Source: Nitrogeniibacter aestuarii (GTDB lineage Bacteria > Pseudomonadota > Gammaproteobacteria > Burkholderiales > Rhodocyclaceae). Taken from it: a DNA stretch of 64,000 bases. The translations under genes and the position numbers were made by a program. This document shows positions 1-64,000 of the stretch, one piece after another. Within the stretch, counting starts at the first letter, position 1, and every line of letters begins with the position of its first letter. A model generated the notes under the pieces. It did not search any database, was not told where the DNA came from, and was given only the letters and a program-made list of their open reading frames with translations. The stretch spans positions 156,335-220,334 of the forward strand of contig NZ_CP071321.1 of the NCBI RefSeq assembly GCF_017309585.1. The letters run 5' to 3'.

Positions 1-5
1 AGGGT

Positions 6-2285
6 GTGGACTACGAAATCGTCTACGACCCCACCCAGTTCGTGCGTGCCTCCATCGAGTCGGTGGTGCACACCCTGCTAGAGGCCATCGCCCTGGTGGT
101 GATCGTGGTGATCCTGTTCCTGCAGACCTGGCGCGCGTCGATCATCCCGCTGCTGGCGGTGCCGGTGTCGGTGGTCGGCACCTTCGGGGTGATGCATCTG
201 TTCGGTTTTTCCATCAACGCGCTGTCCCTGTTCGGCCTGGTGCTGGCCATCGGTATCGTGGTCGACGACGCCATCGTGGTCGTGGAAAACGTGGAGCGCA
301 ACATCGAGGCCGGGCTGTCGCCGCGCGAGGCAAGCTACCGGGCCATGCGCGAGGTGTCGGGGCCGATCATTGCCATCGCCCTAGTGCTCATCGCGGTGTT
401 CGTGCCGCTGGCCTTCATCACCGGCCTCACCGGCCAGTTCTACCGCCAGTTCGCCCTCACCATCGCCATCTCGACCGTGATCTCGGCGATCAACTCGCTC
501 ACCCTGTCGCCCGCCCTGGCGGCCATGCTGCTCAAGGGCCATGACGCGCCGAAAGACGCGCTCACCCGGGGCATGGACAAAGTGTTCGGCCCGCTCTTCC
601 GCGGTTTCAACCACCTCTTCGGCCGGGGCGCCGAGGCCTACAGCGGCGGTGTGAAGAAGGCCATCGGCCGGCGTGCGCTCATGCTCGGGCTGTATCTGGG
701 GCTGGTGGGCCTGACCTGGGCCTTGTTCCAGGGCGTGCCCAAGGGCTTCGTGCCGGCGCAGGACAAGCAGTACCTGATCGGCTTCGCCCAGCTGCCCGAC
801 GGCGCCACGCTGGACCGCACCGAGGCGGTCATCCGCCAGATGGGCGAGATCGCCATGCAGGACCCGGGCGTGGAGCACGCGGTGGCCTTCCCCGGGCTGT
901 CGATCAACGGCTTCACCAACAGCTCCAGCTCCGGCATCGTGTTCACCCCGCTCAAGCCCTTCGACGAGCGCAAGGGGGCCGACCAGAGTGCCGGGGCCAT
1001 TGCCGGGCGTCTGAACCAGGCCTTTGCCCAGATCCAGGATGCCTTCATCGTCATCTTCCCGCCGCCGCCGGTGCAGGGGCTGGGGACGACCGGCGGCTTC
1101 AAGCTGCAGGTCGAAGACCGAGCTTCGCTGGGCTTCCCGGCCCTGAACGACGCGGTGCAGGCCTTCATGGCCAAGGCGCATGAGGCCCCTGAACTGGCGG
1201 GCATGTTCACCAGCTTCCAGGTGAACGTGCCGCAACTCTATGCCGATCTGGATCGCACCCGCGCCCGCCAGTTGGGCGTGGCGGTGACCGATGTGTTCGA
1301 CACCCTGCAGATCTATCTGGGCAGCCTGTATGTGAACGACTTCAACAAGTTCGGCCGGACCTATTCGGTACGCGTGCAGGCGGATTCACAGTTCCGTGCC
1401 CGCGCCGAGGACATCGGCCAGCTCAAGGTGCGTTCCGCCTCGGGCGAGATGATTCCGCTGTCGGCCCTGCTCAAGGTGTCGCCCAGCTTCGGGCCGGAGC
1501 GTGCCATGCGCTACAACGGCTTCCTGTCCGCCGACATCAATGGTGGTCCGGCGCCGGGCTATTCCTCCGGTCAGGCGCAGGACGCCATCAAGCGCATCGC
1601 GGCCGAAACCTTGCCCCCGGGCATTGCCTTCGAGTGGACCGAGCTGACCTATCAGGAAATCCTCGCCGGTGACTCGGCCCAGTGGATCTTCCCGCTGGCG
1701 ATTCTGCTGGTGTTCCTGGTGCTGGCCGCCCAGTACGAAAGCCTGACCCTGCCGCTGGCGATCCTGCTCATCGTGCCCATGAGTCTGCTCTCGGCCATGG
1801 CCGGGGTGTGGCTGTCGAACGGCGACAACAACGTGTTCACCCAGATCGGCCTGATGGTGCTGGTGGGCCTGTCGGCCAAGAACGCCATCCTGATCGTGGA
1901 GTTTGCCCGCGAGCTGGAGTTTGCCGGTCGCACGCCGCTGCAGGCGGCCATCGAGGCGAGCCGCCTGCGCTTGCGCCCGATCCTGATGACCTCCATGGCC
2001 TTCATCATGGGCGTGCTGCCCCTGGTGCTTGCCAGCGGGGCCGGCTCGGAGATGCGCCGCGCCATGGGTGTGGCGGTGTTCTCCGGCATGATCGGCGTGA
2101 CCGCCTTCGGCCTCTTCCTCACCCCGGTGTTCTATGTGGTGCTGCGCCGCCTGACCGGCAACCGCACCCTCAAGCTGCACGGGCACGAGGCCCACCTTGA
2201 AGCCTTCGCCGGCACCCCCGGTGCCCGACCCGGCCCCCGCCGCGCGTCGCGACGAACTGCTCTGAGCAGGAGGACGACATCATGA
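6..2285 (+). CDS. RND efflux transporter inner-membrane permease (HAE1/AcrB-MexB family), 5' end outside the window
   Basis: ORF open from the window edge. Conserved RND permease segments are present (VVDDAIVVVENVERN, TM-rich C-terminal half). Stop overlaps the downstream NodT gene start (ATGA). Confidence 0.9.
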   Translation: MDYEIVYDPTQFVRASIESVVHTLLEAIALVVIVVILFLQTWRASIIPLLAVPVSVVGTFGVMHLFGFSINALSLFGLVLAIGIVVDDAIVVVENVERNIEAGLSPREASYRAMREVSGPIIAIALVLIAVFVPLAFITGLTGQFYRQFALTIAISTVISAINSLTLSPALAAMLLKGHDAPKDALTRGMDKVFGPLFRGFNHLFGRGAEAYSGGVKKAIGRRALMLGLYLGLVGLTWALFQGVPKGFVPAQDKQYLIGFAQLPDGATLDRTEAVIRQMGEIAMQDPGVEHAVAFPGLSINGFTNSSSSGIVFTPLKPFDERKGADQSAGAIAGRLNQAFAQIQDAFIVIFPPPPVQGLGTTGGFKLQVEDRASLGFPALNDAVQAFMAKAHEAPELAGMFTSFQVNVPQLYADLDRTRARQLGVAVTDVFDTLQIYLGSLYVNDFNKFGRTYSVRVQADSQFRARAEDIGQLKVRSASGEMIPLSALLKVSPSFGPERAMRYNGFLSADINGGPAPGYSSGQAQDAIKRIAAETLPPGIAFEWTELTYQEILAGDSAQWIFPLAILLVFLVLAAQYESLTLPLAILLIVPMSLLSAMAGVWLSNGDNNVFTQIGLMVLVGLSAKNAILIVEFARELEFAGRTPLQAAIEASRLRLRPILMTSMAFIMGVLPLVLASGAGSEMRRAMGVAVFSGMIGVTAFGLFLTPVFYVVLRRLTGNRTLKLHGHEAHLEAFAGTPGARPGPRRASRRTALSRRTTS

Positions 2286-3721
2286 CCCTCAATACGACAT
2301 TGCTGACCCCCGTCCTCGCCGCCCTGGTGCTGGCGGGTTGTGCCTCCGCGCCACAGATCGACGCCAGTGCCCTGCCCACGGCACCGGCCCAGTACCGTGA
2401 AAACGATGCGCGCTGGATGCGCGCCGACACGGCCACGGTGGCGCCCCGCGCCGACTGGTGGACGCTGTTCGACGACCCCGTCCTCGACCAGCTTGAAACG
2501 CAAGCGGCCAAGAACAACAATGCCCTGCAAACCGCCGCCGCCAACCTGGCCCGTGCCCGCGCCGTGGCACGAATCACCGATGCCGACCGGGCACCCCAGG
2601 TGGGTGTCGGCGCACAGGTGACCCGCCAGGGCGGCCCGCTGGCCGAAGAGGCCGGCACTGCAGGCACACTCGGTCAGGTGGGGGCGAGCTTCTCCTATGA
2701 AGTGGATCTGTTCGGCCGCCTCTCCGAGGCGTCACGCGCAGCTCGCCTCGATGCCGACGCCCAGGCGGCCTTGCTCGACGACGCCCGCCTGCTGGTGCAT
2801 GGCGCGGTGGCGGAAACCTATCTGGCCATCCGCGTGCTCGACCAGGAGCGCCGTGTGGTGCGCGATACGGTGGCGGCCTACCGCAACACGCTGGACCTGA
2901 GCCGCCAGCGGCTCGACGCCGGCGACATCTCCGAACTCGATGTGGCGCGCATCGAGACCGAGCTGGCGGTCAACGAATCCGACGCCCTGGCGCTGGACCG
3001 CCGCCGTGCCGTGCTCGAACACGGTCTGGCGGTGCTGGTGGGGCAGGCCGCCTCGGACTTCACGCTCGAAGCCACCGACTGGACGGCCACCCTGCCGACC
3101 ATCCCCGCCGGCCTGCCCAGCGCCTTGCTGAGTCAGCGTCCGGACGTGCTGGCGGCGCAGCGGGCGGTGCTCGCGGCGCAGGCGCGGGTGGGCGTCGCCC
3201 AGGCGGCGTGGTTCCCCAACATCGCGCTGACCGGCAACGCCGGCTATGCCTCGACCGATCTGGAAGACCTGTTCAAGTGGTCGACCCGCGCCTGGGGGAT
3301 CGGTGCGCTCCTGTCCTTGCCCATCTTCGATGGCGGCCGGCGCGAGGCCGGTGTACAGAGTGCGCAGGCGGACCTCGACGGGGCGCTGAGTCGCTACCGG
3401 GAACAGGCGCTGGTGGCGTTCCGCGACGTGGAAGACCAGCTCGCCTCCCTGCGTCTGTTGTCCGAGCAATCCGATGCCCAGGCCCGCGCGGTCAATTCGG
3501 CCACGCGGGCCATGACCCTGTCCGAACATCGCTACGACAACGGGCTGGTGAGCCAGCTTGACCTGCTCGATGCGCGTCGCAGCGAGCTGGCCAGCCGACG
3601 GGTGGCCCTGCAGGTGAAAGCGGCGCGGTATCAGTCCACCGTCGCACTCATTCGCGCACTCGGTGGCCGCTGGGCGCCGGGTGGTGCAGCCGAGCCGGTG
3701 GCGCTGGCCAACACCCCTTGA
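2282..3721 (+). CDS. RND efflux outer-membrane factor lipoprotein, NodT/OprM family
   Basis: N-terminal lipobox (LVLAGCAS). TolC-like coiled-coil/beta-barrel repeat composition. Translationally coupled to the upstream permease. Confidence 0.88.
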   Translation: MTLNTTLLTPVLAALVLAGCASAPQIDASALPTAPAQYRENDARWMRADTATVAPRADWWTLFDDPVLDQLETQAAKNNNALQTAAANLARARAVARITDADRAPQVGVGAQVTRQGGPLAEEAGTAGTLGQVGASFSYEVDLFGRLSEASRAARLDADAQAALLDDARLLVHGAVAETYLAIRVLDQERRVVRDTVAAYRNTLDLSRQRLDAGDISELDVARIETELAVNESDALALDRRRAVLEHGLAVLVGQAASDFTLEATDWTATLPTIPAGLPSALLSQRPDVLAAQRAVLAAQARVGVAQAAWFPNIALTGNAGYASTDLEDLFKWSTRAWGIGALLSLPIFDGGRREAGVQSAQADLDGALSRYREQALVAFRDVEDQLASLRLLSEQSDAQARAVNSATRAMTLSEHRYDNGLVSQLDLLDARRSELASRRVALQVKAARYQSTVALIRALGGRWAPGGAAEPVALANTP

Positions 3722-3726
3722 TCAGT

Positions 3727-3891
3727 AATGCCGTTCAGTTAAGAGAATCCGAGCCTTATAGACGGGTCGCTCCCTCCCCTTCAAGGGGAGGGTTGGGGTG
3801 GGGATGGGGTGAAACTGGGCAGCTCAAACCCCATCCCCCTCCTGACCTCCCCCTTGAAGGGGGAGGAACCGTGCCTTAACTGAACGGCATT
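3727..3891. repeat. Compound palindromic intergenic element between two convergent genes
   Basis: 17-bp perfect terminal inverted repeats: AATGCCGTTCAGTTAAG at 3727-3743 and CTTAACTGAACGGCATT at 3875-3891. These enclose two internal perfect hairpins (CCCTCCCCTTCAAGGGGAGGG and CCTCCCCCTTGAAGGGGGAGG) and G-tract/C-tract complementarity (GGGGTGGGGATGGGG / CCCCATCCCCC). Confidence 0.6.
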
Positions 3892-3900
3892 ACCCCTTGA

Positions 3901-4209
3901 TCAGCTGCTTTCAAGACTGGCGAGAAAATGCTCGCGGGCGGATTCGAGCAGGTGAAGCTGCTCGACGGCGACCAGCCGGCGGGCGTGCTGATGGTAGAGG
4001 TCGAGCGCGGTGATGACATCGGCCAGGGCGACCGTGTCTGTCGGTGGTGCAACCGCCTGAGTGGCACCACCCACCGGTTTGAGGGTGGCGTGCTTGGGCA
4101 CGAACACGGTGCCGCCCTTTTCGGTGTTGGCGGTCATCGGACCGATCTTGGTGAAGACCTTGCCCTGCCATTCAAACTGCGCGCCGATGGGGAGGAGATG
4201 GATTTTCAT
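3901..4209 (-). CDS. hypothetical protein (102 aa)
   Basis: ORF on the minus strand. The start (MKIH at 4209) was chosen because the longer ORF would overlap the DUF2905 gene. No recognisable motifs. Confidence 0.45.
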   Translation of the reverse strand: MKIHLLPIGAQFEWQGKVFTKIGPMTANTEKGGTVFVPKHATLKPVGGATQAVAPPTDTVALADVITALDLYHQHARRLVAVEQLHLLESAREHFLASLESS

Positions 4210-4223
4210 TCGTGTCGGTCCGG

Positions 4224-4430
4224 TTATTTGCGCCACCACCACAGCAACAGCGAGACCACCACGGAGACGACGATGGAGGTCATCAGCGGAAAGTGAAAGC
4301 TGAAGCCCTCGCGCTGCATGTGGATGTCGCCGGGCAGGCGGCCCAGCGGCAGCTTGGCCAGCCAGGGCCACAGCAAGCCGACGGCGACCAGCAGCAGGCC
4401 GAGGAGGATGAGGGTGCGTTGCATGACCAC
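4224..4430 (-). CDS. DUF2905-family small membrane protein
   Basis: 68 aa. Sequence MQRTLILLGLLLVAVGLLWPWLAKLPLGRLPGDIHMQREGFSFHFPL matches the conserved DUF2905 pattern. Confidence 0.75.
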   Translation of the reverse strand: MVMQRTLILLGLLLVAVGLLWPWLAKLPLGRLPGDIHMQREGFSFHFPLMTSIVVSVVVSLLLWWWRK

Positions 4431-4565
4431 AGTCTACAAACTTTCACGGTCGCACGGCATGCCGTCGCGGATGTGATCGATGCCGCGCGATGAACGCCGG
4501 ATCCCGCGATACACTGGCGCCCTGAGATGGCAACGCCAATGGCATGAGCAGGAGAGAGCGGCGGC

Positions 4566-6266
4566 ATGATGATTGGTATCGATCTGGGCACCACCAACAG
4601 TCTGGTGGGGGTGTTTCGCGACGGTGAAGCGACCTTGATTCCCAATGCACTGGGGCATGTGCTGACCCCGTCCGCGGTCGGCATCGACGAGCAAGGCAAC
4701 ATGCTGGTGGGCTTGCCGGCACGCGAGCGCATCGCGACCCACCCGGATCACACCGCGATCGCCTTCAAGCGCTGGATGGGTACCGACAAGACCCTGATGC
4801 TGGGCAAGAAGCGTTTTCGCCCTGAAGAACTCTCTGCGCTGGTGCTGGGTGCGCTCAAGCGCGACGCCGAAGCGTTTCTCGGCGAGCCGGTCACCGAGGC
4901 CGTCATCAGCGTGCCGGCCTACTTCAACGAGGCGCAGCGCAAGGCCACCAAGACCGCGGCCGAACTGGCCGGGCTCAAGGTGGAGCGCCTGCTCAACGAG
5001 CCGACCGCTGCGGGGCTGGCCTACGGGCTGGCCGAACGTCAGGAGATGAGTACTTTTCTGGTCTTCGACCTGGGGGGCGGCACCTTCGACGTGTCGGTGC
5101 TGGAGTATTTCGAGGGCGTGGTCGAGGTGCGTGCCAGCGCGGGCGATACCCGGCTTGGCGGTGAGGACTTCGTGCAGGTGCTCATCCGCCTGTTTCTGGA
5201 GCGTTGCAAGGCGCTGAGTGCGGCCGATCGCGAACGCATCGAGCGCGACCAGAGCCTGTGGCGTATCGCCGAGCAGGCCAAGCGCGATCTGGGCGAGCAC
5301 GAGCAGGTCGTCATGCGCCTCCGGTTCGGTGACGCGACTCACGAACACACCATCACCCGGGCCGACTTCGAGGCCGCCTGCGCCGATCTGCTCCAGCGCC
5401 TGCGCCACCCCATCGAGCGCGCGCTCAAGGACGCTCAGCTCGACCCGGGCGCCTTGACCGAAATCGTGCTGGTGGGCGGTGCGAGCCGCATGCCGGTGGT
5501 GCGCCAGATGGTGACCCGGTTGTTCGGTCGGCTGCCGCTGCGCCATATCAACCCGGACGAGACCGTGGCCCGCGGTGCGGCGATTCAGGCGGCGCTGAAG
5601 GCGCGTGATGCGGCGCTGGACGAAGTGGTGCTCACCGACGTGATGCCGTTTTCCCTCGGCATCATCATCAGCCAGGAGACAGGTGGGCGGCGCATTCCCG
5701 ACCGGTTTTCGCCGATCATCGAACGCAATACCCCGGTACCGGTGTCGCGCGTAGGGAGCTACTGCACGGTCCGGGACCAGCAGGCCGCGATCTTTCTGGA
5801 TATTCGTCAGGGCGAATCGCCCGTGGGCTCGGACAACCTCAAGCTGGGCGAACTGGAAATGCCCGTTGCCGCCCTGCCGGCGGGCGAGGCCAACGTGGAT
5901 GTGCGCTTTACCTATGACGTGAACGGCCTGCTCGACATCGAAGTGACCGACACCCGCACCGGCCACAAGGTGAGCACCGTCATCAAGCAGTCTGAAAACG
6001 TGATGACCGAGGCGCAGATTGCCGAGGCGCTGGCTAAGCTCGCCGATCTCAAGGTGCACCCGCGCGAGAAGCAGGAAAACATCTATCTGGTGAATCGGGC
6101 CAAGCGGCTGTACGAAGACAACCTGGGCGAGGTGCGTCAGCAGATTCTCGACTGGCTCTCCCGTTTCGAGGGCATCCTCGAGTCCCAGGACGAGCGTCGC
6201 ATCCGTCAGGCACGCACGGACTTTGCCGCCGCGCTCGACAGCATCGATCGTGGCTTCATTCTCTGA
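4566..6266 (+). CDS. hscC: Hsp70-family chaperone HscC (Hsc62-like)
   Basis: [32 protein letters not shown] and related Hsp70 motifs. Collinear similarity to E. coli HscC including the short C-terminus. Followed by a J-domain membrane protein, as in hscC-djlC/djlB. Confidence 0.85.
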
Positions 6267-6278
6267 GCGGTCGCTGGC

Positions 6279-8264
6279 GTGAATGACCACTGGGACTGCC
6301 TGGGGCTCGAACCCACCGACGACCTGGCCACCATCAAGCGTGCCTATGCCAAGGCACTCAAGCTCAACCGGCCCGAGGACGATGCCGGCGCCTACCAGCG
6401 CCTGCGCGAGGCCTACGACTGGGCGCAGCAATTTGCGCGCTGGGCAAAGGCCAATCCCGGCTGGCGGGAGGAGGACGACGACCCGGACGAGGACGTCAGC
6501 GAGACGGATGAGGCTGCCGCGCCATCGGACCTCGACAGCCCGACGAGCAGCCACGAAACGCGCCCACCGCCAGAGCATGAAGTGCAGATCGCGGTATCAC
6601 CACCGGATCATCGTGCCTGGTGGCAGCGTGTCGGTGTCGATCCGGCCGCCGTGCTCATGCCGCACGATCGCGTGCTGCTCACGGGCGAGGGCGCGGCCGA
6701 ACCGCTCATCTTCGTGAGTGTGCTGGGGCAGGCCGCGCCAACCCTTGTGCCACGCTGGCATCGGCATGTGGTGCCTGAGCATGAAGCCACCTGGGCCGAC
6801 CCGATCTACGGTTTCGACGATCTGCACGCCGTCGACGCCAACGACGTGCTCGATGTGCTGGCCGACTGGCGTGACGCCGACGATCCGAATGAAGACCGCA
6901 GCGAAGCCCTCGTGCATCTGCTCCATCAGCTGCCGCTGCGCGAACAGGACGAGGTGCAGGTGCGGTGTGCCGGATTCGTGCTGGAGCAATCTGACCTTCC
7001 GCCCCGGCTGGTCCTCACGCTGGCAAACTGCTTCGACTGGGGGCGTGATTTCCGGCTCGAACAACTCATCGGTGAAGACGACGCGCTGGCGCTCTATGAG
7101 CGCATCGAGCGGGCGCGGGAAGATCTCGCCGAACTCGGGCCGCGAGGCCTCAGGGCCGCGCAGGCGCGCCTGTCTCGCTTGCTCGACTCGGCGCGGGCGC
7201 ATGCCGAAAAACGCTATGCCACCTTCTGGGCGCGCCTGCTCTTGAGCCCTGTGGCGCACTATCGTGATCTGAAGGCACCAGATGCGGCCGTCGTTCTCTC
7301 GGTTGCGGAGCTGCCAGTGCGGCCGCTCTCCAGCGCTGTGCGTGCCGTGTTCTTCGTTTGTCTGCTCGCCGTCGCTGCGCTCATCGGATTCATGCATGGC
7401 GTCGACGGCGTGCTCCATGCGCTTGGCGCCGGAACTGCGCTTGAGCCGCGACTGACCTACCCCTTGCTGCTTCTCGGGGGAGGCGCGCTCGGCTATTACA
7501 TGATGGCCGAATGGCCCCTGCCCGGGCTGGTCGGTATTTTCAGCCGGTTGGGCGGGACGCGGCCGGGCGAATGGCTGGCCCAGCAACGACACCAGCGCGT
7601 CACCTACTGGCTCTGGCTGGCCTATCTGCTGATTCTGACGGTGGGTTTGACCGTGCCTTACGACGCCATGCAGAGGGACGACGTGGCGATGGATCCCGGC
7701 GTCTGGATTGCGATATCGGCGCTCTTCAGTGCCTTGCCATTGCTTGCCCTATGGCCGCGCGGTGAAGCATGGGAGCCTCTGTATCTCCCCATGTGGGGCA
7801 TGTTCAGCGCGGTGCTGGGGGCAAACACCAGTCTGGGCTGGCTGATGTCGCTGCCCATTGCCGCGGCCTGGATCGTGCTGGCGGCGCTGGTCGCGGTGTG
7901 CCATGCCGCGCTGGCCGATCGCGTGGTCAATGGCTTCTTCGGGTTGATCCGTCCCACTGGTTTCCGCTGGGTCCTGTTCTTCATTTTCATCAAGGGCGTC
8001 GTGGTGTTCTATACCGCACTCGCCCTGATCACCCCGCCACTGTGGTTGTGCGTCTATGCGCGCGATGCGGGCTGGCAGAAGGTGTGGATGGCCATGATGA
8101 TCGCCTTCGGCCTGTGGGGGACCGGGCTGCTGGCGCTCGACGGCTTCAGCTTCATGGTGTGGCTCATGGTGACGCTCTTTGCCATGACGCGGCTCGACCG
8201 CCTGATCGCCAATACGCTCGACACGCGAGCCCTGGGCGCCGCCGGAGGCGACGCCCGCGCCTGA
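6279..8264 (+). CDS. J-domain co-chaperone with polytopic membrane C-terminal region (DjlC/DjlB-like)
   Basis: N-terminal J-domain (DLATIKRAYAKALKLNRPEDDAG...YQRLREAYD). Acidic linker. At least 8 hydrophobic helices in the C-terminal half. Directly downstream of hscC. Confidence 0.75.
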   Translation: MNDHWDCLGLEPTDDLATIKRAYAKALKLNRPEDDAGAYQRLREAYDWAQQFARWAKANPGWREEDDDPDEDVSETDEAAAPSDLDSPTSSHETRPPPEHEVQIAVSPPDHRAWWQRVGVDPAAVLMPHDRVLLTGEGAAEPLIFVSVLGQAAPTLVPRWHRHVVPEHEATWADPIYGFDDLHAVDANDVLDVLADWRDADDPNEDRSEALVHLLHQLPLREQDEVQVRCAGFVLEQSDLPPRLVLTLANCFDWGRDFRLEQLIGEDDALALYERIERAREDLAELGPRGLRAAQARLSRLLDSARAHAEKRYATFWARLLLSPVAHYRDLKAPDAAVVLSVAELPVRPLSSAVRAVFFVCLLAVAALIGFMHGVDGVLHALGAGTALEPRLTYPLLLLGGGALGYYMMAEWPLPGLVGIFSRLGGTRPGEWLAQQRHQRVTYWLWLAYLLILTVGLTVPYDAMQRDDVAMDPGVWIAISALFSALPLLALWPRGEAWEPLYLPMWGMFSAVLGANTSLGWLMSLPIAAAWIVLAALVAVCHAALADRVVNGFFGLIRPTGFRWVLFFIFIKGVVVFYTALALITPPLWLCVYARDAGWQKVWMAMMIAFGLWGTGLLALDGFSFMVWLMVTLFAMTRLDRLIANTLDTRALGAAGGDARA

Positions 8265-9389
8265 TCACGCCGCGTTGAGCGCCGTGTTGAGCGTGGCGAC
8301 GGTGCGGTCCACGTCCATCAGCTTGTCGAGGCCGAACAAGCCCACGCGGAAGCTCTTGAAGTCGGCAGGTTCGTCGCACTGTAGCGGCACGCCCGCAGCG
8401 GTCTGAAGGCCTTTGGTCATGAACGTTTTGCCGGTGTGGGTGGCGTCGTCTTCGGTGTAGCTCACCACCACGCCCGGCGCCTGGAAGCCTGGCGCCGCCA
8501 CACTCTTGAAGCCATGCCCTTCGAGCAGGTCGCGCACACGGCGGCCCAGCTCGATCTGGGCGCTCTTGAGCTTCTCGAACCCGATGCCCTCCATCTCCAG
8601 CATGGTATTGCGCATCTTCGTGATGCCATCGGTCGGCATGGTGGCGTGGTAGGCATGGCCGCCGCCGAGGTAGGCATTCATGATCTGCATCCACTTCTTC
8701 AGGTCGGCGGCGAAGCTGGTGCTGGTGGTCGTTTCGATGACCTCGAGTGCCCGCTGGCTCATCATCACCATGGCGCAGCAGGGTGAGCCGCTCCAGCCCT
8801 TTTGCGGCGCGCTGATGAGGATGTCCACACCGGTGGCCTGCATGTCCACCCACACGGTGCCCGAGGCAATGCAGTCGAGCACGAACAGGCCGCCCACCTC
8901 GTGCGTGGCCTCGGCCACGGCCTTGAGGTAGTCGTCGGGCAGGATCATGCCGGCGGCGGTTTCCACATGCGGCGCAAACACCATGGCCGGCTTCTCGGCG
9001 CGAATGGTCGCCACCACCTCATCGATGGGTGCCGGCGCAAAGGGGGCCTGATATTCATCGCTGGTGCGACGCGCCTTGAGTACCGTGTGGCTCGACGGAA
9101 TGTTGCCCATGTCGAAGATCTGCGTCCAGCGGAAGCTGAACCAGCCATTGCGGATCACCAGCGCCTTCTTGCCGGACGCGAACTGGCGCGCCACGGCCTC
9201 CATGCCGTAGGTGCCGCCGCCGGGTACCAGCACGGCCGATTCTGCCTTGTAGGTGTCTTTGAGAATCCGCGACACATCCCGCATGACCGTCTGGAACTTC
9301 TGCGACATGTGGTTGAGTGATCGGTCGGTGTAAACCACCGAGTATTCGAGCAAGCCGTCGGGATCGACGTCTGGTAACAAGCCTGGCAC
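8265..9389 (-). CDS. PLP-dependent aminotransferase, class V fold
   Basis: 374 aa. PLP-lysine region SAPQKGWSGSP. Overall class V aminotransferase architecture. Substrate not assignable from sequence. Confidence 0.7.
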   Translation of the reverse strand: MPGLLPDVDPDGLLEYSVVYTDRSLNHMSQKFQTVMRDVSRILKDTYKAESAVLVPGGGTYGMEAVARQFASGKKALVIRNGWFSFRWTQIFDMGNIPSSHTVLKARRTSDEYQAPFAPAPIDEVVATIRAEKPAMVFAPHVETAAGMILPDDYLKAVAEATHEVGGLFVLDCIASGTVWVDMQATGVDILISAPQKGWSGSPCCAMVMMSQRALEVIETTTSTSFAADLKKWMQIMNAYLGGGHAYHATMPTDGITKMRNTMLEMEGIGFEKLKSAQIELGRRVRDLLEGHGFKSVAAPGFQAPGVVVSYTEDDATHTGKTFMTKGLQTAAGVPLQCDEPADFKSFRVGLFGLDKLMDVDRTVATLNTALNAA

Positions 9390-9602
9390 GGGTGTCTCCC
9401 AATCTCTGGTCTGTGGCCGCTATTGGGTGCGACCTGAAACGTACAGCATGCCACCGTTTTCATGACGGCTCCACCCTGTGCGAAGCAGGGGGATCTGGCG
9501 CCTCTTGCGAGATCATTGAAATGGCATGATTTGCGGCTGTCTGTTTGCCAATGGCATAGTCTCGCGTACCATACAACCCCTCGTGTTTGTCCTGACCTTG
9601 CC

Positions 9603-12560
9603 ATGTTTTCCGAGTTTTCCACCGCCACGCGGCTGTACGATCTGAGCTGGCGCGACAGCGGCCCTGAGTTGCTGGTCGAAGCCTGGTGGGGCCATGAGGC
9701 CCTGTCGCAGGGGTTCGAGCTGTGCATCGACGCGCTGTCGACCGACGCACACCTGGCGCTCAAGGACTTTCTGGGCAAGGCGGTGAGCCTGCGCTGCGCC
9801 CTGCCCGACGGCAGCGCCAGCACCCGCAGCGGTCTCGTGCGCGCCGCCTTCAAGCTGGGCAGCGACGGCGGCTTCACCCGCCACCGGCTGGTGGTGGTGC
9901 CCTGGAGCTGGCTGCTCACGCAAACGCGCAACAACCGCGTCTTCCAGGACAAGAGCGTGGTCCAGATCGTCGAACAGGTATTCGCCACCCACCAGCAGTT
10001 CGCTGCCTGGCAGTGGAGCGATGAAGTGGCAGGCTTTCTGGAGCGCGTGCGTCCCCGCAGCTACTGCGTGCAATACGGCGAAACCGACTACGCCTTCATT
10101 TCCCGCCTGCTGGCCGAAGAGGGCATCGGCTGGTGCATGGAAGAAGACGACAGCGCCCCGGCCGGCCACCGCATGCGCCTGTTCGCCGACAGCGGCGCCT
10201 TCCCCGAAGACGTCCAGTCCCAGGTGGGCGGCATCCGCTTTCACCGCGCCGACTCGCAGGAAGAGAGCGACGCCATCGTCGCGCTCGGCGCCCACCGCAA
10301 GCTCGGCCTGTCGGTGGGCACCACGCTCAGCTACGACTACAAGCACAAGAAGATCGTCGCCACCAGCCTGCCCAGCGTGCAGCGCCCCGGCGGCCCCAAC
10401 GCCCCGGTGCTCGAAGACTTCGACGACGCCGGGCTCTACGCCTACGCCGACCGGGCCGAAGCCGAGCACTACGCCGGGCTCATGCTCGAAGCGCGCGAAG
10501 CACGCTTCAAGACCTTCATCGGCCGCGGCACCGTGCGCAGCTTCCGCCCCGGGCTGGCCTTCAGCCTGAGCGAATCGACGCTCGACGCCCTGGTCGACTC
10601 ACCCGACGACGCCACCGACGAGAACGCCACCCGCTTCGGCCTGCGCTCGGTGCTGCATGTGGGCATCAACAACCTCACCGGCGAAGCCATGGCCAGCATC
10701 GCCAAGCGCCTGTCCGGCGCACTGCACACCGACCCCGGCGCCTGGGAAGAGGCCGAGACACCCCGCGCCGACATCGCCCACGCCCCCGCCCAACTGCCCG
10801 ATCGCATCCTCGAACTGGCCTGCGAGCGCGGCTACGGCAACCAGTTCGACACCCAACGCCTCAGCGTGCCCTGGCGCCCCGTACTGGCCGACGGCACCGG
10901 CGAGCGCCTCAACCCGCGCCCCACCGCCCCCGGCCCCATGACCGCCATCGTCGTCGGCCCGCAGGGCGAAGCCAGCCCCAATGGTGCCGACGAGCTCTAC
11001 TGCGACAAATACGGACGCATCAAGGTGCGCTTCCACTGGCAGCAAGGCCTCGAAGCGGACGACAACCGCAGCTGCTGGCTGCGCGTGGCCAGCCGCCAGG
11101 CCGGCGAAGGCATGGGCTGGCAGTTTCTCCCGCGTATCGGGCAGGAAGTGCTCGTGGGCTTCCTGGGGCAGGACATCGACCGCCCCATCGTCATCGGCGC
11201 GCTCTACAACGGTCGGGGCGAGGGTGGCGTCGCCCCCACCCCGGGCGGCGAGACCGGCAGCGAATCGGACACCAGCGTCTTCACCCAGGCCACCGACCAC
11301 AGCCCCTCCGCCCAGGGCAACCTCAGCGCCGGCAACAGCCCCGCCTGGCACGGCGGCGCCTCCACGGGCCACGGCCACGCCGCTGCCCTGACCGGCTTCA
11401 AGACCAAGGAGTTTGGTGCCAACGGCAGCTACGCCGGCTACAACCAGCTCGTCTTCGACGACACTGACAGCCAGCAGCGCGTGCAGCTCAAGAGCACCGA
11501 ATCGACCAGCGAACTCAACCTCGGCCACCTCATCCACCAGGCCGACAACTACCGCGGCTCCTTCCGTGGCACCGGCGTCGAACTCAGAACCGATGCCTGG
11601 GGCGCCCTGCGCGCCGGCAACGGCTTGCTCATGAGCACCTGGGCCAAAGGCAGTGACCGAGAACCGGCCGGCGACAACAGCGCCGGCATGGCCCTGCTCA
11701 AGCAAGCCACCACCCTAGGCGAAACCCTCTCGGGCGCCGCCAAGACCCACCAGACCGTGCAACTGGCCAGCGCCCTGGGCTCCCAGGCCGCCAACCAGAG
11801 CGCCATCGACCCCGACGCCGCCCCCCTCAAGGCCCTGCACACCGTCGCCAGTGGCATGGTCGCCCGGGACAGCACCGGCGCCGCGAACAGCGACGCGGGC
11901 GCCAAGAACACCGCCGTGGGCGATGGCAAAGTCCCGCATCTCACCGATGCCGCCATCGTCCAGGCCGCCAAAGCCGGCCTGGCCATGGTTGCCGGGCAAC
12001 ACCTGCAATGGACCGTGGGCGAGACCGCCACCCTCATGAGCGGCCAGGACACCAACTTCGCCATCGCCGGCAAGACCCGTATCCACACCGGCCAGGCCAT
12101 CGGCCTGCTCGCCGGCGCCATTCAGCCCGGCGAGCAGAACACCGGCATCAAGCTCATTGCCGCACAAGGCGACATCGATGCCCAGGCCCAGAGCGACGAG
12201 ATGAAGTTCCAGAGCAAGAAGGACCTCAAACTCGTCTCGGCCAGCGCCAACATCGACTTTGCGGCGGCCAAGAAGATCGTCATGTCAGTCGGGGGCGGGG
12301 CGAGCATCACCATCGACGGGGGCATCACCGTGCAGTGCCCGGGGACGATTACGGTGCATGCGAGCAAGAAGAGTTTTAGTGGGCCGACGAGCGAGAGTTA
12401 CGCGTTGCCCGTCATGCCCACTGAGAACAGCGACTGGGTCAAGGTTGACGCGGTATACGACGACGCCTGGAACACCCGTTGGCCCTTGGACGACATGAAG
12501 CTCGATCTTGGCGGACAGCCGCTGGCCACCCACTTCAACCTCCCCAAGACCAAGGAGTAA
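9603..12560 (+). CDS. vgrG: Type VI secretion system spike protein VgrG
   Basis: 985 aa. gp27/gp5-like N-terminal modules (FELCIDALSTDAHLALKDFLGKAV, YCVQYGETDYAFISRLLAEEGIGW). G-rich beta-helical repeat region. ATG at 9603 is inside the longer tracked ORF and has an upstream purine-rich region. Confidence 0.9.
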   Translation: MFSEFSTATRLYDLSWRDSGPELLVEAWWGHEALSQGFELCIDALSTDAHLALKDFLGKAVSLRCALPDGSASTRSGLVRAAFKLGSDGGFTRHRLVVVPWSWLLTQTRNNRVFQDKSVVQIVEQVFATHQQFAAWQWSDEVAGFLERVRPRSYCVQYGETDYAFISRLLAEEGIGWCMEEDDSAPAGHRMRLFADSGAFPEDVQSQVGGIRFHRADSQEESDAIVALGAHRKLGLSVGTTLSYDYKHKKIVATSLPSVQRPGGPNAPVLEDFDDAGLYAYADRAEAEHYAGLMLEAREARFKTFIGRGTVRSFRPGLAFSLSESTLDALVDSPDDATDENATRFGLRSVLHVGINNLTGEAMASIAKRLSGALHTDPGAWEEAETPRADIAHAPAQLPDRILELACERGYGNQFDTQRLSVPWRPVLADGTGERLNPRPTAPGPMTAIVVGPQGEASPNGADELYCDKYGRIKVRFHWQQGLEADDNRSCWLRVASRQAGEGMGWQFLPRIGQEVLVGFLGQDIDRPIVIGALYNGRGEGGVAPTPGGETGSESDTSVFTQATDHSPSAQGNLSAGNSPAWHGGASTGHGHAAALTGFKTKEFGANGSYAGYNQLVFDDTDSQQRVQLKSTESTSELNLGHLIHQADNYRGSFRGTGVELRTDAWGALRAGNGLLMSTWAKGSDREPAGDNSAGMALLKQATTLGETLSGAAKTHQTVQLASALGSQAANQSAIDPDAAPLKALHTVASGMVARDSTGAANSDAGAKNTAVGDGKVPHLTDAAIVQAAKAGLAMVAGQHLQWTVGETATLMSGQDTNFAIAGKTRIHTGQAIGLLAGAIQPGEQNTGIKLIAAQGDIDAQAQSDEMKFQSKKDLKLVSASANIDFAAAKKIVMSVGGGASITIDGGITVQCPGTITVHASKKSFSGPTSESYALPVMPTENSDWVKVDAVYDDAWNTRWPLDDMKLDLGGQPLATHFNLPKTKE

Positions 12561-12566
12561 GGCCAG

Positions 12567-13769
12567 ATGGCTTCGGAAGACGAGGGCGCGAAGAAGTTGC
12601 TCACCCCACAGGGCGGCTCCGTCGCCGTGATGGCAAATCCGAGAAATGTCAGTGAGAAGGAGATTCACGACGACAGATTGCTGATCATTCAACGCCTTGA
12701 CGGTTGCTATGGCAATCTCGTTGAGCACATGGCACCAATGCAGGCGGCCTGGGATGCCAACCCCATGGTCGCGTTGGGCGAAGCGGCCATCGACGGTGCC
12801 AGCGCTGGTGTTGGTGACTGGGCCGACGACTTTGCCGACATGTTCGACAAGAAGACGTGGGTCGCGTTGGGGGACAAGTTGGAGCATGCGGCAGGCGCCG
12901 TCTACGACACCACCCGCGAGTATGCGGCGGATGTCTACCAGCGCATCGACGCGCTCTTCGAGAACGCCGACGATACCCTCGCCAACTGGGCATGGTGGCA
13001 AAGCCAGATCGAATCGGCCGAGCAGGCCGTCGTTGACGATCTCCAGCGAAAGTACGAAGCGATGAGGGAAACGGTTGATGACATCGAGGAGGTCATTGCC
13101 ATCGCCCAGCGGGTGTGGGCCTATCGGGACGACATTCTCAACCTCCCTAAGCTGATTGCAGAAGGTGACGCCAAAGCGGTGCAAGCCTTTGTCGACAACA
13201 CACTACCGAAGATCGACAAGGAACTGGCCGATGGCATTCGCAACGACCCGAATTTCTACGTCGTGCTGGAGATCATTCAGGACAATGACAGCGCGCTGGC
13301 CTATCTGAGTTACGTCAGCCTGGCCATCGAAGCCGTGCCGCCCAACTTCTACGCCTACCACGCCGGCAAGGGCGGCGCCTACCTGATGATTGAAGTGGTG
13401 CTGCTGATCGTCACCGCACTGCTATCGGCCGGCACCGTCGCCGCAGCACGCATCGCCGCACTCGGCGCGCGAATTGCCGCCAGCAGCGCCAAGGTCGCCG
13501 GCGTTGCCCGCAAGGTCGAAGCGGCGCAACGCGCCTTCGCCGCCTTTGTCCGCATGCTCGACGACTTCTCGGCCGCCGCCAACCAGCTCCACGCCCTGGG
13601 CGCCAAGCTCAACGTGGCGCGCCAGCGCGGCCTGCGTGTTGCGGGCAGCACAAAAACCACCATCACCGCCCGCCGCGCCGCCATCAAGCGCGACCGCCGC
13701 TGCCGCATCTGCGGCAGCAGCAAACACAGCACACCGCACGGGCGGCTGGGCACGGTCGAGTACGAATAA
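12567..13769 (+). CDS. VgrG-linked hypothetical protein; probable carrier/N-terminal part of a T6SS effector
   Basis: Starts 6 nt after the vgrG stop with RBS CAAGGAG. Hydrophobic/Ala-rich segment near residues 265-330. In the same reading frame as the downstream AHH gene, separated only by TAA at 13767-13769. Confidence 0.5.
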   Translation: MASEDEGAKKLLTPQGGSVAVMANPRNVSEKEIHDDRLLIIQRLDGCYGNLVEHMAPMQAAWDANPMVALGEAAIDGASAGVGDWADDFADMFDKKTWVALGDKLEHAAGAVYDTTREYAADVYQRIDALFENADDTLANWAWWQSQIESAEQAVVDDLQRKYEAMRETVDDIEEVIAIAQRVWAYRDDILNLPKLIAEGDAKAVQAFVDNTLPKIDKELADGIRNDPNFYVVLEIIQDNDSALAYLSYVSLAIEAVPPNFYAYHAGKGGAYLMIEVVLLIVTALLSAGTVAAARIAALGARIAASSAKVAGVARKVEAAQRAFAAFVRMLDDFSAAANQLHALGAKLNVARQRGLRVAGSTKTTITARRAAIKRDRRCRICGSSKHSTPHGRLGTVEYE

Positions 13770-13784
13770 GGAGAAGAAGGCACA

Positions 13785-14462
13785 ATGCTCGGCAACGTAC
13801 TGAAGGACGCCAAGTACCTCAAACGCATCAAGGACGCCACGGACCTGCTCTCCGACCCCGGCCACCCGCGCCACCACGGAATCAAGATGCAGGCGCATCA
13901 TGTGATTTCGGCGGAGGGGGTGAAGAAGTCTGGTCTTGGGAACGATCTCGTTCGATTTGGCTATGACATCAACCTGTTGGACAATCTGGTCTTCATTCCC
14001 TCGACGCTACAGGGCGCGTGCCACTTGGGCGTGCAGCCGCACCGGGGAGATCACAGGGCGCCGGTCGAGGGGGATGAGTTTGATGATGATCGGAAGCGAC
14101 CGGATGACTACCATAGAACGATCGCCAAGCGAGTCAATGAGTTGAAGCGCCTGCTTACCGACAATTGCCCGGCCGAGGATCCGGACCGGCGGCGGACGAT
14201 TCACCAGAAGATGGATGAGATCAGCAAGAAAATTGCGAAACTCATCCGAATCGTCCCGAGTAAAGCTCCTCTGACGAGAGTTGCGAAGCACTTCGGCCCG
14301 ACATCAAAGATCGGCTGCGGCGGGGTCGATTCGATTCCTCGCCACGAAGACCATCCCTGCCCGGTGGAGCGACATCACCACGGTCAGCAAGGCCCCGGCC
14401 AGAAGGACGAGCAAATCACATACCGGAAAGATAAGCCGTATCAGTTGAAGGTGGGACGATGA
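13785..14462 (+). CDS. AHH-family HNH/EndoVII-fold nuclease toxin domain protein
   Basis: A-H-H motif in MQAHHVISAEGVKKSG. Followed by DINLLDNLVFIPST and a His-rich segment (GACHLGVQPHRGDH), as expected for AHH nucleases of polymorphic toxin systems. Stop overlaps the first immunity-like gene (ATGA). Confidence 0.72.
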   Translation: MLGNVLKDAKYLKRIKDATDLLSDPGHPRHHGIKMQAHHVISAEGVKKSGLGNDLVRFGYDINLLDNLVFIPSTLQGACHLGVQPHRGDHRAPVEGDEFDDDRKRPDDYHRTIAKRVNELKRLLTDNCPAEDPDRRRTIHQKMDEISKKIAKLIRIVPSKAPLTRVAKHFGPTSKIGCGGVDSIPRHEDHPCPVERHHHGQQGPGQKDEQITYRKDKPYQLKVGR

Positions 14463-15085
14463 GCGCAGGCAGGTTTGACAATGACTACTATTTTGTCCAC
14501 GAAGTCCCTCACGATGAGCGTCTTCCATACCTGACACCCGATGAAGACACGTCGCGCAAACCCTATACGTCCAAGCGACTCCCGATGCATACCAAACCGT
14601 TGATTTTCCACAACGGCTCCTTGGATTATCAAAAGGCGAACCGCATCACTCCGTACGATCCGCCCCCGGAAATCCTCTTCAGTGGCTCCGACGTTGTCGT
14701 CAAGGACAAGCTGCGCGACAAACTCCTGCCGCTGGAAATTCCCAACCTCGCCATCCAGCCGGCGATCTACATCGACCACAAAAACAACTGGCACGAGGAC
14801 TACTGGTATCTGACATTCACCGAGTTGTTCGATTGCTGGGATCGAGAGAGGTCTTACTACGACCCCGATCCGGTCGATTTCGACGATGTGAAGCTCTACG
14901 AGGTGTACACCTACTCGCTCGACGAAAAGGTGTTGGAAGAAACGCCGCTCGAATCTCGGCGCCTGTTCAAGATGGGTAGCACCACGGAAGGTCCGGTTGT
15001 CGTCCACGTCTCCATTGCAAGCTGGTTCGGACTTAGCGGCGCAGTGCTTGTGCCCATCGCCGAGTATGGGGTGTCATTTCCCTGA
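14459..15085 (+). CDS. putative immunity protein, tandem paralog 1 of 3 (207 aa)
   Basis: Immediately downstream of, and ATGA-coupled to, the AHH toxin gene. Shares the conserved core LPLEIPNLAIQPAIYIDHKNNWHEDYWYLTFTELFDCWDRER with paralogs 2 and 3. No secretion signal. Confidence 0.6.
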   Translation: MSAGRFDNDYYFVHEVPHDERLPYLTPDEDTSRKPYTSKRLPMHTKPLIFHNGSLDYQKANRITPYDPPPEILFSGSDVVVKDKLRDKLLPLEIPNLAIQPAIYIDHKNNWHEDYWYLTFTELFDCWDRERSYYDPDPVDFDDVKLYEVYTYSLDEKVLEETPLESRRLFKMGSTTEGPVVVHVSIASWFGLSGAVLVPIAEYGVSFP

Positions 15086-15112
15086 AGCGAGAGCGGTGTT
15101 GAAGGTCGGACG

Positions 15113-15736
15113 ATGAGCACAGGAAAATTCGATAGCGACTACTACTTTGTTAGAAAAGCGCAAGACGAGCGTTTGCCGTCGTTGACACCCGACGAAGATA
15201 CATCTCGCAAGCCTTATACGTCGGAGCGGCTTCCGATGCATACCAAGCCATTGATCTTCTTCAACGGTGCGTCGGATTTTCAGAAGAGCAATCACATACG
15301 GCCAAGTGACCCGGCTCCAGACATCCTTTTCAGCGGTTCGGATGTCCTCGTCAAAGACGAAGTACGCGATAAACTTCTGCCGCTGGAAATCCCCAACCTC
15401 GCCATCCAGCCTGCCATCTACATCGACCACAAGAACAACTGGCATGAGGACTACTGGTATCTGACGTTCACCGAGTTGTTCGATTGCTGGGATCGTGAGC
15501 GATCGTCATATCGGCCCAAGCCCATCGATTTCGATGGAGTGAAGATCTACAACGTACGTCAATATTCCCTGAACGATGACCTGCTTGACGAAACCCCACT
15601 CGAGTCCAGACGGCTGTTCAAGATGGGTGGCACGCTGGATGGCTTCGTCGTCGTCCATGTCTCCATTGCGAGCTGGTTCGGACTCAGCGGCGCAGTGCTT
15701 GTGCCCATCGCCGAGTACGGGGTGTCATTTCCTTGA
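15113..15736 (+). CDS. putative immunity protein, tandem paralog 2 of 3 (207 aa)
   Basis: Divergent N-terminal ~60 aa and residues ~135-170. Conserved core and C-terminus. Preceded by a 27-nt spacer whose last 17 nt mimic the 3' end of the AHH gene. Confidence 0.6.
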   Translation: MSTGKFDSDYYFVRKAQDERLPSLTPDEDTSRKPYTSERLPMHTKPLIFFNGASDFQKSNHIRPSDPAPDILFSGSDVLVKDEVRDKLLPLEIPNLAIQPAIYIDHKNNWHEDYWYLTFTELFDCWDRERSSYRPKPIDFDGVKIYNVRQYSLNDDLLDETPLESRRLFKMGGTLDGFVVVHVSIASWFGLSGAVLVPIAEYGVSFP

Positions 15737-15763
15737 AGCGAGAGCGGTGCTGAAGGTCGGACG

Positions 15764-16387
15764 ATGAGCACAGGAAAATTCGACGGCGAATACTATTTCG
15801 TGCTGAAGGACAGGGCAGAGGGAATGCCAGAAATGACGCCGGATGAGGACACCGCAAGGAAGGGCTATCGGTTCACTCGGCTTCCGCTGCACACGAAGCC
15901 TCTGATATTTCACAACGGCTCATTGGAGCATCAACGAGCAAATCGAATTAGGCCCATCGACCCGCCTCCCGAAATTCTATTCGATGGCTCCGACGTCCTC
16001 GTCAAAGACGAAGTACGCGACAAACTCCTGCCGCTTGAAATCCCAAACCTCGCCATCCAGCCTGCCATCTACATCGACCACAAGAACAACTGGCATGAGG
16101 ACTACTGGTATCTGACATTCACCGAGTTGTTCGATTGCTGGGATCGAGAGAGGTCTTACTACGACCCCGATCCGGTCGATTTCGACGATGTGAAGCTCTA
16201 CGAGGTGTACACCTACTCGCTCGACGAAAAGGAGTTGGAAGAAACCCCGCTCGAATCTCGGCGCCTGTTCAAGATGGGTAGCACCACGGAAGGTCCGGTT
16301 GTCGTCCACGTCTCCATCGCGAGCTGGTTCGGGCGCAGCGGCGCAGTGCTGGTGCCCATCGTCGAGTACGGGGTGTCATTTCCCTAA
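15764..16387 (+). CDS. putative immunity protein, tandem paralog 3 of 3 (207 aa)
   Basis: C-terminal 150 aa nearly identical to paralog 1. N-terminus distinct. Same junction sequence as paralog 2. Confidence 0.6.
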   Translation: MSTGKFDGEYYFVLKDRAEGMPEMTPDEDTARKGYRFTRLPLHTKPLIFHNGSLEHQRANRIRPIDPPPEILFDGSDVLVKDEVRDKLLPLEIPNLAIQPAIYIDHKNNWHEDYWYLTFTELFDCWDRERSYYDPDPVDFDDVKLYEVYTYSLDEKELEETPLESRRLFKMGSTTEGPVVVHVSIASWFGRSGAVLVPIVEYGVSFP

Positions 16388-17284
16388 GACCGTCTTGGCC
16401 TCCGATTTGGTGCTTCCCTTGGATACAAATTTTCAAGGCTGGATGGAAATTGCTTGGGCCCGAAGACATCCCTGCTCGAAGCCTGCGACGAGTACGTCAC
16501 CTTGCTCAACCTGCGCAACTGGGAAAAGCTTTGCGAGCGCTACGTGACCGAACAGATCTACGTGCACTCAAAGCTGATGGTTGTGGATGACCGGATCGCG
16601 CTCATTGGCAGTGCCAACATCGATGACCGCAGCTTGCTGGGCGAACGCGATTCGGAACTGGCGGTACTGGTGATTGACGACACCCATGAGAAGGCCGACA
16701 TCGGCCTGGGCCGGCAGACGCCGGTGCGCAAGTTTGCGCGGGAACTGCGCATGGACATCTGGAAGAAGCTGTTCGGAATCACCGGCAATGTGCGCCCGGC
16801 CACGCATCTGCAGGCGGCCATCGAACAGCCGGTCAAGCCAGCCAGTTGGAAGGCGATTCAGAAGCAGGCGCGGGAGAATGCCGAGGCGTATGAGAAGGCG
16901 TTTGAGTTTGTTCCGAGGAATTGGGTAGATGAGGTCGAAGGCAGGGTTCCTGCCAAGATCTTGCCCACTTGGGATTCAAGCTCCGACGTGCCTGAGGGAA
17001 TAGCGGCCAATTGGGGAAAGAAAGGCTATCTGAAATCGCCATTACCGTTCCAGTCGGAATTCTGGGGTAAGCCACGTTACAACCCGACCGCCGTGGCCGG
17101 CCTCAACGACATCAAAGGATTCATTACCGCCCTGCCCGTTCACTGGACCGAAGGCGAGAATATCAAGTTTGTGTTCCCGACATCGCTAGTGGTGCAGAAC
17201 GATCGTACACCGGCCGGTACGCCGCTAAAGACCGCTTGGGACGCAACGCAAGAAGACCAAGCTATAACGGACGAACACGTATGA
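16388..17284 (+). pseudogene. Orphan C-terminal fragment of a phospholipase D-family (Tle5-like) T6SS effector; no start codon
   Basis: Frame opens immediately after the TAA of immunity paralog 3, with no ATG/GTG and no RBS. Contains one PLD HKD motif (HSKLMVVDDRIALIGSANIDDRS = HxKx4Dx6GSxN). The first HKD repeat is missing. ATGA overlap with the downstream lipoprotein gene. Confidence 0.65.
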
Positions 17285-18375
17285 GCTACCGGAATATTGC
17301 GATGGCCCTCGGGCTTTGTCTGCCGCTGGGCGCTTGCGCCGACAAGCCTGCAAACCAGACATGGCCAATCGAATGCGTAGGGCGCATGCAGATTTCGTTG
17401 CCGGGCGAGGCCGATCAGGCAGCCTTACCAAGTTCGGCATTCATTGAACAGTTTGCCGCAACTCAGACAAAGCGTATCCGGCACACGTACTCAGATGGGT
17501 CGTACGCTTCGCGGGTCAATTTATATTTTCGCGCCGGCGTGGAAGTCAGTCAAAAACTCAGCAATCAGGAAGTCGCGAATCTGAAGGGGGCCATCAAGGA
17601 GCGAAATATCCGGGTACAGCAGCATGCGAAAGACCAAGGCGGACAAGTGACATATTTGAATACTGGTCCGCTTGAAGGCTCAGTGCTGGTGCGAAGCGAT
17701 GTGTTTTACATCTCTTCCACATTGATATTTGGCCAACATGCGCTGACATGGAAACTTCGCACGGACGAAAAACGCTTTGACGAAGTGAAGGCTTTGGCTA
17801 ACGGTTTGAGCACGAACCTTCGTCCCCGCCCCCTTTTCGACACCCCCCACGAACCTGGCGTCTGCCTGCCCTATGCCTTCATCCGCGACGACGGCACCAC
17901 CCCGCACAGCATCGCCATGAGCTACCGGCTCAATGATCACCCGGACATCGTCATCAATCTGGAGAGCAGTAGCGCAAGCCCCACACCGAAAAAGGGCGAC
18001 CATGCCCGCCCGGATACCGTCACAGACGAGACGCGCACGAGTGATTTCTGGAACCAGCAGATGACATGGCTGCACACGTTCAAAACCCACTGGAAGCGCC
18101 CATTCTCCATGCGCAGTGTGGACATCGCCGGTCGTAAAGGCACGGCATCGTTCGTGGAAGTGGTGCGCGAAAAAGGCGGTCCCACCGACCACATCTATCT
18201 CGTGGTCGCGCGCGGCAATCCGGACGCCCCCGAGGCTGAGCCGGACATCCGCTTGTTCGTCGAGCAGACGCAGGAGAACGCCACCAAGCGCGGCATTACG
18301 CCGCTGACGCAGGACGAGGTGCAAGCGCTGGCCGAGCAGATCACTGCGAGCGTGTCGATCAGGCCCACTCTCTGA
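17281..18375 (+). CDS. lipoprotein, putative periplasmic immunity protein (Tli-like) for the PLD effector
   Basis: Signal peptide plus lipobox (MALGLCLPLGAC). Translationally coupled to the PLD fragment. Matches the usual tle-tli arrangement. Confidence 0.55.
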   Translation: MSYRNIAMALGLCLPLGACADKPANQTWPIECVGRMQISLPGEADQAALPSSAFIEQFAATQTKRIRHTYSDGSYASRVNLYFRAGVEVSQKLSNQEVANLKGAIKERNIRVQQHAKDQGGQVTYLNTGPLEGSVLVRSDVFYISSTLIFGQHALTWKLRTDEKRFDEVKALANGLSTNLRPRPLFDTPHEPGVCLPYAFIRDDGTTPHSIAMSYRLNDHPDIVINLESSSASPTPKKGDHARPDTVTDETRTSDFWNQQMTWLHTFKTHWKRPFSMRSVDIAGRKGTASFVEVVREKGGPTDHIYLVVARGNPDAPEAEPDIRLFVEQTQENATKRGITPLTQDEVQALAEQITASVSIRPTL

Positions 18376-18519
18376 TCGCTTACCGCAAGTCTTCTGGACC
18401 ATGCAAACCCTCGTGGGTGGCCGTAAGAGCCTGCTCAACGGCATTCGCAGGGGGTTGAAGGCACTGCTGGTTGCAGTAGGCTGGCAAACCGTTGCGCCAA
18501 AAGATCGATGAAGAAGTTA

Positions 18520-18548
18520 ATCAGGGCGCCGCGGCGCCCTGATTTATT
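18520..18548 (-). terminator. Palindromic GC hairpin terminator (bidirectional), downstream of phasin
   Basis: TCAGGGCGCCGCGGCGCCCTGA followed by TTTATTG. Lies between the convergent island end and the phasin stop. Confidence 0.5.
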
Positions 18549-18566
18549 GCGTTCAAGCCCGGAAGT

Positions 18567-19082
18567 TCAAGCCGTCTTCTTAACCGCCACCCGACGGCGC
18601 GTCACCGGCTTCTTCTCCACAGCCGTGGTGCTCTGTTCCATCGTCTTCAGCATGCTCGCGCCGGCTTCGGCGGCCAGTTCGGCGCTTTCTTCGACGGCTT
18701 GTGTCATCAGTTCGGCGGCTTCGACCATCACTTCAGTGCCGGCCGGGCTCCAGCGCTGCAGATCTTCGTAGCTGGCGTGGGCGGTGCGCTGGATGGTGGC
18801 CAGCTGGGCGTTGAGCAGGTCGACCCACTTTTCGTAGCTGTTGGTGAACACCTGCATGGCGCTTTGCAGCACCGAGACGGCGGTGTCCACCTGCACGGGG
18901 CTCGGTTGAGCGCCGGAGAGCATGGTCTGGGCGCGCTCGGCCTGGGTGTCGAAGCTGTCGCGGGCGTGCTGGAGCGAGAGCTGCATCATTTTCTCGATGG
19001 TATCCACGCTCAATTGACCATAGGCGTGCAGGTGGTCGATGGATTCGATCTGGTGTTCTTTGACGAGCGCTTGGGCAATCAT
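18567..19082 (-). CDS. phaP: phasin-family PHA granule-associated protein
   Basis: 171 aa from MIAQALVKEH with RBS GAGG. Ala/Gln/Glu-rich amphipathic helical composition typical of phasins (TIGR01841-like). Confidence 0.8.
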   Translation of the reverse strand: MIAQALVKEHQIESIDHLHAYGQLSVDTIEKMMQLSLQHARDSFDTQAERAQTMLSGAQPSPVQVDTAVSVLQSAMQVFTNSYEKWVDLLNAQLATIQRTAHASYEDLQRWSPAGTEVMVEAAELMTQAVEESAELAAEAGASMLKTMEQSTTAVEKKPVTRRRVAVKKTA

Positions 19083-19197
19083 GGGTTTGACCTCACTGGG
19101 TTGTCCGGGGGGTTGTCGGGAGCATAAGGGTGTTCTGTGACATCCATATGGAGGCATTGCCTACGGGATGAACGCAGGGTATGTAGGATAAGACCGA

Positions 19198-19213
19198 TTG
19201 TGCATTGCACCAA
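19198..19213. promoter_or_regulatory. Palindromic operator-like site upstream of phasin (possible PhaR box)
   Basis: TTGTGCATTGCACCAA (GTGCA-T-TGCAC core) about 115 nt upstream of the phaP start, in the divergent phaP/MFS intergenic region. Confidence 0.25.
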
Positions 19214-19438
19214 ACCCGGTACAATGTTCCTACAAAACTAATTTGCGTTCCAGCGTTGGCCGGTGATCCCGGCACTGCAGTTCGATCGGACAGGAACGCG
19301 CGCGGGTTGTGCTCACAGAGCAGCCCATTTGGTGATCGCGTAAGCGCGCACTGGTCACGTCGATCGTGTCTGCGTGCCTTTGTCCGGTCGAGGTCGCGGT
19401 GGTTGATCCACCTGGTCGAAGCTGACGCCTGGAGAAAC

Positions 19439-20692
19439 ATGCTTCCGGTTGTCGCTCGTATCTTGGCGCTGCTCTCAGGGACGATCCTCTTGCTTTTGGG
19501 GGTCGGCCTGCTCAATACGCTCCTCGTGCTTCGCGGGGCGCTCGAAGGCTTTTCCGACAGCATCCTCGGCCTCATGGGGTCGAGTTATTTCGCTGGCTTC
19601 CTTGTCGGCACCTTGCTGGTGCCGCGTCTTATCAAACGAATCGGCCACATTCGTGGCTTTGCATTCTTCACTGCGGCGGTCGGTGCGGCCGTGCTCGGTC
19701 ATCTCATGGTGATCGACCCCTGGGTGTGGATTGCACTGCGCGTCATTGCTGGGGCCGCTATCGTCGGGCTCTACATCGTGATCGAGAGCTGGCTGTCCAG
19801 TGATGCGGGTGAAGCGCTACGCGGGCGGGTGTTCGCGGTGTACATGGTGTGTAACCTGGGCGCCCTGGCGGCGGCGCAACAGTTGCTGAATGTGGATGCG
19901 CCTTCCGGTTACTTGCTGTTCGTGATTGCGGCGTTTTTCGTGAGTCTGGCGGCCATGCCGGTGTCGGCGACACGTTTGCCGCCGCCCGAACTGCCCAGCG
20001 GCGAACGCATGACACTACTGGCCTGTTATCGTAAGGCGCCGGTCGCGGTCACCACAGGCGTGTTGTCGGGGCTGGCCATGGGCGCTTTCTGGAGTCTGGG
20101 CGCCGTTTATGTCGGCCGCCTCGGGGCGGACGAGACGGTCGCGGCCGATTTCATGACGGCGGCGATTCTGGGCGGCGTCGCCCTTCAATGGCCCATTGGC
20201 CACTTTTCTGACGGTAACGACCGCCGCCGTACGCTGGTGGTGGTGGCCCTGATCACTGCGGCGGCTTCGGCGGGCATGCTGATGGTCGGGGCGGATTACT
20301 GGCTCATGCTCGCAGCCACGTTTGCCTTTGGCGGTGTGGCGTTTTCTCTGTACCCGATTGCGGTCGCTCACCTCGTCGACCACCTGCGAGCCGAAGAAAT
20401 TCTCAGCGGCAGCGCATCTTTACTACTCTTTCATGGAGGCGGCGCCGCGGTCGGTCCGATGATCGCCGGGGCGCTGATGAGCCATCTGGGGCCCATGGCC
20501 CTGCCGATTCACTTCATGGTGATGACCCTGCTGCTGGCGGGCATTGCCTTCTGGCACACGCGCCGACGTGCCGACGTCATCGTCGATGAGCCGGCCGTGT
20601 TCGTGCCCATGGTGCGTACCTCTCAGGGTGCGCTGGACATGATGGCGGCGGACCATGCGACCGCAGCCAGTACAGAAACCCACGCCAATTGA
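19439..20692 (+). CDS. MFS transporter
   Basis: 417 aa, 12 predicted TM helices. RBS GGAGAAAC before the ATG at 19439. ATGA-type overlap with the downstream gene. Confidence 0.8.
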   Translation: MLPVVARILALLSGTILLLLGVGLLNTLLVLRGALEGFSDSILGLMGSSYFAGFLVGTLLVPRLIKRIGHIRGFAFFTAAVGAAVLGHLMVIDPWVWIALRVIAGAAIVGLYIVIESWLSSDAGEALRGRVFAVYMVCNLGALAAAQQLLNVDAPSGYLLFVIAAFFVSLAAMPVSATRLPPPELPSGERMTLLACYRKAPVAVTTGVLSGLAMGAFWSLGAVYVGRLGADETVAADFMTAAILGGVALQWPIGHFSDGNDRRRTLVVVALITAAASAGMLMVGADYWLMLAATFAFGGVAFSLYPIAVAHLVDHLRAEEILSGSASLLLFHGGGAAVGPMIAGALMSHLGPMALPIHFMVMTLLLAGIAFWHTRRRADVIVDEPAVFVPMVRTSQGALDMMAADHATAASTETHAN

Positions 20693-20703
20693 GGATAACA
20701 ACG

Positions 20704-23001
20704 ATGATTCTTGCAACCGATCTGGATGGTACTTTTCTGGCGGGCGACCCCGAAAACCGCGCCCGCCTGTATCAGCTCATCAACAACCACCCCGAGATCA
20801 CGCTGGTCTTCGTGACCGGCCGGGGGCTCGAAGTGGTCATGCCCCTGCTCGATGACCCCACCATCCCTCAACCCGATTTCATCATCTGCGACGTGGGTGC
20901 CACCGTCGTCGAAGGTACGCATCTGCAGTCGGTGGAGCCGATCCAGTCGTCGATCGATGCCATCTGGCCCGGTCAGCACGTCGTTGCCGAACAGGTGGCC
21001 GACATCCCCGGCATTCGTCGCCAGAAGATTCCGCAGCAGCGCCGCTGCTCGTACTTCTGCGATGCAGAGGCGGTCACCGACGAGCTGCGCAAGCGGGTCG
21101 AGGCACTGGGTTGCGAGTTGCTGTATTCGGCCGACAAGTATCTGGACGTGCTGCCCAAAGGGATCAACAAGGGCAACACGCTGGTTCAGCTGGTCGATCT
21201 GCTCGAAGTGCCGCGGGACGAGGTGATTGTCGCCGGCGATACGCTGAACGATCTGTCCATGTTCGAGGTGGGCCTGTTCGGGGTGGCCGTGGGCGAGTCA
21301 GAACAAGGCCTGCTCGACGCCACCCGCGACCGCTCCAAGATCCTTCACGCCAAGCACACTGGCTGTGGCGGCATTCTCGAAGCCTTGTCGCACTTCGGCT
21401 TCCTGGGCCAGGGGGCGGTGGCCGCCGAGCTGGCCGAGCTGTCCAAGCCAGGGCGCTCAGAGCTGGTGATGGTGTATCACCGCCTGCCCTACGAAGAAAC
21501 CTGGGAGAACGGCGAGCTGGTGCGTCGTCGGCCCACGTCCCCCAACGGCATCATGCCGACGCTGTTCTCGTTCTTCAAAGGCGGCAAGCGCGGCGCCTGG
21601 GTGGCCTGGTCCATCCACGACCCCGAGAGCGGCCGCCCTTTTGAAACCCACACCGTGGTGGATCGCAAGGAATTCCCGGGCCTGGTGGCGGCGCGCGTAG
21701 CGCTCACCAAGAACGACGTGGACGTCTTCTACAAGCGTTTTTCCAAGGAAGCCTTCTGGCCGACGCTGCATACCTTCTGGGAGCGCGCGCACTTCCGCGA
21801 GGAAGACTGGGAGGTGTTTCTCAAGGTGAACCGCATGTTCGCCGAGCGCACTGCGGCCGAGGCCGCCGAGGGCGCGCTGGTGTGGCTGCATGACTACAAC
21901 CTGTGGATGGTGCCGGCCTTCCTGCGCGAGTTCCGCCCCGATCTGCGTATCGCCTTCTTCCACCACACCTACTTCCCGTCTGCCGATGTGTTCAACGTGC
22001 TGCCGTGGCGCCGCGAGATCATCGGCAGCCTGATGCAGTGCGACTACATCGGCTTCCATATCCCGCGTCAGGTGGAGAACTTCATCGATGCCGCGCAGGG
22101 GGTGCTGCCGGTCAAGGTGGTCGAGCGCAAGGCCAGTGCGCCACGCTTCCGCACCTATGGCTGCGCGGTGGGCGTGGACACCTACGCCACCACAATCGAG
22201 GTGCACAATCGCCGCATCGGGCTGGGCGCCCACCCGGTCGGGCTCGACGTGGGCCGCATCGAGAAGATTCTGGCCGAGCAGTCGACCCAGAAGCGTATGG
22301 AAGCCTTGCGGGCCGAGCTGGCGGGCAAGCGCATGGTGCTGTCGGTGGAGCGCCTGGACTACACCAAGGGCACGCTGCAGAAGATCGAGGCCTTTGAGCG
22401 CCTGCTTGAAAAGCATCCCGAGTTCCACGGCAAGGTCACCCTGGTGACTGTGTGTGTGCCGGCGGCCAAGGAAATGACCATCTACCAGCAGTTGCAGGAG
22501 CAGATCGAGCGCGCCGTGGGGCGGGTCAACGGCCGTTTCTCCACCGTGGGCTGGACGCCGCTGCAGTTCTTCTTCCGTCCGCTGCCCTTCGAAGAGGTGG
22601 TGAGCTACTACGCCATGGCCGACGTCATGTGGATCACCCCATTGCGCGATGGCCTCAACCTGGTGGCCAAGGAATACGTCGCCACGCAGGGCCTCACCAA
22701 CGGCAAGGGCACCCTGGTGCTGTCCGAGTTTGCCGGCGTGGCGGCCGAGCTGCATGGCACCTTGCTCACCAATCCGCACGACCCGGCCGATCTGGAAGAC
22801 AAGATCTACCTGGGGCTGACCATGAGTGGTTCGAATGGCGACCCGGCCGGGCGCATCCGTCAGCAGTTCGGCATCGTCCAGCACAACGATGTGCACGCCT
22901 GGGGGCAGGAGTTCATGGAGGCGGTCAAGGCGGTGGATACCACCCCGCTGGAAGACCGTGAAGAGCCTGCGATGGCATCCGAACTCAGCGGTGTAAGCTG
23001 A
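20704..23001 (+). CDS. Bifunctional HAD-IIB sugar-phosphate phosphatase / GT20 glycosyltransferase (GgpPS-like glucosylglycerol-phosphate or trehalose-6-P phosphatase-synthase fusion)
   Basis: N-terminal HAD motif I (ATDLDGTFL) and motif III (VIVAGDTLNDLSM). C-terminal GT20/OtsA-like motifs (VVYHRLPYEE, LVWLHDYNLWMVPAFLRE, FFHHTYFPS, VSYYAMADVMWITPLRDGLNLVAKEY). RBS GAGGATAACAACGATG. Confidence 0.75.
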   Translation: MILATDLDGTFLAGDPENRARLYQLINNHPEITLVFVTGRGLEVVMPLLDDPTIPQPDFIICDVGATVVEGTHLQSVEPIQSSIDAIWPGQHVVAEQVADIPGIRRQKIPQQRRCSYFCDAEAVTDELRKRVEALGCELLYSADKYLDVLPKGINKGNTLVQLVDLLEVPRDEVIVAGDTLNDLSMFEVGLFGVAVGESEQGLLDATRDRSKILHAKHTGCGGILEALSHFGFLGQGAVAAELAELSKPGRSELVMVYHRLPYEETWENGELVRRRPTSPNGIMPTLFSFFKGGKRGAWVAWSIHDPESGRPFETHTVVDRKEFPGLVAARVALTKNDVDVFYKRFSKEAFWPTLHTFWERAHFREEDWEVFLKVNRMFAERTAAEAAEGALVWLHDYNLWMVPAFLREFRPDLRIAFFHHTYFPSADVFNVLPWRREIIGSLMQCDYIGFHIPRQVENFIDAAQGVLPVKVVERKASAPRFRTYGCAVGVDTYATTIEVHNRRIGLGAHPVGLDVGRIEKILAEQSTQKRMEALRAELAGKRMVLSVERLDYTKGTLQKIEAFERLLEKHPEFHGKVTLVTVCVPAAKEMTIYQQLQEQIERAVGRVNGRFSTVGWTPLQFFFRPLPFEEVVSYYAMADVMWITPLRDGLNLVAKEYVATQGLTNGKGTLVLSEFAGVAAELHGTLLTNPHDPADLEDKIYLGLTMSGSNGDPAGRIRQQFGIVQHNDVHAWGQEFMEAVKAVDTTPLEDREEPAMASELSGVS

Positions 23002-23230
23002 CCGGCGACTCGCCAGGAGCGCCCCAGGCATAGACCTCCAGGGCGTCGTGGTCGCATTTGCAGCAATCGCCGCAGGTCTGGGCCGGGAGCTTGTGCACCC
23101 GGCCTTTTCTTTCGAGGGTCTCGAGCATGGCGCGCAGGGCGTCGGGCGCCATGCCCAGTTTGAGTGAGAGGTCCTGAACGCTCGCGCGCTGATGTTCGCG
23201 CAGCACATCCCGAAGCTTGTTGATCAGCAT
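22985..23230 (-). CDS. feoC: FeoC-like ferrous iron transport regulator (winged-helix plus Cys cluster)
   Basis: 81 aa. LRDVLREH...DLSLKLGMAPDALRAMLETLERKGRV followed by CGDCCKC. Directly downstream of feoB. Confidence 0.6.
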   Translation of the reverse strand: MLINKLRDVLREHQRASVQDLSLKLGMAPDALRAMLETLERKGRVHKLPAQTCGDCCKCDHDALEVYAWGAPGESPVSLHR

Positions 23231-23240
23231 TGCCGGCCCC

Positions 23241-25559
23241 TCAAGTGCTGGATGCCACGGCAGGCGCGGCAAGACGTTTGCCCTGGTGGCGCAGGGCGAG
23301 GAAGACCGCGCCGATCGCCACGACCACGATGCCCACCTCGGTGGCAGAGCGGCTGGGATGCTGGGCAAAGGTGGCCAACTGGTAGTACAGGGTGGCCAGC
23401 CCGTAGGCCAGCCCGGTGGTCCACAACGACACAAAGCTCGCCCAGCGACCGCCCGCTTCCTGGTAAATGGCCGCCACGGTGGCGCTGCACGGCATGTAGA
23501 GCAGGATGAACAGCAAATAGGCGAAGGCCCCGGCCGCGCCGTCAAACCGGGCGGCCATGGCACCGAAAGTGCCGACCGACACGGCTTGTTCGGCCGCTGT
23601 TGCCTCGGTATCGCTCAGATCGCCCACGCTCACCCCCAGCGGATCGGTCCAGCCGCCCAGGGCATCCATGAGGTTGACCGGGATGGTTTCGGCCGCAGCG
23701 ACGAGACCGCCCCAGACGCTGAACGGCGCAGCCTCGGTCTCCGGCGCGTCCTGCTGGGCCAGTGCGGTATAGGCCGCATCCAGCGTCCCGACCACGGCCT
23801 CTTTGGCAAGCACGCCGGTGACGATGCCCACGGCCGCTGGCCAGTTGTCCTCATGCAGACCCATCGGGGCAAACACCGGGCTCACCGCGCGACCCACTTC
23901 GGCCAGCACCGACCTGTCGCTGTTGTCATTGCCGAAGCTGCCATCGGTGCCCACGTTGTTGAGCAGGGTGATGACCAGCACCATGGGCACGATCACGCGA
24001 CCGGCACCGACGACAAAGCTCTTGAGCCGCGACCAGGTGTGGATCATCACGCCCTTGGCGGTGGGCAGGTGGTAGGGCGGCAGCTCCATGATGTAGGGCG
24101 CGCTTTCGCCCGACAGCAAGGTGCGCTTGAGCGCCAGCCCGGTGATCACCGCCGCGGCGATGCCGATCAGGTAGAGGGCAAACACCACGTTCTGCGCGCC
24201 CTGCGGGAAGAACGCCGCGGCGAACAGCACATATACCGGCAGGCGCGCCCCGCAGGACATGAAGGGCACCATGGCCATGGTCATCAGGCGATCGCGTTTG
24301 CGCTCCAGCGTGCGGGTGGACATCACCGCCGGCACGTTGCAGCCGAAACCCACGATCAGCGGCACGAAGGACTTGCCCGGCAGGCCCATCCAGTTCATCA
24401 GCCGGTCCATCACGAACGCGGCGCGGGCCATGTATCCCGAGTCTTCCAGCACTGACAGGAACAGGTACAGGCAGGCGATCACCGGGATGAAGGTCGCCAC
24501 GGTCTGAACACCGCCACCCACGCCATTGGCCACCAGCACGGTGAGCCACTGGGGCATGTTCATGGCCGCCATGATGTGGCCGAGGCCGTCGACCATGAGC
24601 GTGCCCACGGCCATGTCGAAGAAATCGATGAAGGCGCTGCCGATGTTGATGGTGAACATGAACATCAGGTACATCACGCCCAGGAAGATGGGAATGCCGA
24701 GCACCCGGTTGAGCACCACGCGGTCAATGCGCGCCGTGGTGTCCCGTGGGACTTCGCCGATCACGCGCACCGCGTTGCCGGCAATGGCGTTCGCGAGGGT
24801 GTAGCGCGCATCGGCGACGAGGATGTCCACATCATCGTTCAGTTCGGCCTGCAGCCTGCGCGCGCGCTCGGCACCCACGGGCCCGACGGCCTGCATGGCC
24901 AGATCGTCGCCTTCGAGCAGACGTACCGACAACCAGCGCGCCGACACATGGGTGTCGAGGGCCGCGGGCAGCGCGAGCGGCTCGAGTTGCGCCATGGCCG
25001 TGGCCAGGCTGGCTTCGTAAGTGACGTCGGCGGTGGCCCTGGGCAGGCGGACAAGCGCATCGTGAATGGCCAGGCGGAGTCGATCAATGCCGTCGCCTTG
25101 TGCCGCGCTGGCCAGCACCACCGGTACGCCCAGTGACTTCTCCAGTGCATCCGGATCGAGGGCCAGGCCCTTGGCCCGCGCCACATCGGTCATGTTGAGC
25201 ACCAGCAGCATGGGCACGCCCATTTCGGCCAGCTCGATGGTGAGATACAGGTTGCGCTCCAGATTGGAGGCATCGACCACGTTGACGATCAGACTCGCCT
25301 CGTTGGCGTGGATGTAGTCCCGCGCCAGTTTTTCATCGAGCGACACCTCGCCATCGACCACATCCAGCGAGTAGGTGCCGGGCAGATCGACCACTTCAAC
25401 CGCCTGACCCGTGAAGCGGTATTCACCGTGCTTGCGCTCGACCGTCACGCCGGGCCAGTTGCCCACATGCTGGCGGGCGCCGGTCAGCGCGTTGAAGACG
25501 GTGGTCTTGCCGCAGTTGGGGTTGCCCACCAGGGCGATGGTCTGGCGTTGTTGCATCAC
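23241..25559 (-). CDS. feoB: Ferrous iron transporter FeoB
   Basis: G-protein motifs (IALVGNPNCGKTTVFNALTG, DLPGTYSL). Polytopic membrane C-terminal domain with the Gate motif regions. Overlaps the feoA stop. Confidence 0.9.
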   Translation of the reverse strand: MMQQRQTIALVGNPNCGKTTVFNALTGARQHVGNWPGVTVERKHGEYRFTGQAVEVVDLPGTYSLDVVDGEVSLDEKLARDYIHANEASLIVNVVDASNLERNLYLTIELAEMGVPMLLVLNMTDVARAKGLALDPDALEKSLGVPVVLASAAQGDGIDRLRLAIHDALVRLPRATADVTYEASLATAMAQLEPLALPAALDTHVSARWLSVRLLEGDDLAMQAVGPVGAERARRLQAELNDDVDILVADARYTLANAIAGNAVRVIGEVPRDTTARIDRVVLNRVLGIPIFLGVMYLMFMFTINIGSAFIDFFDMAVGTLMVDGLGHIMAAMNMPQWLTVLVANGVGGGVQTVATFIPVIACLYLFLSVLEDSGYMARAAFVMDRLMNWMGLPGKSFVPLIVGFGCNVPAVMSTRTLERKRDRLMTMAMVPFMSCGARLPVYVLFAAAFFPQGAQNVVFALYLIGIAAAVITGLALKRTLLSGESAPYIMELPPYHLPTAKGVMIHTWSRLKSFVVGAGRVIVPMVLVITLLNNVGTDGSFGNDNSDRSVLAEVGRAVSPVFAPMGLHEDNWPAAVGIVTGVLAKEAVVGTLDAAYTALAQQDAPETEAAPFSVWGGLVAAAETIPVNLMDALGGWTDPLGVSVGDLSDTEATAAEQAVSVGTFGAMAARFDGAAGAFAYLLFILLYMPCSATVAAIYQEAGGRWASFVSLWTTGLAYGLATLYYQLATFAQHPSRSATEVGIVVVAIGAVFLALRHQGKRLAAPAVASST

Positions 25560-25804
25560 AACTTCTCCACTTCCAGCGCGTCGGCCTCGTCCTTGCGCAG
25601 CGACAGCGCCGAGCCGCGCACGCGGATTTCCACCGGATCGCCCATGGGGGCGACGCGCACCACCGTGAACGGGGTGCCCGGAGTGAGGCCCATGGACAGG
25701 AGCTTGCGACGATAGGCCTTGCCGGTCGGATTAAAGCCGGCGATCTTCGCCTGGTCGCCAACCGCAAGGTGCTTGAGCATCATCGTCATGTCGCTGGAAA
25801 TCAT
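25556..25804 (-). CDS. feoA: FeoA
   Basis: SH3-like FeoA signature (LAVGDQAKIAGF...GLTPGTPFTVVRVAPMGDPVEIRVRGSALSLRKDEA). The start may be an internal Met (MTMML). Confidence 0.8.
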   Translation of the reverse strand: MISSDMTMMLKHLAVGDQAKIAGFNPTGKAYRRKLLSMGLTPGTPFTVVRVAPMGDPVEIRVRGSALSLRKDEADALEVEKL

Positions 25805-25819
25805 CAGGGTCTCGAGTGT

Positions 25820-25856
25820 AAGTGAAAATTATTCCTATTTGCACTTCGATTAACTT
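25820..25856 (-). promoter_or_regulatory. AT-rich promoter region with Fur-box-like sequence upstream of feoABC
   Basis: GTGAAAATTATTCCTATTTGCACTTCGATTAAC is a 35-bp AT-rich patch in a GC-rich genome, 15-50 nt upstream of feoA. It matches the 19-bp Fur consensus only partially (~11/19). Confidence 0.3.
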
Positions 25857-26244
25857 GCGCTGGATCAATCTTTCCGGAAATTCTCGCAAGGACGGCAAGG
25901 GCTCCCGCAAGAACAGGGCCATGGCGGGTTCATCCAGAGGGTCGTGTCCGGCCGACTCGACTAAGTGCTTGGATAGGCAGCGTTTTGACCTGGTGTTGGG
26001 GGCGCGGTTTGGGTGGGGGTGTGCTCGGCCGTGTGTGTCGGGTTTGCGACATCCCGCGCTCGCTTGTCTCGGCGGCGATAGCGGTCTGGCGGCGTGCCGG
26101 CCGATGTCGGGAATTTTGACACCGGGCGCTCGTTGCTTGAAAGAATGCGGCTCAAAGAGGGCTTTGATGCCGTTGGCCTGATGTGTGCTTGCGACTGATT
26201 GACGCATCAACTCCCGTCAGTCACACAGTCACGAGGTCGGAAGA

Positions 26245-26853
26245 ATGAGAAATCTGTTGTTTGCAGCGGTGCTGCTGATGTCCGGGGCGGCCCATGCGGC
26301 ATTGCTCGGCACCACCGTTACCGCGACCGGGACATATTCGAACCCGCTGGGTCTGGTCAATGACGGATTCATCCCCCCCGAAACGACGCCCTGGGCCAGC
26401 GGGACCAACGTGTTCTGGAGCGACGGGGGCAACAACACCGTTCGATTCGTTTTCGACCTGGGCGCTGATTTTCTGGTCAGGGATATTCTCGTGTCGGTGG
26501 ACAACAATGACGCCTATCGCGCGCAGTACTCGACAGACGCGTCGAACTGGACCGATCTGTTCATCATCCCGAGTGCCGGGGGTGAGATTTCCCCGATCCA
26601 GGGAGGCCTGGATACCCTGACCAGCGAGGCCGCATCGCTCGAATATCTGCCCGCCATGGACTTCGCCGGGCAGATCGCGCGCTACATTTCGTTCGAGGCG
26701 ATTGGCGGCGACAGCAGCTACGCGCTGGCTGAATTGCAGATCTTCGGCGACGAATTGCCGGTTGACCGCCCGGTGCCGGCGCCCGGCACCGCATTGCTGC
26801 TGGCGGCTGGCCTGGCCGCGATGCGTTTTTCCCGCCAGCGCCGGGGGCGCTGA
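26245..26853 (+). CDS. PEP-CTERM sorting-domain secreted protein (galactose-binding-like N-terminal domain)
   Basis: Signal peptide (LLMSGAAHA). C-terminal VPAPGTALLLAAGLAAMRFSRQRRGR (PEP-variant motif, TM helix, basic tail). Confidence 0.75.
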   Translation: MRNLLFAAVLLMSGAAHAALLGTTVTATGTYSNPLGLVNDGFIPPETTPWASGTNVFWSDGGNNTVRFVFDLGADFLVRDILVSVDNNDAYRAQYSTDASNWTDLFIIPSAGGEISPIQGGLDTLTSEAASLEYLPAMDFAGQIARYISFEAIGGDSSYALAELQIFGDELPVDRPVPAPGTALLLAAGLAAMRFSRQRRGR

Positions 26854-26863
26854 GTCCCGCAGC

Positions 26864-28738
26864 TCACATCACGCGAGCGCCGCGTTTCCAGAAGAACTTG
26901 CTGCCGAACTGCTTGTTGTCGCCGTCCACGCAGATCACGATGGTTTCATCCGGCAGTTCAACGGTCTCGAGGATGCGGCGCTGAATGTCTTCTGCACGAT
27001 CCCGGTTGTGGCGCCGAAGGGCGCCGGTGATGCTGAACCCCAGCACGTAGAGCGGTCGGTCGGGCTGGTGCCGGACGCGCTTGCGCAGCAGATAGGCCTT
27101 GCGCACGCCGCCGATGCCTGACAGTTGTTCGCGCAAGCGTGCGAGTTGCGCGTCCGGCAATTCATGGCGCTCGAAGGTGTCGTCCAGACGCACCTCGTTA
27201 CGCTCCTTGTTCGCCAGGTACTCAAGTTCGCTGCGTTCCACCAGGCGCTCGTGCCAGGCGTCGGCTTCCTCTTTCCGGCCGTGTCGCCAGTGGTAGTCGC
27301 GCAAGGCTTCGCTGCCGGGGGCGATGGCAGCCTCATCCACGGTCATGGCGCGTTCGATCAGTGGCTGCCCGCCATCATCGTCGCGGTCGAGCAGGCGGGT
27401 GCCTACCGAATAGAGCACGACCGGGTCGTCCGGGACGCGTTCGAGCAGCGCCCTGAGTTGTGCCAGCGCGCCATCGGCATCGTCGCCGATGCTTTCGGTC
27501 AGTCGCGCCCGCTCCAGCGCCTCGTCCCGGGGGAGCGGGGCCTCGGTCTGCGCGCGCTCATCCAGTGCCGCCAAACGGGCACGCCCTTCCTGGACCTCGC
27601 GGTAGCGCTCGTCCCATGACGGGGCGATGGCCTCTCGCCACTGGTGGTCGAAGGCCTCCGTGATCGGCTCGAGTGCATCGCCAAGCAGGCGGTCGGCCGA
27701 GGTGCCGTCAGTTGGCGGGGCCAGCCTTGGCTGGGCGTCGAAGGCGGCCAGGCGGTCCTTGAGCGCCGGGTGCGTGTCGCCCGAGCCGGTCTGGCGGGCC
27801 ATGGCCTGTTCGAGCCAGCTGCGGGTCGAGTCTGCATCCACATCGTCGACAAAGTGCCGACCCATGCCGGTGTACGGCAGGACATTGGGCTGCGCCTGAT
27901 CGTCGGCCTGGCGGTGCAGTTGCGGCCAGAAGCGTTCGGACAGATAGCTGCTCATGACCTCGACGCCGGTCAGTGCCTCGGCGGCGGCCTCTGGCGACGT
28001 CAAACGCACGGCCGTGGCGTCCGCCTGATATTCGTTGGCACGCGCCATCGGGAATGAATAGGCGGTGAAATACGGGACGAAACGGTTGAGGAAGGGCTTG
28101 AACAGAAATCCGCCCCGGCTCTCAGTGGCTTCGAGCACATCCACCAGTCGCGCCCAGCGCAGCCGCTGGCGGTAGATCCAGTTCGACACCCGTCCGTGAC
28201 CCCGGGCCAGGTGGCCGAATTCATGTGCCAGCACGGCCTTGAACTGTTCGACACTGAGCGACTTCATCAGCGGCAGGCCGATCAGCAGATAGTTGCGTGG
28301 CCAGCCGAAGACGCCCAGTCGCGGTGACTGAACCACGCCTGCGTTGAAGTCGTCGGTGACCAGCACGTGATGAAAGCGGGGGGCGTCGAGGTCTCGACGC
28401 AGGGCTTCGATCATGGCGAACAGTTCAGGACTGTCCTGGGCGGTGACTTCGGTGCCGGTCGGCGGCGGGATCTTGACCCACAAAGCCTTGATCACCATCC
28501 ACAGAAAGATGCCGACGATGAAGATCAGCTTGATCGCCAAGGCCTTGAGCACGGCCACGGAGGCAACCAGGCCGACCAGCAGCGCCACGATCAACAGCAG
28601 GATGCCCATGACGTAAGCGTTACCCAGAGCCGCCAGTCCGAGCACGCGCGCCGTGTAGGCCCCGGGGCGGGTGTGCGCGTCGTTTTCGAGGCGTGCGACC
28701 AGTGCGTCGAATTCATCACGTGTCATGGTGGTCACCAT
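26864..28738 (-). CDS. M48-family zinc metallopeptidase, membrane-anchored
   Basis: HEFGH zinc motif (HEXXH). TM helices flanking. Long TPR-like helical C-terminal region. Confidence 0.8.
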   Translation of the reverse strand: MVTTMTRDEFDALVARLENDAHTRPGAYTARVLGLAALGNAYVMGILLLIVALLVGLVASVAVLKALAIKLIFIVGIFLWMVIKALWVKIPPPTGTEVTAQDSPELFAMIEALRRDLDAPRFHHVLVTDDFNAGVVQSPRLGVFGWPRNYLLIGLPLMKSLSVEQFKAVLAHEFGHLARGHGRVSNWIYRQRLRWARLVDVLEATESRGGFLFKPFLNRFVPYFTAYSFPMARANEYQADATAVRLTSPEAAAEALTGVEVMSSYLSERFWPQLHRQADDQAQPNVLPYTGMGRHFVDDVDADSTRSWLEQAMARQTGSGDTHPALKDRLAAFDAQPRLAPPTDGTSADRLLGDALEPITEAFDHQWREAIAPSWDERYREVQEGRARLAALDERAQTEAPLPRDEALERARLTESIGDDADGALAQLRALLERVPDDPVVLYSVGTRLLDRDDDGGQPLIERAMTVDEAAIAPGSEALRDYHWRHGRKEEADAWHERLVERSELEYLANKERNEVRLDDTFERHELPDAQLARLREQLSGIGGVRKAYLLRKRVRHQPDRPLYVLGFSITGALRRHNRDRAEDIQRRILETVELPDETIVICVDGDNKQFGSKFFWKRGARVM

Positions 28739-28822
28739 TCAGTGCGCTTGAAATGCCGGGCAGCCTAGCATGGCGTTTGCATGATCCGTGAGGAAAAATG
28801 CCTCAAGTCGCCGAGCGGCCGG

Positions 28823-30469
28823 TCACGGCGTCTGCCCGGTGTTTGCGGGGCCTTGAGCGATGTCGGACCAGGCCAGCTCGAACTTCGCCAGATACTTGCG
28901 CAGGCGGTCGGCGTCGTTGACCACCTTCCGCTCGGTGCGCGAGATGTCGAACAGCTGTCGGCCGGCCTCCGACAGGCTCTTGCAGCGACGGCATTCGGCC
29001 ACTACTGCGGCCAGTTGAAGCCGGTCGAAACGATCGAGCGCATCGAGCCGATCCCCCAGCAGGGCGCGCAGACCGGCGGCGTCCGTCTCGCCGGCCTCCA
29101 CCGCCCACGCGTGTCTGAGGCGCTCGATTTCCTCTGCCACAATCGCCTCGTTGATCCGCCCGGCATCCGCCAGGGTCGCCATACGCGTGACCGAGGCCGA
29201 CAGCTCGCGAAAGTTGCCGCTCCAGCGCGCCTCGGGCGAGGTGGCAAAGCGCAGCCAGGCGCGTTTGGCCTCCACGTTGAAGCGCACTGCCTTGCCCAGT
29301 TCGCGGGCATGGCGCTCGAGTTCGAAATCCAGGTTGGGTTCGATGTCCTCGACCCGTTCGGCCAGGCCCGGCAGGGGGAAGGTCCACAGGTTGATCCGGG
29401 CATAGAGGTCTTCGCGGAATTTGCCCTCGCGCACCCATTGGCGCAGGTCGCGGTGGGTGCCGGCGATGAGCATGAAGTCGCTGCTCACCTCGGTGTCGCC
29501 GCCAAAGGGAAAGAAGTGCTTCTCTTCAATCGCCTTGAGCAGCATCGCCTGCTCGTCCAGGCCCAGCTCGCCGATTTCGTCCAGAAACAGCATGCCGTCG
29601 TGGGCCGCCCGCAGCAGGCCGGCGCGCTCGGTCTGCGCACCGGTAAAAGCCCCCTTCACATGGCCGAACAGGGCCGACATGGCCATGTCGCCGCGCAGGG
29701 TGGCGCAGTTCACCTCAACAAATCGCCCCTTCACCTGGTGACGGCGCTGGCGCAGTTCGAAAATGCGTCGTGCCAGAAAGCTCTTGCCCGCGCCGGTGGG
29801 CCCTACCAGCAGCACCGGCGCGGTGGAGCGCACCGCCACCTTCTCGATCTGCTCGATGGTGCGGTTGAAGGTGGCGTTGCGGGTGGCGATACCGCTCTTG
29901 AGGAAAGAGACGGTCTCCTCCGCCTCGCGGGCAAAGCGGGTGGCAATGGCGTCGTAGCGGGACAGATCCAGATCGATGACGGTGTGGGTGCCGCGCACGT
30001 CGCGGGGTTCGCCTTCGTTGGCCTCAGTGCGGCGCTTGCGCGGTGGCGCGGTCTGAAGCAGCCGCGCGGGCAGATAGTGCGCCTCGGTGAGCAGAAACCA
30101 GCAGATCTGCGCCACATGGGTGCCGGTGGTGATGTGGACGAGGTAGTCCTCGGCCTCGGTGTCGAAGGCATAGCCACGGGCGAAATCGTGCAGCGCGCCG
30201 TAAACCTCGCCGAAGTCCCACGGGTCGCGCAGCTCGATCTCCACCGAGCGCACCTCCGTCGCGGGCGACACCTCGGCAATGTCGAGCTTCACCTTGCTGG
30301 CCAGCCCCCGATTGCGGGCGTCGTGGATCAACTCGAGCCGATGCACCGGCAGGCCGTCCTGCTGGCACAGCCCCACCGTGGGTCGCCATTTCTGCCAGCG
30401 TTGCTGCCCCCGGCCACCGTAGTCGAGCACGGTGCCGAGAAAGCCGATCACGACGTTCTTGCGGTTCAT
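28823..30469 (-). CDS. rtcR: RtcR, sigma54-dependent transcriptional activator with N-terminal CARF domain
   Basis: N-terminal MNRKNVVIGFLGTVLDYGG (CARF-type). AAA+ sigma54 interaction module with Walker A GPTGAGKS and GAFTGA motif (HVKGAFTGA). C-terminal HTH. Divergent from an rtcB-containing operon. Confidence 0.85.
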   Translation of the reverse strand: MNRKNVVIGFLGTVLDYGGRGQQRWQKWRPTVGLCQQDGLPVHRLELIHDARNRGLASKVKLDIAEVSPATEVRSVEIELRDPWDFGEVYGALHDFARGYAFDTEAEDYLVHITTGTHVAQICWFLLTEAHYLPARLLQTAPPRKRRTEANEGEPRDVRGTHTVIDLDLSRYDAIATRFAREAEETVSFLKSGIATRNATFNRTIEQIEKVAVRSTAPVLLVGPTGAGKSFLARRIFELRQRRHQVKGRFVEVNCATLRGDMAMSALFGHVKGAFTGAQTERAGLLRAAHDGMLFLDEIGELGLDEQAMLLKAIEEKHFFPFGGDTEVSSDFMLIAGTHRDLRQWVREGKFREDLYARINLWTFPLPGLAERVEDIEPNLDFELERHARELGKAVRFNVEAKRAWLRFATSPEARWSGNFRELSASVTRMATLADAGRINEAIVAEEIERLRHAWAVEAGETDAAGLRALLGDRLDALDRFDRLQLAAVVAECRRCKSLSEAGRQLFDISRTERKVVNDADRLRKYLAKFELAWSDIAQGPANTGQTP

Positions 30470-30805
30470 GAGTTTCGCCAGAAAGATAAAAAACTAGCCA
30501 TTTGTATCTGATTTTAGCGACCGTGTTAAGCGCGTACATGACGAATGGCAATGCCGATAAAAAATTTTGTCTATTGAAAACATGAGTTTGCGATCTTTTT
30601 GAATCCTCTGTCGTATTTCTGGCACGCCCTTCGCAGTACAGAGATCAACCGCGGAATCACCGCTGGAGTACGGGTTGAGGTTCTGGATGCCTCGCCGGTG
30701 CGCTCCCGCCGGATGACGTTGTGTGGGGCGTATGCCGCCTCGGTGAAGAAACGGTGTGCTGGATGCGTGTTGGTACGTTGATTCAGGTTCGACTCCTGAC
30801 ATCCC

Positions 30806-30880
30806 CGTTCGGTAGCTCATTTGGATAGAGCAGCAGATTTCGATCTGTTGGTGGCGGGTTCGAATCCCGCTCGAACACCA
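30806..30880 (+). ncRNA. tRNA-like element (tRNA mimic or degenerate tRNA) with 3' CCA
   Basis: Canonical D-arm (TA-GCTC-ATTTGGATA-GAGC). Canonical T-arm (GCGGG-TTCGAAT-CCCGC). 6-7 bp acceptor pairing (CGTTCGG / TCGAACA) followed by encoded CCA. The anticodon arm is aberrant: CAGAT-TTCG-ATCTG with a UUCG-type tetraloop, or a 6-nt loop. Confidence 0.5.
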
Positions 30881-31126
30881 GCCTGATTAGCTGGCATTTA
30901 TTTCAAGCAGTACCCGCCGGTTGTGGCGGAAAGGGCGGCGGCCCACGCGGCCAACGCCCCGCCCGCCACCGCCGTGCCGGCCGGCCCTTGTGGCTCGCCA
31001 CGGGCAGCGATGGCAACACCTGACGGGTTGGAGGGCGCTTCGGTGACTTCCACTGCCCAAAGGCCTTGCCCCCGCACCCCGAGGCGCCCCGCAGGCGGCC
31101 CGCCGGCACGGCGACAGACTGGTAGA

Positions 31127-31390
31127 GGGGTCATCCCTCGCCATTCGCTGGATCGCGTTGTGCTCATGGCGCTTCGCTGGAACATCTTGAGGCTCGTCGC
31201 ATTGTGCGCATCTGCCTTTTGGAGGGATTCGCAGTAGCCATGAGCACAACCCTGCGGGCTCACCCCTGCTGGGCTCCATGGCCGCGTTGCGACTCCTTGA
31301 CTGGGGGCCACCCAGTCTGCGTCCCCGCGCCTTGCCCTGCAGCCCAGCAGGAGTGATCGCGCCAACGAATGGCGAGGGATGACCCCTCCC
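31127..31390. ncRNA. Candidate long-stem structured RNA (Y-RNA-like architecture) between rtcR and the band-7 gene
   Basis: 23-bp perfect inverted repeat: GAGGGGTCATCCCTCGCCATTCG at 31127-31149 and CGAATGGCGAGGGATGACCCCTC at 31368-31390. Extended by GATCGCG/CGCGATC. Internal hairpin GTGCTCATGGC...GCCATGAGCAC. No convincing ORF. Confidence 0.35.
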
Positions 31391-31426
31391 GGCCACAAGC
31401 CGAAAACAGATGATTGGAGAATAAAA

Positions 31427-32575
31427 ATGAACATGTTGTGGAAGCGATTCGTGGTGAACCAGACCCAGCGCGCGCTGTTGCTGCGCGAGGGCAACTTCGA
31501 GCGTGTGCTCGAGCCGGGTGTGCATCGTGTGATGGACCCGTTCGACCGCTACGCCATCCAGTGCTGGAGCGTGCAGGCGCCGCACTTTGATCACCCGCTG
31601 GCTGAAACCCTGCGTCGTGAGCGGGGCGCGGTGATCGAACAGTACTTCGATGTGATGGACACCAATGAAGATCAGGTGGGCCTGCGCTTCGAGAACAAGA
31701 TGCTGGTCGAGATCGTGCCGCCGGGCGCCCGTCGCCTGTACTGGAAAGGCCCGGCCGAGGTGCGCTTCGAGGTGGTCGAGCTGGCCGAAGGCGCCGAGGT
31801 GCCGGCGCGTGTGGCGCGTCTGCTGAACCAGTCCAACCTGCGTAGCCGCGTGGTGACCGGGCTGGCCGGGGTGTTGAGCCTGCAAGTGCCGGCCTGGCAT
31901 CTGGGTGTGCTGAAGATCGACGGCAAGGTCGAGCGCCTGCTGGAGCCTGGTTTCGTGGCCTTCTGGCGCTTCAACCGCGAGGTGAGCGTCGAGCTGGTCG
32001 ATACCCGTCTGCAAACCTTGGAAGTGAGCGGGCAGGAGATCCTGACCCGCGACAAGGTCGGCCTGCGGGTGAACCTTGCCGCCACCTGGCGCTTTGCCGA
32101 CGTGCTGGCTGCGTTTGCCGCCACACCGAAGCCGGTGGAGCACCTGTACCGCGAACTGCAGTTCGGTTTGCGGGCGGCGGTGGGCACCCGGTCGCTCGAT
32201 GAGTTGCTGGAAAACAAGCAGCTCATCGACGAGGTGGTGAGCCAGCACCTGGCCCAGAAGCTGGCCGGGCAGGGCATCGAGGTGCATAGCGTGGGCGTGC
32301 GGGACATCGTTCTGCCGGGCGAGATGAAGACGATTCTCGCCCAGGTGGTCGAGGCGGAGAAATCCGCCCAGGCGAACGTGATCCGTCGCCGCGAAGAAAC
32401 CGCCGCCACCCGCTCGCTGCTCAACACCGCCAAGGTGATGGAAGAGAACCCGACGGCCCTGCGCCTGAAGGAGCTCGAAACCCTGGAGCGTGTGGCCGAG
32501 CGTATCGACCGCATCTCGGTGTTCGGTGGCCTGGACCAGGTGCTGAACGGCCTGGTGAGCATCAAGTCCGGGTGA
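31427..32575 (+). CDS. SPFH/band-7 (stomatin/prohibitin-like) domain protein
   Basis: 382 aa from MNMLWKRF with RBS GGAGAATAAAAATG. Band-7 core. Characteristic C-terminal coiled-coil (IRRREETAATRSLLNTAKVMEENPTALRLKELETLERVAE). Confidence 0.8.
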   Translation: MNMLWKRFVVNQTQRALLLREGNFERVLEPGVHRVMDPFDRYAIQCWSVQAPHFDHPLAETLRRERGAVIEQYFDVMDTNEDQVGLRFENKMLVEIVPPGARRLYWKGPAEVRFEVVELAEGAEVPARVARLLNQSNLRSRVVTGLAGVLSLQVPAWHLGVLKIDGKVERLLEPGFVAFWRFNREVSVELVDTRLQTLEVSGQEILTRDKVGLRVNLAATWRFADVLAAFAATPKPVEHLYRELQFGLRAAVGTRSLDELLENKQLIDEVVSQHLAQKLAGQGIEVHSVGVRDIVLPGEMKTILAQVVEAEKSAQANVIRRREETAATRSLLNTAKVMEENPTALRLKELETLERVAERIDRISVFGGLDQVLNGLVSIKSG

Positions 32576-32654
32576 GATTGGGACACGGCTTCGCCCGTGT
32601 CGGCCCGGCCGGGTGCGAGGCGATGGCTTCGCACCCGTTGGGGGAGGGCTTGGC

Positions 32655-32865
32655 GGGGCTGAGCGCGAAATGGCGAGCGGCCGGAAATGATTGCCGATAC
32701 CGGTGAAGGGTAAAACCGAAGGCTTTGGAAACGGGCGGTATTTGAGGATGCAGCTGCGGGGTCTGCGTAAGGTTCCGTACGTGGCGCGCGTTTAAAGCAC
32801 TGTTTCGCACGGGTGTCATGCCCCGTGTCGGCCTATTGCGGGTTCGAGTCCCGCCAGCCCCGCCA
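32655..32865 (+). ncRNA. Candidate structured RNA with tRNA/tmRNA-like terminal module
   Basis: 5' GGGGCTG pairs with 3' CAGCCCC, which is followed by discriminator G and CCA. Perfect T-arm GCGGG-TTCGAGT-CCCGC sits immediately before the 3' acceptor strand. Internal hairpins (CACGGG...CCCGTG; CCGG...CCGG). No tmRNA tag ORF. ~211 nt. Confidence 0.45.
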
Positions 32866-32913
32866 AGCCCTTCCCGGAGGGGAAAACGTTGCCCGGATGC
32901 ACGGGAGTGAAAC

Positions 32914-33321
32914 ATGAAAAGCAACAAACAACGCCGCGCCGAAATCATGGCGGCCCGACGCCAGCGCAAGCGGCTGCGGACGGTGGCGACTCAACTCGAG
33001 CAGCGCCGCGTGCCGCTCGCGGCCAACGCCCTGCCGGTGGACGCGGCCGCGCTGATGCCCACCAACAGTTACGGCGCACCCGTGTGGCAGACGCGCGGTT
33101 TCTATCTGGACCTTGCCTTCACCTGCAAGGACTGCGGTGCCGAGTGCCTGTGGACGGCGCAGCGACAGAAGTGGTGGTATGAAGTGGCCAAGGGCCACCC
33201 CGATTCCACCGCCGTGCGATGCAAACCCTGCCGCGCCAAAGAGCGCGCCAGAAAAGAGACGGCCCGCCGTGTGGCGCTGGCCGGTCTGCAAAAGAAAATG
33301 GAAGCAAAGGAACACCCATGA
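32914..33321 (+). CDS. zinc-ribbon domain protein (135 aa), translationally coupled to rtcB
   Basis: CKDCGAEC...RCKPCRA four-Cys ribbon. Basic N-terminus. Stop overlaps the rtcB ATG (ATGA). Possible weak sigma54-like GG-N10-GC element (AGGGGAAAACGTTGCC) about 20 nt upstream. Confidence 0.6.
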   Translation: MKSNKQRRAEIMAARRQRKRLRTVATQLEQRRVPLAANALPVDAAALMPTNSYGAPVWQTRGFYLDLAFTCKDCGAECLWTAQRQKWWYEVAKGHPDSTAVRCKPCRAKERARKETARRVALAGLQKKMEAKEHP

Positions 33322-34553
33322 AGATCGAACAACAACACGATCACGACATCCTGCACGCGGGACAGGGCGCGCCCATCAAGCTGTGGACCCACGGCGTGCC
33401 GGTCGAAGACGATGCCCGCCAGCAACTCATCAACACCGCGCAGATGCCCTTCATCTACAAGCATCTGGCCGTGATGCCGGATGTGCATCTGGGCAAGGGC
33501 TCGACCATCGGCAGCGTGATCCCCACCCGTGGCGCCATCATCCCGGCGGCCGTCGGTGTGGATATCGGCTGCGGCATGATGGCCGCCCGCACCACGCTCA
33601 CCGCGGCCGACCTGCCGGACAACCTGCACGGCCTGCGCACCGCCATCGAAAAGGCCGTGCCGCACGGGCGCAACATGACCCGAGGCAAGCGCGACCAGGG
33701 GAGCTGGGGTCGCCCGCCCGAGCTGGTGGATGCTTACTGGAAGGCGCTGCTGCCGGGCTTCAACCGCATTACCGAAAAGGCGCCGCGTTTGAAGAACACC
33801 AACAACCATAACCATTTGGGGACGCTCGGTACGGGCAACCACTTCATCGAAGTGTGCCTGGATGAGGCCGAGCGCGTGTGGATCATGCTGCATTCGGGTT
33901 CGCGCGGTGTGGGCAACGCCATCGGCCGCCACTACATCGAACTGGCCCAGGCCGACATGCGCCAGCACATCGCCAATCTGCCGGACCGCGACCTCGCCTA
34001 CTTCGAAGAAGGCTCGCAGCACTTCGACGACTATGTCGAGGCCGTGGGCTGGGCGCAGGACTACGCCCGCAAGAACCGCGAAGTGATGATGCAGCACGTG
34101 ATCGCCGCCACCCGTACCGTGATCGAAAAGCCCTTCCAGGCGGATGTGGAGGCGGTGAACTGCCACCACAACTACGTGCAGCGCGAAACCCACTTCGGGC
34201 ACAAGGTGCTGGTGACGCGAAAAGGCGCTGTGTCCGCCCAGAAAGGCCAGCTCGGCATCATCCCCGGCTCCATGGGCGCACGCAGCTACATCGTGCGCGG
34301 CAAGGGCAACCCGGAGAGCTTCTGCTCATGCAGCCACGGAGCAGGACGCACCATGAGCCGCAACGCCGCCAAGAAGCGTTTCTCGATCGAAGACCAGATT
34401 CGCGCGACCGAAGGCGTGGAATGCCGCAAGGATGCATCGGTGATTGACGAAATCCCGATGGCGTATAAGGATATCGACGCCGTCATGGCCGCGCAGGACG
34501 CGCTGGTGGAGGTGGTGCACACCTTGAAGCAGGTGGTGTGTGTGAAGGGGTGA
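33318..34553 (+). CDS. rtcB: RNA-splicing ligase RtcB (3'-phosphate/5'-hydroxyl RNA ligase)
   Basis: 411 aa. HLGKGSTIGSVIPT, GVDIGCGM, HNHLGTLGTGNHFIE, MLHSGSRGVGNAIG, NCHHNY and AHGAGR motifs of RtcB. Confidence 0.9.
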   Translation: MKIEQQHDHDILHAGQGAPIKLWTHGVPVEDDARQQLINTAQMPFIYKHLAVMPDVHLGKGSTIGSVIPTRGAIIPAAVGVDIGCGMMAARTTLTAADLPDNLHGLRTAIEKAVPHGRNMTRGKRDQGSWGRPPELVDAYWKALLPGFNRITEKAPRLKNTNNHNHLGTLGTGNHFIEVCLDEAERVWIMLHSGSRGVGNAIGRHYIELAQADMRQHIANLPDRDLAYFEEGSQHFDDYVEAVGWAQDYARKNREVMMQHVIAATRTVIEKPFQADVEAVNCHHNYVQRETHFGHKVLVTRKGAVSAQKGQLGIIPGSMGARSYIVRGKGNPESFCSCSHGAGRTMSRNAAKKRFSIEDQIRATEGVECRKDASVIDEIPMAYKDIDAVMAAQDALVEVVHTLKQVVCVKG

Positions 34554-34583
34554 TAGCTAAAATAAATTTGCTCTGGGGCTAGT

Positions 34584-35948
34584 ATGGATAATCTGAATTA
34601 TTCCGAATCTGATTTTGGTGAAAGGTTAAACAAAGTACTTTCAGCGTCAAAGCCGATAAACAGCATTGAATTTTTAAAAGGTAGAGATAGAGAGCTAGAA
34701 ACCATAAAACGCGCTCTATACGCTGACGGGAGGCACGTTTTTATCTTCGGAGATCGAGGTGTCGGGAAGAGTTCACTGGGCCAAACTGCTGCGATCGCAT
34801 ACCAAAGTTCGGATGCAGAACCAATCTTCGTTTCGGGGTCACCTGACGATTCATTCTCATCCATAGTGGCCAACATAGTGGCGCGAGCGATTAGCAAGCC
34901 GCGTACGAAAAGCGTAAAAAATTCGAAAAAAATTTCGCTTTCTTTTAGAGGTCTTTCGATTGGTGAAGGGGAAGATGTCAGCCCAATCGATATCGAATCT
35001 AACATCCAAACAATTGGTGATGCTGTTGAACTGCTCAGGCAGGCTGGAAAAGAGCACTCAGCTAAGCCTATCATTGTAATTGACGAGTTTGATACGATTT
35101 CCAGTCTCGATGAGAGAAACAAGTTCTCATATCTTCTCAAGCAGTTGGGAGATCAAGCAGTAAACATCAAATTCATTTTTACTGGAATTGCTCGGTCTCT
35201 AGATGAATTATTAGGAGTGCATCAATCGGCGTATCGGCAACTCGAGACAGTTGAACTGCCTCGCCTTGGCTGGGACGCTCGCCGCGAAATCGTAACTTCA
35301 ACTGCGGCTGCATTCAATATCACTGTGGATAACGATGTAAATTGGCGCATATGTATGGTGAGCGATGGGTATCCATACTACATACATCTTGTGTTGGAAA
35401 AGATTTTATGGGCAGCTTACATTCTAGAGCCTGATATCTCGGAGATTGGATGGGATTTGTTTCATGAAGGTTTGCACGAAGCCATTTTGGCAACAAGTGC
35501 AGAGTTGAAGCGGCCTTACGAAAAAGCGGTATTGCACAGAGAAGAATCATACGAAGATGTTGTATGGGCAACCGCTGATCATGACGATTTAATGAGGTCG
35601 TTGAATGATATGTATGAATCGTACAGATTGGTTGTAGAAAAAAGGAATGATGCGCGCGAAGTTTTAGACCGGGGGAGATTTTCCGCGCTGGTGCGTAAGC
35701 TCAAAGACGCAAGCTACGGTTCTGTACTTACAAGTGTTGAGTCGCGTAAAGGCTGGTATTCCTACAGAGAAAAAATGCTACGCGGATTCGTTCGAATGCA
35801 AGCGCACGTTAACGGTGTCGAGTTGACTGGTGATCGACCAACGCCGAGACAGACGCAGCACGTTGGGAACGCGCGAAAGGGTTACAAAGGCGCAGCTTTG
35901 CCGCGCGGTGTTCGCCAGCGTTCAAAAATCGGAAGTTGGGACGATTGA
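34584..35948 (+). CDS. P-loop NTPase of the AAA_16/Arch_ATPase (ORC/Cdc6-like) type, encoded on a low-GC island
   Basis: Walker A (FIFGDRGVGKSSL) preceded by LKGRDRELETIKRAL. Walker B (PIIVIDEFD). 454 aa. Codon and GC content sharply lower than the flanks (AT-rich from 34555 to ~36540). Confidence 0.8.
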   Translation: MDNLNYSESDFGERLNKVLSASKPINSIEFLKGRDRELETIKRALYADGRHVFIFGDRGVGKSSLGQTAAIAYQSSDAEPIFVSGSPDDSFSSIVANIVARAISKPRTKSVKNSKKISLSFRGLSIGEGEDVSPIDIESNIQTIGDAVELLRQAGKEHSAKPIIVIDEFDTISSLDERNKFSYLLKQLGDQAVNIKFIFTGIARSLDELLGVHQSAYRQLETVELPRLGWDARREIVTSTAAAFNITVDNDVNWRICMVSDGYPYYIHLVLEKILWAAYILEPDISEIGWDLFHEGLHEAILATSAELKRPYEKAVLHREESYEDVVWATADHDDLMRSLNDMYESYRLVVEKRNDAREVLDRGRFSALVRKLKDASYGSVLTSVESRKGWYSYREKMLRGFVRMQAHVNGVELTGDRPTPRQTQHVGNARKGYKGAALPRGVRQRSKIGSWDD

Positions 35949-35964
35949 AAGCGGTGTTGCGAAA

Positions 35965-36040
35965 CAGGGGGCAGACCTCGGTATTTAACTTAATTAGCCA
36001 GGTTCGAATGTTGAGCGCCTAAAACCGAGCTCTGCCCCCT
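35965..36040. repeat. Long-stem hairpin downstream of the ATPase gene (possible terminator or element boundary)
   Basis: CAGGGGGCAGACCTCGGT ... ACCGAGCTCTGCCCCCT forms a ~16-bp stem around a 41-nt AT-rich loop that contains GGTTCGAAT. Followed by TATTTCGG. Confidence 0.35.
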
Positions 36041-36083
36041 ATTTCGGCTTGTGTGAAGGGGTGAGAGTTTCTGAGGGTTATGA

Positions 36084-36524
36084 ATGCACGTACTAAAAGA
36101 GGGTAAAGAAGCGTTCCTTGAGTTCTTGAGAAATTTGACGCCGCAAGCTTTGCTTTTGGGTATAGCATTGGTCTCGGGGCGCAATCTCACGCTCACGTGC
36201 TGCTACCCAGAAAATGCGGCACAAACTCTTGCGGCGTTCGGATTCGGTGGGCTCGCTCTGCTTGCAGCATGGTCGAGTTCAGCTCTATTTATTGAAAAAT
36301 ACTTCGTTGCAGCTGACGATATGGAGGGAATTTCGCTGCAACTTAAGCGGGATGGATTAGTCGGAATTAATTATATGAAAGAGCTACTCAAACACGCATG
36401 CCGAAGACACAAAATTCTTTTCGTTGAGGCAATTTTCATTGTTTTCGTAGTTGAGTTCGCGATTGCAGCAGTATTTGTAGTGGCAATTGCAAATGCAGCG
36501 GGAATTGTTCGACTAATGAAATAG
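36084..36524 (+). CDS. small membrane protein (146 aa) on the low-GC island
   Basis: 2-3 predicted TM helices (ALLLGIALVS, LAAFGFGGLALLAAW, FIVFVVEFAIAAVFVVAIANAA). Low-GC codon usage like the upstream ATPase. No homolog recognisable by eye. Confidence 0.45.
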   Translation: MHVLKEGKEAFLEFLRNLTPQALLLGIALVSGRNLTLTCCYPENAAQTLAAFGFGGLALLAAWSSSALFIEKYFVAADDMEGISLQLKRDGLVGINYMKELLKHACRRHKILFVEAIFIVFVVEFAIAAVFVVAIANAAGIVRLMK

Positions 36525-36769
36525 CCCGCGTAGGGCGCATTAACCGAAGGCCAATGCGCCGCATGTCTTCCGCGAAGCGTCTTCGACTCGACATACCCTC
36601 TTTCCAGGGAGCCCTGCACGCTCAACCCCGCTGACAAGGTCATTGACCCACTCGAGGTGGGGCGTTGTGGCGAATTCGCGCATGAAAAAGGCGACAGCCT
36701 CAACGGATAGCGCATTGCTGCCCTGCACCAAATTCGCGAGAATAAAGGCCACCAAGTTGGCAGGGGACG

Positions 36770-38038
<1,269 letters not shown>

Positions 38039-38402
38039 GCGTCCCCTACGCCCCTCGGTCATTCGAGAGACGCAGCTTTCCGCGGGTCAGACGACCCGTA
38101 TTTCCTCGGGCGCGCTGGAAGCGCGATGCTCGCCATCAACCTGAGCGAAGGTGAAGTCGAAGTGGGCGCGTTGGGCCCCGGAGCCCATGCGCTGTGCCGG
38201 GCTCGTGGCGGGCACCGTGGCCGACCCTGCGTTGCTTGTCGAAATCAATGCGCTGCTGGCAGTGGAGATGGCGGCGGACGAGAGCGGGGCGCTGGACGCG
38301 TTTTTCTGTCGGTTGGTGACATCGGACTGGAAATCCGAATATCGGGCGTAGTCGGCAGCGCGGCGTCGGGCACGCAGATTCAATGCTGACACGGAAAACC
38401 AT

Positions 38403-38894
38403 ATGGCATATCATGGGCAGCCGTCATTGAAATCAGGAGGCGATCCGATGCCGACGCCGCAATCCCCGACACTTTCGAACCCCATCAATAACGGGAGCCG
38501 CAGGGGGAGTGACAAGTGGGGTTCAGGCCATTTCGCTGCGCCGCGCGGAAGTCGACAACACAATGGTGTTGATATTTCTGCTTCGTTAGGTGAGGCCGTG
38601 CTTTCTCCGATCGATGCGAAGGTCGTTCGCGTTGCCTATCCGTATGCCACGGATTTGTCTTTGACCGGCATCTTGCTGGAGGGCGTGGGCCGCCATGCGG
38701 GTTTCACGGTAAAGATTTTCTACATGTCACCCGAGCAATCGAAAATCGGCAAACAGGTGTCTGCAGGCGAACGCATCGGCGCGGCTCAGAGTCTGCTCAC
38801 CAAGTATCCTGGCATCAAAAACCATATCCACCTCGAAGTACGCCAGAATGGTGTCGTGATTGACCCCCAGTCCCTGATGCCCACTTTGCACTGA
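38403..38894 (+). CDS. M23/LytM-family metallopeptidase domain protein, no signal peptide
   Basis: HxGxD-type motif (QHNGVDI) and HxH motif (HIHLEV). 163 aa. Hydrophilic N-terminus without a Sec signal. Confidence 0.75.
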   Translation: MAYHGQPSLKSGGDPMPTPQSPTLSNPINNGSRRGSDKWGSGHFAAPRGSRQHNGVDISASLGEAVLSPIDAKVVRVAYPYATDLSLTGILLEGVGRHAGFTVKIFYMSPEQSKIGKQVSAGERIGAAQSLLTKYPGIKNHIHLEVRQNGVVIDPQSLMPTLH

Positions 38895-38897
38895 CCC

Positions 38898-39338
38898 ATG
38901 AAGAAGCTCCTCATTGCCATCGGAATGGCGGCGCTGCTGTCCGCGTGCCAGACGACCGGTGATTTCTCGGGTTCTCTGGAAGCGCGACGCTCGGCGGTGG
39001 ATGAGGCGGGTGCGCCCTGCGTTCGCGTTCATGTGGCCGGCGACTACCGGCTGGTGGAAAATGCGTGCCCCGGTGCGGATGCGCGTCGCATCACGCTCAT
39101 CGATCAGGCCGGTGAGCGCTACTACGCGTCATACGACCCGACATTCACGCGCTGGGCGTGGACAGAGGGGTGCGCGACCGAGGGCGCTTGCGCGTACACA
39201 TTGAAGGTACGAGAGGGCGCCATCACTGCGTTCACCTATCGCTTTGCCATCAACCTGAGCGAAGGTGAAATCGATGTGGAGGTGGCGGGCGATACCTTGG
39301 TGGTCGTCCGCAAACAGATCGTCGATCAGCCGTCCTGA
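38898..39338 (+). CDS. lipoprotein (146 aa), candidate immunity partner of the upstream M23 peptidase
   Basis: Signal peptide plus lipobox (AALLSAC). 4 nt after the M23 stop. Six Cys residues in the mature part. Confidence 0.6.
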   Translation: MKKLLIAIGMAALLSACQTTGDFSGSLEARRSAVDEAGAPCVRVHVAGDYRLVENACPGADARRITLIDQAGERYYASYDPTFTRWAWTEGCATEGACAYTLKVREGAITAFTYRFAINLSEGEIDVEVAGDTLVVVRKQIVDQPS

Positions 39339-39420
39339 GTCGAGCGCGACGGCGGGCGCCAGCGACATTGCGTCGCCAGCGCCCGGTCAGTGGGGCCGCT
39401 GTCTTTGTGGCGGGTTTGCC

Positions 39421-40017
39421 TCAGCGCCAGCCCAGCACCAGACTCAGCACCAGGCTCATCACCACCGTCAGGCCGATCCACGCAGCAACGCCGGCGAAGG
39501 TGATCCGATTGCTGATGTGGTGTGCGGCATCCGCGTCGTCAACATGCAGCAAGGTGCGCACGCCGTGGCGAATGAGCGCGGCGGTGCCGAGCCATGCAAT
39601 GGCCAGCATCAGCACGTTGAAGGTCATGCTCGGCACGAACAGCATCAGCGAGGTCAGCCACAGGGGCACCGGTGCGATGGCGGCCAAGCTGAAGCTCTGT
39701 GCATACGTGGGCTGGGTGTCCGAGCTCTCGGCGATCTGCCGGATCACGTCGGCCATCAAGAACACCATGGCCAGCTCGACCGCGAAGAAAATCCCGCCGA
39801 CGATCAGGGCTTCGCCCATGCCAAGCGCCGGGGCCAGGGCAGGGAAGACGGCGCCGGGCGCCGTGGTGCTCGCGTACAGGTACATCAGTGGTGGGAGCAG
39901 GGACAAGGGCGCGGCAACGGCGAGCAACATGCGGATGACGCTCGGATGTTTTCGATCGATGTACTGCCAGCCGCGGGACTCGGAAATCAGCATGTGAGGC
40001 AGGTCTGCAAGAGACAT
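39421..40017 (-). CDS. Yip1-domain membrane protein
   Basis: 198 aa. Five hydrophobic helices with Yip1/DUF1282-like organisation. Confidence 0.6.
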   Translation of the reverse strand: MSLADLPHMLISESRGWQYIDRKHPSVIRMLLAVAAPLSLLPPLMYLYASTTAPGAVFPALAPALGMGEALIVGGIFFAVELAMVFLMADVIRQIAESSDTQPTYAQSFSLAAIAPVPLWLTSLMLFVPSMTFNVLMLAIAWLGTAALIRHGVRTLLHVDDADAAHHISNRITFAGVAAWIGLTVVMSLVLSLVLGWR

Positions 40018-40392
40018 GGTGTCCTCCTTGGTGGTCAGCGCACCGGCGCCATGCCGGCGCTCACAAACTCAGTGTAGACCATGGAATGAGTGCCATTTTC
40101 AGTTGAGGCTCGGCCCGACGTCTGTCGCCGGCGTGCCTCTCGACCTCGCCGTCCGCAACCACATCCTCGAAGCGCTCGCTACCACGGCGCGTGAGTGTTC
40201 GGGGCATCGAACCTGTCTGCACGCACCGGCGTCGCACCTTTATCGCCGGCGCACGGTCGGCATCATTGCCATCTCGATGGCGAAAAAGAACGTTTGCGGC
40301 GATTCGCAGGGCGAGACGGTGCCGATGAAGAAGGACCTCGGTGTGTTGTGCAGGCAGATCTCTGATCAGCCCTTCCGAGCGAGTAACGAGGC

Positions 40393-40428
40393 GAAAAAAA
40401 TGCCCGGGAAACACCCGGGCATTTTTCA
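40393..40428 (-). terminator. Rho-independent terminator (usable on both strands)
   Basis: AAAAAAATGCCCGGGAAACACCCGGGCATTTTTCAT just downstream of the OMP gene stop. Confidence 0.6.
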
Positions 40429-40444
40429 TGACGCCAGTTCCAGA

Positions 40445-41071
40445 TCAGAACTTGACCATGACGCCGACCGTGACCAGATCGACGTCGCCTTCGCCGGTGC
40501 GATCTTCATCGCCCACGTCGAAGAAACGTTCCCACTCGGCGCGCATGGCGAAACTGTCGTTGAAGGCGTATTCGGCACCCAGACCGAGAACCAGGTTGAC
40601 TTCATTGTCGTCGACGCTGGAAACCGCGTTGCCGCCGGGGCCGGACGCCGAAACGTCGACTTCGTTTTCGGAGAAATACACACCGCCCTTGCCCAGCAGC
40701 GAGAACGCGTCATTGAGGGGCAGGAAGCCGACCGCTTCGACAAAAATGCCATGGCTCTTCCAGTCGGCCTCGAGTGAGCCGCCGGTGAAGGTGGCGTCGT
40801 ACTGGGACGAGCCGAGATTGACGTAACCGCCTTCGATGGCGAAGTGCTGATTGAAGCGGTAGCCGCCATAGACCTTGAAGGCGACATCCTCTTCATCGAC
40901 ATCGCTCGACAGACCGGTGACGCCGACGGAACGCAGTGCGTCATCGAAGCTGCTCTTGTCGATGTCGACTGACGCGACGCCAGCAGAAAGACCCATGTAT
41001 GCGTCCTGAGCCTGCGCCATGGACGTCAAGCCAATCGCAAGTCCGATGGCGACGAGTGTTTTCTTGATCAT
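40445..41071 (-). CDS. outer-membrane beta-barrel protein (OmpA-N/OmpW-like small barrel)
   Basis: Signal peptide MIKKTLVAIGLAIGLTSMAQA. Alternating amphipathic beta-strands. C-terminal aromatic residue (VKF). Confidence 0.7.
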   Translation of the reverse strand: MIKKTLVAIGLAIGLTSMAQAQDAYMGLSAGVASVDIDKSSFDDALRSVGVTGLSSDVDEEDVAFKVYGGYRFNQHFAIEGGYVNLGSSQYDATFTGGSLEADWKSHGIFVEAVGFLPLNDAFSLLGKGGVYFSENEVDVSASGPGGNAVSSVDDNEVNLVLGLGAEYAFNDSFAMRAEWERFFDVGDEDRTGEGDVDLVTVGVMVKF

Positions 41072-41457
41072 GAATGCTCCTGAATGATGTGCCTTTATGT
41101 TGATTGTCATGGCATATACAGAATGAGTCCGGGATTGTAACAAAACCCTTCATGCGTATCCAAAGCGAATTTTCAGAATCACGACGGTGCTTGGGGTGTT
41201 GTCGGGAACACGGGTTGGCGGCTCGACGCCGCGAGCGCAGCGGCCAGGCACTTAATCCTTTGGCTAATGAACGCGGGTGCAGTCTCCTCATTTGCCAAGG
41301 CGCTATTCGCTAGTGAAATGTATCGAGAGAGCCGAAGCTGGTAGTGAGTTGAACTGCATCTTGCTTACAAAGTAACCATGAAGTGTTCATGGTTACTGCC
41401 TACCCTGTCAGGACGACCCCGAGGCGTCGGGCATAACTAAAGCACAGGGAGCAACTC

Positions 41458-44049
41458 ATGAATCCGTCCGCAACGCGTGAGCGGTACAAGGCCCTCTTTT
41501 CATTCTCGGCCGGCTTGTTCTTCATGGTCTGCGCGCCCGCGCAGGCGCAGAGTCTCAGCATTGACGAAGTGAAATGGGAAAGTGGTGACCACCTGCTGGT
41601 CGGCAAGGGGGAGGCTCCGAGGCGATCCACGATCCGGGTGCTCAACGCAGGTGACGGCTCACTGATTACCACCATCGAAAGCGGCCGGCGCAGCGAATGG
41701 CGGCTGCGCCAGGGGATGGATCGACCGCCCTGTCGATTGCGGGTTGAAGCTGGCGCGCTGTCGGCCGAGCGCAATGTGCAAGAAGCCGGCAGTGATTGTG
41801 ATAGCGGCGCCACTGAGCCGCCGCCTCCGCCGCCTGCCGGTGGGACGTCCATCAATTCCACCAGCACCAGCCTCAACAGTGCGATGACTCCGGTGACCGA
41901 GCAGTCGCTGGGCGATGGCAATGCGTATGCCCTGTTTGCTGCCAACGATCTGGGCATGCACTGTGCCGATCTGGACTACCAGATCTTCAGCATCCTGCCG
42001 CCGTTCAACGTGGTGCACGCTCAGGTCGTTCGCAAGGGCGCCGACCCGCAGCTGATGGACGACAGTAACATCGAGGTGGTGTATTCGGCGGCATCGAACG
42101 CCAACGATCCCGCTCAGGCCAACAGCACGGCCGCCGAGCGTGGCGAGGTGATCTACAAAGGCAACTTCTGGCAGACCATGCCGGGTGACGCCAACCCCCT
42201 CTGGTACGAAGCCTATGCGCCCCTGTACTTCGGTCTGCTCCAACCGGGTGACCTGAGCGAGGACGCGGGTTTGCCGGTGCCCGATTCGATGAAACTGTCA
42301 GGTACGCCCGAGGCTTATTGTCTGGCGGGTTATCTGGCAGGAAGCGAGGGGCCGGAGGGGCCACGGGTCAAATGTGATCTGTCCCAGGCGACCATGCCGG
42401 GGCATCTCAACCCCTATCTGGCGAACGCGCCGAAAACCTTCGGGCGCTTCGACCGGGAGGTGAATTTTTTCAACGGCCTGCTGGGCGGACTCGGGCTGGG
42501 CGCCATCGTCCCGGAGACCAACTGGTTCTCGGCCGAGGGCATCCCCATCATGCCGGTGGACGATCAGGGCCGGACGAATCCGTATCCGCTCATGCGCGTG
42601 CAGGCCAAAGACCGGACGACTGGAGCGATCCTGGCGAGCACCGACGTGGTGCTGCCGGTGGCGACGGAGGCCGATTGCCAGGGTTGTCATGCGCGCACCT
42701 TCGATTGCGAAGACGTGAACCAGACCTATGGTTACACGCTGCAGTGCTCGGAACAGGCGCTTGATCGGGCGCACCCCGAGATCGTTGGCTATGTCCCGCC
42801 GGTGGTGGCCGAGAGTGGGCAGGCGCCGGGAGACACCCTGGAGCAGCGCATGCTCAACGCCGCCAAGATCAATATCCTGCGTCTGCACGATGCCAAGTGG
42901 GGCACCACGCTGGACAGCACCCGGCGCGTGGTGTGCGCCAGCTGCCACTATTCGCCCGCACTGGATCTGGCGCAACTCGGGCCCACGGACTCGCCGGCGA
43001 CCGAACAGACCCAGCACATTTCCATGTCGCGGGCCATGCACAAGCACCATGGCGATCTGATGGCCAAGTCCCTGGCGGCGGCGCTGTTCCCGGACATGCC
43101 GGCACCGAACGATCCGATTCGAGATGAACCGGTGGCCAGTCATCTCGACCGCTTCCCGCTGGCGGATGCGGCTTCGACGCAGACTGTCACCGAGTACGTG
43201 CTGGAGCAAAGTTGTTACTCCTGCCACCCGGGCAAGCGGACCCAGTGCTTGCGTGGCGCCATGGCCAACGGCGGCGTCGTATGCCAGGACTGCCATGGCG
43301 ACATGGCCACGGTGGGTGACGACTTTACCCACCGGTTTCCCTCCACGGCCGGAGCCATGGACACCAGCAAGCGCATTCCCTGGGCGGTGGAGCCGGGCTG
43401 CCAGTCCTGCCACGTGGGCGACGCGACTCATCAGCCGGGCAACACTCAAGGCTTCATCTACGCCGAGGACGGCATCCGCCTGCTTCGCGCCTATCGCAGC
43501 GGTGATGGCTCGGCGACGCCGATTCGCGCGCGTGACTCCCGGTTTGCCGAGAACCAGGTCACCAACAGCCTCGGTCAGCCGGTGGATCTGCTCTATCGGC
43601 TGAGCAAGGGCCATGGTGGTCTGTCCTGCGAGGGCTGCCATGGCAGCACCCATGCGATTTTTCCCAACCCCAATGCGGACGCCAACGACAACGTGGCGGC
43701 CACGCAGATTCAGGGACACTCAGGCACGGTGATCGAGTGCAACGCGTGTCATACCGGTATCTTGCCCAACCGCATGGATGGCCCTCACGGCATGCATCCG
43801 GTGGGTGCGGGGAGCGACTGGAACGAAGGGCACGAGGATGTGGCCGAACGCGACACCACCGCATGCAAGAGCTGTCACGGCCCGGATGGTGCCGGCACGG
43901 TACTCGCTCGCACCGCGACCGAACGTACCTGGCTGTGCAAGGACGAGAAGGGCAGTCTGTGCAGCCGCGAGGATCAGCGGATCACCGTGTCGAAGGGGAC
44001 TGTGGTCAGTTGCACCTTGTGTCACGAAAACAAGATCAATGGCGACTGA
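41458..44049 (+). CDS. secreted multiheme c-type cytochrome (nine CxxCH motifs)
   Basis: Signal peptide. Motifs CQGCH, CASCH, CYSCH, CQDCH, CQSCH, CEGCH, CNACH, CKSCH and CTLCH in the C-terminal 450 aa. Heme-free ~300-aa N-terminal domain. Confidence 0.85.
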   Translation: MNPSATRERYKALFSFSAGLFFMVCAPAQAQSLSIDEVKWESGDHLLVGKGEAPRRSTIRVLNAGDGSLITTIESGRRSEWRLRQGMDRPPCRLRVEAGALSAERNVQEAGSDCDSGATEPPPPPPAGGTSINSTSTSLNSAMTPVTEQSLGDGNAYALFAANDLGMHCADLDYQIFSILPPFNVVHAQVVRKGADPQLMDDSNIEVVYSAASNANDPAQANSTAAERGEVIYKGNFWQTMPGDANPLWYEAYAPLYFGLLQPGDLSEDAGLPVPDSMKLSGTPEAYCLAGYLAGSEGPEGPRVKCDLSQATMPGHLNPYLANAPKTFGRFDREVNFFNGLLGGLGLGAIVPETNWFSAEGIPIMPVDDQGRTNPYPLMRVQAKDRTTGAILASTDVVLPVATEADCQGCHARTFDCEDVNQTYGYTLQCSEQALDRAHPEIVGYVPPVVAESGQAPGDTLEQRMLNAAKINILRLHDAKWGTTLDSTRRVVCASCHYSPALDLAQLGPTDSPATEQTQHISMSRAMHKHHGDLMAKSLAAALFPDMPAPNDPIRDEPVASHLDRFPLADAASTQTVTEYVLEQSCYSCHPGKRTQCLRGAMANGGVVCQDCHGDMATVGDDFTHRFPSTAGAMDTSKRIPWAVEPGCQSCHVGDATHQPGNTQGFIYAEDGIRLLRAYRSGDGSATPIRARDSRFAENQVTNSLGQPVDLLYRLSKGHGGLSCEGCHGSTHAIFPNPNADANDNVAATQIQGHSGTVIECNACHTGILPNRMDGPHGMHPVGAGSDWNEGHEDVAERDTTACKSCHGPDGAGTVLARTATERTWLCKDEKGSLCSREDQRITVSKGTVVSCTLCHENKINGD

Positions 44050-44264
44050 TGGCGCGGGCGCGGGCGTGGGCCGGCCGGCCGGGGGGGGCATGGATGACGT
44101 CGGAATTTTTTACATTCGGAAACAGGTGGCTTTGCGGGAGCTGATACAAGTGTTTGAAAAAAAGCGGCTTTCCTGATCTGGTATATCGATTGCTTAGTTG
44201 TGAGCATATGTAAGCACGTGTTACCGAGTTGCCTTCACCGGGCAGCCACTGACTGGAGTAAAAA

Positions 44265-45206
44265 ATGAGTTCTTCGATCCTGAAACTGGGCCGTGTTGCC
44301 GCAGTGATCGCCTCTGCCATGGCGCTCTCGACGCCCGCGCACGCTATTCTTATCGACAACGGTATCGCTCAGGGCACGCTGGGTGCCTGGGAGGTTGATG
44401 TGGTCGGTGGCGGTCAGACCCGCAACGGTACGGTGACGGCCCTGAACCAGGCCACGAACACCGTCGAGACAGCTGAAGTGATCTACGATTACTACACCTA
44501 TCTCAATGTGGGTGGCACGGGCATCCAGCTGTCCACGGGTGGGCAGGCTGCATCCGCCAACGGTGTCACCAGCTCCGGTTCTTTCACCGGGACGACGGGT
44601 GCGACAGTCAACTGGTCGGTCGAAAGCAGCATCGCTGCCGGTAGCAGCATCATGACCAACACCTTCACCTTCACCTCAACCGGTGATCTGGGTGAAATTT
44701 CCCTGTTCCAGTATCTGGACGAAGACGTGGTTGGCGCCGGTGACGACGTTTTCTTCACGCGTGGCTCGGCAGCCGGTAGTGATCTCGAACTGTTCACCAT
44801 CGACAACAACCGCGGGTTCGGCGTGAGCCACGGCGGAGCCTACTCCGATGGGCAAGGTCTGCTGAACGCCACCTTCATTGGTTGGGCCGTGGACAACTAC
44901 AACGACATGAAGCCGCGCCTGGGGGCTGGTACCCAGACCGTTTCGCTCGCTGGCAACGTTGACCCGGCTCTGTCCACCTCGGTCAACCCGTTTGTGGGTA
45001 ACGTGATCGGTCCGGTGGATGTGGTTTCCGTGCTGGGCTGGGCGATTGACCCGACGGCGCAGACCGCGACCATCATCACGACCCTCGGTGGCGTGCCCGA
45101 TGTCCGTCAGATCGACAACAACGACGTGCCGGAGCCCGGCACCATTGCCTTGTTGGCCGCCGCTCTGGGTGGCCTCGGTTTCAGCCGCCGCAACAAGCGC
45201 GCCTGA
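44265..45206 (+). CDS. PEP-CTERM sorting-domain secreted protein
   Basis: Signal peptide (SAMALSTPAHA). C-terminal VPEPGTIALLAAALGGLGFSRRNKRA. Confidence 0.75.
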   Translation: MSSSILKLGRVAAVIASAMALSTPAHAILIDNGIAQGTLGAWEVDVVGGGQTRNGTVTALNQATNTVETAEVIYDYYTYLNVGGTGIQLSTGGQAASANGVTSSGSFTGTTGATVNWSVESSIAAGSSIMTNTFTFTSTGDLGEISLFQYLDEDVVGAGDDVFFTRGSAAGSDLELFTIDNNRGFGVSHGGAYSDGQGLLNATFIGWAVDNYNDMKPRLGAGTQTVSLAGNVDPALSTSVNPFVGNVIGPVDVVSVLGWAIDPTAQTATIITTLGGVPDVRQIDNNDVPEPGTIALLAAALGGLGFSRRNKRA

Positions 45207-45250
45207 GCCTTGCGTGGTCGGGCTCAGCTCCTTCAGGAGCGGTGCCCGCC

Positions 45251-45282
45251 AAAAAAAGCCCCGCAATTGCGGGGCTTTTTTT
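45251..45282 (+). terminator. Rho-independent terminator
   Basis: AAAAAAAGCCCCGCAATTGCGGGGCTTTTTTT. Confidence 0.7.
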
Positions 45283-45318
45283 GGGCGTGCCGATGCCGAT
45301 TGACTCGGCGTCACACGT

Positions 45319-45975
45319 TCAATGATGGGCAAACACGGCTTCATTTCCCCACAGCTCGGTGACGCGGGCGTCACGGCCGCAGGCCTGCCGATAGAATTTG
45401 TAAGCCTCGGCTTTCGATTTCAGGCCGCGCCGGGTCAGCACGGTGTCATCCTTTTTGTAGTAGTCCTGGTGGTACGCCTCGGCCGGGGTAAAGGGCGTGG
45501 CGGTGAGGATGGGGGTTACCACCGGCTTGCCCAGCGCTTTCTGGGCTTCAAGCTTGGCCGCCTCGGCCAATGCGCGTTCCTCGGGCGAGTGAACGAACAC
45601 AGCGGTGCGATAGCTCTCTCCCCGGTCGCAGAACTGGCCGCCCGCGTCGGTCGGGTCGATGCTGCGAAAGAACAGATACAGCAACTTTTCTTCGCTCACT
45701 TGTGCCGGGTCATAGCGGATCTGGACCGCCTCGTAATGCCCCGTGCCGCCACCCGAGACCTGCTTGTAGGTGGGGTTCTCGGTATGACCGCCGGTGTAGC
45801 CCGAAATCACCTCGGTGACACCGGGCACTGATTCGAAATCCGATTCCACACACCAGAAGCAGCCGCCGGCAACCACCAGCTGATCTGTCCCGGCCTGGGC
45901 CGGCGTCGCGAAGAGCCAGCCTGCGCTGGCGAACGTCAATGCCGCTGCAAGGCGACGAAGCCTGATCGTGTTCAT
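45319..45975 (-). CDS. msrA: peptide methionine sulfoxide reductase MsrA, periplasmic form
   Basis: Signal peptide then the GCFWC active-site motif and conserved MsrA core (YHQDYY). Confidence 0.85.
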
Positions 45976-46207
45976 GTGCATTTCTCTTGGTCGGTAAAGG
46001 TGATACCCATCTGACGGTGAAGGAGGGCGGAGGCTTACATTCACATCCACCTTCCGCCCGAGGTTGGGCTGTCGGGTATCAAAATACGGCACCCGAAGAT
46101 TCGTTCTGATGATCAAGGACCAAAATTCTTCCACTCCAGAGTCACCTGCGATTTCATGCTCGCACCGCAACCCGGATGTGCCTCTGCACATCCGTTCAGG
46201 AGTAGGA

Positions 46208-46336
46208 CATGAAAACCGTTCGAAAAAACAGTCAGCATCCTGTCTCTGTACTGGCCATGGTCGGCCTGACGCTCTGGATGGCGACCGCCATCGGCGCTGC
46301 CGGTGGCGTACTGATGAAATGGTATGGCGCACTGAT
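46208..46336 (+). CDS. possible small membrane peptide (42 aa)
   Basis: Strong RBS AGGAGTAGGAC before the ATG. One hydrophobic helix. Below the ORF-track size cutoff. Speculative. Confidence 0.25.
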
Positions 46337-46480
46337 GATGGGATCGTTCCAGCTGCCGCTGGTTCCGTAACCGTCTTCTCTGATCACGCTTCGGGTTCGT
46401 GCCCGGAGCCGTCTGCGCAATGTGCCACTGGCGTTCATGGCATGGCTCGACTAGGCTCGCGTGCTTAAAGAGGAGCGCGC

Positions 46481-46918
46481 GTGTTCAAGTACTCAATGAT
46501 CAATCCTGTCGATGCGGGCACGGTACGCCGGTGCGATTGCTGGGGCGAGGGGCATTTCGGCGCGCCGCGGGGGTGTCGAACGCATCGCGGCGTGGACATC
46601 GTCGCTCGCGCCGACGCACCGGTGTTCTCACCGATGCATGCGCTTGTGGTGCGTGTCGCCGAGCCCTACGATGACGACGCCGTGCTGTCGGGCGTCCTGC
46701 TGCAAGGGATCGACGCCCACGCCGGGCTTGAGGCCAAGCTCTTCTATGTACTCCCCGACCTCGCGCTGATGGGGCAATGCGTGCGCGCCGGCGCCGTGAT
46801 CGGCCGTGTTCAGAGCTTGCAGGCCCGCTACCCGGGTATCACCGATCATGTGCATCTGGAGGTGCGCGCCCAGGCAGTACCCATCGACCCGGTACCCCTC
46901 ATTGCCGATTTGAGCTGA
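46481..46918 (+). CDS. M23/LytM-family metallopeptidase domain protein, paralog of the 38403 gene; no signal peptide
   Basis: THRGVDI (HxGxD-type) and HVHLEV (HxH). Collinear similarity to the other M23 ORF (GHFGAPRG...GVDI...LEV...IDP). Confidence 0.75.
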   Translation: MFKYSMINPVDAGTVRRCDCWGEGHFGAPRGCRTHRGVDIVARADAPVFSPMHALVVRVAEPYDDDAVLSGVLLQGIDAHAGLEAKLFYVLPDLALMGQCVRAGAVIGRVQSLQARYPGITDHVHLEVRAQAVPIDPVPLIADLS

Positions 46919-46965
46919 GCGCACGGCAGAACCTGCTGCGCGTGCTAGACTGCGCGCCGGCCAGT

Positions 46966-49014
46966 ATGACATTCGATTCGCTCTCGCGACCCGCCCGACG
47001 CACCGTTTCCGATCTCTCTTCCATGCACACGTACGATGAAAACGCCTTGCGTGCCCAGTTGCTGTCCACCCATTCCAAGGCCTTCGCCGAAGGTGTGGCC
47101 AGCCTGAGTGCGGTGATCCGTCAAGGTGTACCGGTGTCTGCCCGTCTTGTGGCCGACGCGCTGGCGGTGCGAGTTGGGGATGCTGCGGGTCGCATGGACA
47201 TCCTCGGGGCGCTGCGCCATGTGCCATCCGACGCGGCTGTCCTCGATCTGGTGGATGCCACCTGGCGTCAGGCACTGGCCGAGGACGATGACCCCCGGGT
47301 CAGAGCGCGCGCAGCAGAGTATCTGGCCGAGTCGCCGCGAAGTGGACGCCTTCCGTTGCTCAATGCGCTGGGTGGGGACCCCGATCCCGACGTGCGCCTG
47401 AGTGCGGCCCGGGCGCTGAGCGTGTTCTCCACGCCTGCCCAGCTTGAGCATCTGATGATGCTGTACCGGGAAGAGTCCGACCAGCGTGTGCGCTCGGGGA
47501 TCATTCCCCTGCTGGCGCAGACACGGGATGAAACCGTACTGCCCATCCTCGCCAAGGCCATCGAGGATGAAACACTTCGGCCGGCCGTGCTCGAAGCCCT
47601 GCAGGAACACTTCAGTTTCGACGACTTGCTTGCGACTGAAGGCGAGATCGGTGGTGCCAGTCTCGGCCAGCGGCTGCAGGGTTTCATCGGTTTCGGTCCC
47701 GTGGGCTGCGCCAGGCGCCTGGTCGACCGGGTGCGCTCGATCATGAGTGCAGATCCCGAGCCGCGACACCGTGCGCTGGCGACCGCATGCATGCATTACT
47801 TCGATGTGGCCGCACCCGACGTACTCAGGGCGCTGAACGACGTTGCGCTCGAGGTGCGTCGCGCGGCACTGGAAGTCCTCACCACCATCGATTGCCCCGG
47901 TGCCTCGCCCGTGCTGAAGGCCATGTATGCGCGCGATCGCGGTTTGCGGCGCGAGATCCTGGCCGCATTGGGGCAGCAGCGCGAGGCTTCGGTGGTGAGC
48001 TTTCTGGGCGAGGCATACCGCAGTTCGCCCGATGACGACGAGGCCCGGCTTGGTGCCATCGAAGGGCTGGCTGATCTGGGTATGGCCGAGGGCCTCCCGA
48101 TCCTGGCGCTCGCCATGGGGGACGCGTCCGGCTGGAACCGGAACTCGGCGGCGGCCGGTATCTGGAAAGTCTTGACCTTTCTCGATCTGCCGCCCGACGT
48201 GGACGTCATCTCCACCGTGGTGGAGGCACTGGTGCCCGCCCTGCGCGATGCGCATCCGCACGTGGCCCACCATGCGGCACGTGCGCTGGGTGTCACCGCC
48301 AGCGAGGTCGCGGCGCGCCACCTGATCGAGGCGCTCGCTCGCACGGGAGACGAACTGGCCGGTGAAATTTTCCTGTCGCTCGGCGAACTCCAGTCCCGGG
48401 CGGCGCTGCCGCAGCTTTTGTCGGTTCGGCCAGGCGTCTCGTTCCGGCTGCTCGAATCGGCGCTCACGGCCTTGAGCCGGTATGAAGACCCGGGCTTGCT
48501 GCCCGCGTTGATCGAGCGCGTGTCCTGGCCCGCGGCCGGACTGGGGGCCCGAGAGCATCTCATCGATCGCATCATGCTCATGGGTGGCCCCGAGGCGCGC
48601 AACTGTCTGATCCGCTGTCTGGATGACGATGACGAATTCGTGCGCGAGCGGGCGGCAAGCGCGCTGGAAGGTTACGAGCATCCGGACGTGATCCGCGCGC
48701 TCGCCGCGCGTCTGCAGGATGCGGCAGAGACGGAAGACGTACAGATTGCAGCCGCGCGAAGCCTGTCGAGCATGCGCGTGACGGGCACACTCGAGGCCCT
48801 CAAGCCGTTGCTCGACTCGCCCCTGCCGCGCGTGCGTCGAGGGGCCTTGCTCGCGATCGCAAGCATTCCGGGCCCGGCCCGGCTGCGAGCCATCGACCGG
48901 GCGCTGGATGATGAAGATGAAAGCGTTCGCGAGACGGCCATCGAAATCGGCGAGATGCTCGCCGAGGATGAGGATGCGACCTTCTTCCATTGGGGATCGG
49001 TGCGATACGAGTGA
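46966..49014 (+). CDS. HEAT/PBS-lyase-like repeat protein
   Basis: Repeated helical units with DPDVRLSAARALS and DPRVRARAAEYL-type motifs over ~680 aa. Start chosen at MTFDS (46966) after the M23 stop. Confidence 0.6.
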   Translation: MTFDSLSRPARRTVSDLSSMHTYDENALRAQLLSTHSKAFAEGVASLSAVIRQGVPVSARLVADALAVRVGDAAGRMDILGALRHVPSDAAVLDLVDATWRQALAEDDDPRVRARAAEYLAESPRSGRLPLLNALGGDPDPDVRLSAARALSVFSTPAQLEHLMMLYREESDQRVRSGIIPLLAQTRDETVLPILAKAIEDETLRPAVLEALQEHFSFDDLLATEGEIGGASLGQRLQGFIGFGPVGCARRLVDRVRSIMSADPEPRHRALATACMHYFDVAAPDVLRALNDVALEVRRAALEVLTTIDCPGASPVLKAMYARDRGLRREILAALGQQREASVVSFLGEAYRSSPDDDEARLGAIEGLADLGMAEGLPILALAMGDASGWNRNSAAAGIWKVLTFLDLPPDVDVISTVVEALVPALRDAHPHVAHHAARALGVTASEVAARHLIEALARTGDELAGEIFLSLGELQSRAALPQLLSVRPGVSFRLLESALTALSRYEDPGLLPALIERVSWPAAGLGAREHLIDRIMLMGGPEARNCLIRCLDDDDEFVRERAASALEGYEHPDVIRALAARLQDAAETEDVQIAAARSLSSMRVTGTLEALKPLLDSPLPRVRRGALLAIASIPGPARLRAIDRALDDEDESVRETAIEIGEMLAEDEDATFFHWGSVRYE

Positions 49015-49051
49015 GTGTGTGGCGCGTCTGACGGCGGCAATCGGAGAATCC

Positions 49052-49645
49052 ATGAAACCTGGTGCGAGAACATTGTTGTGCGTGACACTGGCTGTGACCT
49101 TGAACGCTCAGGCCGGGGTCACGCCGCAAGCACTGTCCGAGGCCGCCATAACGCGTACGCAGCATGTGGTGAAGTACGACGGCAGCTACCGTTCGATTGC
49201 CTACCCCAACGGGGATGTGCCCGCCGGGACCGGCGTGTGCACCGATGTCGTCATCCGCAGTTACCGCGCCCTGGGCATCGACCTGCAACAGCAGGTGCAC
49301 GAGGACATGCGGGCCCATTTTTCGCGCTACCCGTCGAAGCGACTCTGGGGGCTGACTCGCACCGATACCAATATCGATCATCGTCGTGTGCCCAATCTTC
49401 AGGTGTTCTTCAGCCGGCACGGGCAGGCCTTGCCGAGCTCGCACAACGCGGCGGACTATGCGGCCGGCGACATCGTTACCTGGATGCTGCCGGGCAACCT
49501 GCCCCACATCGGCATCGTGACCGATCAGATCGATCCGGCGAGCGGGACACCGAAAGTGGTGCACAACATCGGCGCAGGGCCCCAACTCGACACCGTCCTG
49601 TTCGCGTGGCCAGTCACCGGGCACTATCGATACATGCCGAAGTGA
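49052..49645 (+). CDS. DUF1287-family secreted protein
   Basis: Signal peptide. YDGSYRSIAYPNGDVPAGTGVCTDVVIRSYRALGIDLQ core typical of DUF1287. RBS GGAGAATCCATG. Confidence 0.65.
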   Translation: MKPGARTLLCVTLAVTLNAQAGVTPQALSEAAITRTQHVVKYDGSYRSIAYPNGDVPAGTGVCTDVVIRSYRALGIDLQQQVHEDMRAHFSRYPSKRLWGLTRTDTNIDHRRVPNLQVFFSRHGQALPSSHNAADYAAGDIVTWMLPGNLPHIGIVTDQIDPASGTPKVVHNIGAGPQLDTVLFAWPVTGHYRYMPK

Positions 49646-49872
49646 GCGGCTATCCGGCCGGAGGGCGACATACCGGCCGGAAAACGCGCTGCACGCAAGA
49701 CGCTCCACCCCCGCAGATGGTGACCTGATCACGGTGTTTGAAACAAAAGTATGACTTGCGAGGCTGTTCTGCGAAATCTGCCCGGGCCTTCGGCCGAAGA
49801 GGCTGGTAGATTTCCGGGGTATCGCTGACGGAGATCGGCGACATTTCGAGAACAGACAGTGAATCAACCCTG

Positions 49873-50451
49873 ATGAGCAACATGCTGAACGTGCGCGAGG
49901 CCATCGCCTGCATCAAGGTCGGCGCGCCCGACATGGACGGCGACGCCGCCCTGCATCTGACCGGAGACGATGCCCCGGTCCTGACGCCCCTCGGGGCCAA
50001 CATGAATATCGCCTATCTGGTCGATGATGGTGCTTCGCTCGTCTATGTGCAGGCGCGCCACCTGGACCAGCTCGACGGTCGCCGTGACCGCCTGGCCCGG
50101 CTTGGCTTGCGCAATCTGATGAAGCTGGCCGGAGAGCGCATGAAAGTGCGCACCTACAACAACATCTATGCGGTTTTTCTGGATGGCCACTTCGAGGCCA
50201 GCCTGACCCTGCTCAACGAGCTCTGGGACGAAACGCTGGCGGGCATGGTCCCCAACGGGCCGATCGTGGCCATGCCGACCCGCGATGTGCTCGCGTTCTG
50301 CGATGCAGAGTCCCGTCAGGGCATTGCCGAATTGCAGGACATGGTCGCGCGCGTGTGGCGCGACGGCACCCCGGATCACGCCCTCAGTCGCGATCTGTTC
50401 TATCGAACCGAACAGCGCTGGAAAACGATGCGATCGGCGAGCATGCGCTAA
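49873..50451 (+). CDS. hypothetical protein (192 aa)
   Basis: Clean ORF with typical codon bias. No motif assignable. Confidence 0.5.
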   Translation: MSNMLNVREAIACIKVGAPDMDGDAALHLTGDDAPVLTPLGANMNIAYLVDDGASLVYVQARHLDQLDGRRDRLARLGLRNLMKLAGERMKVRTYNNIYAVFLDGHFEASLTLLNELWDETLAGMVPNGPIVAMPTRDVLAFCDAESRQGIAELQDMVARVWRDGTPDHALSRDLFYRTEQRWKTMRSASMR

Positions 50452-50543
50452 GGCGCGCAGCGGCCGCGCTTTCAGCGCGGAATCAGGGTTAATTCGCAGA
50501 CGCCGGTGCCGATATGTTTCATCGAGACCCTTTGGAAATCACG

Positions 50544-52160
50544 ATGAAACTCACCGTCAAAACGCAGATGATGACCACCCTTGGTGTGGTGACGAGCTTG
50601 CTGGCCTTGCTGCTGCTCATTACTTTCAACATGGCGGGCGAGGCGGAGCGCCAGACGCAACTGCAGGCAGAGCACGCTCAGGCGGCCGACGCCGTTCAGG
50701 AATTCCGCTATCGGGTCGCACAGGTACAGCAGTTCCTTACCGATGTGAGCGCTACAGGCGACGAAGCGGGGTATCAGGAATCGTCGGAACACTACGCCGC
50801 CGGACTCGCTGCCCTGGGCGCGCTCGAAACGGCGCGGCCGGCCTTGGCTGCCTCAATCACTGACGTCCGTCGTCGATTTGCCAGTTTTGATGAGGTCGGG
50901 CGTCAGATGGCAGCGGCCTATGTGTCTCAAGGGCGCGAAGCCGGCAATACGTTGATGAAGATGCCGGACTCCGGTTTCGACGCCCGCGCGAGCGCTCTGG
51001 TTGAAGCGATGAGCCCCCTCATCGAGAGCATCGAACGTGATCGCAAGAACGCCCGGCAGCTCTTCGCTGACGAGGTTCACCTCGGCGCAATGGCTGTTCT
51101 GGCGCTTGAACTGGTGATTCTGGCAGCGGCCGGGGGCATGCTCTGGCATCTGGCCGTGCGGGTCTTCCGTAATCTCGGCGGAGAGCCCGAGGCCGCACGC
51201 GAGATCGCCGACCGTATTGCCAATGGTGATCTGAGCCAAGATCTGTCCAACGATCGTGCCCCGGCGGGTTCCCTGATGGCTTCCATGGCCCGGATGCAGG
51301 CGCGCCTGCGTGATTTTGTGGGGACCACGAATCAGGCCATCCAGAACGTGAATGACGTGTCTACATCGCTTTCGGCGGCGGGGTCGCACCTGAAGGGCTC
51401 AGCCCACGATGCCAGTGGCGCCACGTCGGCCATGGCAGCGACGGTGTCGCAGCTGGCCGGCAACCTGGAGGAAATTGCGACCAATGCCAATGGGGCGCGG
51501 GACACCAGTGAAAGCTCCGGCCGTCTGGCAGATGAAGGCAGAAATCTCATGAGCCATACTGCGGCCGACATGGGGCGAATCGAGCAGGCCACCAACGAAG
51601 CTGCCCAAGGGCTGGCACGACTGGGACAGGCGTCTGACAGCATCAGCCGGGTCATCGACATGATTCGCGAGGTGGCCGACCAGACCAACTTGTTGGCATT
51701 GAATGCGGCCATCGAAGCAGCACGAGCCGGCGAATCGGGGCGCGGCTTTGCGGTGGTGGCGGACGAAGTGCGCAAGCTTGCCGAACGCACCGCATCGTCC
51801 ACCAACGAAATCCAGGCCTTGGTGAGCGAAGTACGGGGGACCTCGGAGGCGGCCATTGCCACCATCGGTGACGTGGTCGGTCGCGTCAACGAAGGCGCCG
51901 GTCGCGCGCGCGCAGCGGACGAAACCATGGCGAGTATTCACGCGCAAACCCAGCAGGTGGTACGTATGGTGACGAGCATCAGCCAGTCACTGGGTGAGCA
52001 GGAGGTTGCCCATACCGATCTGGTGCGTCGTATGAGCGCACTGGCGGGCAACTCGGAGCTCAACAGTGAAGCCGCGGGTGATCTGGCGAATCATGCCGCT
52101 CGCATGCAGAGTCTGTCGCTCGAGCTCAAGCAAACGGTCGCGTGGATGCACGTACGTTGA
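50544..52160 (+). CDS. methyl-accepting chemotaxis protein
   Basis: N-terminal TM plus periplasmic region. HAMP domain. Conserved MA signalling domain ([36 protein letters not shown]). Confidence 0.85.
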
Positions 52161-52492
52161 GGTACAGACCCGATGGGGCAGCCGCGCCCAGCGCGTCAGT
52201 TGCGGGGTGATCGACAGGTTTTCCCGACCTCGCCGTCAGGCGTCATCACCGAGCCCCAGGCTGCGCCGAGCCGCCACGCAGCCCGCACGGCCCAGACTGC
52301 CAGGACGGCCGCAAGTGCTTCAGGGTGAAGGCCGGTATCGTCCGGTGAAGTAACGTTGCCGGGCGGTAGGGGGCGATTTGCCTGTTTGCGCTTGAGTCGG
52401 TTGCGGCGCAAGCAACATGCCGGCAAGCCCTTGCAAATCCAGATCTTGATCTGTCAAGCCACAAACGCGCCGGGCGGCCGGCGGGCTGCCCG

Positions 52493-53614
52493 TCAGGCCT
52501 GCGCGCTCGCCTGCGCGTGGATGGCGTTCGCGGACTCGGGATCAGCCGGAGACACTGACGCATGGAGCACCGGTGTCGACAGATCGATGCCATGCGCGCG
52601 CGCCCCGGCGATGAGTGCGGCCAGCACACGTTGCCGGGTGCTGAGTACCCGTCGTACGTCCTTGGTGTAGTAGAACACCGTCCACTCCACCGCGAAGTCG
52701 CCGGCGTCCGTGGCGCGCAGCTCCGGCGGGGCCTTGTGCTCCACGGGCAGATCCTTGTCCGCAGCCAGTTCGGTGAAGACCGCATCCACATAGGCCTGCA
52801 TCGCTTCCTGCGGGGTGTCGTAGCCCACCTTCAGCTTGATCGCCTCACGCAGGCCCTTGGCCGACGCGAACTTCGACAGGTTGTGGATGGTGGTGCCGCG
52901 CAAGGTGGCATTGCTGATCATGGTGCGGTGGTTGTTGGCCAGGTTCAGCAGTTCGGAATGGAATATCTTGGTCTTGAACACGGTGGCCACCGTCGGGTCG
53001 GTTTCGCCCAGCTCGATCACGTCGCCTTCCTCGACCAGTCGGCTGTTGAGAATCACCAGCCCGCTGATGATGTCCGGCGCCCAGGCGCCCTGGGTGAGGG
53101 CCAGAATCACACCGAAGAAGCCGATTACGCCACCCGCCTCGAGCAGGCTGTGAAAGCCCATGATCTGCACTTCGGCAATGAGCACCACCACGAACAGCAG
53201 AATGCTCGAGAGCAACCCGAGCAGGCGGGTGTTGTAGGTCTCGACCCAGACCGTGTTGCCGTTGACCTCCCGCTTCTTGCCGAAGCGCCGCTTGATGAGA
53301 AAGTTGGCCAGGTGGGCCGTGAGATACCCCAGGAACGCCACCAGCACCGCGGCCAGCAGTCGTGTCATCCACGAATGCGACGCCACCGGCAGCACCAGCG
53401 CATTGAACACCACCAGCATCAGCACCAGCACGTTGGCGGCGCGAAAGTAATGCAGCTTGCTGGCAAAGCCCTCGTCAGACACCGGCTTGTTGCTCAAGCG
53501 GGCGAGGATGGGCCGCGAGAAGACGAGAAGCAGGATGTTGGCGACGATCAACCCCAGCTCGATGCTGGAGAAGGCGTCTGCCAGCGGGGGCAGGGAGAAG
53601 CCGAGAACGTTCAT
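52493..53614 (-). CDS. MscS-family mechanosensitive channel
   Basis: Three N-terminal TM helices and the conserved MscS beta-domain (GDVIELGETDPTVATVFKTKI..HRTMISN). Confidence 0.8.
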   Translation of the reverse strand: MNVLGFSLPPLADAFSSIELGLIVANILLLVFSRPILARLSNKPVSDEGFASKLHYFRAANVLVLMLVVFNALVLPVASHSWMTRLLAAVLVAFLGYLTAHLANFLIKRRFGKKREVNGNTVWVETYNTRLLGLLSSILLFVVVLIAEVQIMGFHSLLEAGGVIGFFGVILALTQGAWAPDIISGLVILNSRLVEEGDVIELGETDPTVATVFKTKIFHSELLNLANNHRTMISNATLRGTTIHNLSKFASAKGLREAIKLKVGYDTPQEAMQAYVDAVFTELAADKDLPVEHKAPPELRATDAGDFAVEWTVFYYTKDVRRVLSTRQRVLAALIAGARAHGIDLSTPVLHASVSPADPESANAIHAQASAQA

Positions 53615-53789
53615 GACAGGTGGGGGCGACACGTTGGACCGGCCGTCATGCTCGCACACTCCGGGCGCTGCCGGGCACCTAGGACGATGTTTCCATTGCC
53701 GATGGCATGAATTCGTGATGTTCTATGCCGGCGCGATGTGCAGCCTGCCCATCGCCATGCCCTTGTCGCCGGTTCAACAGGAGTTTTTC

Positions 53790-54488
53790 ATGATCTCACG
53801 CCCCTTCCGCTTCAACACCCTGCGGGCCGCGCTGGCCGCGTCCGCCTTGCTGACCCTCAGCATGCCCGCCTCGGCACTTGACACGTATTTTCTGAACATC
53901 GATTCGATCAAGGGCGGCAGCGTGATCGAAGGCCACGAGGAGGCGATCGACATCCAGTCTTTCAACTGGGGTGTGTCGGTCAGCGCTGACGGGGCCGGCG
54001 GACGCACCACCGCGCGCCCGGTCTTCAGCGATTTCCTGTGGACTCAGACGGCGGACGTCTCCACCCCCATGCTGTTCCAGGCGGTCTCCGCAGGCAGGGC
54101 TCTGCCCAAGGCCACCTTCGAAGCGGTACGCACGCTCGGCGGCGGGCTTGAGACCTACTTCCAGATGGAATTCGACAAGGTGATCATCACCTCCATGTCC
54201 CTCGGCGGCAGTTCCGGCGGCGCGGTCAGTGTGGTGGGCAGTTTCGCCTATCAGGCCGTCACCATGACCTACTGGGGCATGGACCCGAGGACCGGGGCGA
54301 CGGGGACGCCGGTGAGCGCCACCTACAACCTGGAAACCGGCCAGGGCGATCTGGCGGCGTTGTCGGGCATCTATTCGGCCGCCCTGATCGGCGCGCCCGT
54401 GGTGGCAGTGCCGGAGCCGCAGACCTACGCCATGCTGCTGGCCGGTCTCGGGCTGGTGTCCCTGGTGGCGCGGCGGCGGAAGCGCTGA
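53790..54488 (+). CDS. Hcp-fold (T6SS tube protein-like) domain protein with Sec signal peptide and C-terminal PEP-CTERM anchor
   Basis: Signal peptide (AALAASALLTLSMPASA). Hcp signature FLNIDSIKGGSVIEGHEEAIDIQSFNWGVSVS, plus FSDFLWTQTADVSTPMLFQAVSAGRALPKATF and YQAVTMTYWG segments collinear with Hcp1. C-terminal VPEPQTYAMLLAGLGLVSLVARRRKR. Confidence 0.75.
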   Translation: MISRPFRFNTLRAALAASALLTLSMPASALDTYFLNIDSIKGGSVIEGHEEAIDIQSFNWGVSVSADGAGGRTTARPVFSDFLWTQTADVSTPMLFQAVSAGRALPKATFEAVRTLGGGLETYFQMEFDKVIITSMSLGGSSGGAVSVVGSFAYQAVTMTYWGMDPRTGATGTPVSATYNLETGQGDLAALSGIYSAALIGAPVVAVPEPQTYAMLLAGLGLVSLVARRRKR

Positions 54489-54585
54489 GCGCATTGTGAC
54501 AACGCCCGGCCGGAGCCGGGCGCATTCTAGGGTGCCGAACATGATGGTCAATCCGGCATGGCGATTGCCTCGTGTGCCGGGGCGT

Positions 54586-55185
54586 TTAGCCGGGCAGTGC
54601 GTCCGCGGTCGGGACGACGCGGGCAAACAGATCGCCGAGCGCGGCGAGGCTTGCCTGCTGCAGGAGTGCCGCCGGCACGGTCTGGCCGTCCGGCCCCGGC
54701 AGGTCGCGGGTCGCGGTGGCCGTGGCAACGACGATCGGGTTCAGCCCGAGATTGAAGGCGCCGCGGGCCGTCGAGTTGATGCACATGTGGGTCATGAAAC
54801 CCACGATGATCACGTCCTTGCGGCCGATTTCGGCAATGTGTTTCTCGAGGTCGGTACCGATGAACGCGTTGGGCAGATGCTTGACGATGACCGGTTCGCC
54901 TGCTCCGGGCGCCACGGGGTCGGCAATGGCGCCGATGCGCTCGCGGATATCGTAGGGGCTGCCGGGGCCGGCATCGTGCTGGATGTGGAACACCGGGCAG
55001 TCCAGGGCGCGGGCACGCTGGAGCACATGGGCCGCTTCGGCCAGCGCGTCCTCGACGCCCGCCAGCTGCATCAGGCCTTCGCGGTAGGTTTGCTGACAGT
55101 CCACCAGAACGAGGGCGCAATCGCCCAGGGCAGGGATGGCGTCGGGCAGGCCGGCAACGTTGCGAAGGGTGGTGAGCTTGGTCAT
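54586..55185 (-). CDS. isochorismatase-family cysteine hydrolase
   Basis: Conserved catalytic layout: D...K...C (VIIVGFMTHMCINSTARGA). Confidence 0.8.
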   Translation of the reverse strand: MTKLTTLRNVAGLPDAIPALGDCALVLVDCQQTYREGLMQLAGVEDALAEAAHVLQRARALDCPVFHIQHDAGPGSPYDIRERIGAIADPVAPGAGEPVIVKHLPNAFIGTDLEKHIAEIGRKDVIIVGFMTHMCINSTARGAFNLGLNPIVVATATATRDLPGPDGQTVPAALLQQASLAALGDLFARVVPTADALPG

Positions 55186-55238
55186 GATGTGTTCCCTGAT
55201 TTCAGAATGTGGTGTGACACACCCTAACGCGTGAGGAT

Positions 55239-56168
55239 GTGATTTCGATGGGCATCCATGCAGGACAGCCCGGCAGCGATGCAGCCTGTTTCGACTGGAA
55301 CGAAGTGCGCTTCGTGCTCGCCATCGCGCGCGCCGGCTCGATGGTCGACGCCAGTACCGTGCTCGGGGTCGATCAGACCACGGTGTCCCGACGCCTGCGC
55401 GGCCTGGAGCAGGCGCTGGGCACGCCGCTGTTCGAACGCCATCGTGGCCGCATGCGTCCGACCGGCGCCGGCCTGCAGGTGATCGAGCACGGTTCGCGCA
55501 TCGAGCGTGAGATGGTCGCGATCCACCACGTGGTGGCAGACACCGATGCCCAGGTGCGCGGCGTGACCCGGGTGACTGCCGTCGACACGCTGGTGACCCA
55601 TTACCTGTCTGGCCTGGTGGGGCCGGCCCGATGCGCCCTGCCGACGCTCTCCATCGAACTCATCGCCACCAATCACAATCTCGACCTTGCCCGGCGAGAG
55701 GCCGACATTGCCATCCGCCTGGCCCGTCCGACCGAGGGTGATCTGGTGGCGCGGCGTCTGGGCGAACTGGGCATGGGCGTTTTCGGCCGTGCCGACCGCG
55801 TGGGCGACAGCCTCTGCTTCGATCCCGAGGTCCCCTGGCTGACCTACGACCGGGACATGATGTCGCTGCCCGAGATGGCCTGGCTGGCGCAGCGCATCCG
55901 GCCGTCGGCGGTGGTCTTCCGCAGCAACTGCATCGACGCCCTCGCGCGAGCCGCTGTGGATGGTGTGGGTCTGGCCGTGCTGCCCCGTGTGGTCGGCGCC
56001 GCGCATCCGGCCTTGCGCTGCATGCCCTTCGCCGTGCCCGGTCGTGACATCTGGATGGTCATCGCACGCGAATTGCGCGACTTGCCTCGCGTGCGCGTTC
56101 TGGCCGACTGGCTGGTCCAGCGTTTCGCGGCGGACGACCTGTGGCTTCGCGACGGGCTGAGACGATGA
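55239..56168 (+). CDS. LysR-family transcriptional regulator
   Basis: N-terminal HTH (VRFVLAIARAGSMVDASTVLGVDQTTVSRRLRGLEQALGTPLFER). LysR substrate-binding fold. Divergent from the isochorismatase gene. Confidence 0.8.
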   Translation: MISMGIHAGQPGSDAACFDWNEVRFVLAIARAGSMVDASTVLGVDQTTVSRRLRGLEQALGTPLFERHRGRMRPTGAGLQVIEHGSRIEREMVAIHHVVADTDAQVRGVTRVTAVDTLVTHYLSGLVGPARCALPTLSIELIATNHNLDLARREADIAIRLARPTEGDLVARRLGELGMGVFGRADRVGDSLCFDPEVPWLTYDRDMMSLPEMAWLAQRIRPSAVVFRSNCIDALARAAVDGVGLAVLPRVVGAAHPALRCMPFAVPGRDIWMVIARELRDLPRVRVLADWLVQRFAADDLWLRDGLRR

Positions 56169-56869
56169 GCGCCCGCGCCCGGCTTGGCGGGCTGTGTCTG
56201 ATCGCTTCCCTCGCCGCCTGTACCACGGCGACGCCTGATGCGCCGGGTCAGGCACAGGCACCCGTCGGTCCCGTCCTGTCGGCACCGGAGGCCGCGCGGT
56301 CGTATGCGGTCGACCCGCAGGCCAGCCGCATTCGCTTCATTGTTCGCCGGGGTGGCAGCCTGGCCCGACTGGGGCATAACCATGTGATCATGGCCCGGCA
56401 GATCAAGGGGGTGATCCGGTCGGCGGATTCGCCACAGCGCTCCACCGTCGAACTCAGCCTGCCGGTGAGCGGTTTCGAGGTCGATCCGCCGGACGAGCGC
56501 GCCGCGCTGGGCGAAGGCTTCGGCCCGGTGTCCGAGGCGGCCGTGGCGGGCACACGCAAGAACATGCTCGGTGACAAGGTGCTGGAGGCCGCCCGCTTCC
56601 CGGTCGTCACCATCGAGACGGTGCGCGTTGTGCCGAAGGCATCCGATTGGGACATCACGGTCCGGATCACGCTGCACGGGGTCGCGCGCGACCTCACGGT
56701 GCCGGTGCAGGTGACTCGGGACGGGGCGATGTTGCGCGCACGCGCCGAATTTTCGGTTCGTCAGCGTGATTTCGGCATCACGCCGCTGTCGGTGCTGGGC
56801 GGCGCCCTGCAGGTTGAAGACGAGGTGGCGGTGAGCATGTCGCTGGTGGCCCTGGCCGACGACGCCTGA
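56165..56869 (+). CDS. YceI-like periplasmic/lipoprotein domain protein
   Basis: Lipobox (LIASLAAC). YceI core (SRIRFIV...LGHNHV). ATGA overlap with the LysR gene. Confidence 0.75.
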   Translation: MSARARLGGLCLIASLAACTTATPDAPGQAQAPVGPVLSAPEAARSYAVDPQASRIRFIVRRGGSLARLGHNHVIMARQIKGVIRSADSPQRSTVELSLPVSGFEVDPPDERAALGEGFGPVSEAAVAGTRKNMLGDKVLEAARFPVVTIETVRVVPKASDWDITVRITLHGVARDLTVPVQVTRDGAMLRARAEFSVRQRDFGITPLSVLGGALQVEDEVAVSMSLVALADDA

Positions 56870-56946
56870 GTCGCCCCTGCGACAATCCGTCTCTGTGCGG
56901 CGTGTCGCGCAACGGCTAGGCTACGCACACCTCTTTTGATTGCTTT

Positions 56947-56973
56947 CGCGCCCCGGTCTGGGGCGCTTTTTTT
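56947..56973 (+). terminator. Rho-independent terminator
   Basis: GCGCCCCGGTCTGGGGCGC followed by T8. Confidence 0.65.
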
Positions 56974-57017
56974 TGGGGCGTCGCAACGGGGGCGCGGGCC
57001 CGTCATAGAATCGCGGC

Positions 57018-57893
57018 ATGGCCGAAGACGACTACCTCATCCTGCCCAGTCCGTTTGACGTCGCGCCGGGCAGGGTGCTCCTGCGCGAACCGCGTGACGC
57101 CGACCCGACGGTGCTTGAAGCGCGGCTGCGTGCCGGCACCTACGAGCACCCCTTCGTGGTGGATGACGGCGAACATCTGACGCTGTATCTGGGCTCGATC
57201 GAGCTTATCCAGACGGTCATGGACAAGAACGATCCTCAAGCGCTCATGCCCGGTTACAGCCAGGCCATGATGATGTTCCTGCTTTTCAATCCGCAGCCAC
57301 GCGACATCCTCATGGTGGGGCTGGGGGGCGGGGCCCTGCTCAAGGCCTGTCGTGCCCAGTTGCCTCGCGCGCGCATCGAGGCGGTGGATGTGGACCCGGC
57401 GGTGCTGGGTTGGCGGACGCTGTTTCAGCTGCCGCTCGATGATGCCCGGCTTGCGGTGAGCGTGGGTGACGGGGGTGTGTTCGTCGCGGCGCATCGGGGC
57501 GAGGTGGATGTCCTCATGATCGATGCCTTCGACGAGACCGGTTTCGCCCCTTCGCTGGATCGCCACGAGTTCGTCGCCCATGCCCACGCCGCGCTCTCGG
57601 CGCGCGGGCTGATGGTCACCAATCTGGCCGGGCCCGGCGCCGCCTACGGTGAGTTCCTCATGGCGATTCGCGAGGTGTTCGACGATCAGCTGCTGGTGGT
57701 GCCGGTGAGGGATGACGGCAATCACGTCCTGCTGGCCTTCAAGGACCCGTCGATGAGACCGGTCTGGCACCGGGTTCAGCGCATGGCCGCAGCGCTTGAA
57801 GCGCGCACGAAGCTTGCACTCGGGCGCTTCGTCGACGACGCGCAACGCATCGGTTGGCGGCGCCTGCCAGACACCCTGTGGCAGGCTGACTGA
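57018..57893 (+). CDS. spermidine/spermine synthase-like methyltransferase-fold protein
   Basis: ILMVGLGGG and VLMIDAFD motifs of aminopropyltransferase-like proteins. Confidence 0.65.
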   Translation: MAEDDYLILPSPFDVAPGRVLLREPRDADPTVLEARLRAGTYEHPFVVDDGEHLTLYLGSIELIQTVMDKNDPQALMPGYSQAMMMFLLFNPQPRDILMVGLGGGALLKACRAQLPRARIEAVDVDPAVLGWRTLFQLPLDDARLAVSVGDGGVFVAAHRGEVDVLMIDAFDETGFAPSLDRHEFVAHAHAALSARGLMVTNLAGPGAAYGEFLMAIREVFDDQLLVVPVRDDGNHVLLAFKDPSMRPVWHRVQRMAAALEARTKLALGRFVDDAQRIGWRRLPDTLWQAD

Positions 57894-58043
57894 GCGTGAT
57901 CCGGATCACGCCCGGCAATGGCTTCGGCGCCGGGTTGGTCGGAACGGTCGACCAGATCACGCTGTTCACCCGGCGGGTTACATAAAGTGGCGACGCACTG
58001 GGCGCTTGCGCCCGCACACCGCTTCGGGGAACAAGGAACAAGA

Positions 58044-58748
58044 ATGAAAGCAAAACACCTGATCGCACTTGCACTGGCCTCCGTGGCGGGTGCGGCCAAC
58101 GCAAATCTCATCGCCAACGGTGATTTCAATGCAGGCCTGTCCGGCTGGACGCTCCAGAATGGCGGTAGTGGCGCCTGGTATGCCGATGGCGTCGGCACGA
58201 CAACCCCGTTCAGCAATCACCAGACCAGCAGCGCCGGCGGTGGTGCCGGGACCTACGCGGTGACCGACCAGGGGGGTGGTGGCTTGCACGTGATGTCGCA
58301 AGTCTTCACCGTCAGCGCAAACCAGCAGGTGACGGTCGAGTTCGATCTGTTCGCCAACAGCTATGGCGGTAACGTCATCGACTGTGGTGTGATTGCCTAC
58401 AACGTTGGCCCGTGCCAATACACCATGGTGGATATCGTGCGCGCCAACGTGAATCCGCTCTCGCGTTCGGGCGGTGACGTCGTCGCCACACTGCTCTCAC
58501 CGTTCGTGGATCCGCTGTCGAATCCCAATCCGTTCACCAGTTACGCCTTTGATGTCTCCGCATTCCTTGCCGCGGGTGGCGATTTCCGTCTGCGCTTTGC
58601 CGAAGTGGATAATCGTGGCTACCTCAACGTGGGCGTAGACAACGTCAGTGTGCTGGCTGAAAGCGTGGTGCCGGAGCCTGCCTCCATCGCCCTGATCGGC
58701 CTTGGCCTCACCGGCCTGATGGTGTCCCGCCGCAAGAAGCAGTCCTGA
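58044..58748 (+). CDS. PEP-CTERM sorting-domain secreted protein
   Basis: Signal peptide (ALALASVAGAANA). C-terminal VPEPASIALIGLGLTGLMVSRRKKQS. Confidence 0.75.
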   Translation: MKAKHLIALALASVAGAANANLIANGDFNAGLSGWTLQNGGSGAWYADGVGTTTPFSNHQTSSAGGGAGTYAVTDQGGGGLHVMSQVFTVSANQQVTVEFDLFANSYGGNVIDCGVIAYNVGPCQYTMVDIVRANVNPLSRSGGDVVATLLSPFVDPLSNPNPFTSYAFDVSAFLAAGGDFRLRFAEVDNRGYLNVGVDNVSVLAESVVPEPASIALIGLGLTGLMVSRRKKQS

Positions 58749-58779
58749 TGCACGCGTGAGCCCAAGGCGCATTGCGTTG

Positions 58780-58809
58780 AAAAAAGCCCGGCACATGCCG
58801 GGCTTTTTT
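58780..58809 (+). terminator. Rho-independent terminator shared by convergent genes
   Basis: AAAAAAGCCCGGCACATGCCGGGCTTTTTT. Confidence 0.7.
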
Positions 58810-58829
58810 CATGAGCGTGGCGGGCGCGC

Positions 58830-59606
58830 TCAGCTTGTGGGCGCGTCACGCTTGAGTGTCTTCGCCAGCCCCTCGATCAGGTCTCCGGGCATGGGGAACA
58901 CGATGGTGTTGCTGCGGTCGTTGGCCACCTGGGTGAGGGTCTGCAGGTAACGCAGCTGCATGGCGCCGGGCTCGCGGCCGAGCATCTGGGCGGCCTCCAT
59001 GAGGCCGACGGCGGCCTGCTTTTCGCCCTCGGCATGGATCACCTTGGCCCGCCGCTCGCGCTCGGCCTCGGCCTGGCGGGCGATGGCGCGGATCATCGAC
59101 TCGTCGATGTCCACATGCTTGATCTCCACGTTGGCCACCTTGATGCCCCAGGCGTCGGTCTGAGCGTCGAGGATCTTCTGCACGTCCATGTTGAGCCGGT
59201 CGCGTTCGGTGAGCATCTCGTCCAGCTCGTGCTTGCCGAGCACCGCCCGCAGCGTCGTCTGGGCCAGCTGGCCGGTGGCCATCAGGTAGTTTTCCACCTG
59301 GATGATGGCTTTCTGCGGGTCCACCACGCGGAAGTACACCACCGCATTGACCTTCACCGACACGTTGTCGCGGGAGATCACGTCCTGGCTGGGCACGTCC
59401 ATGGTCACCACGCGCAGGTCCACCCGCACCATCTGCTGCAGCCCGGGGATGAGGATGATCAGGCCGGGCCCCTTCACGCTGGAGAAGCGCCCGAGGGTGA
59501 ACACCACGCCGCGCTCGTATTCGCGCAGGATCTTGATCGACGCGGCAATGAGTGCGATCAGGACGATGAGGATGGGCGCAATGCCCGTGAGTGTATCGAA
59601 GTTCAT
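58830..59606 (-). CDS. qmcA: SPFH/stomatin-family protein (QmcA-like)
   Basis: N-terminal TM then stomatin core ([14 protein letters not shown]...[41 protein letters not shown]). ATGA-coupled to the upstream nfeD. Confidence 0.85.
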
Positions 59607-61024
59607 GACTGACTCCCGTGATCGGTGTCGATGGGGGTGACGCTGAGGGTGAGGCCGTCCAGATCGGTGACGCGGATGGCGGTGCCGGGGGACAGGCCGG
59701 CGGGGTTGCGCAGTTGCCACCACTCGCCGTCAACATGCGCCCACAGGGCACCGTCGTCGCGGGTGTCCACATAGCCGGCGGCGCCGATGAGTGATTCGCG
59801 TCCGCTCGCGATCGGCCGCTGGCGGCTCTTCACGAGCAGGTTGCCGGCCAGGAAAATCAGCCCGGCCGCGGCCAGTGCGACGCCACCGAGGAAGGGCAGC
59901 GAGATGCCAAAGCCGGGCACGTCGCGATCCATGAGAAACAGCCCCCCGAGCATGAAGCTGATGATGCCGCCGATGCCCAGCACGCCGAAGCTGGGCATGA
60001 ACACCTCGGCGCCCATGAGCAGCATGCCGAAGGCGATGAGCGCCACGCCGGCCCAGTTGATGGGCAGCATCTGCAGGGCATACAGCGCCAGCAGCAGGCA
60101 GATGGCGCCGGCCACGCCCGGCACGCCGAAGCCGGGGCTGGTGAACTCCACGAACAGCCCGTAGAAGCCGATCATCATCAGCACCACGGCCAGTTGCGGG
60201 TTGGCCAGCACCGCCAGCACCTGGTGCCGCCAGCTCGGCGCAATGCGCTCGATGGTGGCGTCCGCCGTGTGCAGCGTGCGCATGCCGTCGTGCAGGCGTA
60301 CCTCGCGCCCGTCGAGCTGGCGCAGCAGATCGGGCAGGTCGGTGGCGATGATCTCGATCACGCCGCTCTCGAGCGCGGCCTTGGCCGACAGGCTGGCCGC
60401 GTCCCGCACGGCTTCTTCGGCAAAGCTCACATCGCGTCCGCGCAGTTCGGCCAGACTGCGGATATAGGCAATGGCATCGTTGGTGGCCTTGCGGGCGAGG
60501 GTGTCGCCGCCCAGTGAGGGTGTGATGCTTTCCTTGTCTGCTTCACCCTCGCCGGCCTCGGCCGGCGTGTCGGGCTTGCCACTGCCCCCGGGCATACCGC
60601 CCACGGCCACCGGTGAGGCGGCGCCCAGATTGGTGGCCGGGGTCATGGCCGCCACATGGCTCGCGTAGAGGATGAAGGTGCCGGCGCTGGCGGCGCGCGC
60701 GCCTTCCGGATGTACCCAGGTCACCACCGGCACGGGGGAGGCCAGAATGGCCTTGATGATCTGGCGCATGGAGGTGTCCAGGCCACCGGGGGTGTCGAGG
60801 GCAATGACGATCGCCTCAAGCCCGTCAGCCGGCTGCAGGCCACCGACGATGAAGTCCGCCGAGGCCGGCCCGATCACCTCGGCCACCTCCAGCACACGCA
60901 CCTGTGCGGCCTGGGCAACGCCGCCGAGAAGGGGCAGCAGACCCAGCAGCATCAAGAGCGATTGTCTCAGATAGCGCAGCGCGCACATGCGGGCCTCCCG
61001 CAACGGGTGAATGGCTTCAGTCAC
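59603..61024 (-). CDS. nfeD: NfeD-family membrane-bound ClpP-class serine protease (stomatin operon partner)
   Basis: ClpP-like N-terminal domain. Multiple TM helices. C-terminal OB-fold tail ([27 protein letters not shown]). Start may be the internal Met at 60988. Confidence 0.8.
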
Positions 61025-61099
61025 TTCAAGTCTAGATCACCGGGTCTGACGCGCGTGTGCCTCGCGGGTTCCCCGGGCTTTCCCGTACCATGGCGGCGA

Positions 61100-61348
61100 A
61101 TGCATTTCGACCATGAGGCGCCCCGAGCCGTGACTGACGAGCAACCCAACAATCCACTCCACGGTATCACCCTTGAGCGGGTGGTGACCGAACTGTCCGA
61201 GCATTACGGCTGGGCGGGCCTGGCGCAGCGGGTGAACATCAACTGCTTCAAGAACGAGCCCTCGGTAAAGTCCTCGCTCAAATTCCTGCGCCGCACACCC
61301 TGGGCACGGGCCGAGGTCGAAGCTCTGTACGTGGACACCTTCAGCTGA
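61100..61348 (+). CDS. DUF2132 (VF530-like) small protein
   Basis: 82 aa. [53 protein letters not shown] matches the conserved DUF2132 core. Confidence 0.6.
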
Positions 61349-61436
61349 CCGGGCGTCGACGCCGGCGGGCGCGGGCGCCCATTGTCCCTGACGTGCGTGG
61401 GGTCTATGCTCTTGCGCGTGATCCCTGTCCAGGTGT

Positions 61437-62525
61437 TTGCGTAAGGTGCTTCTGATCGAGTTCTTCCGGCATCGGCGTGATGCGGCCACTGGCCAGCGCA
61501 TCCGCCTCGGGCGCAGCCGCCAGCTCGATCGCATCTTCCGCCGCATTCTCATCGCCGGTTGCGTGCTGCTGCTCATGTTCGCGGTGGGTAGCGTCGGTTT
61601 CTACTTCATCGGCGGCGAGGCCACCACCTGGTCAGATGCCGTCTACATGACGCTCATCACCCTCTCGACCGTCGGCTACGAAGAAGTCATGCCCATTCAG
61701 GGCACGGCCGACCGCCTGTTTACCGGCATCATCTCGCTGGTGGGGTTCGGCGCGGTCACCTTCATGTTCACCACCCTGTCGGTCTTCTTCCTCGAAGGCG
61801 ATCTGGACGAGACCCTGCGGAGACGACGCATGGAAAAGCACATCAGCAAACTCAAGGGCCACTACCTGATCTGCGGCTACGGCCGGGTGGGGCGCAACGT
61901 GGCCGAGGAGCTTGACGCCACGCACCGGCCCTACGTCGTGATCGACGCTGACGAGGAACGGCTTGCCGCCGCCCGCGAACGCCAGCCCGATCTGCTCTGT
62001 CTGGCGGGCGACGCCAGCGACGACGACCTCCTGCTGGCCGCCAATATCGAGGCGGCCGCCGGCGTGTTCGCCGTCACCGACGACGACAGTCGCAACCTGA
62101 TGATCGCCCTCACGGCCAAACAGCTGTGCCGCTCGACCCGCGTGGTGGCACGCTGCATGGAAGTGCGCAACAGCCCCAAGCTGCGCAAGGCCGGCGCCGA
62201 CATGGTCATCGCGCCGGATTTCACCGGTGGCCTGCGCATCGCCGCCGCCATGCTGCGCCCCGGTGTGCTGAGTTTTCTCGATGACCTGATCCGTTCGGAG
62301 ACCGCGCACCGGGTCGAAGAGATTCCCCTCCCCGAAGGCTTTGCATCCCGCCCGCTCGAAACCCTCGATCTGCCGGGCAAGGACGTGGTGTTGCTCGGCG
62401 TGCGCGAGCACCGGCACTTCCGCTTCAACCCGTCGGCCGATACCTGTCTTCAGGCGGGGCAGGTGCTGGTGGTGATGTGCGCGCCGGAAGCCCGCAAGGC
62501 CGTCGAGCAGGCCATCACCGGATAG
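61437..62525 (+). CDS. Kch-like cation channel with RCK (TrkA-N/TrkA-C) domain; non-canonical selectivity filter
   Basis: Two TM helices plus pore helix. Filter is TLSTVGYEEV (GYE instead of GYG). RCK Rossmann motif ICGYGRVGRNVAEEL. GTG start assumed. Confidence 0.65.
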   Translation: MRKVLLIEFFRHRRDAATGQRIRLGRSRQLDRIFRRILIAGCVLLLMFAVGSVGFYFIGGEATTWSDAVYMTLITLSTVGYEEVMPIQGTADRLFTGIISLVGFGAVTFMFTTLSVFFLEGDLDETLRRRRMEKHISKLKGHYLICGYGRVGRNVAEELDATHRPYVVIDADEERLAAARERQPDLLCLAGDASDDDLLLAANIEAAAGVFAVTDDDSRNLMIALTAKQLCRSTRVVARCMEVRNSPKLRKAGADMVIAPDFTGGLRIAAAMLRPGVLSFLDDLIRSETAHRVEEIPLPEGFASRPLETLDLPGKDVVLLGVREHRHFRFNPSADTCLQAGQVLVVMCAPEARKAVEQAITG

Positions 62526-62553
62526 CGATGGGCGCCATCGTGGGGTGCCGGTC

Positions 62554-63087
62554 TTATTCGACCACGAGTCGTCCGTTCGACCAGCGCACGACCTCAAACT
62601 CACCACACTGAAGGCATTTGTACCAGTTCATCGTATTGCCGCTCAGTTCAAGGGCGCTGAACGCCGCTTCGCTTCGGTCTGTGACCATGTGAGCTTGTGG
62701 TGTATTGCCTGTCAGCGCCAGCAGGAAGCGGCCGGTTTGTCCTGCCGGGGTCCTGTAGACGCCAACGAGGTATCGCTCTGGCGCGCCGTCTCCATTGAGA
62801 TCGGCTGACGCGCTCAACCGGAGTTGAGTATTGGTCAGTGCTTTCAGTTCGGTATCGGAGACAATCGCTTCCAGCTTTTTCAGCGTAAGTTCGCTCGCAC
62901 CTGACCACGCCGGATTCAATTGCGAGATGGGTATGCCCGCTACTTGTTGATCGTTTGCGTCCAGATGGAGCGTGAGCCACCACGCCGTGAGGGGCTCGGC
63001 GGGAGCCGGGGGCTCAGCGCTGGTGCAGGCTGCTGACAGCGAGATGCACGTGATCGCTGCACCGTACTTGAGCTTACCAATCCACAT
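62554..63087 (-). CDS. lipoprotein (177 aa), candidate immunity partner of the upstream M15 peptidase
   Basis: Signal peptide plus lipobox (ISLSAAC). Overlaps the 3' end of the M15 peptidase gene by 14 nt. Confidence 0.5.
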   Translation of the reverse strand: MWIGKLKYGAAITCISLSAACTSAEPPAPAEPLTAWWLTLHLDANDQQVAGIPISQLNPAWSGASELTLKKLEAIVSDTELKALTNTQLRLSASADLNGDGAPERYLVGVYRTPAGQTGRFLLALTGNTPQAHMVTDRSEAAFSALELSGNTMNWYKCLQCGEFEVVRWSNGRLVVE

Positions 63088-63535
63088 GCCAGTGACGACC
63101 TCCTGCGGCGCGTGGCTCACGAATGACGTGGGCTCCCAGCGCGCGAATTCTTGCTTCGATCCGGTTCAGTGTGTTTGCGTTGCCCACAGGCCAGCTGATG
63201 TCACGGGCTGAATTCGATAGATGCTTCGAGACAACAGCCCCGTTGCGTACAGCACGAGTGATGATGATCTCAAAGGCGTCGATCGTATCGTCAAGCGACG
63301 CGTTCATGTTGGTCAGATACCACTGATCCATCTCATGAATGTGGGGCCGGGGAAGATAGGTCCGGATAAATTCGTTTCGATCAGCGCGGATACGCTCTGC
63401 CATCAATTCAGCTTGGCGGCGCAGCGTTCGAGCGCGGCCGGTGATGCGAATGCCAGCCGATGGAAATTCTTTTTGAATGGTGGCGATCAGTTGATCGATT
63501 GTGGAGACTCTTCCCGATAAAACGGCGGAAGCCAT
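63074..63535 (-). CDS. LAS-type zinc peptidase, M15 (VanY/D-Ala-D-Ala carboxypeptidase-like) family; no signal peptide
   Basis: H-x6-D motif (SKHLSNSARDIS) and HxH motif (RHWHVDW). 153 aa. Confidence 0.6.
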   Translation of the reverse strand: MASAVLSGRVSTIDQLIATIQKEFPSAGIRITGRARTLRRQAELMAERIRADRNEFIRTYLPRPHIHEMDQWYLTNMNASLDDTIDAFEIIITRAVRNGAVVSKHLSNSARDISWPVGNANTLNRIEARIRALGAHVIREPRAAGGRHWHVDW

Positions 63536-63653
63536 GGCGCGTCCTGATTTGAGACAGATCGGGTCAGGATAGGTACGTGCCAAAAAATGTCAAATGAATT
63601 AATAGGGCGCCCGGTGCCTGTCGCCTGTTCCCGAGAGCGTCGAGCCGTGCCGC

Positions 63654-64000
63654 TCAGGGGGCCGTCAGCGTCTTCAGGTTGTGGCGCATGAGCCCGGTGT
63701 AGGTGTCGGCGCCGTCCTTGCGGGACAAGGCGTCGGCATACAGGGCGCCGCCCACGGTGGCGCCGGTCTCGCGCCCGATGCGCTGGATCAGGCGGTCGTC
63801 TGCCAGGGTTTCGAGATACACCCGATCCACGTTCAGCTCGCGCAACTGGCGGATCAGGTCCGCCACGGCAGCGGCCGAGGGCGCGGCTTCGTTCGACAGG
63901 CCCGCTGGCGCCAGAAAGTGCAGTCCATAGGCATGGGCGAAATAGCCGAAAGCGTCGTGCGGTGTCACCACCGTGCGTCGCGATGGCGGCAGGCTGGCAA
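63654..64000 (-). CDS. metal ABC transporter substrate-binding protein (ZnuA/TroA family), C-terminal part; gene continues beyond the window
   Basis: C-terminal TroA-fold segment (PHDAFGYFAHAYGL...VDRVYLETLADDRLIQRIGRETGATV). ORF runs off the window end. Confidence 0.7.
   Translation of the reverse strand, partial: ASLPPSRRTVVTPHDAFGYFAHAYGLHFLAPAGLSNEAAPSAAAVADLIRQLRELNVDRVYLETLADDRLIQRIGRETGATVGGALYADALSRKDGADTYTGLMRHNLKTLTAP

Follow-up and report, generated by a model that had tools for sequence, protein, structure and literature searches.

The 64,000-nucleotide (64-kb) stretch of Nitrogeniibacter aestuarii DNA analysed here, hereafter the window, carries on its plus strand an island of eight open reading frames (ORFs) that begins with a vgrG gene (9603-12560, 985 aa) and ends with a lipoprotein gene. 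The vgrG product is identical to the NCBI-annotated VgrG of N. aestuarii and is matched by VgrG families of both Pfam (Phage_GPD, 1e-71; Phage_base_V, 1e-16; T6SS_Vgr, 3e-35; DUF2345, 1e-39) and NCBIfam, scoring 310 bits against TIGR03361 (cut-off 186). It combines the gp27-like and gp5-like OB domains and the T6SS_Vgr region that characterise a T6SS spike protein (TssI). The genes downstream are closely spaced, with intergenic gaps from vgrG to the lipoprotein gene of 6, 15, -4, 27, 27, 66 and -4 nt, both negative values being ATGA overlaps, and the GC content, about 0.70 in vgrG, drops to 0.54-0.58 across 14-18 kb. No T6SS core family was detected among the 45 genes called in the window (37 of them outside the island), a scan that leaves out a 454-aa ORF (34584-35948) situated in one of a few gaps of the gene calling. 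The original prediction of an orphan vgrG with seven ORFs chained behind it is thus borne out for the called genes, and all eight ORFs were recovered with gaps ranging from -4 to 66 nt.

The third gene of the island (13785-14462) encodes a putative stand-alone nuclease toxin of 225 aa belonging to the Tox-AHH (His-Me finger/HNH-EndoVII) group, which is defined by an [AG]HH motif together with conserved N, H, H and Y residues (Zhang et al. 2012, PMC3482391). The protein carries both the motif and these residues, with A37-H38-H39, N63/N67, H80, H86, H90 and Y109-H110 invariant in 7 homologues, and its match to Pfam AHH (PF14412; 3e-11, 43.7 bits) is above the curated cut-off of 22.3, upholding the earlier assignment as an AHH HNH-nuclease. 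It is followed by three tandem paralogues (14459-15085, 15113-15736 and 15764-16387), anticipated as 207-aa proteins and found to be of 208, 207 and 207 aa, which form direct repeats with a unit of 651 bp. The first of these overlaps the AHH gene by ATGA, and the same order is repeated in 5 other loci. Matches of the three to Imm11 (PF07791) are weak (13.7-19.1 bits, E-values 1e-3 to 4e-2) and below the cut-off of 22.1, and Imm11 likewise matches weakly in 8 of 8 family members, with a best E-value of 1e-4 that is again below the cut-off. Imm11 is listed in association with AHH/HNH/SHH toxins encoded immediately upstream (PMC3482391), and the paralogues are referred to here as putative Imm11-like immunity proteins. 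The copies are mosaic; over alignment columns 361-540, copies 1 and 3 and the single Denitromonas gene are 97-100% identical, and copy 2 shows 57-80% identity.

Between vgrG and the nuclease gene lies a gene for an all-helical protein of 400 aa (12567-13769), hereafter p400, a candidate for the role of secreted carrier or co-effector of the AHH toxin. It belongs to no Pfam family, as searches of Pfam and NCBIfam returned nothing but noise at E-values up to 0.1, with no DUF4123, DUF1795, DUF2169 or PAAR match. Since no structural or fold relative is detectable, its role is read from its context. The family comprises about 150 clusters, mostly from Betaproteobacteria, and includes fusions that are described here for the first time, in which p400 follows a PAAR-like domain or, once, precedes AHH in a single chain. 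These domain fusions and the genomic context support p400 as a so far undescribed carrier or co-effector domain, and the label 'carrier-like' given to it in the original prediction holds in the sense of a candidate carrier. The occurrence of a domain both stand-alone and fused is a criterion by which T6SS co-effector and adaptor domains are found (MIX, PMC8728615; RIX, PMC10435454; survey, PMC10673891), and p400 resembles these secreted proteins in occurring both on its own between vgrG and toxin and in fusions; unlike the MIX and RIX co-effectors, it matches no Pfam domain and no structural relative, and its secretion is a prediction.

A hydrophobic helical segment at about residues 268-300 is conserved in p400, and two homologues have a precomputed SseC-like Pfam match, features which would also suit a membrane-active toxin that works through this helix and is not a carrier at all. 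Such a role is improbable, as minimal loci with the AHH module lack a second immunity gene, the single one present being of the nuclease-associated Imm11 type, and as p400, in the fusions, has a PAAR-like loading domain on one side and the toxin position on the other. If p400 is a carrier, the conserved helix might aid the nuclease in crossing the inner membrane of the target cell.

The seventh ORF (16454-17284, 276 aa) represents the last, C-terminal third of a phospholipase D (PLD) of the Tle5/PldA type. It matches Pfam PLDc (5e-10), aligns with residues 829-1081 of Pseudomonas aeruginosa PldA (PDB 7v53; E-value 9e-49) and with human PLD1/2 (E-value 4e-22), and represents residues 557-791 of an 816-aa homologue at 61% identity, the tblastn homology starting at 16475. 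The start-less fragment with a single HKD motif that had been predicted is what was found, for the ORF has no in-frame ATG but only a TTG, and one H.K....D motif (HKD2). Its closest full-length homologues are of 816-840 aa and have two HKD motifs, and some 550 of their N-terminal residues, including HKD1, are missing from the ORF. Since Tle5/PldA proteins carry two HxKxxxxD motifs in one chain and this ORF only one, it is regarded as a displaced remnant of a family member and not as a functional member. The active site of PldA requires both HKD histidines, His167 and His855, one from each lobe (PMC9550806), and the fragment by itself is predicted to lack catalytic activity. The comparison with the P. 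aeruginosa PldA (Tle5a)-Tli5a (PA3488) pair and its VgrG4b (7v53, 7wdk; PMC9550806) extends to the lipoprotein described below and to the vgrG-PLD-tli order of related loci, and differs in the absence of HKD1 and the N-terminal residues from the island copy and in the size of its closest full-length relatives, about 820 aa and not 1099.

An intact frame with a complete HxKxxxxD...GSxN motif, annotation as a protein by NCBI and the frequency of short homologues could be taken to indicate a working enzyme, for instance one that homodimerises as PLDs of the Nuc/BfiI type do, that would serve as a second effector of the locus. This is very hard to reconcile with an HKD2 lobe derived from a bilobed, eukaryote-like PLD whose active site draws on both lobes; moreover, the truncation point varies widely among the short homologues of other genomes and in one of them (P0055) falls inside the HKD motif, and the ORF has no ATG, lies behind a 66-nt gap and is without a cognate VgrG tail. 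The fragment, taken as a remnant, has decayed minimally, with an open frame and with 30 of 30 invariant and 12 of 13 near-invariant positions of the family alignment kept (the exception being N57D), which points either to a recent event or to some constraint acting on the fragment.

Five genes separate the PLD ORF from vgrG, whose tail is of the AHH type and not the 145-aa PLD type, and a tli gene lies directly downstream. This last gene (17281-18375) overlaps the PLD ORF by ATGA and encodes a predicted periplasmic lipoprotein with a lipobox-like LGAC, matched by Pfam Tli4_C (4e-14, 53.5 bits, cut-off 25) and by PDB 5xmg/7wdk (PA3488, Tli5a; E-value 7e-11). Its homologues occur directly 3' of PLD in nearly all of 79 related loci. 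Despite the name of the Pfam domain, it is by sequence similarity a Tli5a (PA3488) homologue and thus a predicted orphan immunity gene, in agreement with its original reading as the PLD immunity gene. Beyond it lies a second PLD remnant of 26 codons (QVFWTMQTLVGGRKSLLNGIRRGLKA; 18386-18463), a new observation, which corresponds to residues 505-530 of the PLD of locus L008 (73% identity, E-value 7e-7, tblastn of the whole window) and appears to be the beginning of another orphan PLD-C-terminus module. The two-layer architecture originally proposed, AHH over PLD, is present, and this remnant after the lipoprotein gene adds a third layer to it.

At the same chromosomal site N. mangrovi has Aminotran_5, then vgrG-tle3-tli3, then phasin-like-MFS-TPS-FeoB, and a JGI metagenomic contig has Aminotran_5 followed by vgrG, a PGAP1-like (tle4-like) lipase gene and tli4. 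In blastn comparisons with N. mangrovi, 8298-12402 and 18634-25276 align collinearly (79-80% identity) with no match between them, and homology to the JGI contig likewise stops at about vgrG codon 930 and starts again at 18634. Since homology ends near codon 930 and resumes at 18634, the region 12403-18633 is considered a swappable cargo slot, whose right edge cuts the 26-codon remnant, and codons 1 to about 933 (9603-12402) the resident vgrG core, a gp27/gp5-like spike with DUF2345 that is syntenic with that of N. mangrovi and 79% identical to it at the DNA level. The closest VgrG cores (75-78%) bear other cargo, and the core is therefore not PLD-specific.

The left recombination junction lies at about codons 927-936, with the crossover at 12380-12410. 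Over 11990-12350 the identity to N. mangrovi (0.78-0.93) exceeds that to Denitromonas (0.65-0.88); in the tail region N. mangrovi and the JGI relative are down to 0.32-0.55, whereas Denitromonas remains at 0.67-0.82. The cargo-specific and apparently imported tail (12403-12560, about 45-50 codons; motif S-x-W-V-K-x-x-A-x-Y-x-D-A-W-x-T-x-W-P-L) is common to the AHH-type VgrGs of Denitromonas and Jeongeupia, although the body of the Jeongeupia VgrG is otherwise just 35% identical, and in Denitromonas, Jeongeupia and Chromobacterium it is found together with p400-AHH-Imm; the tail of PLD-type VgrGs, about 145 aa long, is a different one. The tail-p400-AHH-Imm block of Denitromonas is 84-90% identical at the amino acid level, and the block is also kept in the other two genera. 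The right junction of the AHH module falls within 87 nt (16388-16474) which, in an alignment of the repeat ends, resemble neither the Imm repeats nor PLD genes, and which contain the TTG (16454) annotated as the start of the PLD ORF.

In Denitromonas the AHH module is flanked by a vgrG core and an orphan tli3 with 80% and 74% DNA identity, respectively, to those of N. mangrovi, and tle3 is gone; by these sequence relationships, the same module has here brought about a displacement for a second time, independently. Because the module stands there by itself beside a resident tli3, it does move on its own. Canonical vgrG-PLD-tli5 loci, with a PLD of about 820 aa or more and two HKD motifs, were found in about 60 genomes, all without the AHH module, and the AHH loci of Denitromonas, Jeongeupia and Chromobacterium are without PLD, so that no relative combines the AHH cassette with an intact PLD. 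The same gene order with a full-length PLD, which the original prediction had named as evidence against itself, was looked for in relatives and not found. Relatives with vgrG-tle5-tli5 and no AHH cassette do exist as expected, but not at this site, where the nearest relatives carry tle3-tli3 or the tle4-like lipase with tli4; the PLD loci retrieved are in other contexts.

The island is thus very probably a stand-alone chromosomal vgrG cargo locus whose cargo has been replaced by recombination. It displays the features of a displacement array, namely an orthologous locus with different cargo between conserved flanks, a breakpoint in the upstream gene, a new module in proximal position and an old immunity gene in distal position without an intact effector. 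The displacement model advanced originally is supported by the truncation, the synteny and the left junction, while its intact tle5 ancestor at this site is presumed and not seen. At about codon 930 the resident vgrG core would pass into imported sequence, a block consisting of the 50-codon VgrG tail, p400, the stand-alone Tox-AHH nuclease gene and an Imm11-like immunity gene, the last now in three mosaic tandem copies. The import would have overwritten the tail region along with the 5' two-thirds of a Tle5/PldA-type gene, leaving downstream the last 270 PLD codons (HKD2 only), the Tli5a-like gene and the 26-codon stub. If the island is expressed, p400 would dock on the VgrG tail and carry on the T6SS spike the nuclease, which would cut DNA in the target-cell cytoplasm, and the Imm11-like proteins would shield the producer; the PLD fragment would be an inactive relic, and the orphan Tli5 may still guard the periplasm against Tle5 phospholipases from neighbours.

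Some of the observations would also fit an array (AHH module, PLD C-terminus, tli5 and PLD stub; 12403-18633) that was built elsewhere and imported as one piece over earlier cargo such as tle3-tli3, tle5 never having been intact here. Same-site relatives have tle3 or a tle4-like lipase and not tle5, the GC content is lowered over the entire block, homology to N. mangrovi resumes only past the PLD stub, and complex arrays are known to move as units (Kirchberger et al. 2017, PMC5361080). This history is possible but rather unlikely, as the same composite array is absent among the 79 PLD loci and the AHH loci, and as Denitromonas has the AHH module alone beside a locally resident tli3.

Orphan PLD-C-terminus/tli arrays follow a full PLD-tli pair in seven of the related loci (L005, L007, L019, L028, L034, L072 and L081); those of L005 and L019 differ from the main copy (81-84% identity in the PLD C-terminus, 71-78% in Tli), and many orphans begin near conserved motifs (HPEG/QVYWTMQ or YVTLLNLRNW). 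With the undecayed state of the fragment in the window, this would be in keeping with a silent cassette, a recombination reservoir comparable to the Rhs or CdiA orphans, from which a full-length tle5 at another genomic location could take up a different toxin/immunity specificity by exchange. The idea is unlikely to apply, given that conservation along the PLD does not change abruptly from conserved to variable at a boundary like VENN or PxxxxDPxGL and that no full-length tle5 is seen within the window.

Displacement of C-terminal regions in Rhs and CdiA, with orphan CT-immunity modules, was reportedly described by Jackson and co-workers in 2009. Such displacement is also covered by Zhang et al. 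(2012, PMC3482391), and the island resembles it in the orphan toxin-C-terminus and immunity pair 3' of an active gene and in the tandem immunity paralogues; it differs in that Tle5 PLDs, being cargo effectors, have no demarcating motif and that the displacing unit was a heterologous multi-gene module and not a new tip at the C-terminus of one and the same protein. Sequential effector displacement with orphan immunity arrays is known from the T6SS clusters of Vibrio cholerae (Kirchberger et al. 2017, PMC5361080), where, as here, an acquired effector-immunity module enters behind the delivery genes and ousts an older effector whose immunity gene stays behind in distal position, conserved upstream sequence contains the left crossover, and the cargo of the locus varies among relatives. 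Unlike those arrays, the island has a stand-alone, betaproteobacterial vgrG as delivery gene, a VgrG tail and a putative carrier protein come with the new module, the ousted effector leaves a 276-codon C-terminal ORF and not just an immunity gene, and the two layers would hit different targets (DNA and membrane). The cargo swap is a clean, though not unprecedented, case of weapon turnover in bacteria.

Tentatively, and with reservations, it may be proposed that the p400 family constitutes a T6SS co-effector or secreted carrier domain not described before, which links a small, stand-alone AHH nuclease to the spike by way of a cognate VgrG tail of 45 residues or, in fusions, of a PAAR-like domain, and that tail, p400, AHH and Imm together form a self-contained plug-in module able to overwrite any resident vgrG cargo. 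If so, resident cargo would have been overwritten twice, tle5 in N. aestuarii and tle3 in Denitromonas. The island, whose nuclease is a predicted one, shares with Agrobacterium tumefaciens V2a (PMC10902643) and P. plecoglossicida Txe2 a VgrG-linked Tox-AHH DNase, a downstream immunity gene and an orphan vgrG module; in V2a AHH is the C-terminus of one longer polypeptide, whereas in the island the toxin (225 aa) and the candidate N-terminal carrier (400 aa) are encoded by separate genes.

Eight co-directional open reading frames occupy 9603-18375 of the window, in the layout given by the original prediction. They are chained by short gaps or ATGA overlaps, TTG is the sole start of the PLD frame, and a lipoprotein gene comes last. 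All lie on the forward strand and comprise vgrG (9603-12560; 985 aa, the same sequence as the VgrG annotated for Nitrogeniibacter aestuarii), the p400 gene coding for a 400-aa protein (12567-13769), the AHH gene (13785-14462; 225 aa), three tandem Imm11-like paralogues, Imm copies 1, 2 and 3 (14459-15085, 15113-15736 and 15764-16387; 208, 207 and 207 aa), the PLD fragment (16454-17284; 276 codons) and the lipoprotein gene tli5 (17281-18375). The intergenic distances, in order from vgrG, are 6 nt, 15 nt, an ATGA overlap, 27 nt, 27 nt, 66 nt and a further ATGA overlap. A promoter-like site is located upstream of vgrG at 9545-9572, and a promoter and terminator scan inside the island returned nothing above chance level. 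The GC content is about 0.70 in vgrG, 0.54-0.58 in the immunity, PLD and tli genes and about 0.65 in the flanks. The remaining genes of the window are housekeeping in nature (AcrB/OEP efflux, Hsp70-like, aminotransferase, phasin, MFS transporter, trehalose-phosphate synthase, FeoB, RtcR/RtcB, OmpA, cytochromes and others); no T6SS core family occurs among those called in the 64 kb, in keeping with the earlier description of a vgrG lacking its core genes.

In profile searches VgrG matched Phage_GPD, Phage_base_V, T6SS_Vgr and DUF2345. The 225-aa protein is a Tox-AHH nuclease, scoring 43.7 bits where the cut-off is 22.3, and has AHH, N, H, H and Y as residues invariant across homologues, which bears out the nuclease assignment made from the sequence. 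The three window paralogues and five homologues from other loci showed weak matches to Imm11, all below the cut-off; Imm11 is listed as a Tox-AHH partner by Zhang et al. (PMC3482391). The assignment of the 276-aa product as a phospholipase D is likewise upheld by a PLDc match and by alignment to residues 829-1081 of Pseudomonas aeruginosa PldA (Tle5a; 7v53) with an E-value of 9e-49; it also aligns to human PLD1/2. The lipoprotein matches Pfam Tli4_C and has PA3488/Tli5a (5xmg; present too in 7wdk, the PldA complex) as its best solved relative (E-value 7e-11).

A scan of species-representative genomes for PLD returned 79 loci, and the order vgrG, PLD with two HKD motifs and lipoprotein homologue was observed in nearly all of those with enough sequence. 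Full-length PLD proteins measure 816-840 aa in the closest clade and up to about 1190 aa elsewhere. The window fragment is the counterpart of residues 557-791 in a relative of 816 aa (61% identity) and thus lacks about 550 residues, HKD1 among them. Histidines from both HKD motifs are needed in the PldA active site and HK mutants are dead (PMC9550806); the fragment, which carries HKD2 only, should therefore be inactive on its own. The best 120 homologues of the short ORF are all 483 aa or shorter, but the idea of a genuine short family with a single HKD motif was rejected in view of the full-length 800-1190-aa genes present in nearly every adequately sequenced locus. Some of the short homologues are truncated at contig borders; the others are orphans whose start points differ, one of them lying inside the HKD motif. 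A sharp conserved-to-variable boundary was looked for along the PLD family and none was found. Codon 57 of the fragment (16622-16624), just past HKD2, specifies Asp in place of the Asn present in more than 90% of homologues (IDD against IND) and is the sole deviation at a highly conserved position; it also explains why the window's own genome escaped the degenerate-pattern scan.

Orphan pairs of a PLD C-terminus and a tli gene lie behind an intact PLD-tli pair in loci L005, L007, L019, L028, L034, L072 and L081 of other genomes, and such modules are common in Tle5-type loci. In the two pairs compared (L005 and L019), the orphan is 81-84% identical to the main copy over the PLD C-terminus and 71-78% over Tli. 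No description of these orphan modules was found in the literature searched. In an Aquabacterium MAG (L010, 1-19100), vgrG and PLD genes alternate in tandem within 19 kb; the array has no fewer than four copies of vgrG and three PLD genes, the latter of two types.

At the right junction of the window island, Imm copy 3 ends at 16387 and PLD homology begins at 16475. The 87 nt following Imm copy 3 bear no likeness to the Imm repeat or to PLD genes; this stretch is unique, which excludes a fourth partial Imm repeat at the junction. The PLD frame is that of Imm copy 3 and stays open back to its stop codon, with no ATG. Immediately 3' of the tli5 stop codon, a search against the whole window identified a second PLD remnant, absent from the original prediction, at 18386-18463 (forward strand), where 26 residues match PLD residues 505-530 with 73% identity (E-value 7e-7). 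It is the start of another orphan PLD C-terminus module, which breaks off ahead of the conserved flank.

An exact-sequence search of the assembly index with the window's own proteins gave no hit, and the context of the island was taken from homologous loci in other genomes. The sister species N. mangrovi shares the neighbourhood of Aminotran_5 (minus strand), vgrG, phasin-like, MFS, trehalose-P synthase, FeoC and FeoB genes, with tle3-tli3 directly after vgrG, and a related metagenomic contig carries Aminotran_5, vgrG, a PGAP1-like lipase gene and tli4. The original prediction proposed checking whether relatives carry vgrG-tle5-tli5 free of the AHH cassette; at this site the cargo of these relatives is tle3-tli3 or lipase-tli4, with no tle5. 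In blastn comparison the window and N. mangrovi are collinear over 8298-12402 and from 18634 onwards (79-80% identity), while 12403-18633 has no match to N. mangrovi; the cargo slot is therefore placed at 12403-18633. Within vgrG, identity over 11990-12350 is 0.78-0.93 to N. mangrovi and 0.65-0.88 to Denitromonas, and past about 12400 it is 0.32-0.55 and 0.67-0.82, respectively. The last 45-50 VgrG residues (S-x-W-V-K..Y-x-D-A-W-x-T-x-W-P-L) are common to the VgrGs that precede p400-AHH-Imm in Denitromonas and in Jeongeupia. Outside this tail, the VgrG of Jeongeupia is just 35% identical, and the PLD-linked VgrGs have a different tail of about 145 residues. The tail type thus tracks the cargo and not the core. 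The window VgrG core is not 'PLD-type': the closest cores (75-78%) carry other cargo.

The block of tail, p400, AHH and Imm is conserved in three genera, Denitromonas, Jeongeupia and Chromobacterium (C. violaceum). In Denitromonas iodatirespirans it has a single Imm gene and is 84-90% identical in amino acids and 75-98% in DNA throughout. On this contig (L001, JAEKFT010000059, 1-4300) the module is flanked by a vgrG core (80% DNA identity to N. mangrovi) and an orphan tli3 (74% DNA identity; 72% amino acid identity to Tli3 of N. mangrovi); a DUF6396 gene comes next. Because the module lies between an N. mangrovi-like vgrG core and tli3, with tle3 missing, the phospholipase that it has displaced there is a different one. 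At 3111-3164 an 18-residue match with an E-value of 0.05 may be a remnant of the Tle3 C-terminus, but it is tentative and has no DNA-level match. A rearranged module was observed in Pseudoduganella (L086/L087), with a 228-aa gene, AHH and Imm 5' of vgrG and p400 3' of it.

Minimal AHH loci have a single immunity gene. The window paralogues form a repeat unit of 651 bp and are mosaic: all share 87-98% identity over the central 120 nt, copies 1 and 3 and the Denitromonas gene agree at 97-100% over alignment columns 361-540 (57-80% for copy 2), and the 5' third of copy 3 is similar to the Denitromonas gene. This pattern is consistent with duplication and gene conversion.

Pfam and NCBIfam searches gave no match for p400. 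Its close homologues, about 400-413 aa long, number 114, and the family forms 151 clusters at 50% identity. A hydrophobic stretch at about residues 268-300 is conserved, as is C-x-x-C-G-S-x-x-H at the extreme C-terminus (residues about 375-400). A conserved G-C...C...H is observed in the C-terminal half of AHH (residues 178-198), and the two motifs could form metal sites at a p400-AHH interface. Tox-PAAR-like domains are N-terminal to p400 in the fusions P0233, P0372, P0392 and P0398, and homologue P0400 is a single-chain fusion of p400 and an AHH domain, in which the boundary of the window's genes maps between G-T-V-E-Y-E and M-L-G-N. The context suggests a split AHH effector with p400 as its delivery half, the VgrG tail or PAAR serving for loading. 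In occurring stand-alone or fused it resembles MIX/RIX-type co-effectors, for which this criterion has been used (PMC10673891). As an uncharacterised, directly testable family of putative carrier proteins, p400 most merits experimental follow-up in the island.

The displacement interpretation is supported; loss of a tle5 gene once intact at this very site is probable, and arrival of a pre-assembled array less likely. The mechanism agrees with the model of effector displacement put forward by Kirchberger et al. (PMC5361080), following the same orphan-module logic as polymorphic toxins (PMC3482391). The locus documents the turnover of T6SS cargo with unusual completeness, down to coordinates: exact positions can be given for the resident core of the spike, the tail and module that were imported, the older effector in its truncated form, the immunity gene retained from it and one more stub. 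The sister species has other cargo at the same site, and VgrG C-terminal tails move with cargo. The accepted picture of effector displacement is unchanged, but now covers a further lineage and further types of module.

Elsewhere in the window, a tRNA-like gene (30806-30879, forward strand; Rfam tRNA 47 bits) with an encoded 3' CCA lies between rtcR (28823-30469, minus strand) and the SPFH/rtcB genes. ARAGORN assigns it no anticodon, and a UUCG tetraloop caps its anticodon arm; possibly it is a mimic of tRNA with a connection to RNA repair by the Rtc system. At 4566-8264 (forward strand) an Hsp70-like gene is followed by that of a 661-aa protein without a match in the Pfam search, whose N-terminus is J-domain-like and for which many membrane helices are predicted, and 36770-38038 encodes an acidic-repeat protein with a DnaJ domain.

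Follow-up and report, generated by a model that had tools for sequence, protein, structure and literature searches.

The window, a 64,000-nucleotide stretch of the Nitrogeniibacter aestuarii genome, contains an orphan vgrG island that probably encodes a T6SS nuclease effector in separate pieces, with ORF A as the carrier and an AHH nuclease as its non-covalently bound cargo. The island is headed by vgrG (9462-12560, + strand), which encodes a T6SS spike protein of 1032 aa that matched four Pfam families far above their cut-offs (Phage_GPD, E 1.1e-71; DUF2345, E 1.7e-39; T6SS_Vgr, E 3.7e-35; Phage_base_V, E 1.1e-16). It is followed on the same strand by ORF A (12567-13769; 400 aa, 43.4 kDa), a predicted all-helical protein and proposed secreted carrier or loading platform, by ORF B (13785-14462; 225 aa), the AHH nuclease, and by three paralogous putative immunity genes.

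The boundary between ORF A and ORF B

ORF A and ORF B lie in a common frame, their starts being 1218 (3 x 406) nucleotides apart, and in the 632 codons that result from reading through both, the TAA at 13767-13769 (+) that ends ORF A is the sole stop. This arrangement, already reported in an earlier note on this DNA, was confirmed from the sequence, the ORF list and the translation. The stop is followed by a 15-nt intergenic spacer, GGAGAAGAAGGCACA (13770-13784, +), and the ribosome-binding-like site that had been noticed upstream of the ORF B ATG is indeed present, as SD-like AAGGAG, overlapping the stop, and GAAGG.

That the frame is shared, that only one stop intervenes and that the spacer is short, together with the existence of single-chain homologues, could also suggest one effector gene that a nonsense mutation has recently disrupted, or a break that is only apparent and due to a sequencing error, both of which had been raised in the earlier note. 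However, the TAA and the 15-nt spacer are identical in three independent assemblies (SRR31366765, SRR31366774 and SRR31366777) that differ from the window at synonymous sites close to the TAA, and the stop is thus not a sequencing artefact. Furthermore, the stop of ORF A lines up in an alignment of 22 diverse homologues, in which the last 25 residues are nearly invariant, and has the same codon position in 34 loci with split genes, TAA, TAG and TGA all being used; more than 100 ORF A homologues terminate with the same conserved tail. A sense codon at this position, which the earlier note suggested looking for in orthologues, was found in none of these 22 homologues or 34 loci. In addition, nothing corresponding to the five in-frame codons of the spacer (GEEGT) exists in orthologues, where the spacers vary from -8 to 159 nt, are unrelated in sequence and differ in frame. 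A separate ATG, preceded by the SD-like site, opens the AHH gene at a conserved N-terminus (MLGN..KD..YL), and dN/dS is low for both ORF A (0.12) and ORF B (0.16). A nonsense mutation or sequencing error is refuted by these comparative data, and we give a broken gene next to no credence. Judging from the alignments, both ORF A and AHH are intact genes kept by purifying selection, and the boundary between them is genuine, ancient and fixed across Beta- and Gammaproteobacteria. The reading that the earlier note favoured, namely a genuine carrier plus a separately translated toxin, is borne out by the family-wide position of the stop, the stand-alone state of AHH in the clade and the purifying selection.

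Programmed read-through of the stop codon, yielding some 69-kDa A-AHH fusion beside the two separate proteins, would agree with the in-frame arrangement around one stop in this genome and with a fused architecture that is functional in relatives. The frame, however, is not conserved. Across 34 orthologous loci the frame relation between A and AHH was distributed 12/8/14, so that, against a chance prior of 1/3, the in-frame state is no better than chance, and in the nearest relative (84% aa identity) the spacer is 16 nt long and AHH is out of frame (+1). Four of the in-frame orthologues carry further stops inside the spacer, and the use of all three stop codons across orthologues likewise argues against recoding. 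No recoding signal was seen at the TAA junction, where TAA followed by G constitutes an efficient terminator context. Read-through is thus very improbable, and the common frame of ORF A and AHH in N. aestuarii is, in the light of these orthologues, accidental and without meaning. The significance that the earlier note had attached to it does not hold, since the orthologues are two genes with divergent spacers and no frame conservation.

The AHH nuclease and the putative immunity genes

ORF B (pI 9.4), a stand-alone putative toxin, matched the Pfam family AHH (PF14412) over residues 29-126 with an E-value of 3e-11 and 43.7 bits against a cut-off of 22.3. The codons of its catalytic motif, A37-H38-H39 (13893-13901, +), were located by translation and homologue alignment within the sequence QAHHVIS; A37, H38, H39, H86 and H90 are invariant in 20 homologues, as are four Cys, while the C-terminal part with C128, C178, C192 and H198 is conserved across the ORF B family. 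All 196 homologues (190-268 aa) are stand-alone proteins, none being fused in this clade. On the basis of these matches ORF B is a Tox-AHH (HNH/EndoVII) family nuclease and a predicted DNase.

The start of immunity gene 1 (14459-15085, +; 208 aa) overlaps the AHH stop (ATGA). Two further copies follow, namely paralogue 2 (15113-15736, +; 207 aa), which is 80% identical to gene 1, and paralogue 3 (15764-16387, +; 207 aa), which is 85% identical to gene 1 and 77% to paralogue 2. The Imm11 family (PF07791; cut-off 22.1 bits) scored 18.5 bits with immunity gene 1 and 19.1 with one other copy, and gave no match with the remaining one. A homologue of immunity gene 1 was found 3' of AHH in nearly all loci, and in L038 and L042 one follows the fused effector gene. 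An immunity role for the genes at 14459-16387 is supported by their location and by their conservation together with AHH.

Conservation of the locus and fused relatives

The order A, AHH, immunity was observed in 34 of 36 genomic loci, with vgrG upstream in most of them, and many loci comprise A, AHH and one immunity gene only. In L005 the order is permuted (AHH, immunity, VgrG, A). An orphan A homologue is located between lon and ppiD in L029, without vgrG or AHH.

In distant relatives, A-like and AHH regions are collinear in one protein of about 650-690 aa. In P0280 (647 aa), a region corresponding to A residues 3-391 (E 2e-36) is followed by one corresponding to B residues 11-225 (39% identity, E 1e-40), and the gene is flanked in three assemblies by VgrG and by a gene 49-51% identical to the window immunity genes. 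P0342 of Paracoccus, also A-like plus AHH, has a DUF4123 adaptor gene on one side and an Imm11-like gene on the other, and P0332 and P0365 have the same composition. The setting of the fused genes is that of the split loci, with VgrG or an adaptor upstream and immunity downstream. These predicted proteins and their gene neighbourhoods show that in distant relatives the A-like and AHH regions are joined in one polypeptide, with an unchanged genomic setting. The expectation expressed in the earlier note, that the toxin should be the C-terminus of a single polypeptide, is therefore valid for these relatives but not for the window, where two genes are found. When P0280 was used as the query of a homologue search, only one further fused relative was recovered. 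A neighbour-joining (NJ) bootstrap analysis directed at fission versus re-fusion was divided, with the fused P0280/P0384 pair branching outside the main clade of split forms in 42% of replicates and within that clade in 47.5%.

The A domain was additionally found at the C-terminus of PAAR-like proteins (P0113, P0271, L035), VgrG (L025), Rhs (P0308) and LysM proteins, in each case with a separate AHH gene downstream. P0333 combines an A-like region with Ntox15 and is followed only by a Tdi1-type immunity gene; the toxin domains identified C-terminal to the A-like domain are only nucleases (AHH and Ntox15). Overall, the A domain is represented by about 150 representative clusters in 1.84 billion proteins.

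ORF A and its junction with VgrG

Almost all of the 114 ORF A homologues are 400-413 aa long. No Pfam or NCBIfam family matched ORF A. The AF2 model is all-helical (pLDDT 66), its fold matched no solved structure in the PDB, and a search of PDB sequences with the family profile yielded nothing beyond apolipoprotein-like noise (E at least 0.18). Three regions of the protein stand out, namely the N-terminal strands, a hydrophobic hairpin and the C-terminal tail.

The N-terminal strand region, aa 13-25, TPQGGSVAVMANP (12603-12641, +; AF2 strand 18-22), aligns with the last strands of a beta domain that begins on VgrG. The corresponding C-terminal motif of VgrG, SDWVKVDAVYDDAWNTRWPLDDMKLDLGG... 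(12430-12557, +), recognized by alignment with single-chain forms, is the first part of this small beta domain, which in fused relatives runs on into the A domain without interruption. In alignments with the VgrG-A fusion L025, P0113, L035, P0332 and others, the vgrG/ORF A gene boundary falls inside the domain.

The hydrophobic helical hairpin, aa 268-305 (13368-13481, +), is evident from the Kyte-Doolittle profile, with a 19-residue maximum of 2.33 at aa 273, and from AF2 helices 270-286 and 290-308. It is preceded by an invariant PPNF.AY..GKG motif and is kept in both split and fused relatives. The tail is basic, carries a Cys-x2-Cys...His...Thr-Pro motif within the conserved pattern CxxC..H..TP..G.V.Y, KRDRRCRICGSSKHSTPHGRLGTVEYE (13689-13766, +), and ends at the family-wide stop; C379, C382, H387, T389, P390, G395 and Y399 are invariant in 22 sequences. 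In fused proteins its Cys/His motif is retained immediately N-terminal of the AHH part, and the Cys-x2-Cys..His tail occurs only with AHH partners, fused or split. An AF2 model of the A+B concatenation, built on an alignment of the window concatenation with fused and unpaired homologues, reached a pTM of 0.56 with a good AHH domain; the A tail (369-401) was of low confidence, as in the model of A alone, and no docking was predicted in an output that comprised neither PAE nor contacts.

Since the A domain is fused to VgrG, PAAR-like, Rhs and LysM proteins as well as to AHH/Ntox15, the most likely role of ORF A, as far as domain architecture can tell, is that of a secreted carrier or loading platform. 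The position of ORF A between vgrG and the effector gene is also the usual place of an adaptor, and it has no enzymatic domain, both of which would suit a non-secreted cytoplasmic adaptor or chaperone that loads AHH and stays behind in the manner of DUF4123/Tap-1, DUF1795/Eag or DUF2169 proteins. However, neither ORF A nor its homologues matched DUF4123, DUF1795 or DUF2169 in Pfam and NCBIfam, and a domain that is covalently joined to VgrG, PAAR-like and Rhs proteins and to toxins must exit the cell together with them. Moreover, true adaptors are encoded in addition to the A domain, namely a DUF4123 protein besides the fused A-AHH in Paracoccus (L042), and a DUF2169 protein besides PAAR-A in L037. 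A cytoplasmic role of this kind is therefore quite unlikely.

Another explanation would be that the island has two toxins, with ORF A disrupting membranes or forming pores on its own account and AHH being a further effector that the same VgrG delivers independently. The strongly hydrophobic hairpin with amphipathic helices on either side would fit such an activity, as would a weak, sub-threshold likeness to SseC/SctB translocon, apolipoprotein and HeLo/RPW8-type helical families. Regarding SseC (PF04888, T3SS translocon), the best score was 27.5 bits against a cut-off of 30.2; matches were obtained for 5 of 22 family members and span residues 64-195 (coiled coil), outside the hairpin, and the window ORF A itself gave no SseC match. 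The A-like region in the toxin position at the tip of the Rhs protein P0308 and the orphan copy without AHH in L029 can also be cited in favour of an independent toxin. On the other hand, no second conserved immunity gene accompanies ORF A, many loci having A, AHH and one immunity gene, and the three immunity copies of the window are of one type (paralogues 77-85% identical). The Tdi1-type gene is likewise the only immunity gene downstream of the A-like/Ntox15 protein P0333. In fused relatives the A-like region occupies the position of a delivery domain, on the N-terminal side of the toxin, and A occurs together with AHH in 34 of 36 loci. We thus regard an independent toxin as unlikely, and a carrier function remains the preferred interpretation of ORF A.

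Proposed mechanism

According to the carrier model, VgrG, ORF A, the AHH nuclease and the three immunity paralogues would be translated separately. The N-terminal strands of ORF A would complete the beta domain begun at the VgrG C-terminus and thereby fix ORF A to the spike, while AHH would be held non-covalently by ORF A, possibly via the Cys/His tail. The AHH-immunity complex would be resolved at loading, and carrier and nuclease would be fired together. Given its hydrophobic hairpin and the lack of a dedicated immunity gene, ORF A may also be a membrane translocator; more speculatively, its hairpin could enter the inner membrane in the prey periplasm and help the nuclease to reach the cytoplasm. 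In the split clade, the non-covalent link might stand in for a covalent linker.

As in MIX/RIX-type modules, carrier, cargo and immunity genes are adjacent and co-conserved (34 of 36 loci), and the carrier domain is also found fused to VgrG, PAAR-like, Rhs, LysM, AHH and Ntox15. A motif search detected no MIX motifs in ORF A, and there is no RIX domain, its N-terminus containing 5% Arg. ORF A thus lies outside the MIX/RIX families and resembles them in its way of working only.

A bolder interpretation, which we put forward tentatively and would not expect to hold in full, is that the A domain is an undescribed T6SS translocation module for nucleases, whose chain has been cut at two module boundaries and is reassembled by complementation. 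VgrG would then provide the first strands of the beta domain and ORF A the last ones, and the Cys-x2-Cys..His tail would be part of the AHH unit, e.g. through a shared zinc site, and serve as a non-covalent handle. The ORF A hairpin would enter the prey inner membrane and bring the released 25-kDa nuclease into the cytoplasm. If this were true, repeated switching between fused and split forms would reflect selection on toxin release.

The loading of T6SS nucleases other than PAAR/Rhs types on the spike, and their crossing of the prey inner membrane, are only partly understood. The family described here offers a natural experiment, as the carrier-nuclease pair occurs as one chain, as two chains, or with the carrier joined to VgrG, PAAR-like or Rhs proteins, and the split always follows the conserved Cys/His tail, making the loading and release steps directly testable. 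The A domain itself is a compact uncharacterised carrier domain that could mark nuclease effectors. There is also a narrow lesson for annotation: where a VgrG-linked ORF and a toxin ORF are separated by an in-frame stop, this is no evidence of a pseudogene.

Comparison with known systems

A literature search returned nothing specific on the A carrier domain, on a Chromobacterium example or on a "split effector". Papers on WHIX and on DUF2345/LysM/FIX-like domains were considered as descriptions of the A domain and set aside, as they concern other domains.

The cytoplasm-acting T6SS toxins include prePAAR/TMD effectors such as Tse6 and the glycine-zipper protein Tde1, in which membrane-active regions are N-terminal. 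The island resembles them in that a hydrophobic element accompanies a toxin that has to pass the inner membrane of the prey. It differs in that the two reside on different polypeptides and no Eag chaperone gene is present. The motif search found no prePAAR motif in ORF A, which also has no strict glycine zipper (GxxxGxxxG), only Ala/Gly/Ser small-xxx-small repeats.

Single-chain T6SS Tox-AHH effectors are represented by V2a of Agrobacterium tumefaciens 1D1609 (PAAR-like plus AHH, 522 aa) and by Rhs-AHH proteins (PMC6971182, PMC10902643). As in the window, they comprise an AHH toxin of the DNase type, encoded downstream of vgrG along with its cognate immunity gene, but their toxin is the C-terminus of the delivery polypeptide, whereas the AHH of the window is a separate protein of 225 aa.

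In the MIX co-effector/effector binary module VP1388/VP1390, the two proteins are reported to be encoded side by side, co-secreted and mutually dependent, and the co-effector carries a domain known elsewhere from single-chain polymorphic toxins (Dar et al. 2022, PMC8728615). ORF A differs in having no MIX motifs. Furthermore, the VP1388/VP1390 effector acts in the periplasm, while the window toxin is a predicted nuclease and must reach the cytoplasm.

RIX secreted adaptors combine a C-terminal loading platform with a cargo effector and an immunity gene (Kanarek et al. 2023, PMC10435454). The module of loading platform, effector and immunity is joined to RIX, PAAR or VgrG in different bacteria, and fold completion between carrier and partner has been proposed for these systems (PMC10435454). 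The module proposed for the window follows the same three-gene logic of secreted carrier, cargo effector and immunity, and there the vgrG/A gene boundary cuts through the beta domain. In contrast to RIX proteins, ORF A has no arginine-rich RIX domain, it consists, in place of a TTR platform, of a predicted helical domain of 400 aa that includes a hydrophobic hairpin, and it has single-chain carrier-toxin relatives.

A close parallel in gene arrangement concerns the PAAR auxiliary-module effectors of Vibrio parahaemolyticus, which exist in specialized (fused) or cargo (separate toxin gene) forms and include the AHH effector VP1415 (PMC9765294). There, as in the family described here, AHH or Ntox15 is, among homologous T6SS delivery proteins, either the C-terminus of the delivery protein or a separate downstream gene, followed by immunity (PMC9765294). 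The likeness to the cargo form is seen in Vibrio crassostreae (L035) and P0271, where a PAAR-like protein with an A domain is followed by a separate AHH gene. The carrier of the window, in comparison, contains no PAAR, stands alone as a 400-aa protein downstream of vgrG and belongs to a betaproteobacterium. Specialized and cargo configurations are thus already known for Vibrio PAAR, MIX and RIX effectors, and what is new here is the undescribed carrier domain.

Gene content of the vgrG island

ORF A, the proposed T6SS carrier gene (12567-13769, +), encodes 400 aa and ends with the TAA at 13767-13769, as read from the sequence, the ORF list and the translation. A 15-nt spacer (GGAGAAGAAGGCACA) separates this stop from ORF B (13785-14462, +), a 225-aa stand-alone nuclease with a Pfam AHH match above the curated cut-off (E 3e-11). 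The same three sources confirmed the observation of the earlier note that both ORFs share one frame with the TAA as the only interruption, this being the sole stop across a read-through of 632 codons. Homologue searches returned, at 100% identity, a hypothetical protein for ORF A and an AHH domain-containing protein for ORF B, both from Nitrogeniibacter aestuarii, and no family match was found for ORF A in Pfam or NCBIfam. A full-length vgrG (9462-12560; Phage_GPD, Phage_base_V, T6SS_Vgr, DUF2345) lies immediately upstream of ORF A, while three tandem immunity paralogues (14459-16387, +; 208, 207 and 207 aa) with weak Imm11 similarity are located 3' of the AHH gene. The paralogues share 77-85% pairwise identity. 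With one to four copies at orthologous loci, they constitute a poly-immunity array whose copy number differs among genomes. The region 9462-18375 is bordered by housekeeping genes on both sides (an RND efflux pump and an aminotransferase upstream; a phasin, an MFS transporter and a trehalose-phosphate synthase downstream), and is therefore an orphan vgrG island.

Directly 3' of the immunity array (16454-18375), a 276-aa ORF with a TTG start and a single PLD HKD motif (PLDc, 5e-10) overlaps a 379-aa ORF bearing a Tli4_C immunity domain (4e-14). The former resembles part of a phospholipase D-type effector, and the two may represent a decayed second effector-immunity pair of the same island. Elsewhere in the window, a 714-aa ORF with a Pfam NAD-GH match (4434-6578, -; 2e-58) overlaps the long plus-strand ORFs 4566-6266 and 6279-8264, both without family match, and either strand may be the coding one.

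The stop codon between ORF A and ORF B

The earlier note had considered a nonsense mutation, a sequencing error or a genuine split into carrier and separately translated toxin, favoring the last. A sequencing error is excluded, since both the TAA and the 15-nt spacer recur unchanged in three independent run assemblies (SRR31366765, SRR31366774 and SRR31366777), which differ synonymously from the window at nearby positions. Nearly all of the 114 ORF A homologues are 400-413 aa long. When 22 diverse members were aligned, conservation was highest at the C-terminus, with the consensus KRD.[RK]C..C.S..H.TP....G.V.Y directly followed by the stop and with C379, C382, H387, T389, P390, G395 and Y399 invariant. 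ORF B homologues numbered 196; the 120 listed all stand alone, measure 190-268 aa and are conserved from end to end.

A locus scan with one genome per species covered 36 loci from Beta- and Gammaproteobacteria and one Desulfobacterales MAG. The order A, AHH and one to four immunity homologues was found in 34 of them, usually with vgrG ahead. Across loci the spacer between the A stop and the AHH start measured -8 to 159 nt, spacer sequences were unrelated, all three stop codons were in use, and four in-frame spacers contained extra in-frame stops. The frame relation of A and AHH was 12/8/14 over the 34 loci, the window counted. Denitromonas iodatirespirans, which is the closest relative at 84% and 86% aa identity, has a 16-nt spacer that places the genes out of frame; dN/dS between it and the window was 0.12 (A) and 0.16 (B). 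Orthologues are thus two genes with divergent spacers and no frame conservation, and a single ORF broken by a nonsense mutation is therefore rejected, as the conserved C-terminal stop also argues. ORF A and ORF B are two genes, a genuine split, and their common frame is a one-in-three coincidence without meaning.

Single-chain relatives

Searched with the A-family profile, 1.84 billion representative proteins yielded only 151 relatives (P handles; L handles denote genomic loci of homologues). The A domain forms the protein end in all close relatives, and distant relatives extend beyond it. P0280 (647 aa), P0332 (691 aa), P0342 (676 aa; Paracoccus sulfuroxidans WP_145399876.1) and P0365 (688 aa) carry a C-terminal AHH, and P0333 (595 aa) joins an A-like domain to Ntox15. 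The expectation that the toxin forms the C-terminus of one delivery polypeptide thus holds for these four distant AHH relatives, but not for the window clade, where AHH is a separate gene. In P0277 (734 aa), P0324 (644 aa), P0335 (666 aa) and P0302 (709 aa), the A-like domain is followed by extensions of 160-350 residues without a Pfam family match, which are candidate new toxin domains on an A-type carrier.

P0280 is collinear with the window pair: its residues 2-440 match A residues 3-391 (E 2e-36) and its residues 452-647 match B residues 11-225 (39% identity, E 1e-40). In fused proteins CxxC..H..TP stands directly ahead of the AHH part (e.g., CEICGSTTHETP in P0280), and the window stop therefore falls in the short linker of the single-chain forms. 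In three assemblies P0280 has a 938-aa VgrG on one side and, on the other, a 210-aa gene with 49-51% identity to the window immunity genes, and P0342 is flanked by a DUF4123 adaptor and an Imm11-like gene; fused relatives and the window pair share a common genomic setting. Neighbor-joining bootstraps placed P0280 and its relative P0384 as sister to the split clade in 42% and nested within it in 47.5%. We infer that a fused ancestor is more parsimonious, because fused forms make up the deepest branches and A-like domains precede differing toxins.

The window A and B sequences were also concatenated and modeled with AF2, from an alignment that combined fused homologues with unpaired homologues of A and of B. 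Confidence was high in the AHH domain, where much of residues 410-480 exceeded pLDDT 90, at an overall pTM of 0.56; the tail 369-401 was as uncertain as in the model of A alone. The CxxC..H tail is present with AHH, fused or split, and absent from forms with Ntox15 or other toxins; this co-occurrence, the sole hint, points to the tail as a possible handle for AHH.

The boundary between vgrG and ORF A

In P0113, L025, L035, P0332 and others, a small beta domain, running from W[IV]K[IV].A.Y.D.W.TP to E.G....P..G.[IV].[IV]E, is continuous. In the window (12430-12641) it is cut by the vgrG/ORF A boundary, VgrG ending with DWVKVDAVYDDAWNTRWPLDDMKLDLGG... and ORF A starting with ...DEGAKKLLTPQGGSVAVMANP. 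Judged from sequence comparison, this boundary is a second split point in one effector chain. The divided domain, together with a strand predicted by AF2 at ORF A residues 18-22, suggests that ORF A may dock on VgrG by strand complementation. For RIX adaptors and their cargo, fold completion is a published proposal (PMC10435454).

Putative role of ORF A

The AF2 model of ORF A was all-helical (pLDDT 66, pTM 0.68), and no solved structure matched it. An invariant PPNF.AY..GKG is followed by one strongly hydrophobic helical hairpin (residues 268-305, KD 2.33), a long amphipathic helix and a basic Cys/His tail. SseC matches in a few family members were below threshold and lay in the coiled-coil portion.

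The A domain forms the C-terminus of PAAR-like proteins (P0113/L037, P0271 and Vibrio crassostreae L035), of a 1169-aa VgrG (Ketobacteraceae L025), of a 2198-aa PAAR-like Rhs protein (P0308/L041) and of LysM-containing proteins (L024, L026, L030, P0238). A separate AHH gene came next in each locus examined (L024, L026, L030, L025, L035, L037, L041). Being covalently joined to secreted spike components and toxins, the A domain must therefore leave the cell, which argues against a chaperone that stays behind, as do the bona fide DUF4123 (L042) and DUF2169 (L037) adaptors encoded beside it. That ORF A is a toxin in its own right is opposed by the lack of a conserved second immunity gene, many loci having a single one, and by P0333, which is trailed only by a Tdi1-type immunity gene. 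We propose that the A domain may dock on the spike, hold the toxin non-covalently and possibly assist inner-membrane translocation.

Some loci showed further arrangements. In L041 (5001-16597; metagenome contig ERZ26052214) the separate 196-aa AHH gene overlaps the end of the Rhs-protein gene by 14 nt, and ~1.6 kb further on lie an Ntox15-bearing Rhs fragment and a Tdi1-type immunity gene. In Duganella margarita (L029, 5953-7092) an ORF A homologue of 379 aa (39% identity) is an orphan: lon and ppiD flank it, and no gene for VgrG, AHH or immunity occurs within 6 kb. Pseudoduganella sp. RAF19 (L005, 1751-7200) has the permuted order AHH, immunity, VgrG, ORF A, with no AHH after ORF A; downstream, a second vgrG module that includes a LysM/PG_binding/lysozyme effector runs convergently.

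Comparison with known T6SS effectors

Known T6SS AHH effectors are single chains, namely V2a (522 aa, PAAR-like plus AHH) and the Rhs-AHH proteins (PMC6971182, PMC10902643), whereas the AHH of the window is a separate gene. Vibrio PAAR effectors occur with the toxin either in the delivery protein or encoded by its own gene, and the AHH effector VP1415 is classed as Specialized/Cargo in Table 1 of PMC9765294. Carrier and toxin in separate genes are already established in the MIX co-effector/effector binary module (PMC8728615) and in the secreted RIX adaptors, which have loading platforms interchangeable with PAAR or VgrG (PMC10435454). A motif search found no MIX, RIX or prePAAR features in ORF A, which by analogy may work similarly to MIX and RIX carriers without belonging to their families. 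The A domain itself was not described in any paper found by our literature search. As a conserved T6SS nuclease effector in several pieces, the module belongs to an already recognized kind and is built on an uncharacterized carrier domain.

Follow-up and report, generated by a model that had tools for sequence, protein, structure and literature searches.

Pairs of AHH toxins and Imm11 immunity proteins are major determinants of kin discrimination, and a 2025 commentary (PMC12077181) asks why some AHH loci have extra imm11 genes. The same question is raised by a VgrG operon of Nitrogeniibacter aestuarii, in which an AHH toxin gene is followed by three immunity gene copies. The operon was analysed within a stretch of 64,000 nucleotides (the window). 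Together with its relatives it provides sequence-level evidence on the question: the extra copies carry toxin remnants, vary in number between close relatives and have had blocks exchanged by recombination.

The operon is headed by a VgrG spike gene (9462..12560, + strand) with complete domains (Pfam Phage_GPD, Phage_base_V, T6SS_Vgr and DUF2345; NCBIfam TIGR03361, 310 bits), and the effector and immunity genes lie directly 3' of it on the same strand. The next ORF (12567..13769, +) encodes a putative 400-aa carrier, "X", or effector N-terminal part, for which no Pfam match was found. It is a separate ORF here, and it aligned with residues 1 to ~420 of a 632-aa ORF of locus L022 (36% identity, E 7e-84) whose C-terminus is the AHH domain. 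L001 has the carrier conserved ahead of AHH, and in L003 the equivalent position is taken by a 490-aa ORF. The toxin gene (13785..14462, +) is predicted to encode an AHH-family HNH/EndoVII nuclease of 225 aa, which matched PF14412 (E 3e-11) with 43.7 bits against a cut-off of 22.3, contains the AHH motif QAHHVIS plus His residues downstream, and ends in KPYQLKVGR-stop. The gene order is the same in L001 and L003, and the locus is a predicted VgrG-linked type VI secretion cargo module. In the NCBIfam search, neither the paralogs nor the toxin nor the carrier were assigned to a family, and a promoter and terminator scan inside the array found none above the shuffled expectation.

The array is composed of three intact ORFs in the same orientation, copy 1 (14459-15085, +), copy 2 (15113-15736, +) and copy 3 (15764-16387, +), with spacers of 27 nt and start-to-start distances of 654 and 651 nt. 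The first-pass annotation had described three tandem paralogs of 207 aa; the tandem arrangement stands and the length holds for copies 2 and 3, copy 1 being of 208 aa. At the protein level, copy 2 is 81% and copy 3 is 85% identical to copy 1. The toxin stop overlaps the ATG of copy 1 (ATGA), an arrangement by which this copy would be translationally coupled to the toxin. One database protein, P0013, is copy 2 annotated from an internal Met, and the search for contigs encoding it found none.

When the paralogs were compared with immunity family profiles, as had been proposed, the Pfam Imm11 gathering score of 22.1 bits was not reached by any of the copies (18.5 bits for copy 1, 19.1 bits for copy 2 and no Pfam match for copy 3, which was recovered by the family HMM at E 8e-99). 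Among the relatives, PF07791 was matched by 31 of 42 at E <= 0.01 (best E 2.3e-7) and several relatives have precomputed PF07791 hits. The paralogs are divergent Imm11 members of a subfamily that straddles the edge of the PF07791 model, and the analysis flags this betaproteobacterial Imm11 subfamily as one missed by the Pfam threshold. The AF2 model of paralog 1 (pLDDT 96.3, pTM 0.90) showed a single significant fold match in the Foldseek search of the PDB, 6A4C (MXAN_0049; E 1.8e-9, probability 1.00, TM 0.61/0.59, 206 columns), with the next match at E > 1, and the family profile search of PDB sequences also pointed to MXAN_0049 (6A4C), at E 0.082. Experiments have shown that MXAN_0049 confers immunity to MXAN_0050, a nuclease delivered by T6SS (PMC6627406), and the pair is classed as AHH/Imm11 in PMC12077181.

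The genomic context was examined in 60 metagenomic loci of the Imm11-like family; in 29 of the 46 evaluable related loci, the end of an AHH homolog abuts the first copy. The proposal that the paralogs are immunity proteins of the adjacent AHH nuclease was upheld by this association, together with the PF14412 toxin behind VgrG, the PF07791 matches of the relatives and the 6A4C fold. That they are instead accessory, chaperone or co-secreted effector factors is barely credible: the Pfam scores under the cut-off would agree with such a role, but the only fold match is a proven immunity protein, the array begins right behind the toxin, whose stop overlaps the first start codon, orphan arrays that lack secretion genes altogether occur (L002, L005), and Imm11 is listed with Tox-AHH (PMC3482391). 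Copy 1 is most likely the cognate antidote of the toxin, and copies 2 and 3 are probably additional or orphan immunity genes that would guard against related AHH toxins from strains in the neighbourhood.

The occurrence of homologs outside toxin neighbourhoods, which had been named as evidence against an immunity function, was indeed observed in 17 of the 46 loci. Since several of these 17 carry toxin relics, they appear to be orphan immunity genes rather than counter-examples. Tandem arrays of 2-4 copies were found in 19 locus records, some of them overlapping, which represent about 15 distinct loci. The genome-contig scan with a single protein query led to one locus, that of Denitromonas iodatirespirans, where the same operon has a single immunity copy and the toxin ortholog shows 84.5% nucleotide identity. 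L067 (98.4% identical), a short metagenome assembly that could be chimeric, has one copy-1-like gene, and what comes right after it is the sequence found downstream of copy 3 in the window.

The junctions between the genes revealed a trace of the toxin at each copy. The sequence (T/C)TGAAGGT(G/C)GGACGATGA precedes the ATG of every copy, and TGAAGGTSGGACGATGAGC occurs exactly three times in the 64-kb window, at 14446, 15100 and 15751 (0.04 expected; no shuffle reached 3). Read in the toxin frame, all three junctions give L-K-V-G-R-stop, and the TGA shares bases with the ATG. The first is the genuine toxin 3' end, TTGAAGGTGGGACGATGA (14445..14462, +), which contains the AAGG Shine-Dalgarno (SD) of copy 1. 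The others are putative toxin 3' relics, TTGAAGGTCGGACGATGA in spacer 1 (15099..15116, +; score 8.7, p 6e-4 with a PSSM built from the toxin ends of other loci) and CTGAAGGTCGGACGATGA in spacer 2 (15750..15767, +; motif count and PSSM), which include the SD of copies 2 and 3, respectively. The claim that every unit carries the last five toxin codons was thus borne out at 3/3 junctions, and longer toxin peptides are found upstream of copies elsewhere. The junctions had also been called identical to the AHH 3' end, which is correct for the amino acids but not for the nucleotides: 16-17 of 18 are identical, non-SD positions included, with a synonymous GTG>GTC change in both spacers and TTG>CTG also at the third junction. 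In the window, upstream of the 18 nt, the similarity to the toxin was not convincing; MAFFT paired AAGCGAGAGCGGT----GTTGAAGG with AAGATAAGCCGTATCAGTTGAAGG, a match in which the frame is lost and which was likewise not convincing.

The window relic is the shortest among the loci and coincides with the SD and the spacer; by itself it could not separate ancestry from constraint. Its retention has an ordinary functional reason, because the 18 nt contain the Shine-Dalgarno of the gene. A reading in which the shared 18 nt are only a ribosome-binding or translational-coupling signal, convergent or kept by selection alone, would accommodate the AAGG placed 7 nt upstream of each ATG and the conserved G-K/R-stop codons of the toxin, which are purine-rich in all loci. 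We consider it highly improbable, since the identity extends over non-SD positions and the motif count over 64 kb found the 18-mer at no unrelated gene. Against it stand also the other loci, where the retained toxin peptide has 8-18 codons or more, well past any SD, and where L067 keeps 96 toxin codons.

Toxin 3' relics of 5 to ~96 codons recur upstream of non-first or orphan copies, with C-terminal peptides of the toxin (in the family Y-K/Q-L-x-x-G-K/R-stop) recognized in L002, L003, L005, L008, L009, L017, L022, L030 and L036 (each p <= 6e-4), and an internal AHH fragment lies between copies in L033/L034. Relic detection in the arrays of L013, L041, L051, L058 and L068 found none. The idea that the toxin end contains a fixed recombination site, comparable to the attC of integrons, was considered and rejected on account of this range of relic lengths.

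The second feature of the array is its block structure, which was counted per 30 nt and per block. From nt 31 to 240 all three copies differ mutually, with 60-70% nucleotide identity, while identity rises to 89-95% at nt 241-390 and is 89-94% at nt 541-624. At nt 391-540, copies 1 and 3 are 98.7% identical (2 differences) and copy 2 is only ~65% identical to both. The affinity of copies 1 and 3 extends over 14822..15001 (+) of copy 1 and its partner 16124-16303 in copy 3, a candidate tract of recent conversion or exchange with 2 differences in 180 nt. In accordance with the first-pass annotation, copy 2 was divergent in two patches, with 20 differences from copy 1 over the first 80 aa and 18 within aa 132-179. 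The statement that copies 1 and 3 are almost identical over their C-terminal 150 aa was slightly generous, as there are 3 differences in the last 120 aa but 10 in the last 150.

Synonymous divergence separated the blocks even more clearly. In the N block, synonymous sites are saturated (pS 0.77-0.90); in the core block dS among copies is 0.34-0.76; and in the middle block it is 0.03 between copies 1 and 3 and 1.4-1.6 against copy 2. For copies 1 and 3, the tract with dS 0.03 is flanked by core with dS 0.46, next to a saturated N block, and within one gene pair the blocks differ more than 50-fold in synonymous divergence. The maximum chi-square test of copy 1 versus copy 3 placed a breakpoint at nt 252 (chi2 91, reached by 0/1000 permutations), and third-position differences agreed with the breakpoints. 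The nearest neighbours also switch from block to block, and together with the >50-fold synonymous differences they substantiate the recombinational mosaic that had been proposed. Within the variable blocks, proteins of other organisms resemble each copy as much as its sister copies do, or more: the middle block of copy 2 has an identity of 0.78 to the foreign protein P0002 versus 0.64 to copies 1 and 3, and the N block of copy 3 is most like the single Denitromonas copy (0.83 identity). In the core and C-terminal blocks, the three copies are mutual nearest relatives, and whole-gene identity is highest among the three copies themselves. The C-terminal block varies across the family but hardly at all among the three copies, while the two variable patches are the variable positions of the family too.

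Being the variable positions of the family and following toxin divergence slightly better than the core, these patches may be specificity surfaces contacting the toxin. Toxin and immunity distances were correlated across the family (r 0.88 overall; 0.83, 0.79 and 0.81 for the variable and C-terminal blocks versus 0.62 for the core), a correlation that is only weakly informative, being confounded by shared phylogeny. Copy 2 had been considered as a simple unequal-crossover hybrid of copies 1 and 3, a possibility rejected because of its unique alleles in both variable blocks.

A different history would have one immunity gene duplicated twice in situ as a 651-bp unit, in which the gene is bordered by 17-18 nt from the toxin end and 13 nt from its downstream flank, followed by diversifying selection in the two patches and with no foreign alleles. 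Several observations agree with it, namely the exact 651-nt period, the two spacers identical at 26/27 nt, the 90% identity of copies 2 and 3 over their first 30 nt, the TGAAG microhomology at both ends of the unit, and the single-copy states of Denitromonas and L067, which could be ancestral. We nevertheless regard this history as rather unlikely. A pS of 0.77-0.90 in the N block, a dS of 0.3-0.8 in the core and a dS of 0.03 in the middle block are incompatible with one duplication date, and the proximity of the variable blocks to proteins of other organisms is also against it. Moreover, dN in the N block stays well under the pS, which is saturated there, and the middle block has a dN/dS of 0.16-0.22, thus indicating that positive selection is not the driver of the divergence.

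Taken together, these results make it probable that the locus is a homogeneous Imm11 polyimmunity array behind an AHH toxin, which arose by effector displacement, unequal crossover or both, and was remodelled by recombination and gene conversion. Toxin-immunity modules would have been placed one behind another by either or both of the first two routes. The ribosome-binding site and start codon of the immunity gene would sit inside the conserved C-terminal codons of the toxin, which thus may double as its ribosome-binding site, so that any moved or left-behind immunity cassette would have to carry the toxin end for its expression. Through the core and C-terminal segments, which are conserved, the array would then be continually remodelled by homologous recombination and gene conversion. 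These processes would make the segments uniform within the genome and leave two variable blocks, old and allele-like (aa ~11-80 and ~131-180), in combinations that differ among the copies. The exact sequence in which this took place is our reconstruction; the near-identical spacers and the exact period would fit in-array duplication or unequal crossover better than an independent capture of three foreign modules.

Displacement on a larger scale is suggested at the same locus by the genes directly after the array. A 5'-truncated phospholipase D (single HKD) effector remnant (16454..17284, +; PLDc and PLDc_2 matches) covers residues 217-467 in the alignment with a 491-aa homolog, the homology beginning ~85 nt past the stop of copy 3, and it is followed by a Tli4_C-domain protein (17236..18375, +; PF18426, E 4e-14), the probable orphan immunity protein of the truncated lipase effector. 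This pair fits the displacement model directly.

With respect to the opening question, the toxin remnants, the varying copy number and the exchange of blocks by recombination indicate that the extra copies act as orphan or backup immunity genes that descend from toxin-immunity modules. A more far-reaching idea is that the toxin-end/SD/ATGA junction and the invariant core and C-terminal segments form a built-in cassette system, in which crossovers would reshuffle the two specificity patches independently, each cassette with its own expression signal, and the array would generate new immunity combinations beyond archiving old ones. If true, it would answer why AHH loci carry extra imm11 genes, although at present we hold it to be quite doubtful.

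The closest characterized relatives are the kin-discrimination pairs of Myxococcus xanthus, of the type MXAN_0050/MXAN_0049, which share with N. aestuarii a PF14412 toxin, the same immunity fold and an immunity gene directly 3' of the toxin. The M. xanthus toxin is T6SS-delivered, as the N. aestuarii toxin would be too. According to PMC12077131 and PMC12077181, an additional imm11 gene, or two, is found at some M. xanthus loci, and homologs with as little as 46% identity were shown to cross-protect. The paralogs have about 15% sequence identity to MXAN_0049 and belong to a betaproteobacterial subfamily, unlike the M. xanthus pairs, and their operon is VgrG-linked with a 400-aa carrier ORF whereas that of M. 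xanthus is PAAR-linked. The toxin 3' relics and block mosaicism of the extra N. aestuarii copies do not appear in the excerpted M. xanthus accounts (PMC12077131, PMC12077181).

Polyimmunity loci were defined as tandem paralogous immunity genes of the same orientation, with short spacers and strain-variable number, and Imm11 was explicitly said to form prominent homogeneous ones (Zhang, de Souza, Anantharaman, Iyer, Aravind 2012, PMC3482391). The N. aestuarii array agrees with this description in its three copies and 27-nt spacers, and in the change from one copy in Denitromonas and L067 to 2-4 in about 15 loci. The polyimmunity loci of PMC3482391 are uninterrupted by toxin cassettes and often stand alone, whereas the present array is attached to a toxin gene; no toxin ORF separates its copies, but an 18-nt remnant of the toxin lies in each spacer and longer fragments are present in related arrays.

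In the T6SS clusters of Vibrio cholerae, arrays of orphan immunity genes build up behind the effector now in place (Kirchberger et al. 2017, PMC5361080). The immunity gene of a displaced effector is kept there, sometimes with the effector 3' end, and frequent homologous recombination makes the arrays mosaic (PMC5361080). Those arrays are mostly heterogeneous, with different immunity families, in contrast to the single family with internal block exchange of N. aestuarii, where the near-identical spacers suggest that in-array unequal crossover or conversion contributed. Of the marks of orphans used by Kirchberger et al., closest similarity to the immunity genes of other strains was observed for the two variable blocks but not for the core and C-terminal blocks, and effector remnants 5' of orphan immunity genes were found as the 18-nt relics, the truncated PLD before Tli4_C and the longer AHH relics elsewhere.

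The array also resembles the Rhs/CDI orphan modules, which are strings of 3' toxin fragments (cited within PMC5361080), each with an immunity gene, downstream of a full-length toxin. The N. aestuarii relics differ from them in that only five toxin codons remain, and hence these toxins cannot be resurrected. Rhs and CdiA orphans, by contrast, usually retain the complete toxic C-terminal domain and can become active again. Set beside these systems, the tandem Imm11 array behind an AHH toxin is a real and already described kind of locus that leaves current concepts unchanged, and its value is that of a clean, testable example.

Window 9.4-18.4 kb carries a co-oriented gene string on the + strand, which comprises a VgrG (9462-12560; Phage_GPD, Phage_base_V, T6SS_Vgr and DUF2345 domains, TIGR03361), a 400-aa ORF without Pfam match, here called the carrier (12567-13769), an AHH nuclease of 225 aa (13785-14462; PF14412, E 3e-11), the immunity genes copy 1 (14459-15085, 208 aa), copy 2 (15113-15736, 207 aa) and copy 3 (15764-16387, 207 aa), a single-HKD phospholipase D (PLD) ORF (16454-17284), and a Tli4_C-domain ORF (17236-18375) that overlaps the PLD-type gene. 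The G+C content decreases from about 0.64-0.69 to 0.55-0.56 at 14-18 kb; elsewhere, window 34001-36000 has a G+C of 0.50 versus about 0.64 in its flanks, and may be another horizontally acquired segment. In L022, a related locus on another contig, a single protein of 632 aa unites the AHH domain with a homolog of the carrier (36% identity over 400 aa, E 7e-84); the window effector is thus the split form of a carrier-plus-toxin protein, cut between the carrier and toxin domains. The operon (VgrG end, 400-aa ORF, AHH gene ending in YQLKVGR-stop, ATGA overlap) is shared by Denitromonas iodatirespirans, which has one immunity copy only. The carrier and AHH ORFs occupy different frames in Denitromonas; in the window (12567-13800) they are in-frame with each other, with one TAA and a GGAGAAG Shine-Dalgarno sequence between them. 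The window carrier also has a hydrophobic stretch at amino acids ~270-300 and a CxxC...H motif close to its C-terminus.

Database searches returned 156 relatives of the immunity proteins, about 200 aa long, the named ones being mostly betaproteobacterial (Iodobacter, Chromobacterium, Jeongeupia, Azoarcus, and Rugamonas) and some having precomputed PF07791 matches. Two paralogs scored 18.5 and 19.1 bits against Pfam Imm11, below the cut-off of 22.1, and copy 3 alone gave no Pfam Imm11 match. Imm11, which the first-pass annotation had proposed for comparison, was nevertheless found at the family level, with 31/42 aligned members matching (E <= 0.01; best 2.3e-7), and the family profile reached MXAN_0049 among PDB sequences at E 0.08. 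The AlphaFold model of copy 1 (pLDDT 96.3, pTM 0.90) had the solution structure of MXAN_0049 (6A4C) as sole significant PDB neighbour (E 1.8e-9, TM 0.6), the next match being already above E 1. MXAN_0049 is the immunity protein for MXAN_0050, a nuclease delivered by the T6SS (PMC6627406); PMC12077181 classes the pair as AHH/Imm11, and Zhang et al. 2012 (PMC3482391) list Imm11 together with Tox-AHH. The paralogs belong to Imm11 by fold and context and are borderline by the curated sequence threshold. The sub-threshold scores, taken with the family matches, the 6A4C fold, and the AHH context, therefore indicate a divergent Imm11 subfamily. This makes the stretch an AHH effector locus of the T6SS type, and its three immunity genes are intact, their Imm11 fold being predicted from the model of copy 1.

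The three copies are spaced 654 and 651 nt from start to start, with spacers of 27 nt, and the 64 kb contain the junction 19-mer TGAAGGTSGGACGATGAGC three times versus 0.04 expected. In the toxin frame, all three sites read LKVGR-stop, departing from the genuine toxin end by one or two synonymous changes, and AAGG is found 7 nt upstream of every ATG. ORF calls and the 19-mer count thus bore out the three tandem paralogs with LKVGR-stop at each junction; the length of 207 aa assigned to all of them is correct for copies 2 and 3 but not for copy 1. Public annotation of copy 2 (P0013) apparently starts at an internal Met, resulting in a 166-aa product; P0013 equals copy 2 in every block compared, and the full 207-aa ORF with its Shine-Dalgarno sequence is the better gene model.

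Across loci, toxin C-termini share the motif KP(F)Y-K/Q-L-x-x-G-K/R-stop, and the immunity ATG overlaps the toxin stop or follows it after 2-5 nt. The purine-rich G-K/R codons of the toxin act as the Shine-Dalgarno sequence for the immunity gene. Since these last codons (GGG AAA, GGA CGA, and similar; e.g., window 14439-14462) form it, one set of bases is both protein C-terminus and ribosome-binding site. A position-specific relic score, based on the last 8 residues of the toxins of other loci, was applied to the stop-terminated peptide directly 5' of every copy. Both window spacers scored at p 6e-4, and non-first or orphan copies scored at p <= 6e-4 in L002 (NITYTKPKLKAYKLRAGK and TKPEQNAYKLRRGN), L003 (IKMKKTNYTLKPGA), L005/6/16 (MFPKSRKPYQLTMEK), L008, L009 (FYKLTMGK), L017, L022/23 (FPKSRTPYKLTMGR), L030, and L036, each listed peptide being followed by a stop; the proposal that each unit carries toxin-end codons therefore held in the window and in many related loci. 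In L033/L034, an AHH fragment (profile positions 133-182) is retained between copies, while no relic was detected in the arrays of L013, L041, L051, L058, and L068. The window relic has 5 codons, others have 18 or more, and that of L067 has about 96, and therefore the breakpoints are not site-specific; the window relic is a minimal version, roughly the part bearing the ribosome-binding site. Every immunity gene of the window is preceded by toxin-derived DNA containing its ribosome-binding site, and the relic is a family-wide feature, though some arrays have none.

Differences counted per 30 nt and per block revealed four zones: an N block (nt 31-240; 60-70% identity in all pairs), a core (nt 241-390; 89-95%), a middle block (nt 391-540; copies 1 and 3 share 98.7%, and copy 2 about 65% with both), and a C-terminal block (nt 541-624; 89-94%). 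These counts supported the two-patch mosaic described for copy 2, with 18 positions differing from copy 1 within aa 132-179, whereas the near-identity of copies 1 and 3, said to cover the C-terminal 150 aa, is true of about 120 aa (3/120 differ, versus 10/150). By the Nei-Gojobori method, the N block was saturated (pS 0.77-0.90, dN 0.16-0.29), the core had dS 0.34-0.76 and dN <= 0.017, and the C-terminal block (nt 541-621) dS about 0.3 and dN <= 0.034; in the middle block, dS was 0.03 and dN 0.009 between copies 1 and 3, but dS was 1.4-1.6 (dN/dS about 0.2) between either and copy 2. Max-chi-square tests and third-position counts agreed with these estimates; the mosaic is a product of recombination and not of selection alone. 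In the middle block, the Denitromonas copy shares 98% identity with copy 1 (dS 0.09), whereas identity between the two genomes is only 84.5% in the adjacent toxin (dS 0.56) and 80% in the carrier (dS 0.87), which points to recent exchange of this block. Nearest neighbours of the copies also differ block by block: in the N and middle blocks they resemble proteins from other organisms at least as closely as they resemble one another (copy 2 middle block, 0.78 to the foreign protein P0002 versus 0.64 to copies 1 and 3), while in the core and C-terminal blocks their closest relatives are one another (0.93-1.0). Sites differing among the copies are the variable sites of the family (entropy 2.29 versus 1.29, p 3e-11). 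Homogenisation within the array is indicated by the C-terminal block, which varies across the family but is almost fixed among the copies of the window.

Scanning metagenome contigs with the family alignment yielded 60 loci, all of which were searched with the family HMM for immunity genes and a jackhmmer profile of the toxin. An AHH homolog ends directly at the first immunity copy in 29 of the 46 evaluable distinct loci; 17 loci have no toxin and are thus classed as orphans, among them L002 and L005, the latter between prmA and an ABC transporter. Two to four tandem copies occur in 19 locus records (about 15 distinct). In L014, L043, and L047, the single immunity copy is broken over two frames according to the family HMM and is hence frameshifted or pseudogenised, which indicates that immunity genes of the family also undergo decay. 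The array junctions of L003 (6376-7900) contain a repeated REP-like palindrome, CCCTCTCCCGCGAGCGGGAGAGGG, and a duplicated ~90-nt N-terminal piece of the third copy joined to a 14-codon toxin relic; this third copy lacks profile positions ~123-149 and is thus degenerate. The blocks are of heterogeneous age, and arrays, relics, and orphan copies recur among the relatives.

Copy number also varies. The metagenomic locus L067 (ENA ERZ27257198 contig k141_1292675, 1-1821), a near-identical population variant, is 98.4% identical to window 14174-15083, with only the last 96 toxin codons and unrelated sequence upstream, and its single copy-1-like immunity gene is followed directly by the sequence found 3' of copy 3 (16388-16637). 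Copy-1 characters give way to copy-3 characters between nt 602 and 609 of this gene. The arrangement would be explained by a deletion from copy 1 into copy 3, or by a pre-expansion state; L067 is a short contig, and may be chimeric. It departs from the window again inside the PLD HKD motif (window ~16637), which suggests that the island has several recombination breakpoints or that the assembly joined unrelated pieces.

Copy 1 is probably the cognate antidote, given its translational coupling to the toxin; copies 2 and 3 would be backups or orphans that give immunity to related toxins. The array would have formed as toxin-immunity modules came to stand in series. Unequal crossover or gene conversion inside the array also seems to have contributed, to judge by the near-identical spacers and the exact period of 651 nt; the conserved core and C-terminal segments would have supplied the homology. 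The PLD-type gene directly 3' of copy 3 contains one HKD motif and matches only residues 217-467 of a homolog of 491 aa, the homology beginning about 85 nt past the copy 3 stop. In window 16388-18375, the AHH module seems to have displaced an older lipase effector, of which the 3' end and a putative orphan immunity gene are left; truncation of the PLD gene is likely, although many database homologs are also short.

Orphan modules of Rhs and CDI systems have been described before, as have homogeneous Imm11 polyimmunity loci (PMC3482391), orphan immunity arrays with effector remnants (PMC5361080), and AHH loci with extra imm11 genes and cross-immunity between homologs (PMC12077131, PMC12077181). 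The observation is real and its first interpretation correct, for a kind of locus already known. What is added is a betaproteobacterial Imm11 subfamily missed by the Pfam threshold, the dual coding of toxin C-terminus and immunity ribosome-binding site, and, in the relics, block genealogy, and copy-number polymorphism, explicit evidence on how extra imm11 copies arise, which a 2025 commentary (PMC12077181) leaves open. The proposed origin of the window array agrees with effector displacement as modelled by Kirchberger et al. 2017 (PMC5361080), and the probably truncated PLD gene followed by the Tli4_C gene repeats the same pattern one step downstream.

Follow-up and report, generated by a model that had tools for sequence, protein, structure and literature searches.

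In the PldA (Tle5a, PA3487)/Tli5a (PA3488)/VgrG4b system of the Pseudomonas aeruginosa H2 type VI secretion system (H2-T6SS), the genes follow the layout vgrG-pld-tli5 with no adaptor gene, and the C-terminal domains of VgrG4b and VgrG5 specify PldA/PldB loading (PMC6684961). At other T6SS loci, displaced effectors are already known to leave orphan immunity genes behind; a displacement model in which immunity genes and the 3' ends of effectors are retained was described for Vibrio cholerae by Kirchberger et al. 2017 (PMC5361080). Retained orphan immunity genes may protect against non-self effectors (PMC10539506), and recombination within vgrG carries downstream genes along (PMC8546570).

The vgrG island that we describe here lies isolated, from 9462 to about 18545, in a 64-kb stretch of the Nitrogeniibacter aestuarii genome (the window, i.e., all of the DNA analyzed; Table 1). 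As with the P. aeruginosa system, its phospholipase D (PLD) fragment and lipoprotein are homologous to PldA and Tli5a, and the family to which they belong shares the adaptor-free layout. Unlike P. aeruginosa, however, the window keeps the last ~31% of the effector, with the first of the two HKD motifs (HKD1) missing; the C-terminal extension through which PldA is loaded in that organism is gone from its VgrG (PMC6684961); and the closest full-length relatives are not ~1100-aa proteins such as P. aeruginosa PldA but an ~815-aa betaproteobacterial clade. As in V. cholerae, a new effector/immunity module appears to have come in, with only the 3' end of the old effector left, the former immunity gene kept downstream, and one homologous and one non-homologous junction; unlike in V. 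cholerae, the host belongs to the Rhodocyclales, an AHH nuclease would have displaced a PLD, and the homologous crossover would lie inside vgrG, producing a chimeric spike protein. The agrobacterial vgrG recombinants likewise join a conserved core to a different C-terminal end with its linked genes, and clusters of immunity homologues occur there too, although their crossovers fall inside the COG3501 domain rather than, as here, right where the DUF2345 region ends, and the window island is without a recognised Tap adaptor family (PMC8546570). Finally, the orphan modules of Rhs/CDI systems share with this locus a 5'-truncated toxin end that retains a conserved stretch and precedes the cognate immunity gene, and form arrays 3' of the active gene. 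The PLD toxin differs from these in being a globular two-lobed enzyme with no detachable C-terminal toxin domain on a carrier, and so the retained pld piece is not a self-contained toxin.

Table 1. Features of the vgrG island of N. aestuarii, in window coordinates
Feature	Position	Strand	Description or basis
Chimeric vgrG	9462..12560	+	Pfam Phage_GPD, Phage_base_V, T6SS_Vgr, DUF2345
Left recombination junction, inside vgrG	12402..12425	+	C-terminal alignment switch between YALP and VMPTE
Gene for 400-aa protein	12567..13769	+	No recognised family; gene of the putative incoming cassette
AHH-family (HNH/EndoVII superfamily) nuclease toxin	13785..14462	+	Pfam AHH; current effector of the island
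Three tandem Imm11-like immunity paralogs	14459..16387	+	14459-15085, 15113-15736, 15764-16387
Junction segment, 87 nt	16388..16474	+	Right recombination junction within; GC 0.52
Candidate TTG start	16454..16456	+	276-aa product; ORF list and NCBI annotation
5'-truncated pld	16475..17284	+	End of HKD2 subdomain and C-terminal domain
HKD motif 2 (HSKLMVVDDRIALIGSAN)	16565..16618	+	Translation, regular-expression match, Pfam PLDc
tli5, PA3488/Tli5-family lipoprotein immunity gene	17281..18375	+	Intact; Tli4_C, lipobox
Second pld relic, 27 codons (QVFWTMQTLVGGRKSLLNGIRRGLKA)	18383..18463	+	tblastn and hmmsearch
GC-rich hairpin followed by UUUAUU	18519..18544	+	Likely terminator closing the island

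The reading frame that contains the PLD sequence is open directly after the TAA of the third immunity paralog, as a first-pass annotation of this DNA had stated, and it runs from 16388 to a TGA at 17282-17284 (299 codons without a frameshift or stop). A frame that opens at this point is unremarkable, with a probability of ~0.09 by our own arithmetic (a shared frame, 1/3, multiplied by no stop in 29 codons, ~0.27 at the local composition). The perfect HxKx4Dx6GSxN motif reported in the same annotation is indeed present, at frame residues 60 to 77. The fragment matches Pfam PLDc (E=6e-10), residues 829-1081 of the 1099 residues of P. aeruginosa PldA (7v53; E=1.2e-48), including His855 of HKD2, and positions 546-796 of 811 in a profile hidden Markov model (HMM) of 34 full-length relatives (E~1e-118). 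Homology to Tle5a/PldA is far beyond chance; it takes in the eukaryotic-like catalytic core and the C-terminal domain, and it makes the fragment the C-terminal ~31% of a full-length effector of this family, with ~265 codons left. The best protein-level matches show 63-68% identity, the top full-length one being P0258 (67.7%).

Members of the Tle5a/PldA family carry two HKD motifs, which jointly build the active site within one chain, and sit directly downstream of the vgrG whose C-terminal extension loads them. The fragment has one motif only, beginning at frame residue 60, and the 4-kb AHH cassette stands between it and vgrG; it is a piece of a family member and, judged by its sequence, would not be a functional one. 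Alignment to the full-length PldA family, the check named in the first-pass annotation, puts the breakpoint in the linker before HKD2, with HKD1 lost. Because the fragment begins at the equivalent of PldA residue 829, and the HKD2 subdomain of PldA comprises residues 565-935 (PMC9550806), roughly 70% of that subdomain is gone as well. Without HKD1 and most of the HKD2 subdomain, the stub is predicted to be incapable of phospholipase activity. Nonetheless, all 45 alignment-invariant residues are retained in it, which could reflect selection on something rather than a recent truncation.

The ATGA overlap onto a lipobox protein that had been noted earlier is also present (17281-17284; the ORF starts MSYRNIAMALGLCLPLGAC). 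The tli5 product has an intact signal peptide, an LGAC lipobox, and an ECVGR motif; it matches Tli4_C (PF18426; E=3.5e-14, 53.7 bits against a 25-bit cut-off) and PA3488 in the PDB (5xmg and the chain in the 7wdk complex; E=6.8e-11). It aligns over residues ~6-361 of 364 with Tli5 beside intact pld, at 22-44% identity to the genes that follow intact pld; in the closest clade, the alignment covers almost the entire protein. By its PA3488/Tli4_C homology, its signal peptide and lipobox, and its position 3' of pld, it belongs to the Tli5 family. The exact 4-nt pld/tli5 overlap recurs in 23 of 41 related loci: it is the ancestral junction of the two genes and is not special to the orphan.

Is the stub translated, and does this matter for tli5? 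The first-pass annotation had the frame without an ATG or GTG and without a ribosome binding site. The former is wrong in detail, as there are in-frame GTG codons at 16544 and 16562 (each encoding a conserved Val shortly before the HKD motif) and a TTG at 16454, and the latter is overstated, as a Shine-Dalgarno (SD)-like duplex precedes that TTG. Anti-SD pairing in the 17 nt preceding TTG 16454 reaches -6.1 kcal/mol, which ranks among the strongest 16% of random window positions and is comparable to the SD energies at the starts of paralogs 2 and 3 (-5.5 and -5.3 kcal/mol). NCBI annotates a 276-aa CDS from this codon (P0001), deposited as a “phospholipase D-like domain-containing protein.” Thus, the stub ORF is not strictly start-less or RBS-less. 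We infer that tli5 is still made; since tli5 itself has a weak SD (-3.2 kcal/mol, near the median for random positions), we propose that its translation may depend on ribosomes reading the stub from TTG 16454.

At the other end of the island, the VgrG is a composite. Its core (about residues 1-984) is of the pld-adjacent type, with 58-73% identity to VgrGs upstream of intact pld (loci L003, L005, and L002) and only 30-41% to the VgrGs of AHH modules (L082 and L084), whereas its last ~45 residues are of the AHH-module type. The protein follows the pld-linked sequences through ...SGPTSESYALP and the L082/L084 tail from VMPTENSDWVKVDAVYDDAWNTRWPLDD onward, GC content drops there from 0.68 to about 0.59, and the ~170-aa C-terminal extension of pld-linked VgrGs (L003, L005, L002, L007, L004, L014, and L017) is missing. 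This left junction inside vgrG had gone unmentioned in the first-pass annotation.

The replacing block of ~4 kb comprises the new VgrG tail, the ~400-aa protein, the AHH nuclease, and three immunity paralogs. The AHH domain is well supported (E=3e-11, 43.7 bits against the 22.3-bit Pfam cut-off), and the toxin gene is followed by its cognate immunity genes, which the earlier annotation had recorded as three paralogs with no link to a nuclease cassette. The paralogs share 77-85% mutual identity, repeat with a period of 651-654 nt (direct repeats D1-D3), and match Imm11 at 18.5-19.1 bits, under the 22.1-bit cut-off; homologues lie directly after AHH genes in L082, L083, and L084, as single copies in L082 and L084. 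The order vgrG-400aa-AHH-imm also occurs in L082 (a metagenome contig) and L084 (Jeongeupia), where an ORF of ~396-401 aa without a Pfam family, matched by position and length, lies between vgrG and the AHH gene. The 400-aa protein of the window has no Pfam, NCBIfam, or PDB sequence match; it is possibly an adaptor or co-effector for the AHH toxin.

The right junction is less sharp than the single-nucleotide breakpoint at 16388 that had been claimed for it. Similarity among the paralog units stops at the stop codon, and paralog 3 lacks the spacer found downstream of paralogs 1 and 2. PLD homology is detectable only from nt 16475 (frame residue 30), an onset seen with nearly all of 80 genomic loci and with 72 of 119 full-length proteins, and the fairly conserved linker of the relatives (K.L.DK..PY.AVL.D..NT.Y.DIP.EAC) is absent from the window. 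Together, these observations place the junction within 16388-16475, most likely at ~16466-16477. The segment 16388-16474 shares its reading frame with paralog 3 on one side and the pld fragment on the other, and it resembles neither the inter-paralog spacer nor the pld linker of the relatives; the idea that it is continued spacer, which would make for a longer cassette, was rejected because the two show no similarity. A search for direct and inverted repeats gave no convincing microhomology between the left and right junctions. The scan of 80 genomic loci found no closely related genome with the ancestral locus intact (best full-length match, 67.7% identity); hence, neither junction is fixed to the nucleotide, and we read the direction of events from protein similarity. 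The VgrG switch, the GC step, and the right-side bracket do, at this coarser resolution, mark recombination junctions on either side of the block.

The hairpin past tli5 has a fold energy of -24.6 kcal/mol (z=-3.8 against shuffles), and it is followed by a convergent minus-strand phasin gene. A consensus scan found no plus-strand promoter within the island, with overall counts no higher than in shuffles, and an Rfam scan of the island returned zero matches. We infer that the island is a single operon ending at the hairpin.

In total, the observations outlined above very probably reflect an ancestral vgrG-pld-tli5 island, the standard layout for a Tle5a/PldA-type type VI phospholipase D, that was hit by an AHH cassette, with the orphan pld end and tli5 left behind. 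In the mechanism that we propose, a ~4-kb block from another vgrG module (a vgrG 3' end, the ~400-aa gene, the AHH toxin, and one or more immunity genes) would have recombined in, with the left crossover falling within the conserved end of vgrG and the right join being non-homologous, in the pld linker that directly precedes the HKD2 block. This would have cost VgrG its effector-binding C-terminal extension and pld approximately its first 545 codons, HKD motif 1 among them, and would have spared the final ~265 pld codons along with the entire cognate immunity gene. The suggestion of an orphan toxin-CT/immunity module in the first-pass annotation holds up well here: within one vgrG locus, a 5'-truncated PldA-family effector and an intact Tli5 gene lie on the 3' side of another, complete effector/immunity module.

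Relatives put this arrangement in context. Full-length proteins in the 80 genomic loci are mostly ~800-1130 aa (~800-860 aa for the 34 of the closest clade), with HKD motifs near positions 170 and 600 and with tli5 next, in the layout vgrG-pld-tli5; such ~815-aa proteins are plentiful (545 matches). Truncated pld plus tli5 modules also occur in L003, L020, L029, and L064, downstream of complete pld-tli5 pairs or of one another, and the tli5 copies inside one such locus share 70-89% identity. The orphans start at HMM positions 544-558 (the window, L003, L004, and L035) or 514-522 (L020 and L029). Where a pld end is attached to tli5, it is intact to its 3' end (6/6), and pieces that are not so attached are short (the relic in the window, L004, and L016). 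The pld genes of L002 and L005 are 99-100% identical in DNA up to a point ~330 nt (~110 codons) short of the stop; identity then falls to 40-69% over the last ~110 pld codons and the first ~160 tli5 codons and beyond these returns to 94-99%. The toxin/immunity contact region of PldA-PA3488 overlaps this swapped segment (PMC9550806).

The discussion above raises the question of what, if anything, the stub does at present. Could the ORF from TTG 16454 encode a working 276-aa single-HKD homodimer, similar to Nuc-type enzymes, with the lipoprotein as its immunity protein or partner? The deposited CDS, the moderate SD-like match at its start, and a stop-free frame with the HKD2 motif and every invariant residue intact would all suit such an enzyme, and yet only ~26 homologous residues stand ahead of the HKD histidine; the missing ~70% of the HKD2 subdomain includes the IYIENQFF, FHVYITLPVHPEG, and WTMQTLxFG blocks; and the intact family takes its second catalytic histidine from HKD1 of the same chain. 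Our first homologue search yielded only proteins of at most 520 aa with one HKD motif, and a first reading, that of a distinct short single-HKD PLD family, was rejected, as the examples checked are truncated or split ~815-aa genes. The short hits whose context was examined, namely P0026 (the L020 orphan), P0048 (the second half of the L032 gene), and P0037 (the frameshifted L001 gene), all trace to such genes adjoining tli5; for P0018, a 491-aa Herbaspirillum protein, a look-up of genomic context returned no record. We consider a working enzyme very improbable.

Is it possible, instead, that the stub and tli5 form a silent reserve cassette, as in Rhs/CDI systems, that can be grafted onto a full-length pld by homologous recombination across the conserved HKD2-coding block, thereby switching toxin/immunity specificity? 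The L002/L005 mosaic, which spans the pld end and tli5 start and overlaps the contact region, and the similar start points of orphans across several genomes are consistent with this idea, which we nevertheless regard as unlikely: the start points cluster in part because conservation permits homology to be detected there, and no recipient is seen in the window. A tblastn search with full-length PLDs found no pld sequence in the 64-kb window besides the stub and the 27-codon relic, a search of the 400-aa protein and the rest of the window found no PLD N-terminus, and no intact N. aestuarii pld appears among the named matches in the best 120 of 545, most of which are listed without a name. That both genes are neutral, decaying debris with no present function is, in our estimate, distinctly unlikely. 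The upstream effector is gone, the relic is a sign of decay within this island, and the consensus scan offers no internal promoter; but tli5 is full length with its signal peptide, lipobox, ECVGR motif, and Tli4_C domain, the stub has survived without a lesion across 299 codons, the pld ends that stay intact elsewhere are those attached to tli5, and orphan immunity genes are commonly kept in T6SS loci (PMC5361080; PMC10539506). A broader and still doubtful idea, to which we give some credence, is that PldA-type phospholipases evolve like polymorphic toxins, even though they are globular and two-lobed, and that the stub is a maintained functional element and not debris. The exchanged cassette may then be the toxin C-terminal end together with the N-terminal half of Tli5 (i.e., the contact surfaces), and pld ends may be kept as a translated leader, with stop/start coupling driving tli5, or as reserve cassettes.

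Displacement by the AHH cassette is probably not the only event recorded here. The relic after tli5, which the first-pass annotation did not mention, corresponds to HMM positions 492-518 (hmmsearch domain E=2.5e-11) and to residues ~505-531 of nine of 10 full-length PLDs, at 62-77% identity by tblastn (69-77%, with E~3e-7, for most queries); it is probably left over from a pld copy displaced at an earlier time. Because the relic reaches HMM position 518 and the open frame starts ~29 codons ahead of position 546, we considered whether the two pieces had once been contiguous and had been moved by circular permutation or a single event. This idea was rejected as unsupported because both limits fall where conserved blocks end and homology can no longer be detected, and because 16388-16474 shows none of the linker conservation of the relatives. 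Within 9 kb, the island preserves traces of at least two or three turnover rounds.

For annotation, the stub is best treated as a gene remnant, and many public 250-370-aa single-HKD “PLD” entries are probably remnants of the same kind. The island is a compact natural effector swap for which both junction regions have been mapped, and its VgrG tail swap is a natural counterpart of those engineered in P. aeruginosa to redirect PldA/PldB. From sequence, we posit that Tli5 would protect the cell against the PLD effectors of relatives that still hold the old toxin, and we predict that this strain should resist PLD attack by its relatives while itself attacking with a nuclease. More generally, the mosaic found in relatives over the toxin C terminus and the Tli5 N terminus suggests how immunity specificity diversifies in PldA-type effectors.

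The observation is real: what survives here is the end of a toxin gene, orphaned together with the gene for its immunity protein. A reading frame opens at 16388, directly behind the TAA that closes the third Imm11-like paralog (15764-16387), and runs to a TGA (17282-17284); its translation carries a single perfect HxKx4Dx6GSxN motif, HSKLMVVDDRIALIGSAN, and exceeds the cut-offs of both Pfam PLDc and PLDc_2. The stub aligns to residues 829-1081 of the 1099-aa Pseudomonas aeruginosa T6SS effector PldA/Tle5a (PDB 7v53, E=1.2e-48) and, more weakly, to the second catalytic half of human PLD1 and PLD2. A 34-protein profile of full-length relatives matches the window at positions 546-796 of 811 only (nt 16475-17242), and thus the window retains the last ~31% of the effector, with HKD1 and the first ~545 pld codons absent. 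The HKD2 subdomain of PldA spans aa 565-935, and HKD2 plus the C-terminal domain is clamped by PA3488 (PMC9550806). Because the stub begins at the equivalent of PldA residue 829, ~70% of the HKD2 subdomain is missing, from which we infer that it cannot form the two-lobed active site.

The product of the adjoining tli5 gene starts with a lipoprotein signal (...LPLGAC). It matches Pfam Tli4_C and PA3488/Tli5, which confers immunity to PldA (5xmg, and one chain of the PldA-PA3488 complex 7wdk; E=6.8e-11). These two PldA-system matches bear out the first-pass annotation in its proposal that a toxin C-terminal end and its cognate immunity gene persist here as an orphan. The weight it gave to the ATGA, in which the pld stop overlaps the tli5 ATG, does not hold: the exact 4-nt overlap occurs in 23 of 41 related loci and is a family trait kept by inheritance, not a mark of orphans.

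Where does the incoming sequence end? The 651-nt paralog repeat stops at the stop codon of paralog 3, and there is no copy behind it of the 27-nt spacer AGCGAGAGCGGTG(T/C)TGAAGGTCGGACG found after each of paralogs 1 and 2. For almost all relatives, PLD homology sets in at nt 16475, with the alignment starting at frame residue 30 in 72 of 119 full-length proteins and at residue 31 in 32 more; ahead of this point the relatives have a common linker, K.L.DK..PY.AVL.D..NT.Y.DIP.EAC, where the window has GYKFSRLDGNCLGPKTSLLEAC. Since the repeat ends at the stop, homology begins at 16475, and the linker is replaced, comparison of the sequences places the right join within 16388-16475, with ~16466-16477 the likeliest position. 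The intervening 87 nt may have come in with the cassette, as its 3' flank. A breakpoint at 16388 with single-nucleotide resolution, as had been proposed, is not supported. A frame would open directly after the TAA by chance in ~9% of cases by our own arithmetic.

The description of the stub as lacking a start codon and a ribosome-binding site likewise needs correcting, as in-frame GTG codons and a TTG at 16454 are available. Upstream of the TTG, pairing with the anti-Shine-Dalgarno sequence reaches -6.1 kcal/mol (within the top 16% of random positions, and on a par with paralogs 2 and 3), and the NCBI annotation starts a 276-aa "phospholipase D-like domain-containing protein" (P0001) at this codon. 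A protein identical to an NCBI entry shows the DNA to be that of Nitrogeniibacter aestuarii. The Shine-Dalgarno sequence of tli5 is weak (-3.2 kcal/mol, about the random median). The stub, if translated from TTG 16454, could plausibly aid the translation of tli5. It also shares its reading frame with paralog 3 across the TAA (16385-16390), such that read-through of the TAA would yield an immunity-stub fusion protein.

Features of the vgrG island and its truncated phospholipase gene (window positions)
Feature	Position	Strand	Remark
VgrG gene	9462-12560	+	
VgrG tail of AHH-module type	12402-12560	+	45 residues
400-aa ORF	12567-13769	+	no Pfam, NCBIfam or PDB sequence match
AHH-family nuclease	13785-14462	+	
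Three tandem Imm11-like paralogs	14459-16387	+	77-85% mutual identity
TTG	16454		in frame
pld stub	16475-17284	+	
GTG	16544		in frame; conserved Val codon
GTG	16562		in frame; conserved Val codon
HxKx4Dx6GSxN motif	16565-16618		
tli5	17281-18375	+	
27-codon pld relic	18383-18463	+	QVFWTMQTLVGGRKSLLNGIRRGLKA
Hairpin	18519-18544	+	GC-rich, palindromic; -24.6 kcal/mol, z=-3.8

A metagenome contig (L082) and Jeongeupia wiesaeckerbachi (L084) share a conserved gene order, vgrG/~400 aa/AHH/immunity, in which homologues of the paralogs lie directly 3' of the AHH gene. In both, a 396-401-aa ORF, also without a Pfam family, sits between vgrG and AHH, the likeness being one of size and position; the 400-aa protein may be an undescribed adaptor or co-effector. 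Probably just one of the three paralogs is the cognate partner of the AHH toxin. The middle and C-terminal block is common to paralogs 1 and 3 and the N-terminus MSTGKFD to 2 and 3, and ~45 central residues are identical across all three; this mosaic points to recombination or gene conversion between them.

The VgrG itself is chimeric. Its core is 58-73% identical to the VgrGs ahead of intact pld in L003, L005, and L002 but only 30-41% identical to those of AHH modules. In the C-terminal alignment, it is of the pld type through ...SGPTSESYALP and of the AHH-module tail type from VMPTENSDWVKVDAVYDDAWNTRWPLDD..., and it lacks the ~170-aa extension of all pld-type VgrGs. The switch falls at nt ~12402-12425, where GC drops from 0.68 to about 0.59. 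Whether PldA or PldB is loaded in P. aeruginosa depends on the C-terminal domain of VgrG4b or VgrG5, and exchanging these domains can redirect an effector (PMC6684961). From its sequence, the window VgrG looks like a natural counterpart of this swap, and we posit that the cargo-specifying end of the spike and its cargo genes would have arrived jointly.

A genome scan with one genome per species returned 80 loci. In the closest clade, pld products are ~800-860 aa long and their HKD motifs lie near residues 170 and 600; a Tli5 homologue that aligns with nearly the entire Tli5 of the window lies 3' of pld, usually directly, and vgrG precedes pld in those loci whose upstream sequence was examined. 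Homologues of the fragment among the matches listed (P0002-P0120, 120 listed) are all <=520 aa, with one HKD motif in 102, none that fits the pattern in 17, and two in one, and full-length PLD proteins of ~815 aa are plentiful in the protein database; orphan stubs or split gene calls probably account for many of the short "PLD-like" entries on deposit. Full-length pld is broken by a frameshift or stop, and called as two ORFs, in a metagenome contig (L001 9025-11479), Caballeronia catudaia (L032 828-3155), and a beta-proteobacterial MAG (L020 5950-8299), which are either pseudogenes or assembly errors.

Truncation recurs among these loci. In L003, L020, L029, and L064, truncated ends of pld, each followed by a tli5 gene of its own, stand 3' of a complete pld-tli5 pair or of another such end, with overlaps kept and the tli5 copies within a locus 70-89% identical; L004, L008, L016, L033, and L077 hold short pld relics without a tli5 gene. 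One open frame of Herbaspirillum huttiense (L035 9686-11833) passes from a VgrG-like N-terminus to truncated pld (profile 544-756) and a tli5 region, an apparent deletion fusion in which pld is broken at the position seen in the window. L002 (4000-4860, aligned) and L005, two loci that are otherwise nearly the same, are 99-100% identical through most of pld, but 40-69% identical across the last ~110 pld codons and first ~160 tli5 codons, and then again 94-99%, which suggests that toxin/immunity contact surfaces are exchanged as a unit.

The window holds a second relic: eight nt past the end of tli5, 27 codons in frame with the main fragment match PLD profile positions 492-518, a region absent from that fragment. 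It is probably a remnant of an older displaced pld copy; if so, the island has been through turnover more than once. The relic is followed, after ~55 nt of unrelated sequence, by a strong hairpin, missed by the consensus terminator scan, that lies between the convergent island and phasin gene and is likely a bidirectional terminator. Minus-strand aminotransferase and phasin genes flank the island. No other T6SS genes were found in its neighbourhood in the window, no RNA families by Rfam search, and no convincing internal promoter by consensus scan.

In total, the locus fits a displacement model already described for other T6SS loci. A new effector/immunity module would be inserted via homology-facilitated illegitimate recombination; the old effector, here pld, would be lost except for its 3' end, and the old immunity gene would be retained, as in Vibrio cholerae (PMC5361080). 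The crossover would lie inside vgrG and carry the downstream genes along, as in agrobacteria (PMC8546570). Our literature search, incomplete in coverage and hence no proof of absence, found no report of truncated Tle5/PldA orphans. The locus adds a new and well-resolved case of a known process, and we found no earlier description of that process for this effector family and bacterial order.
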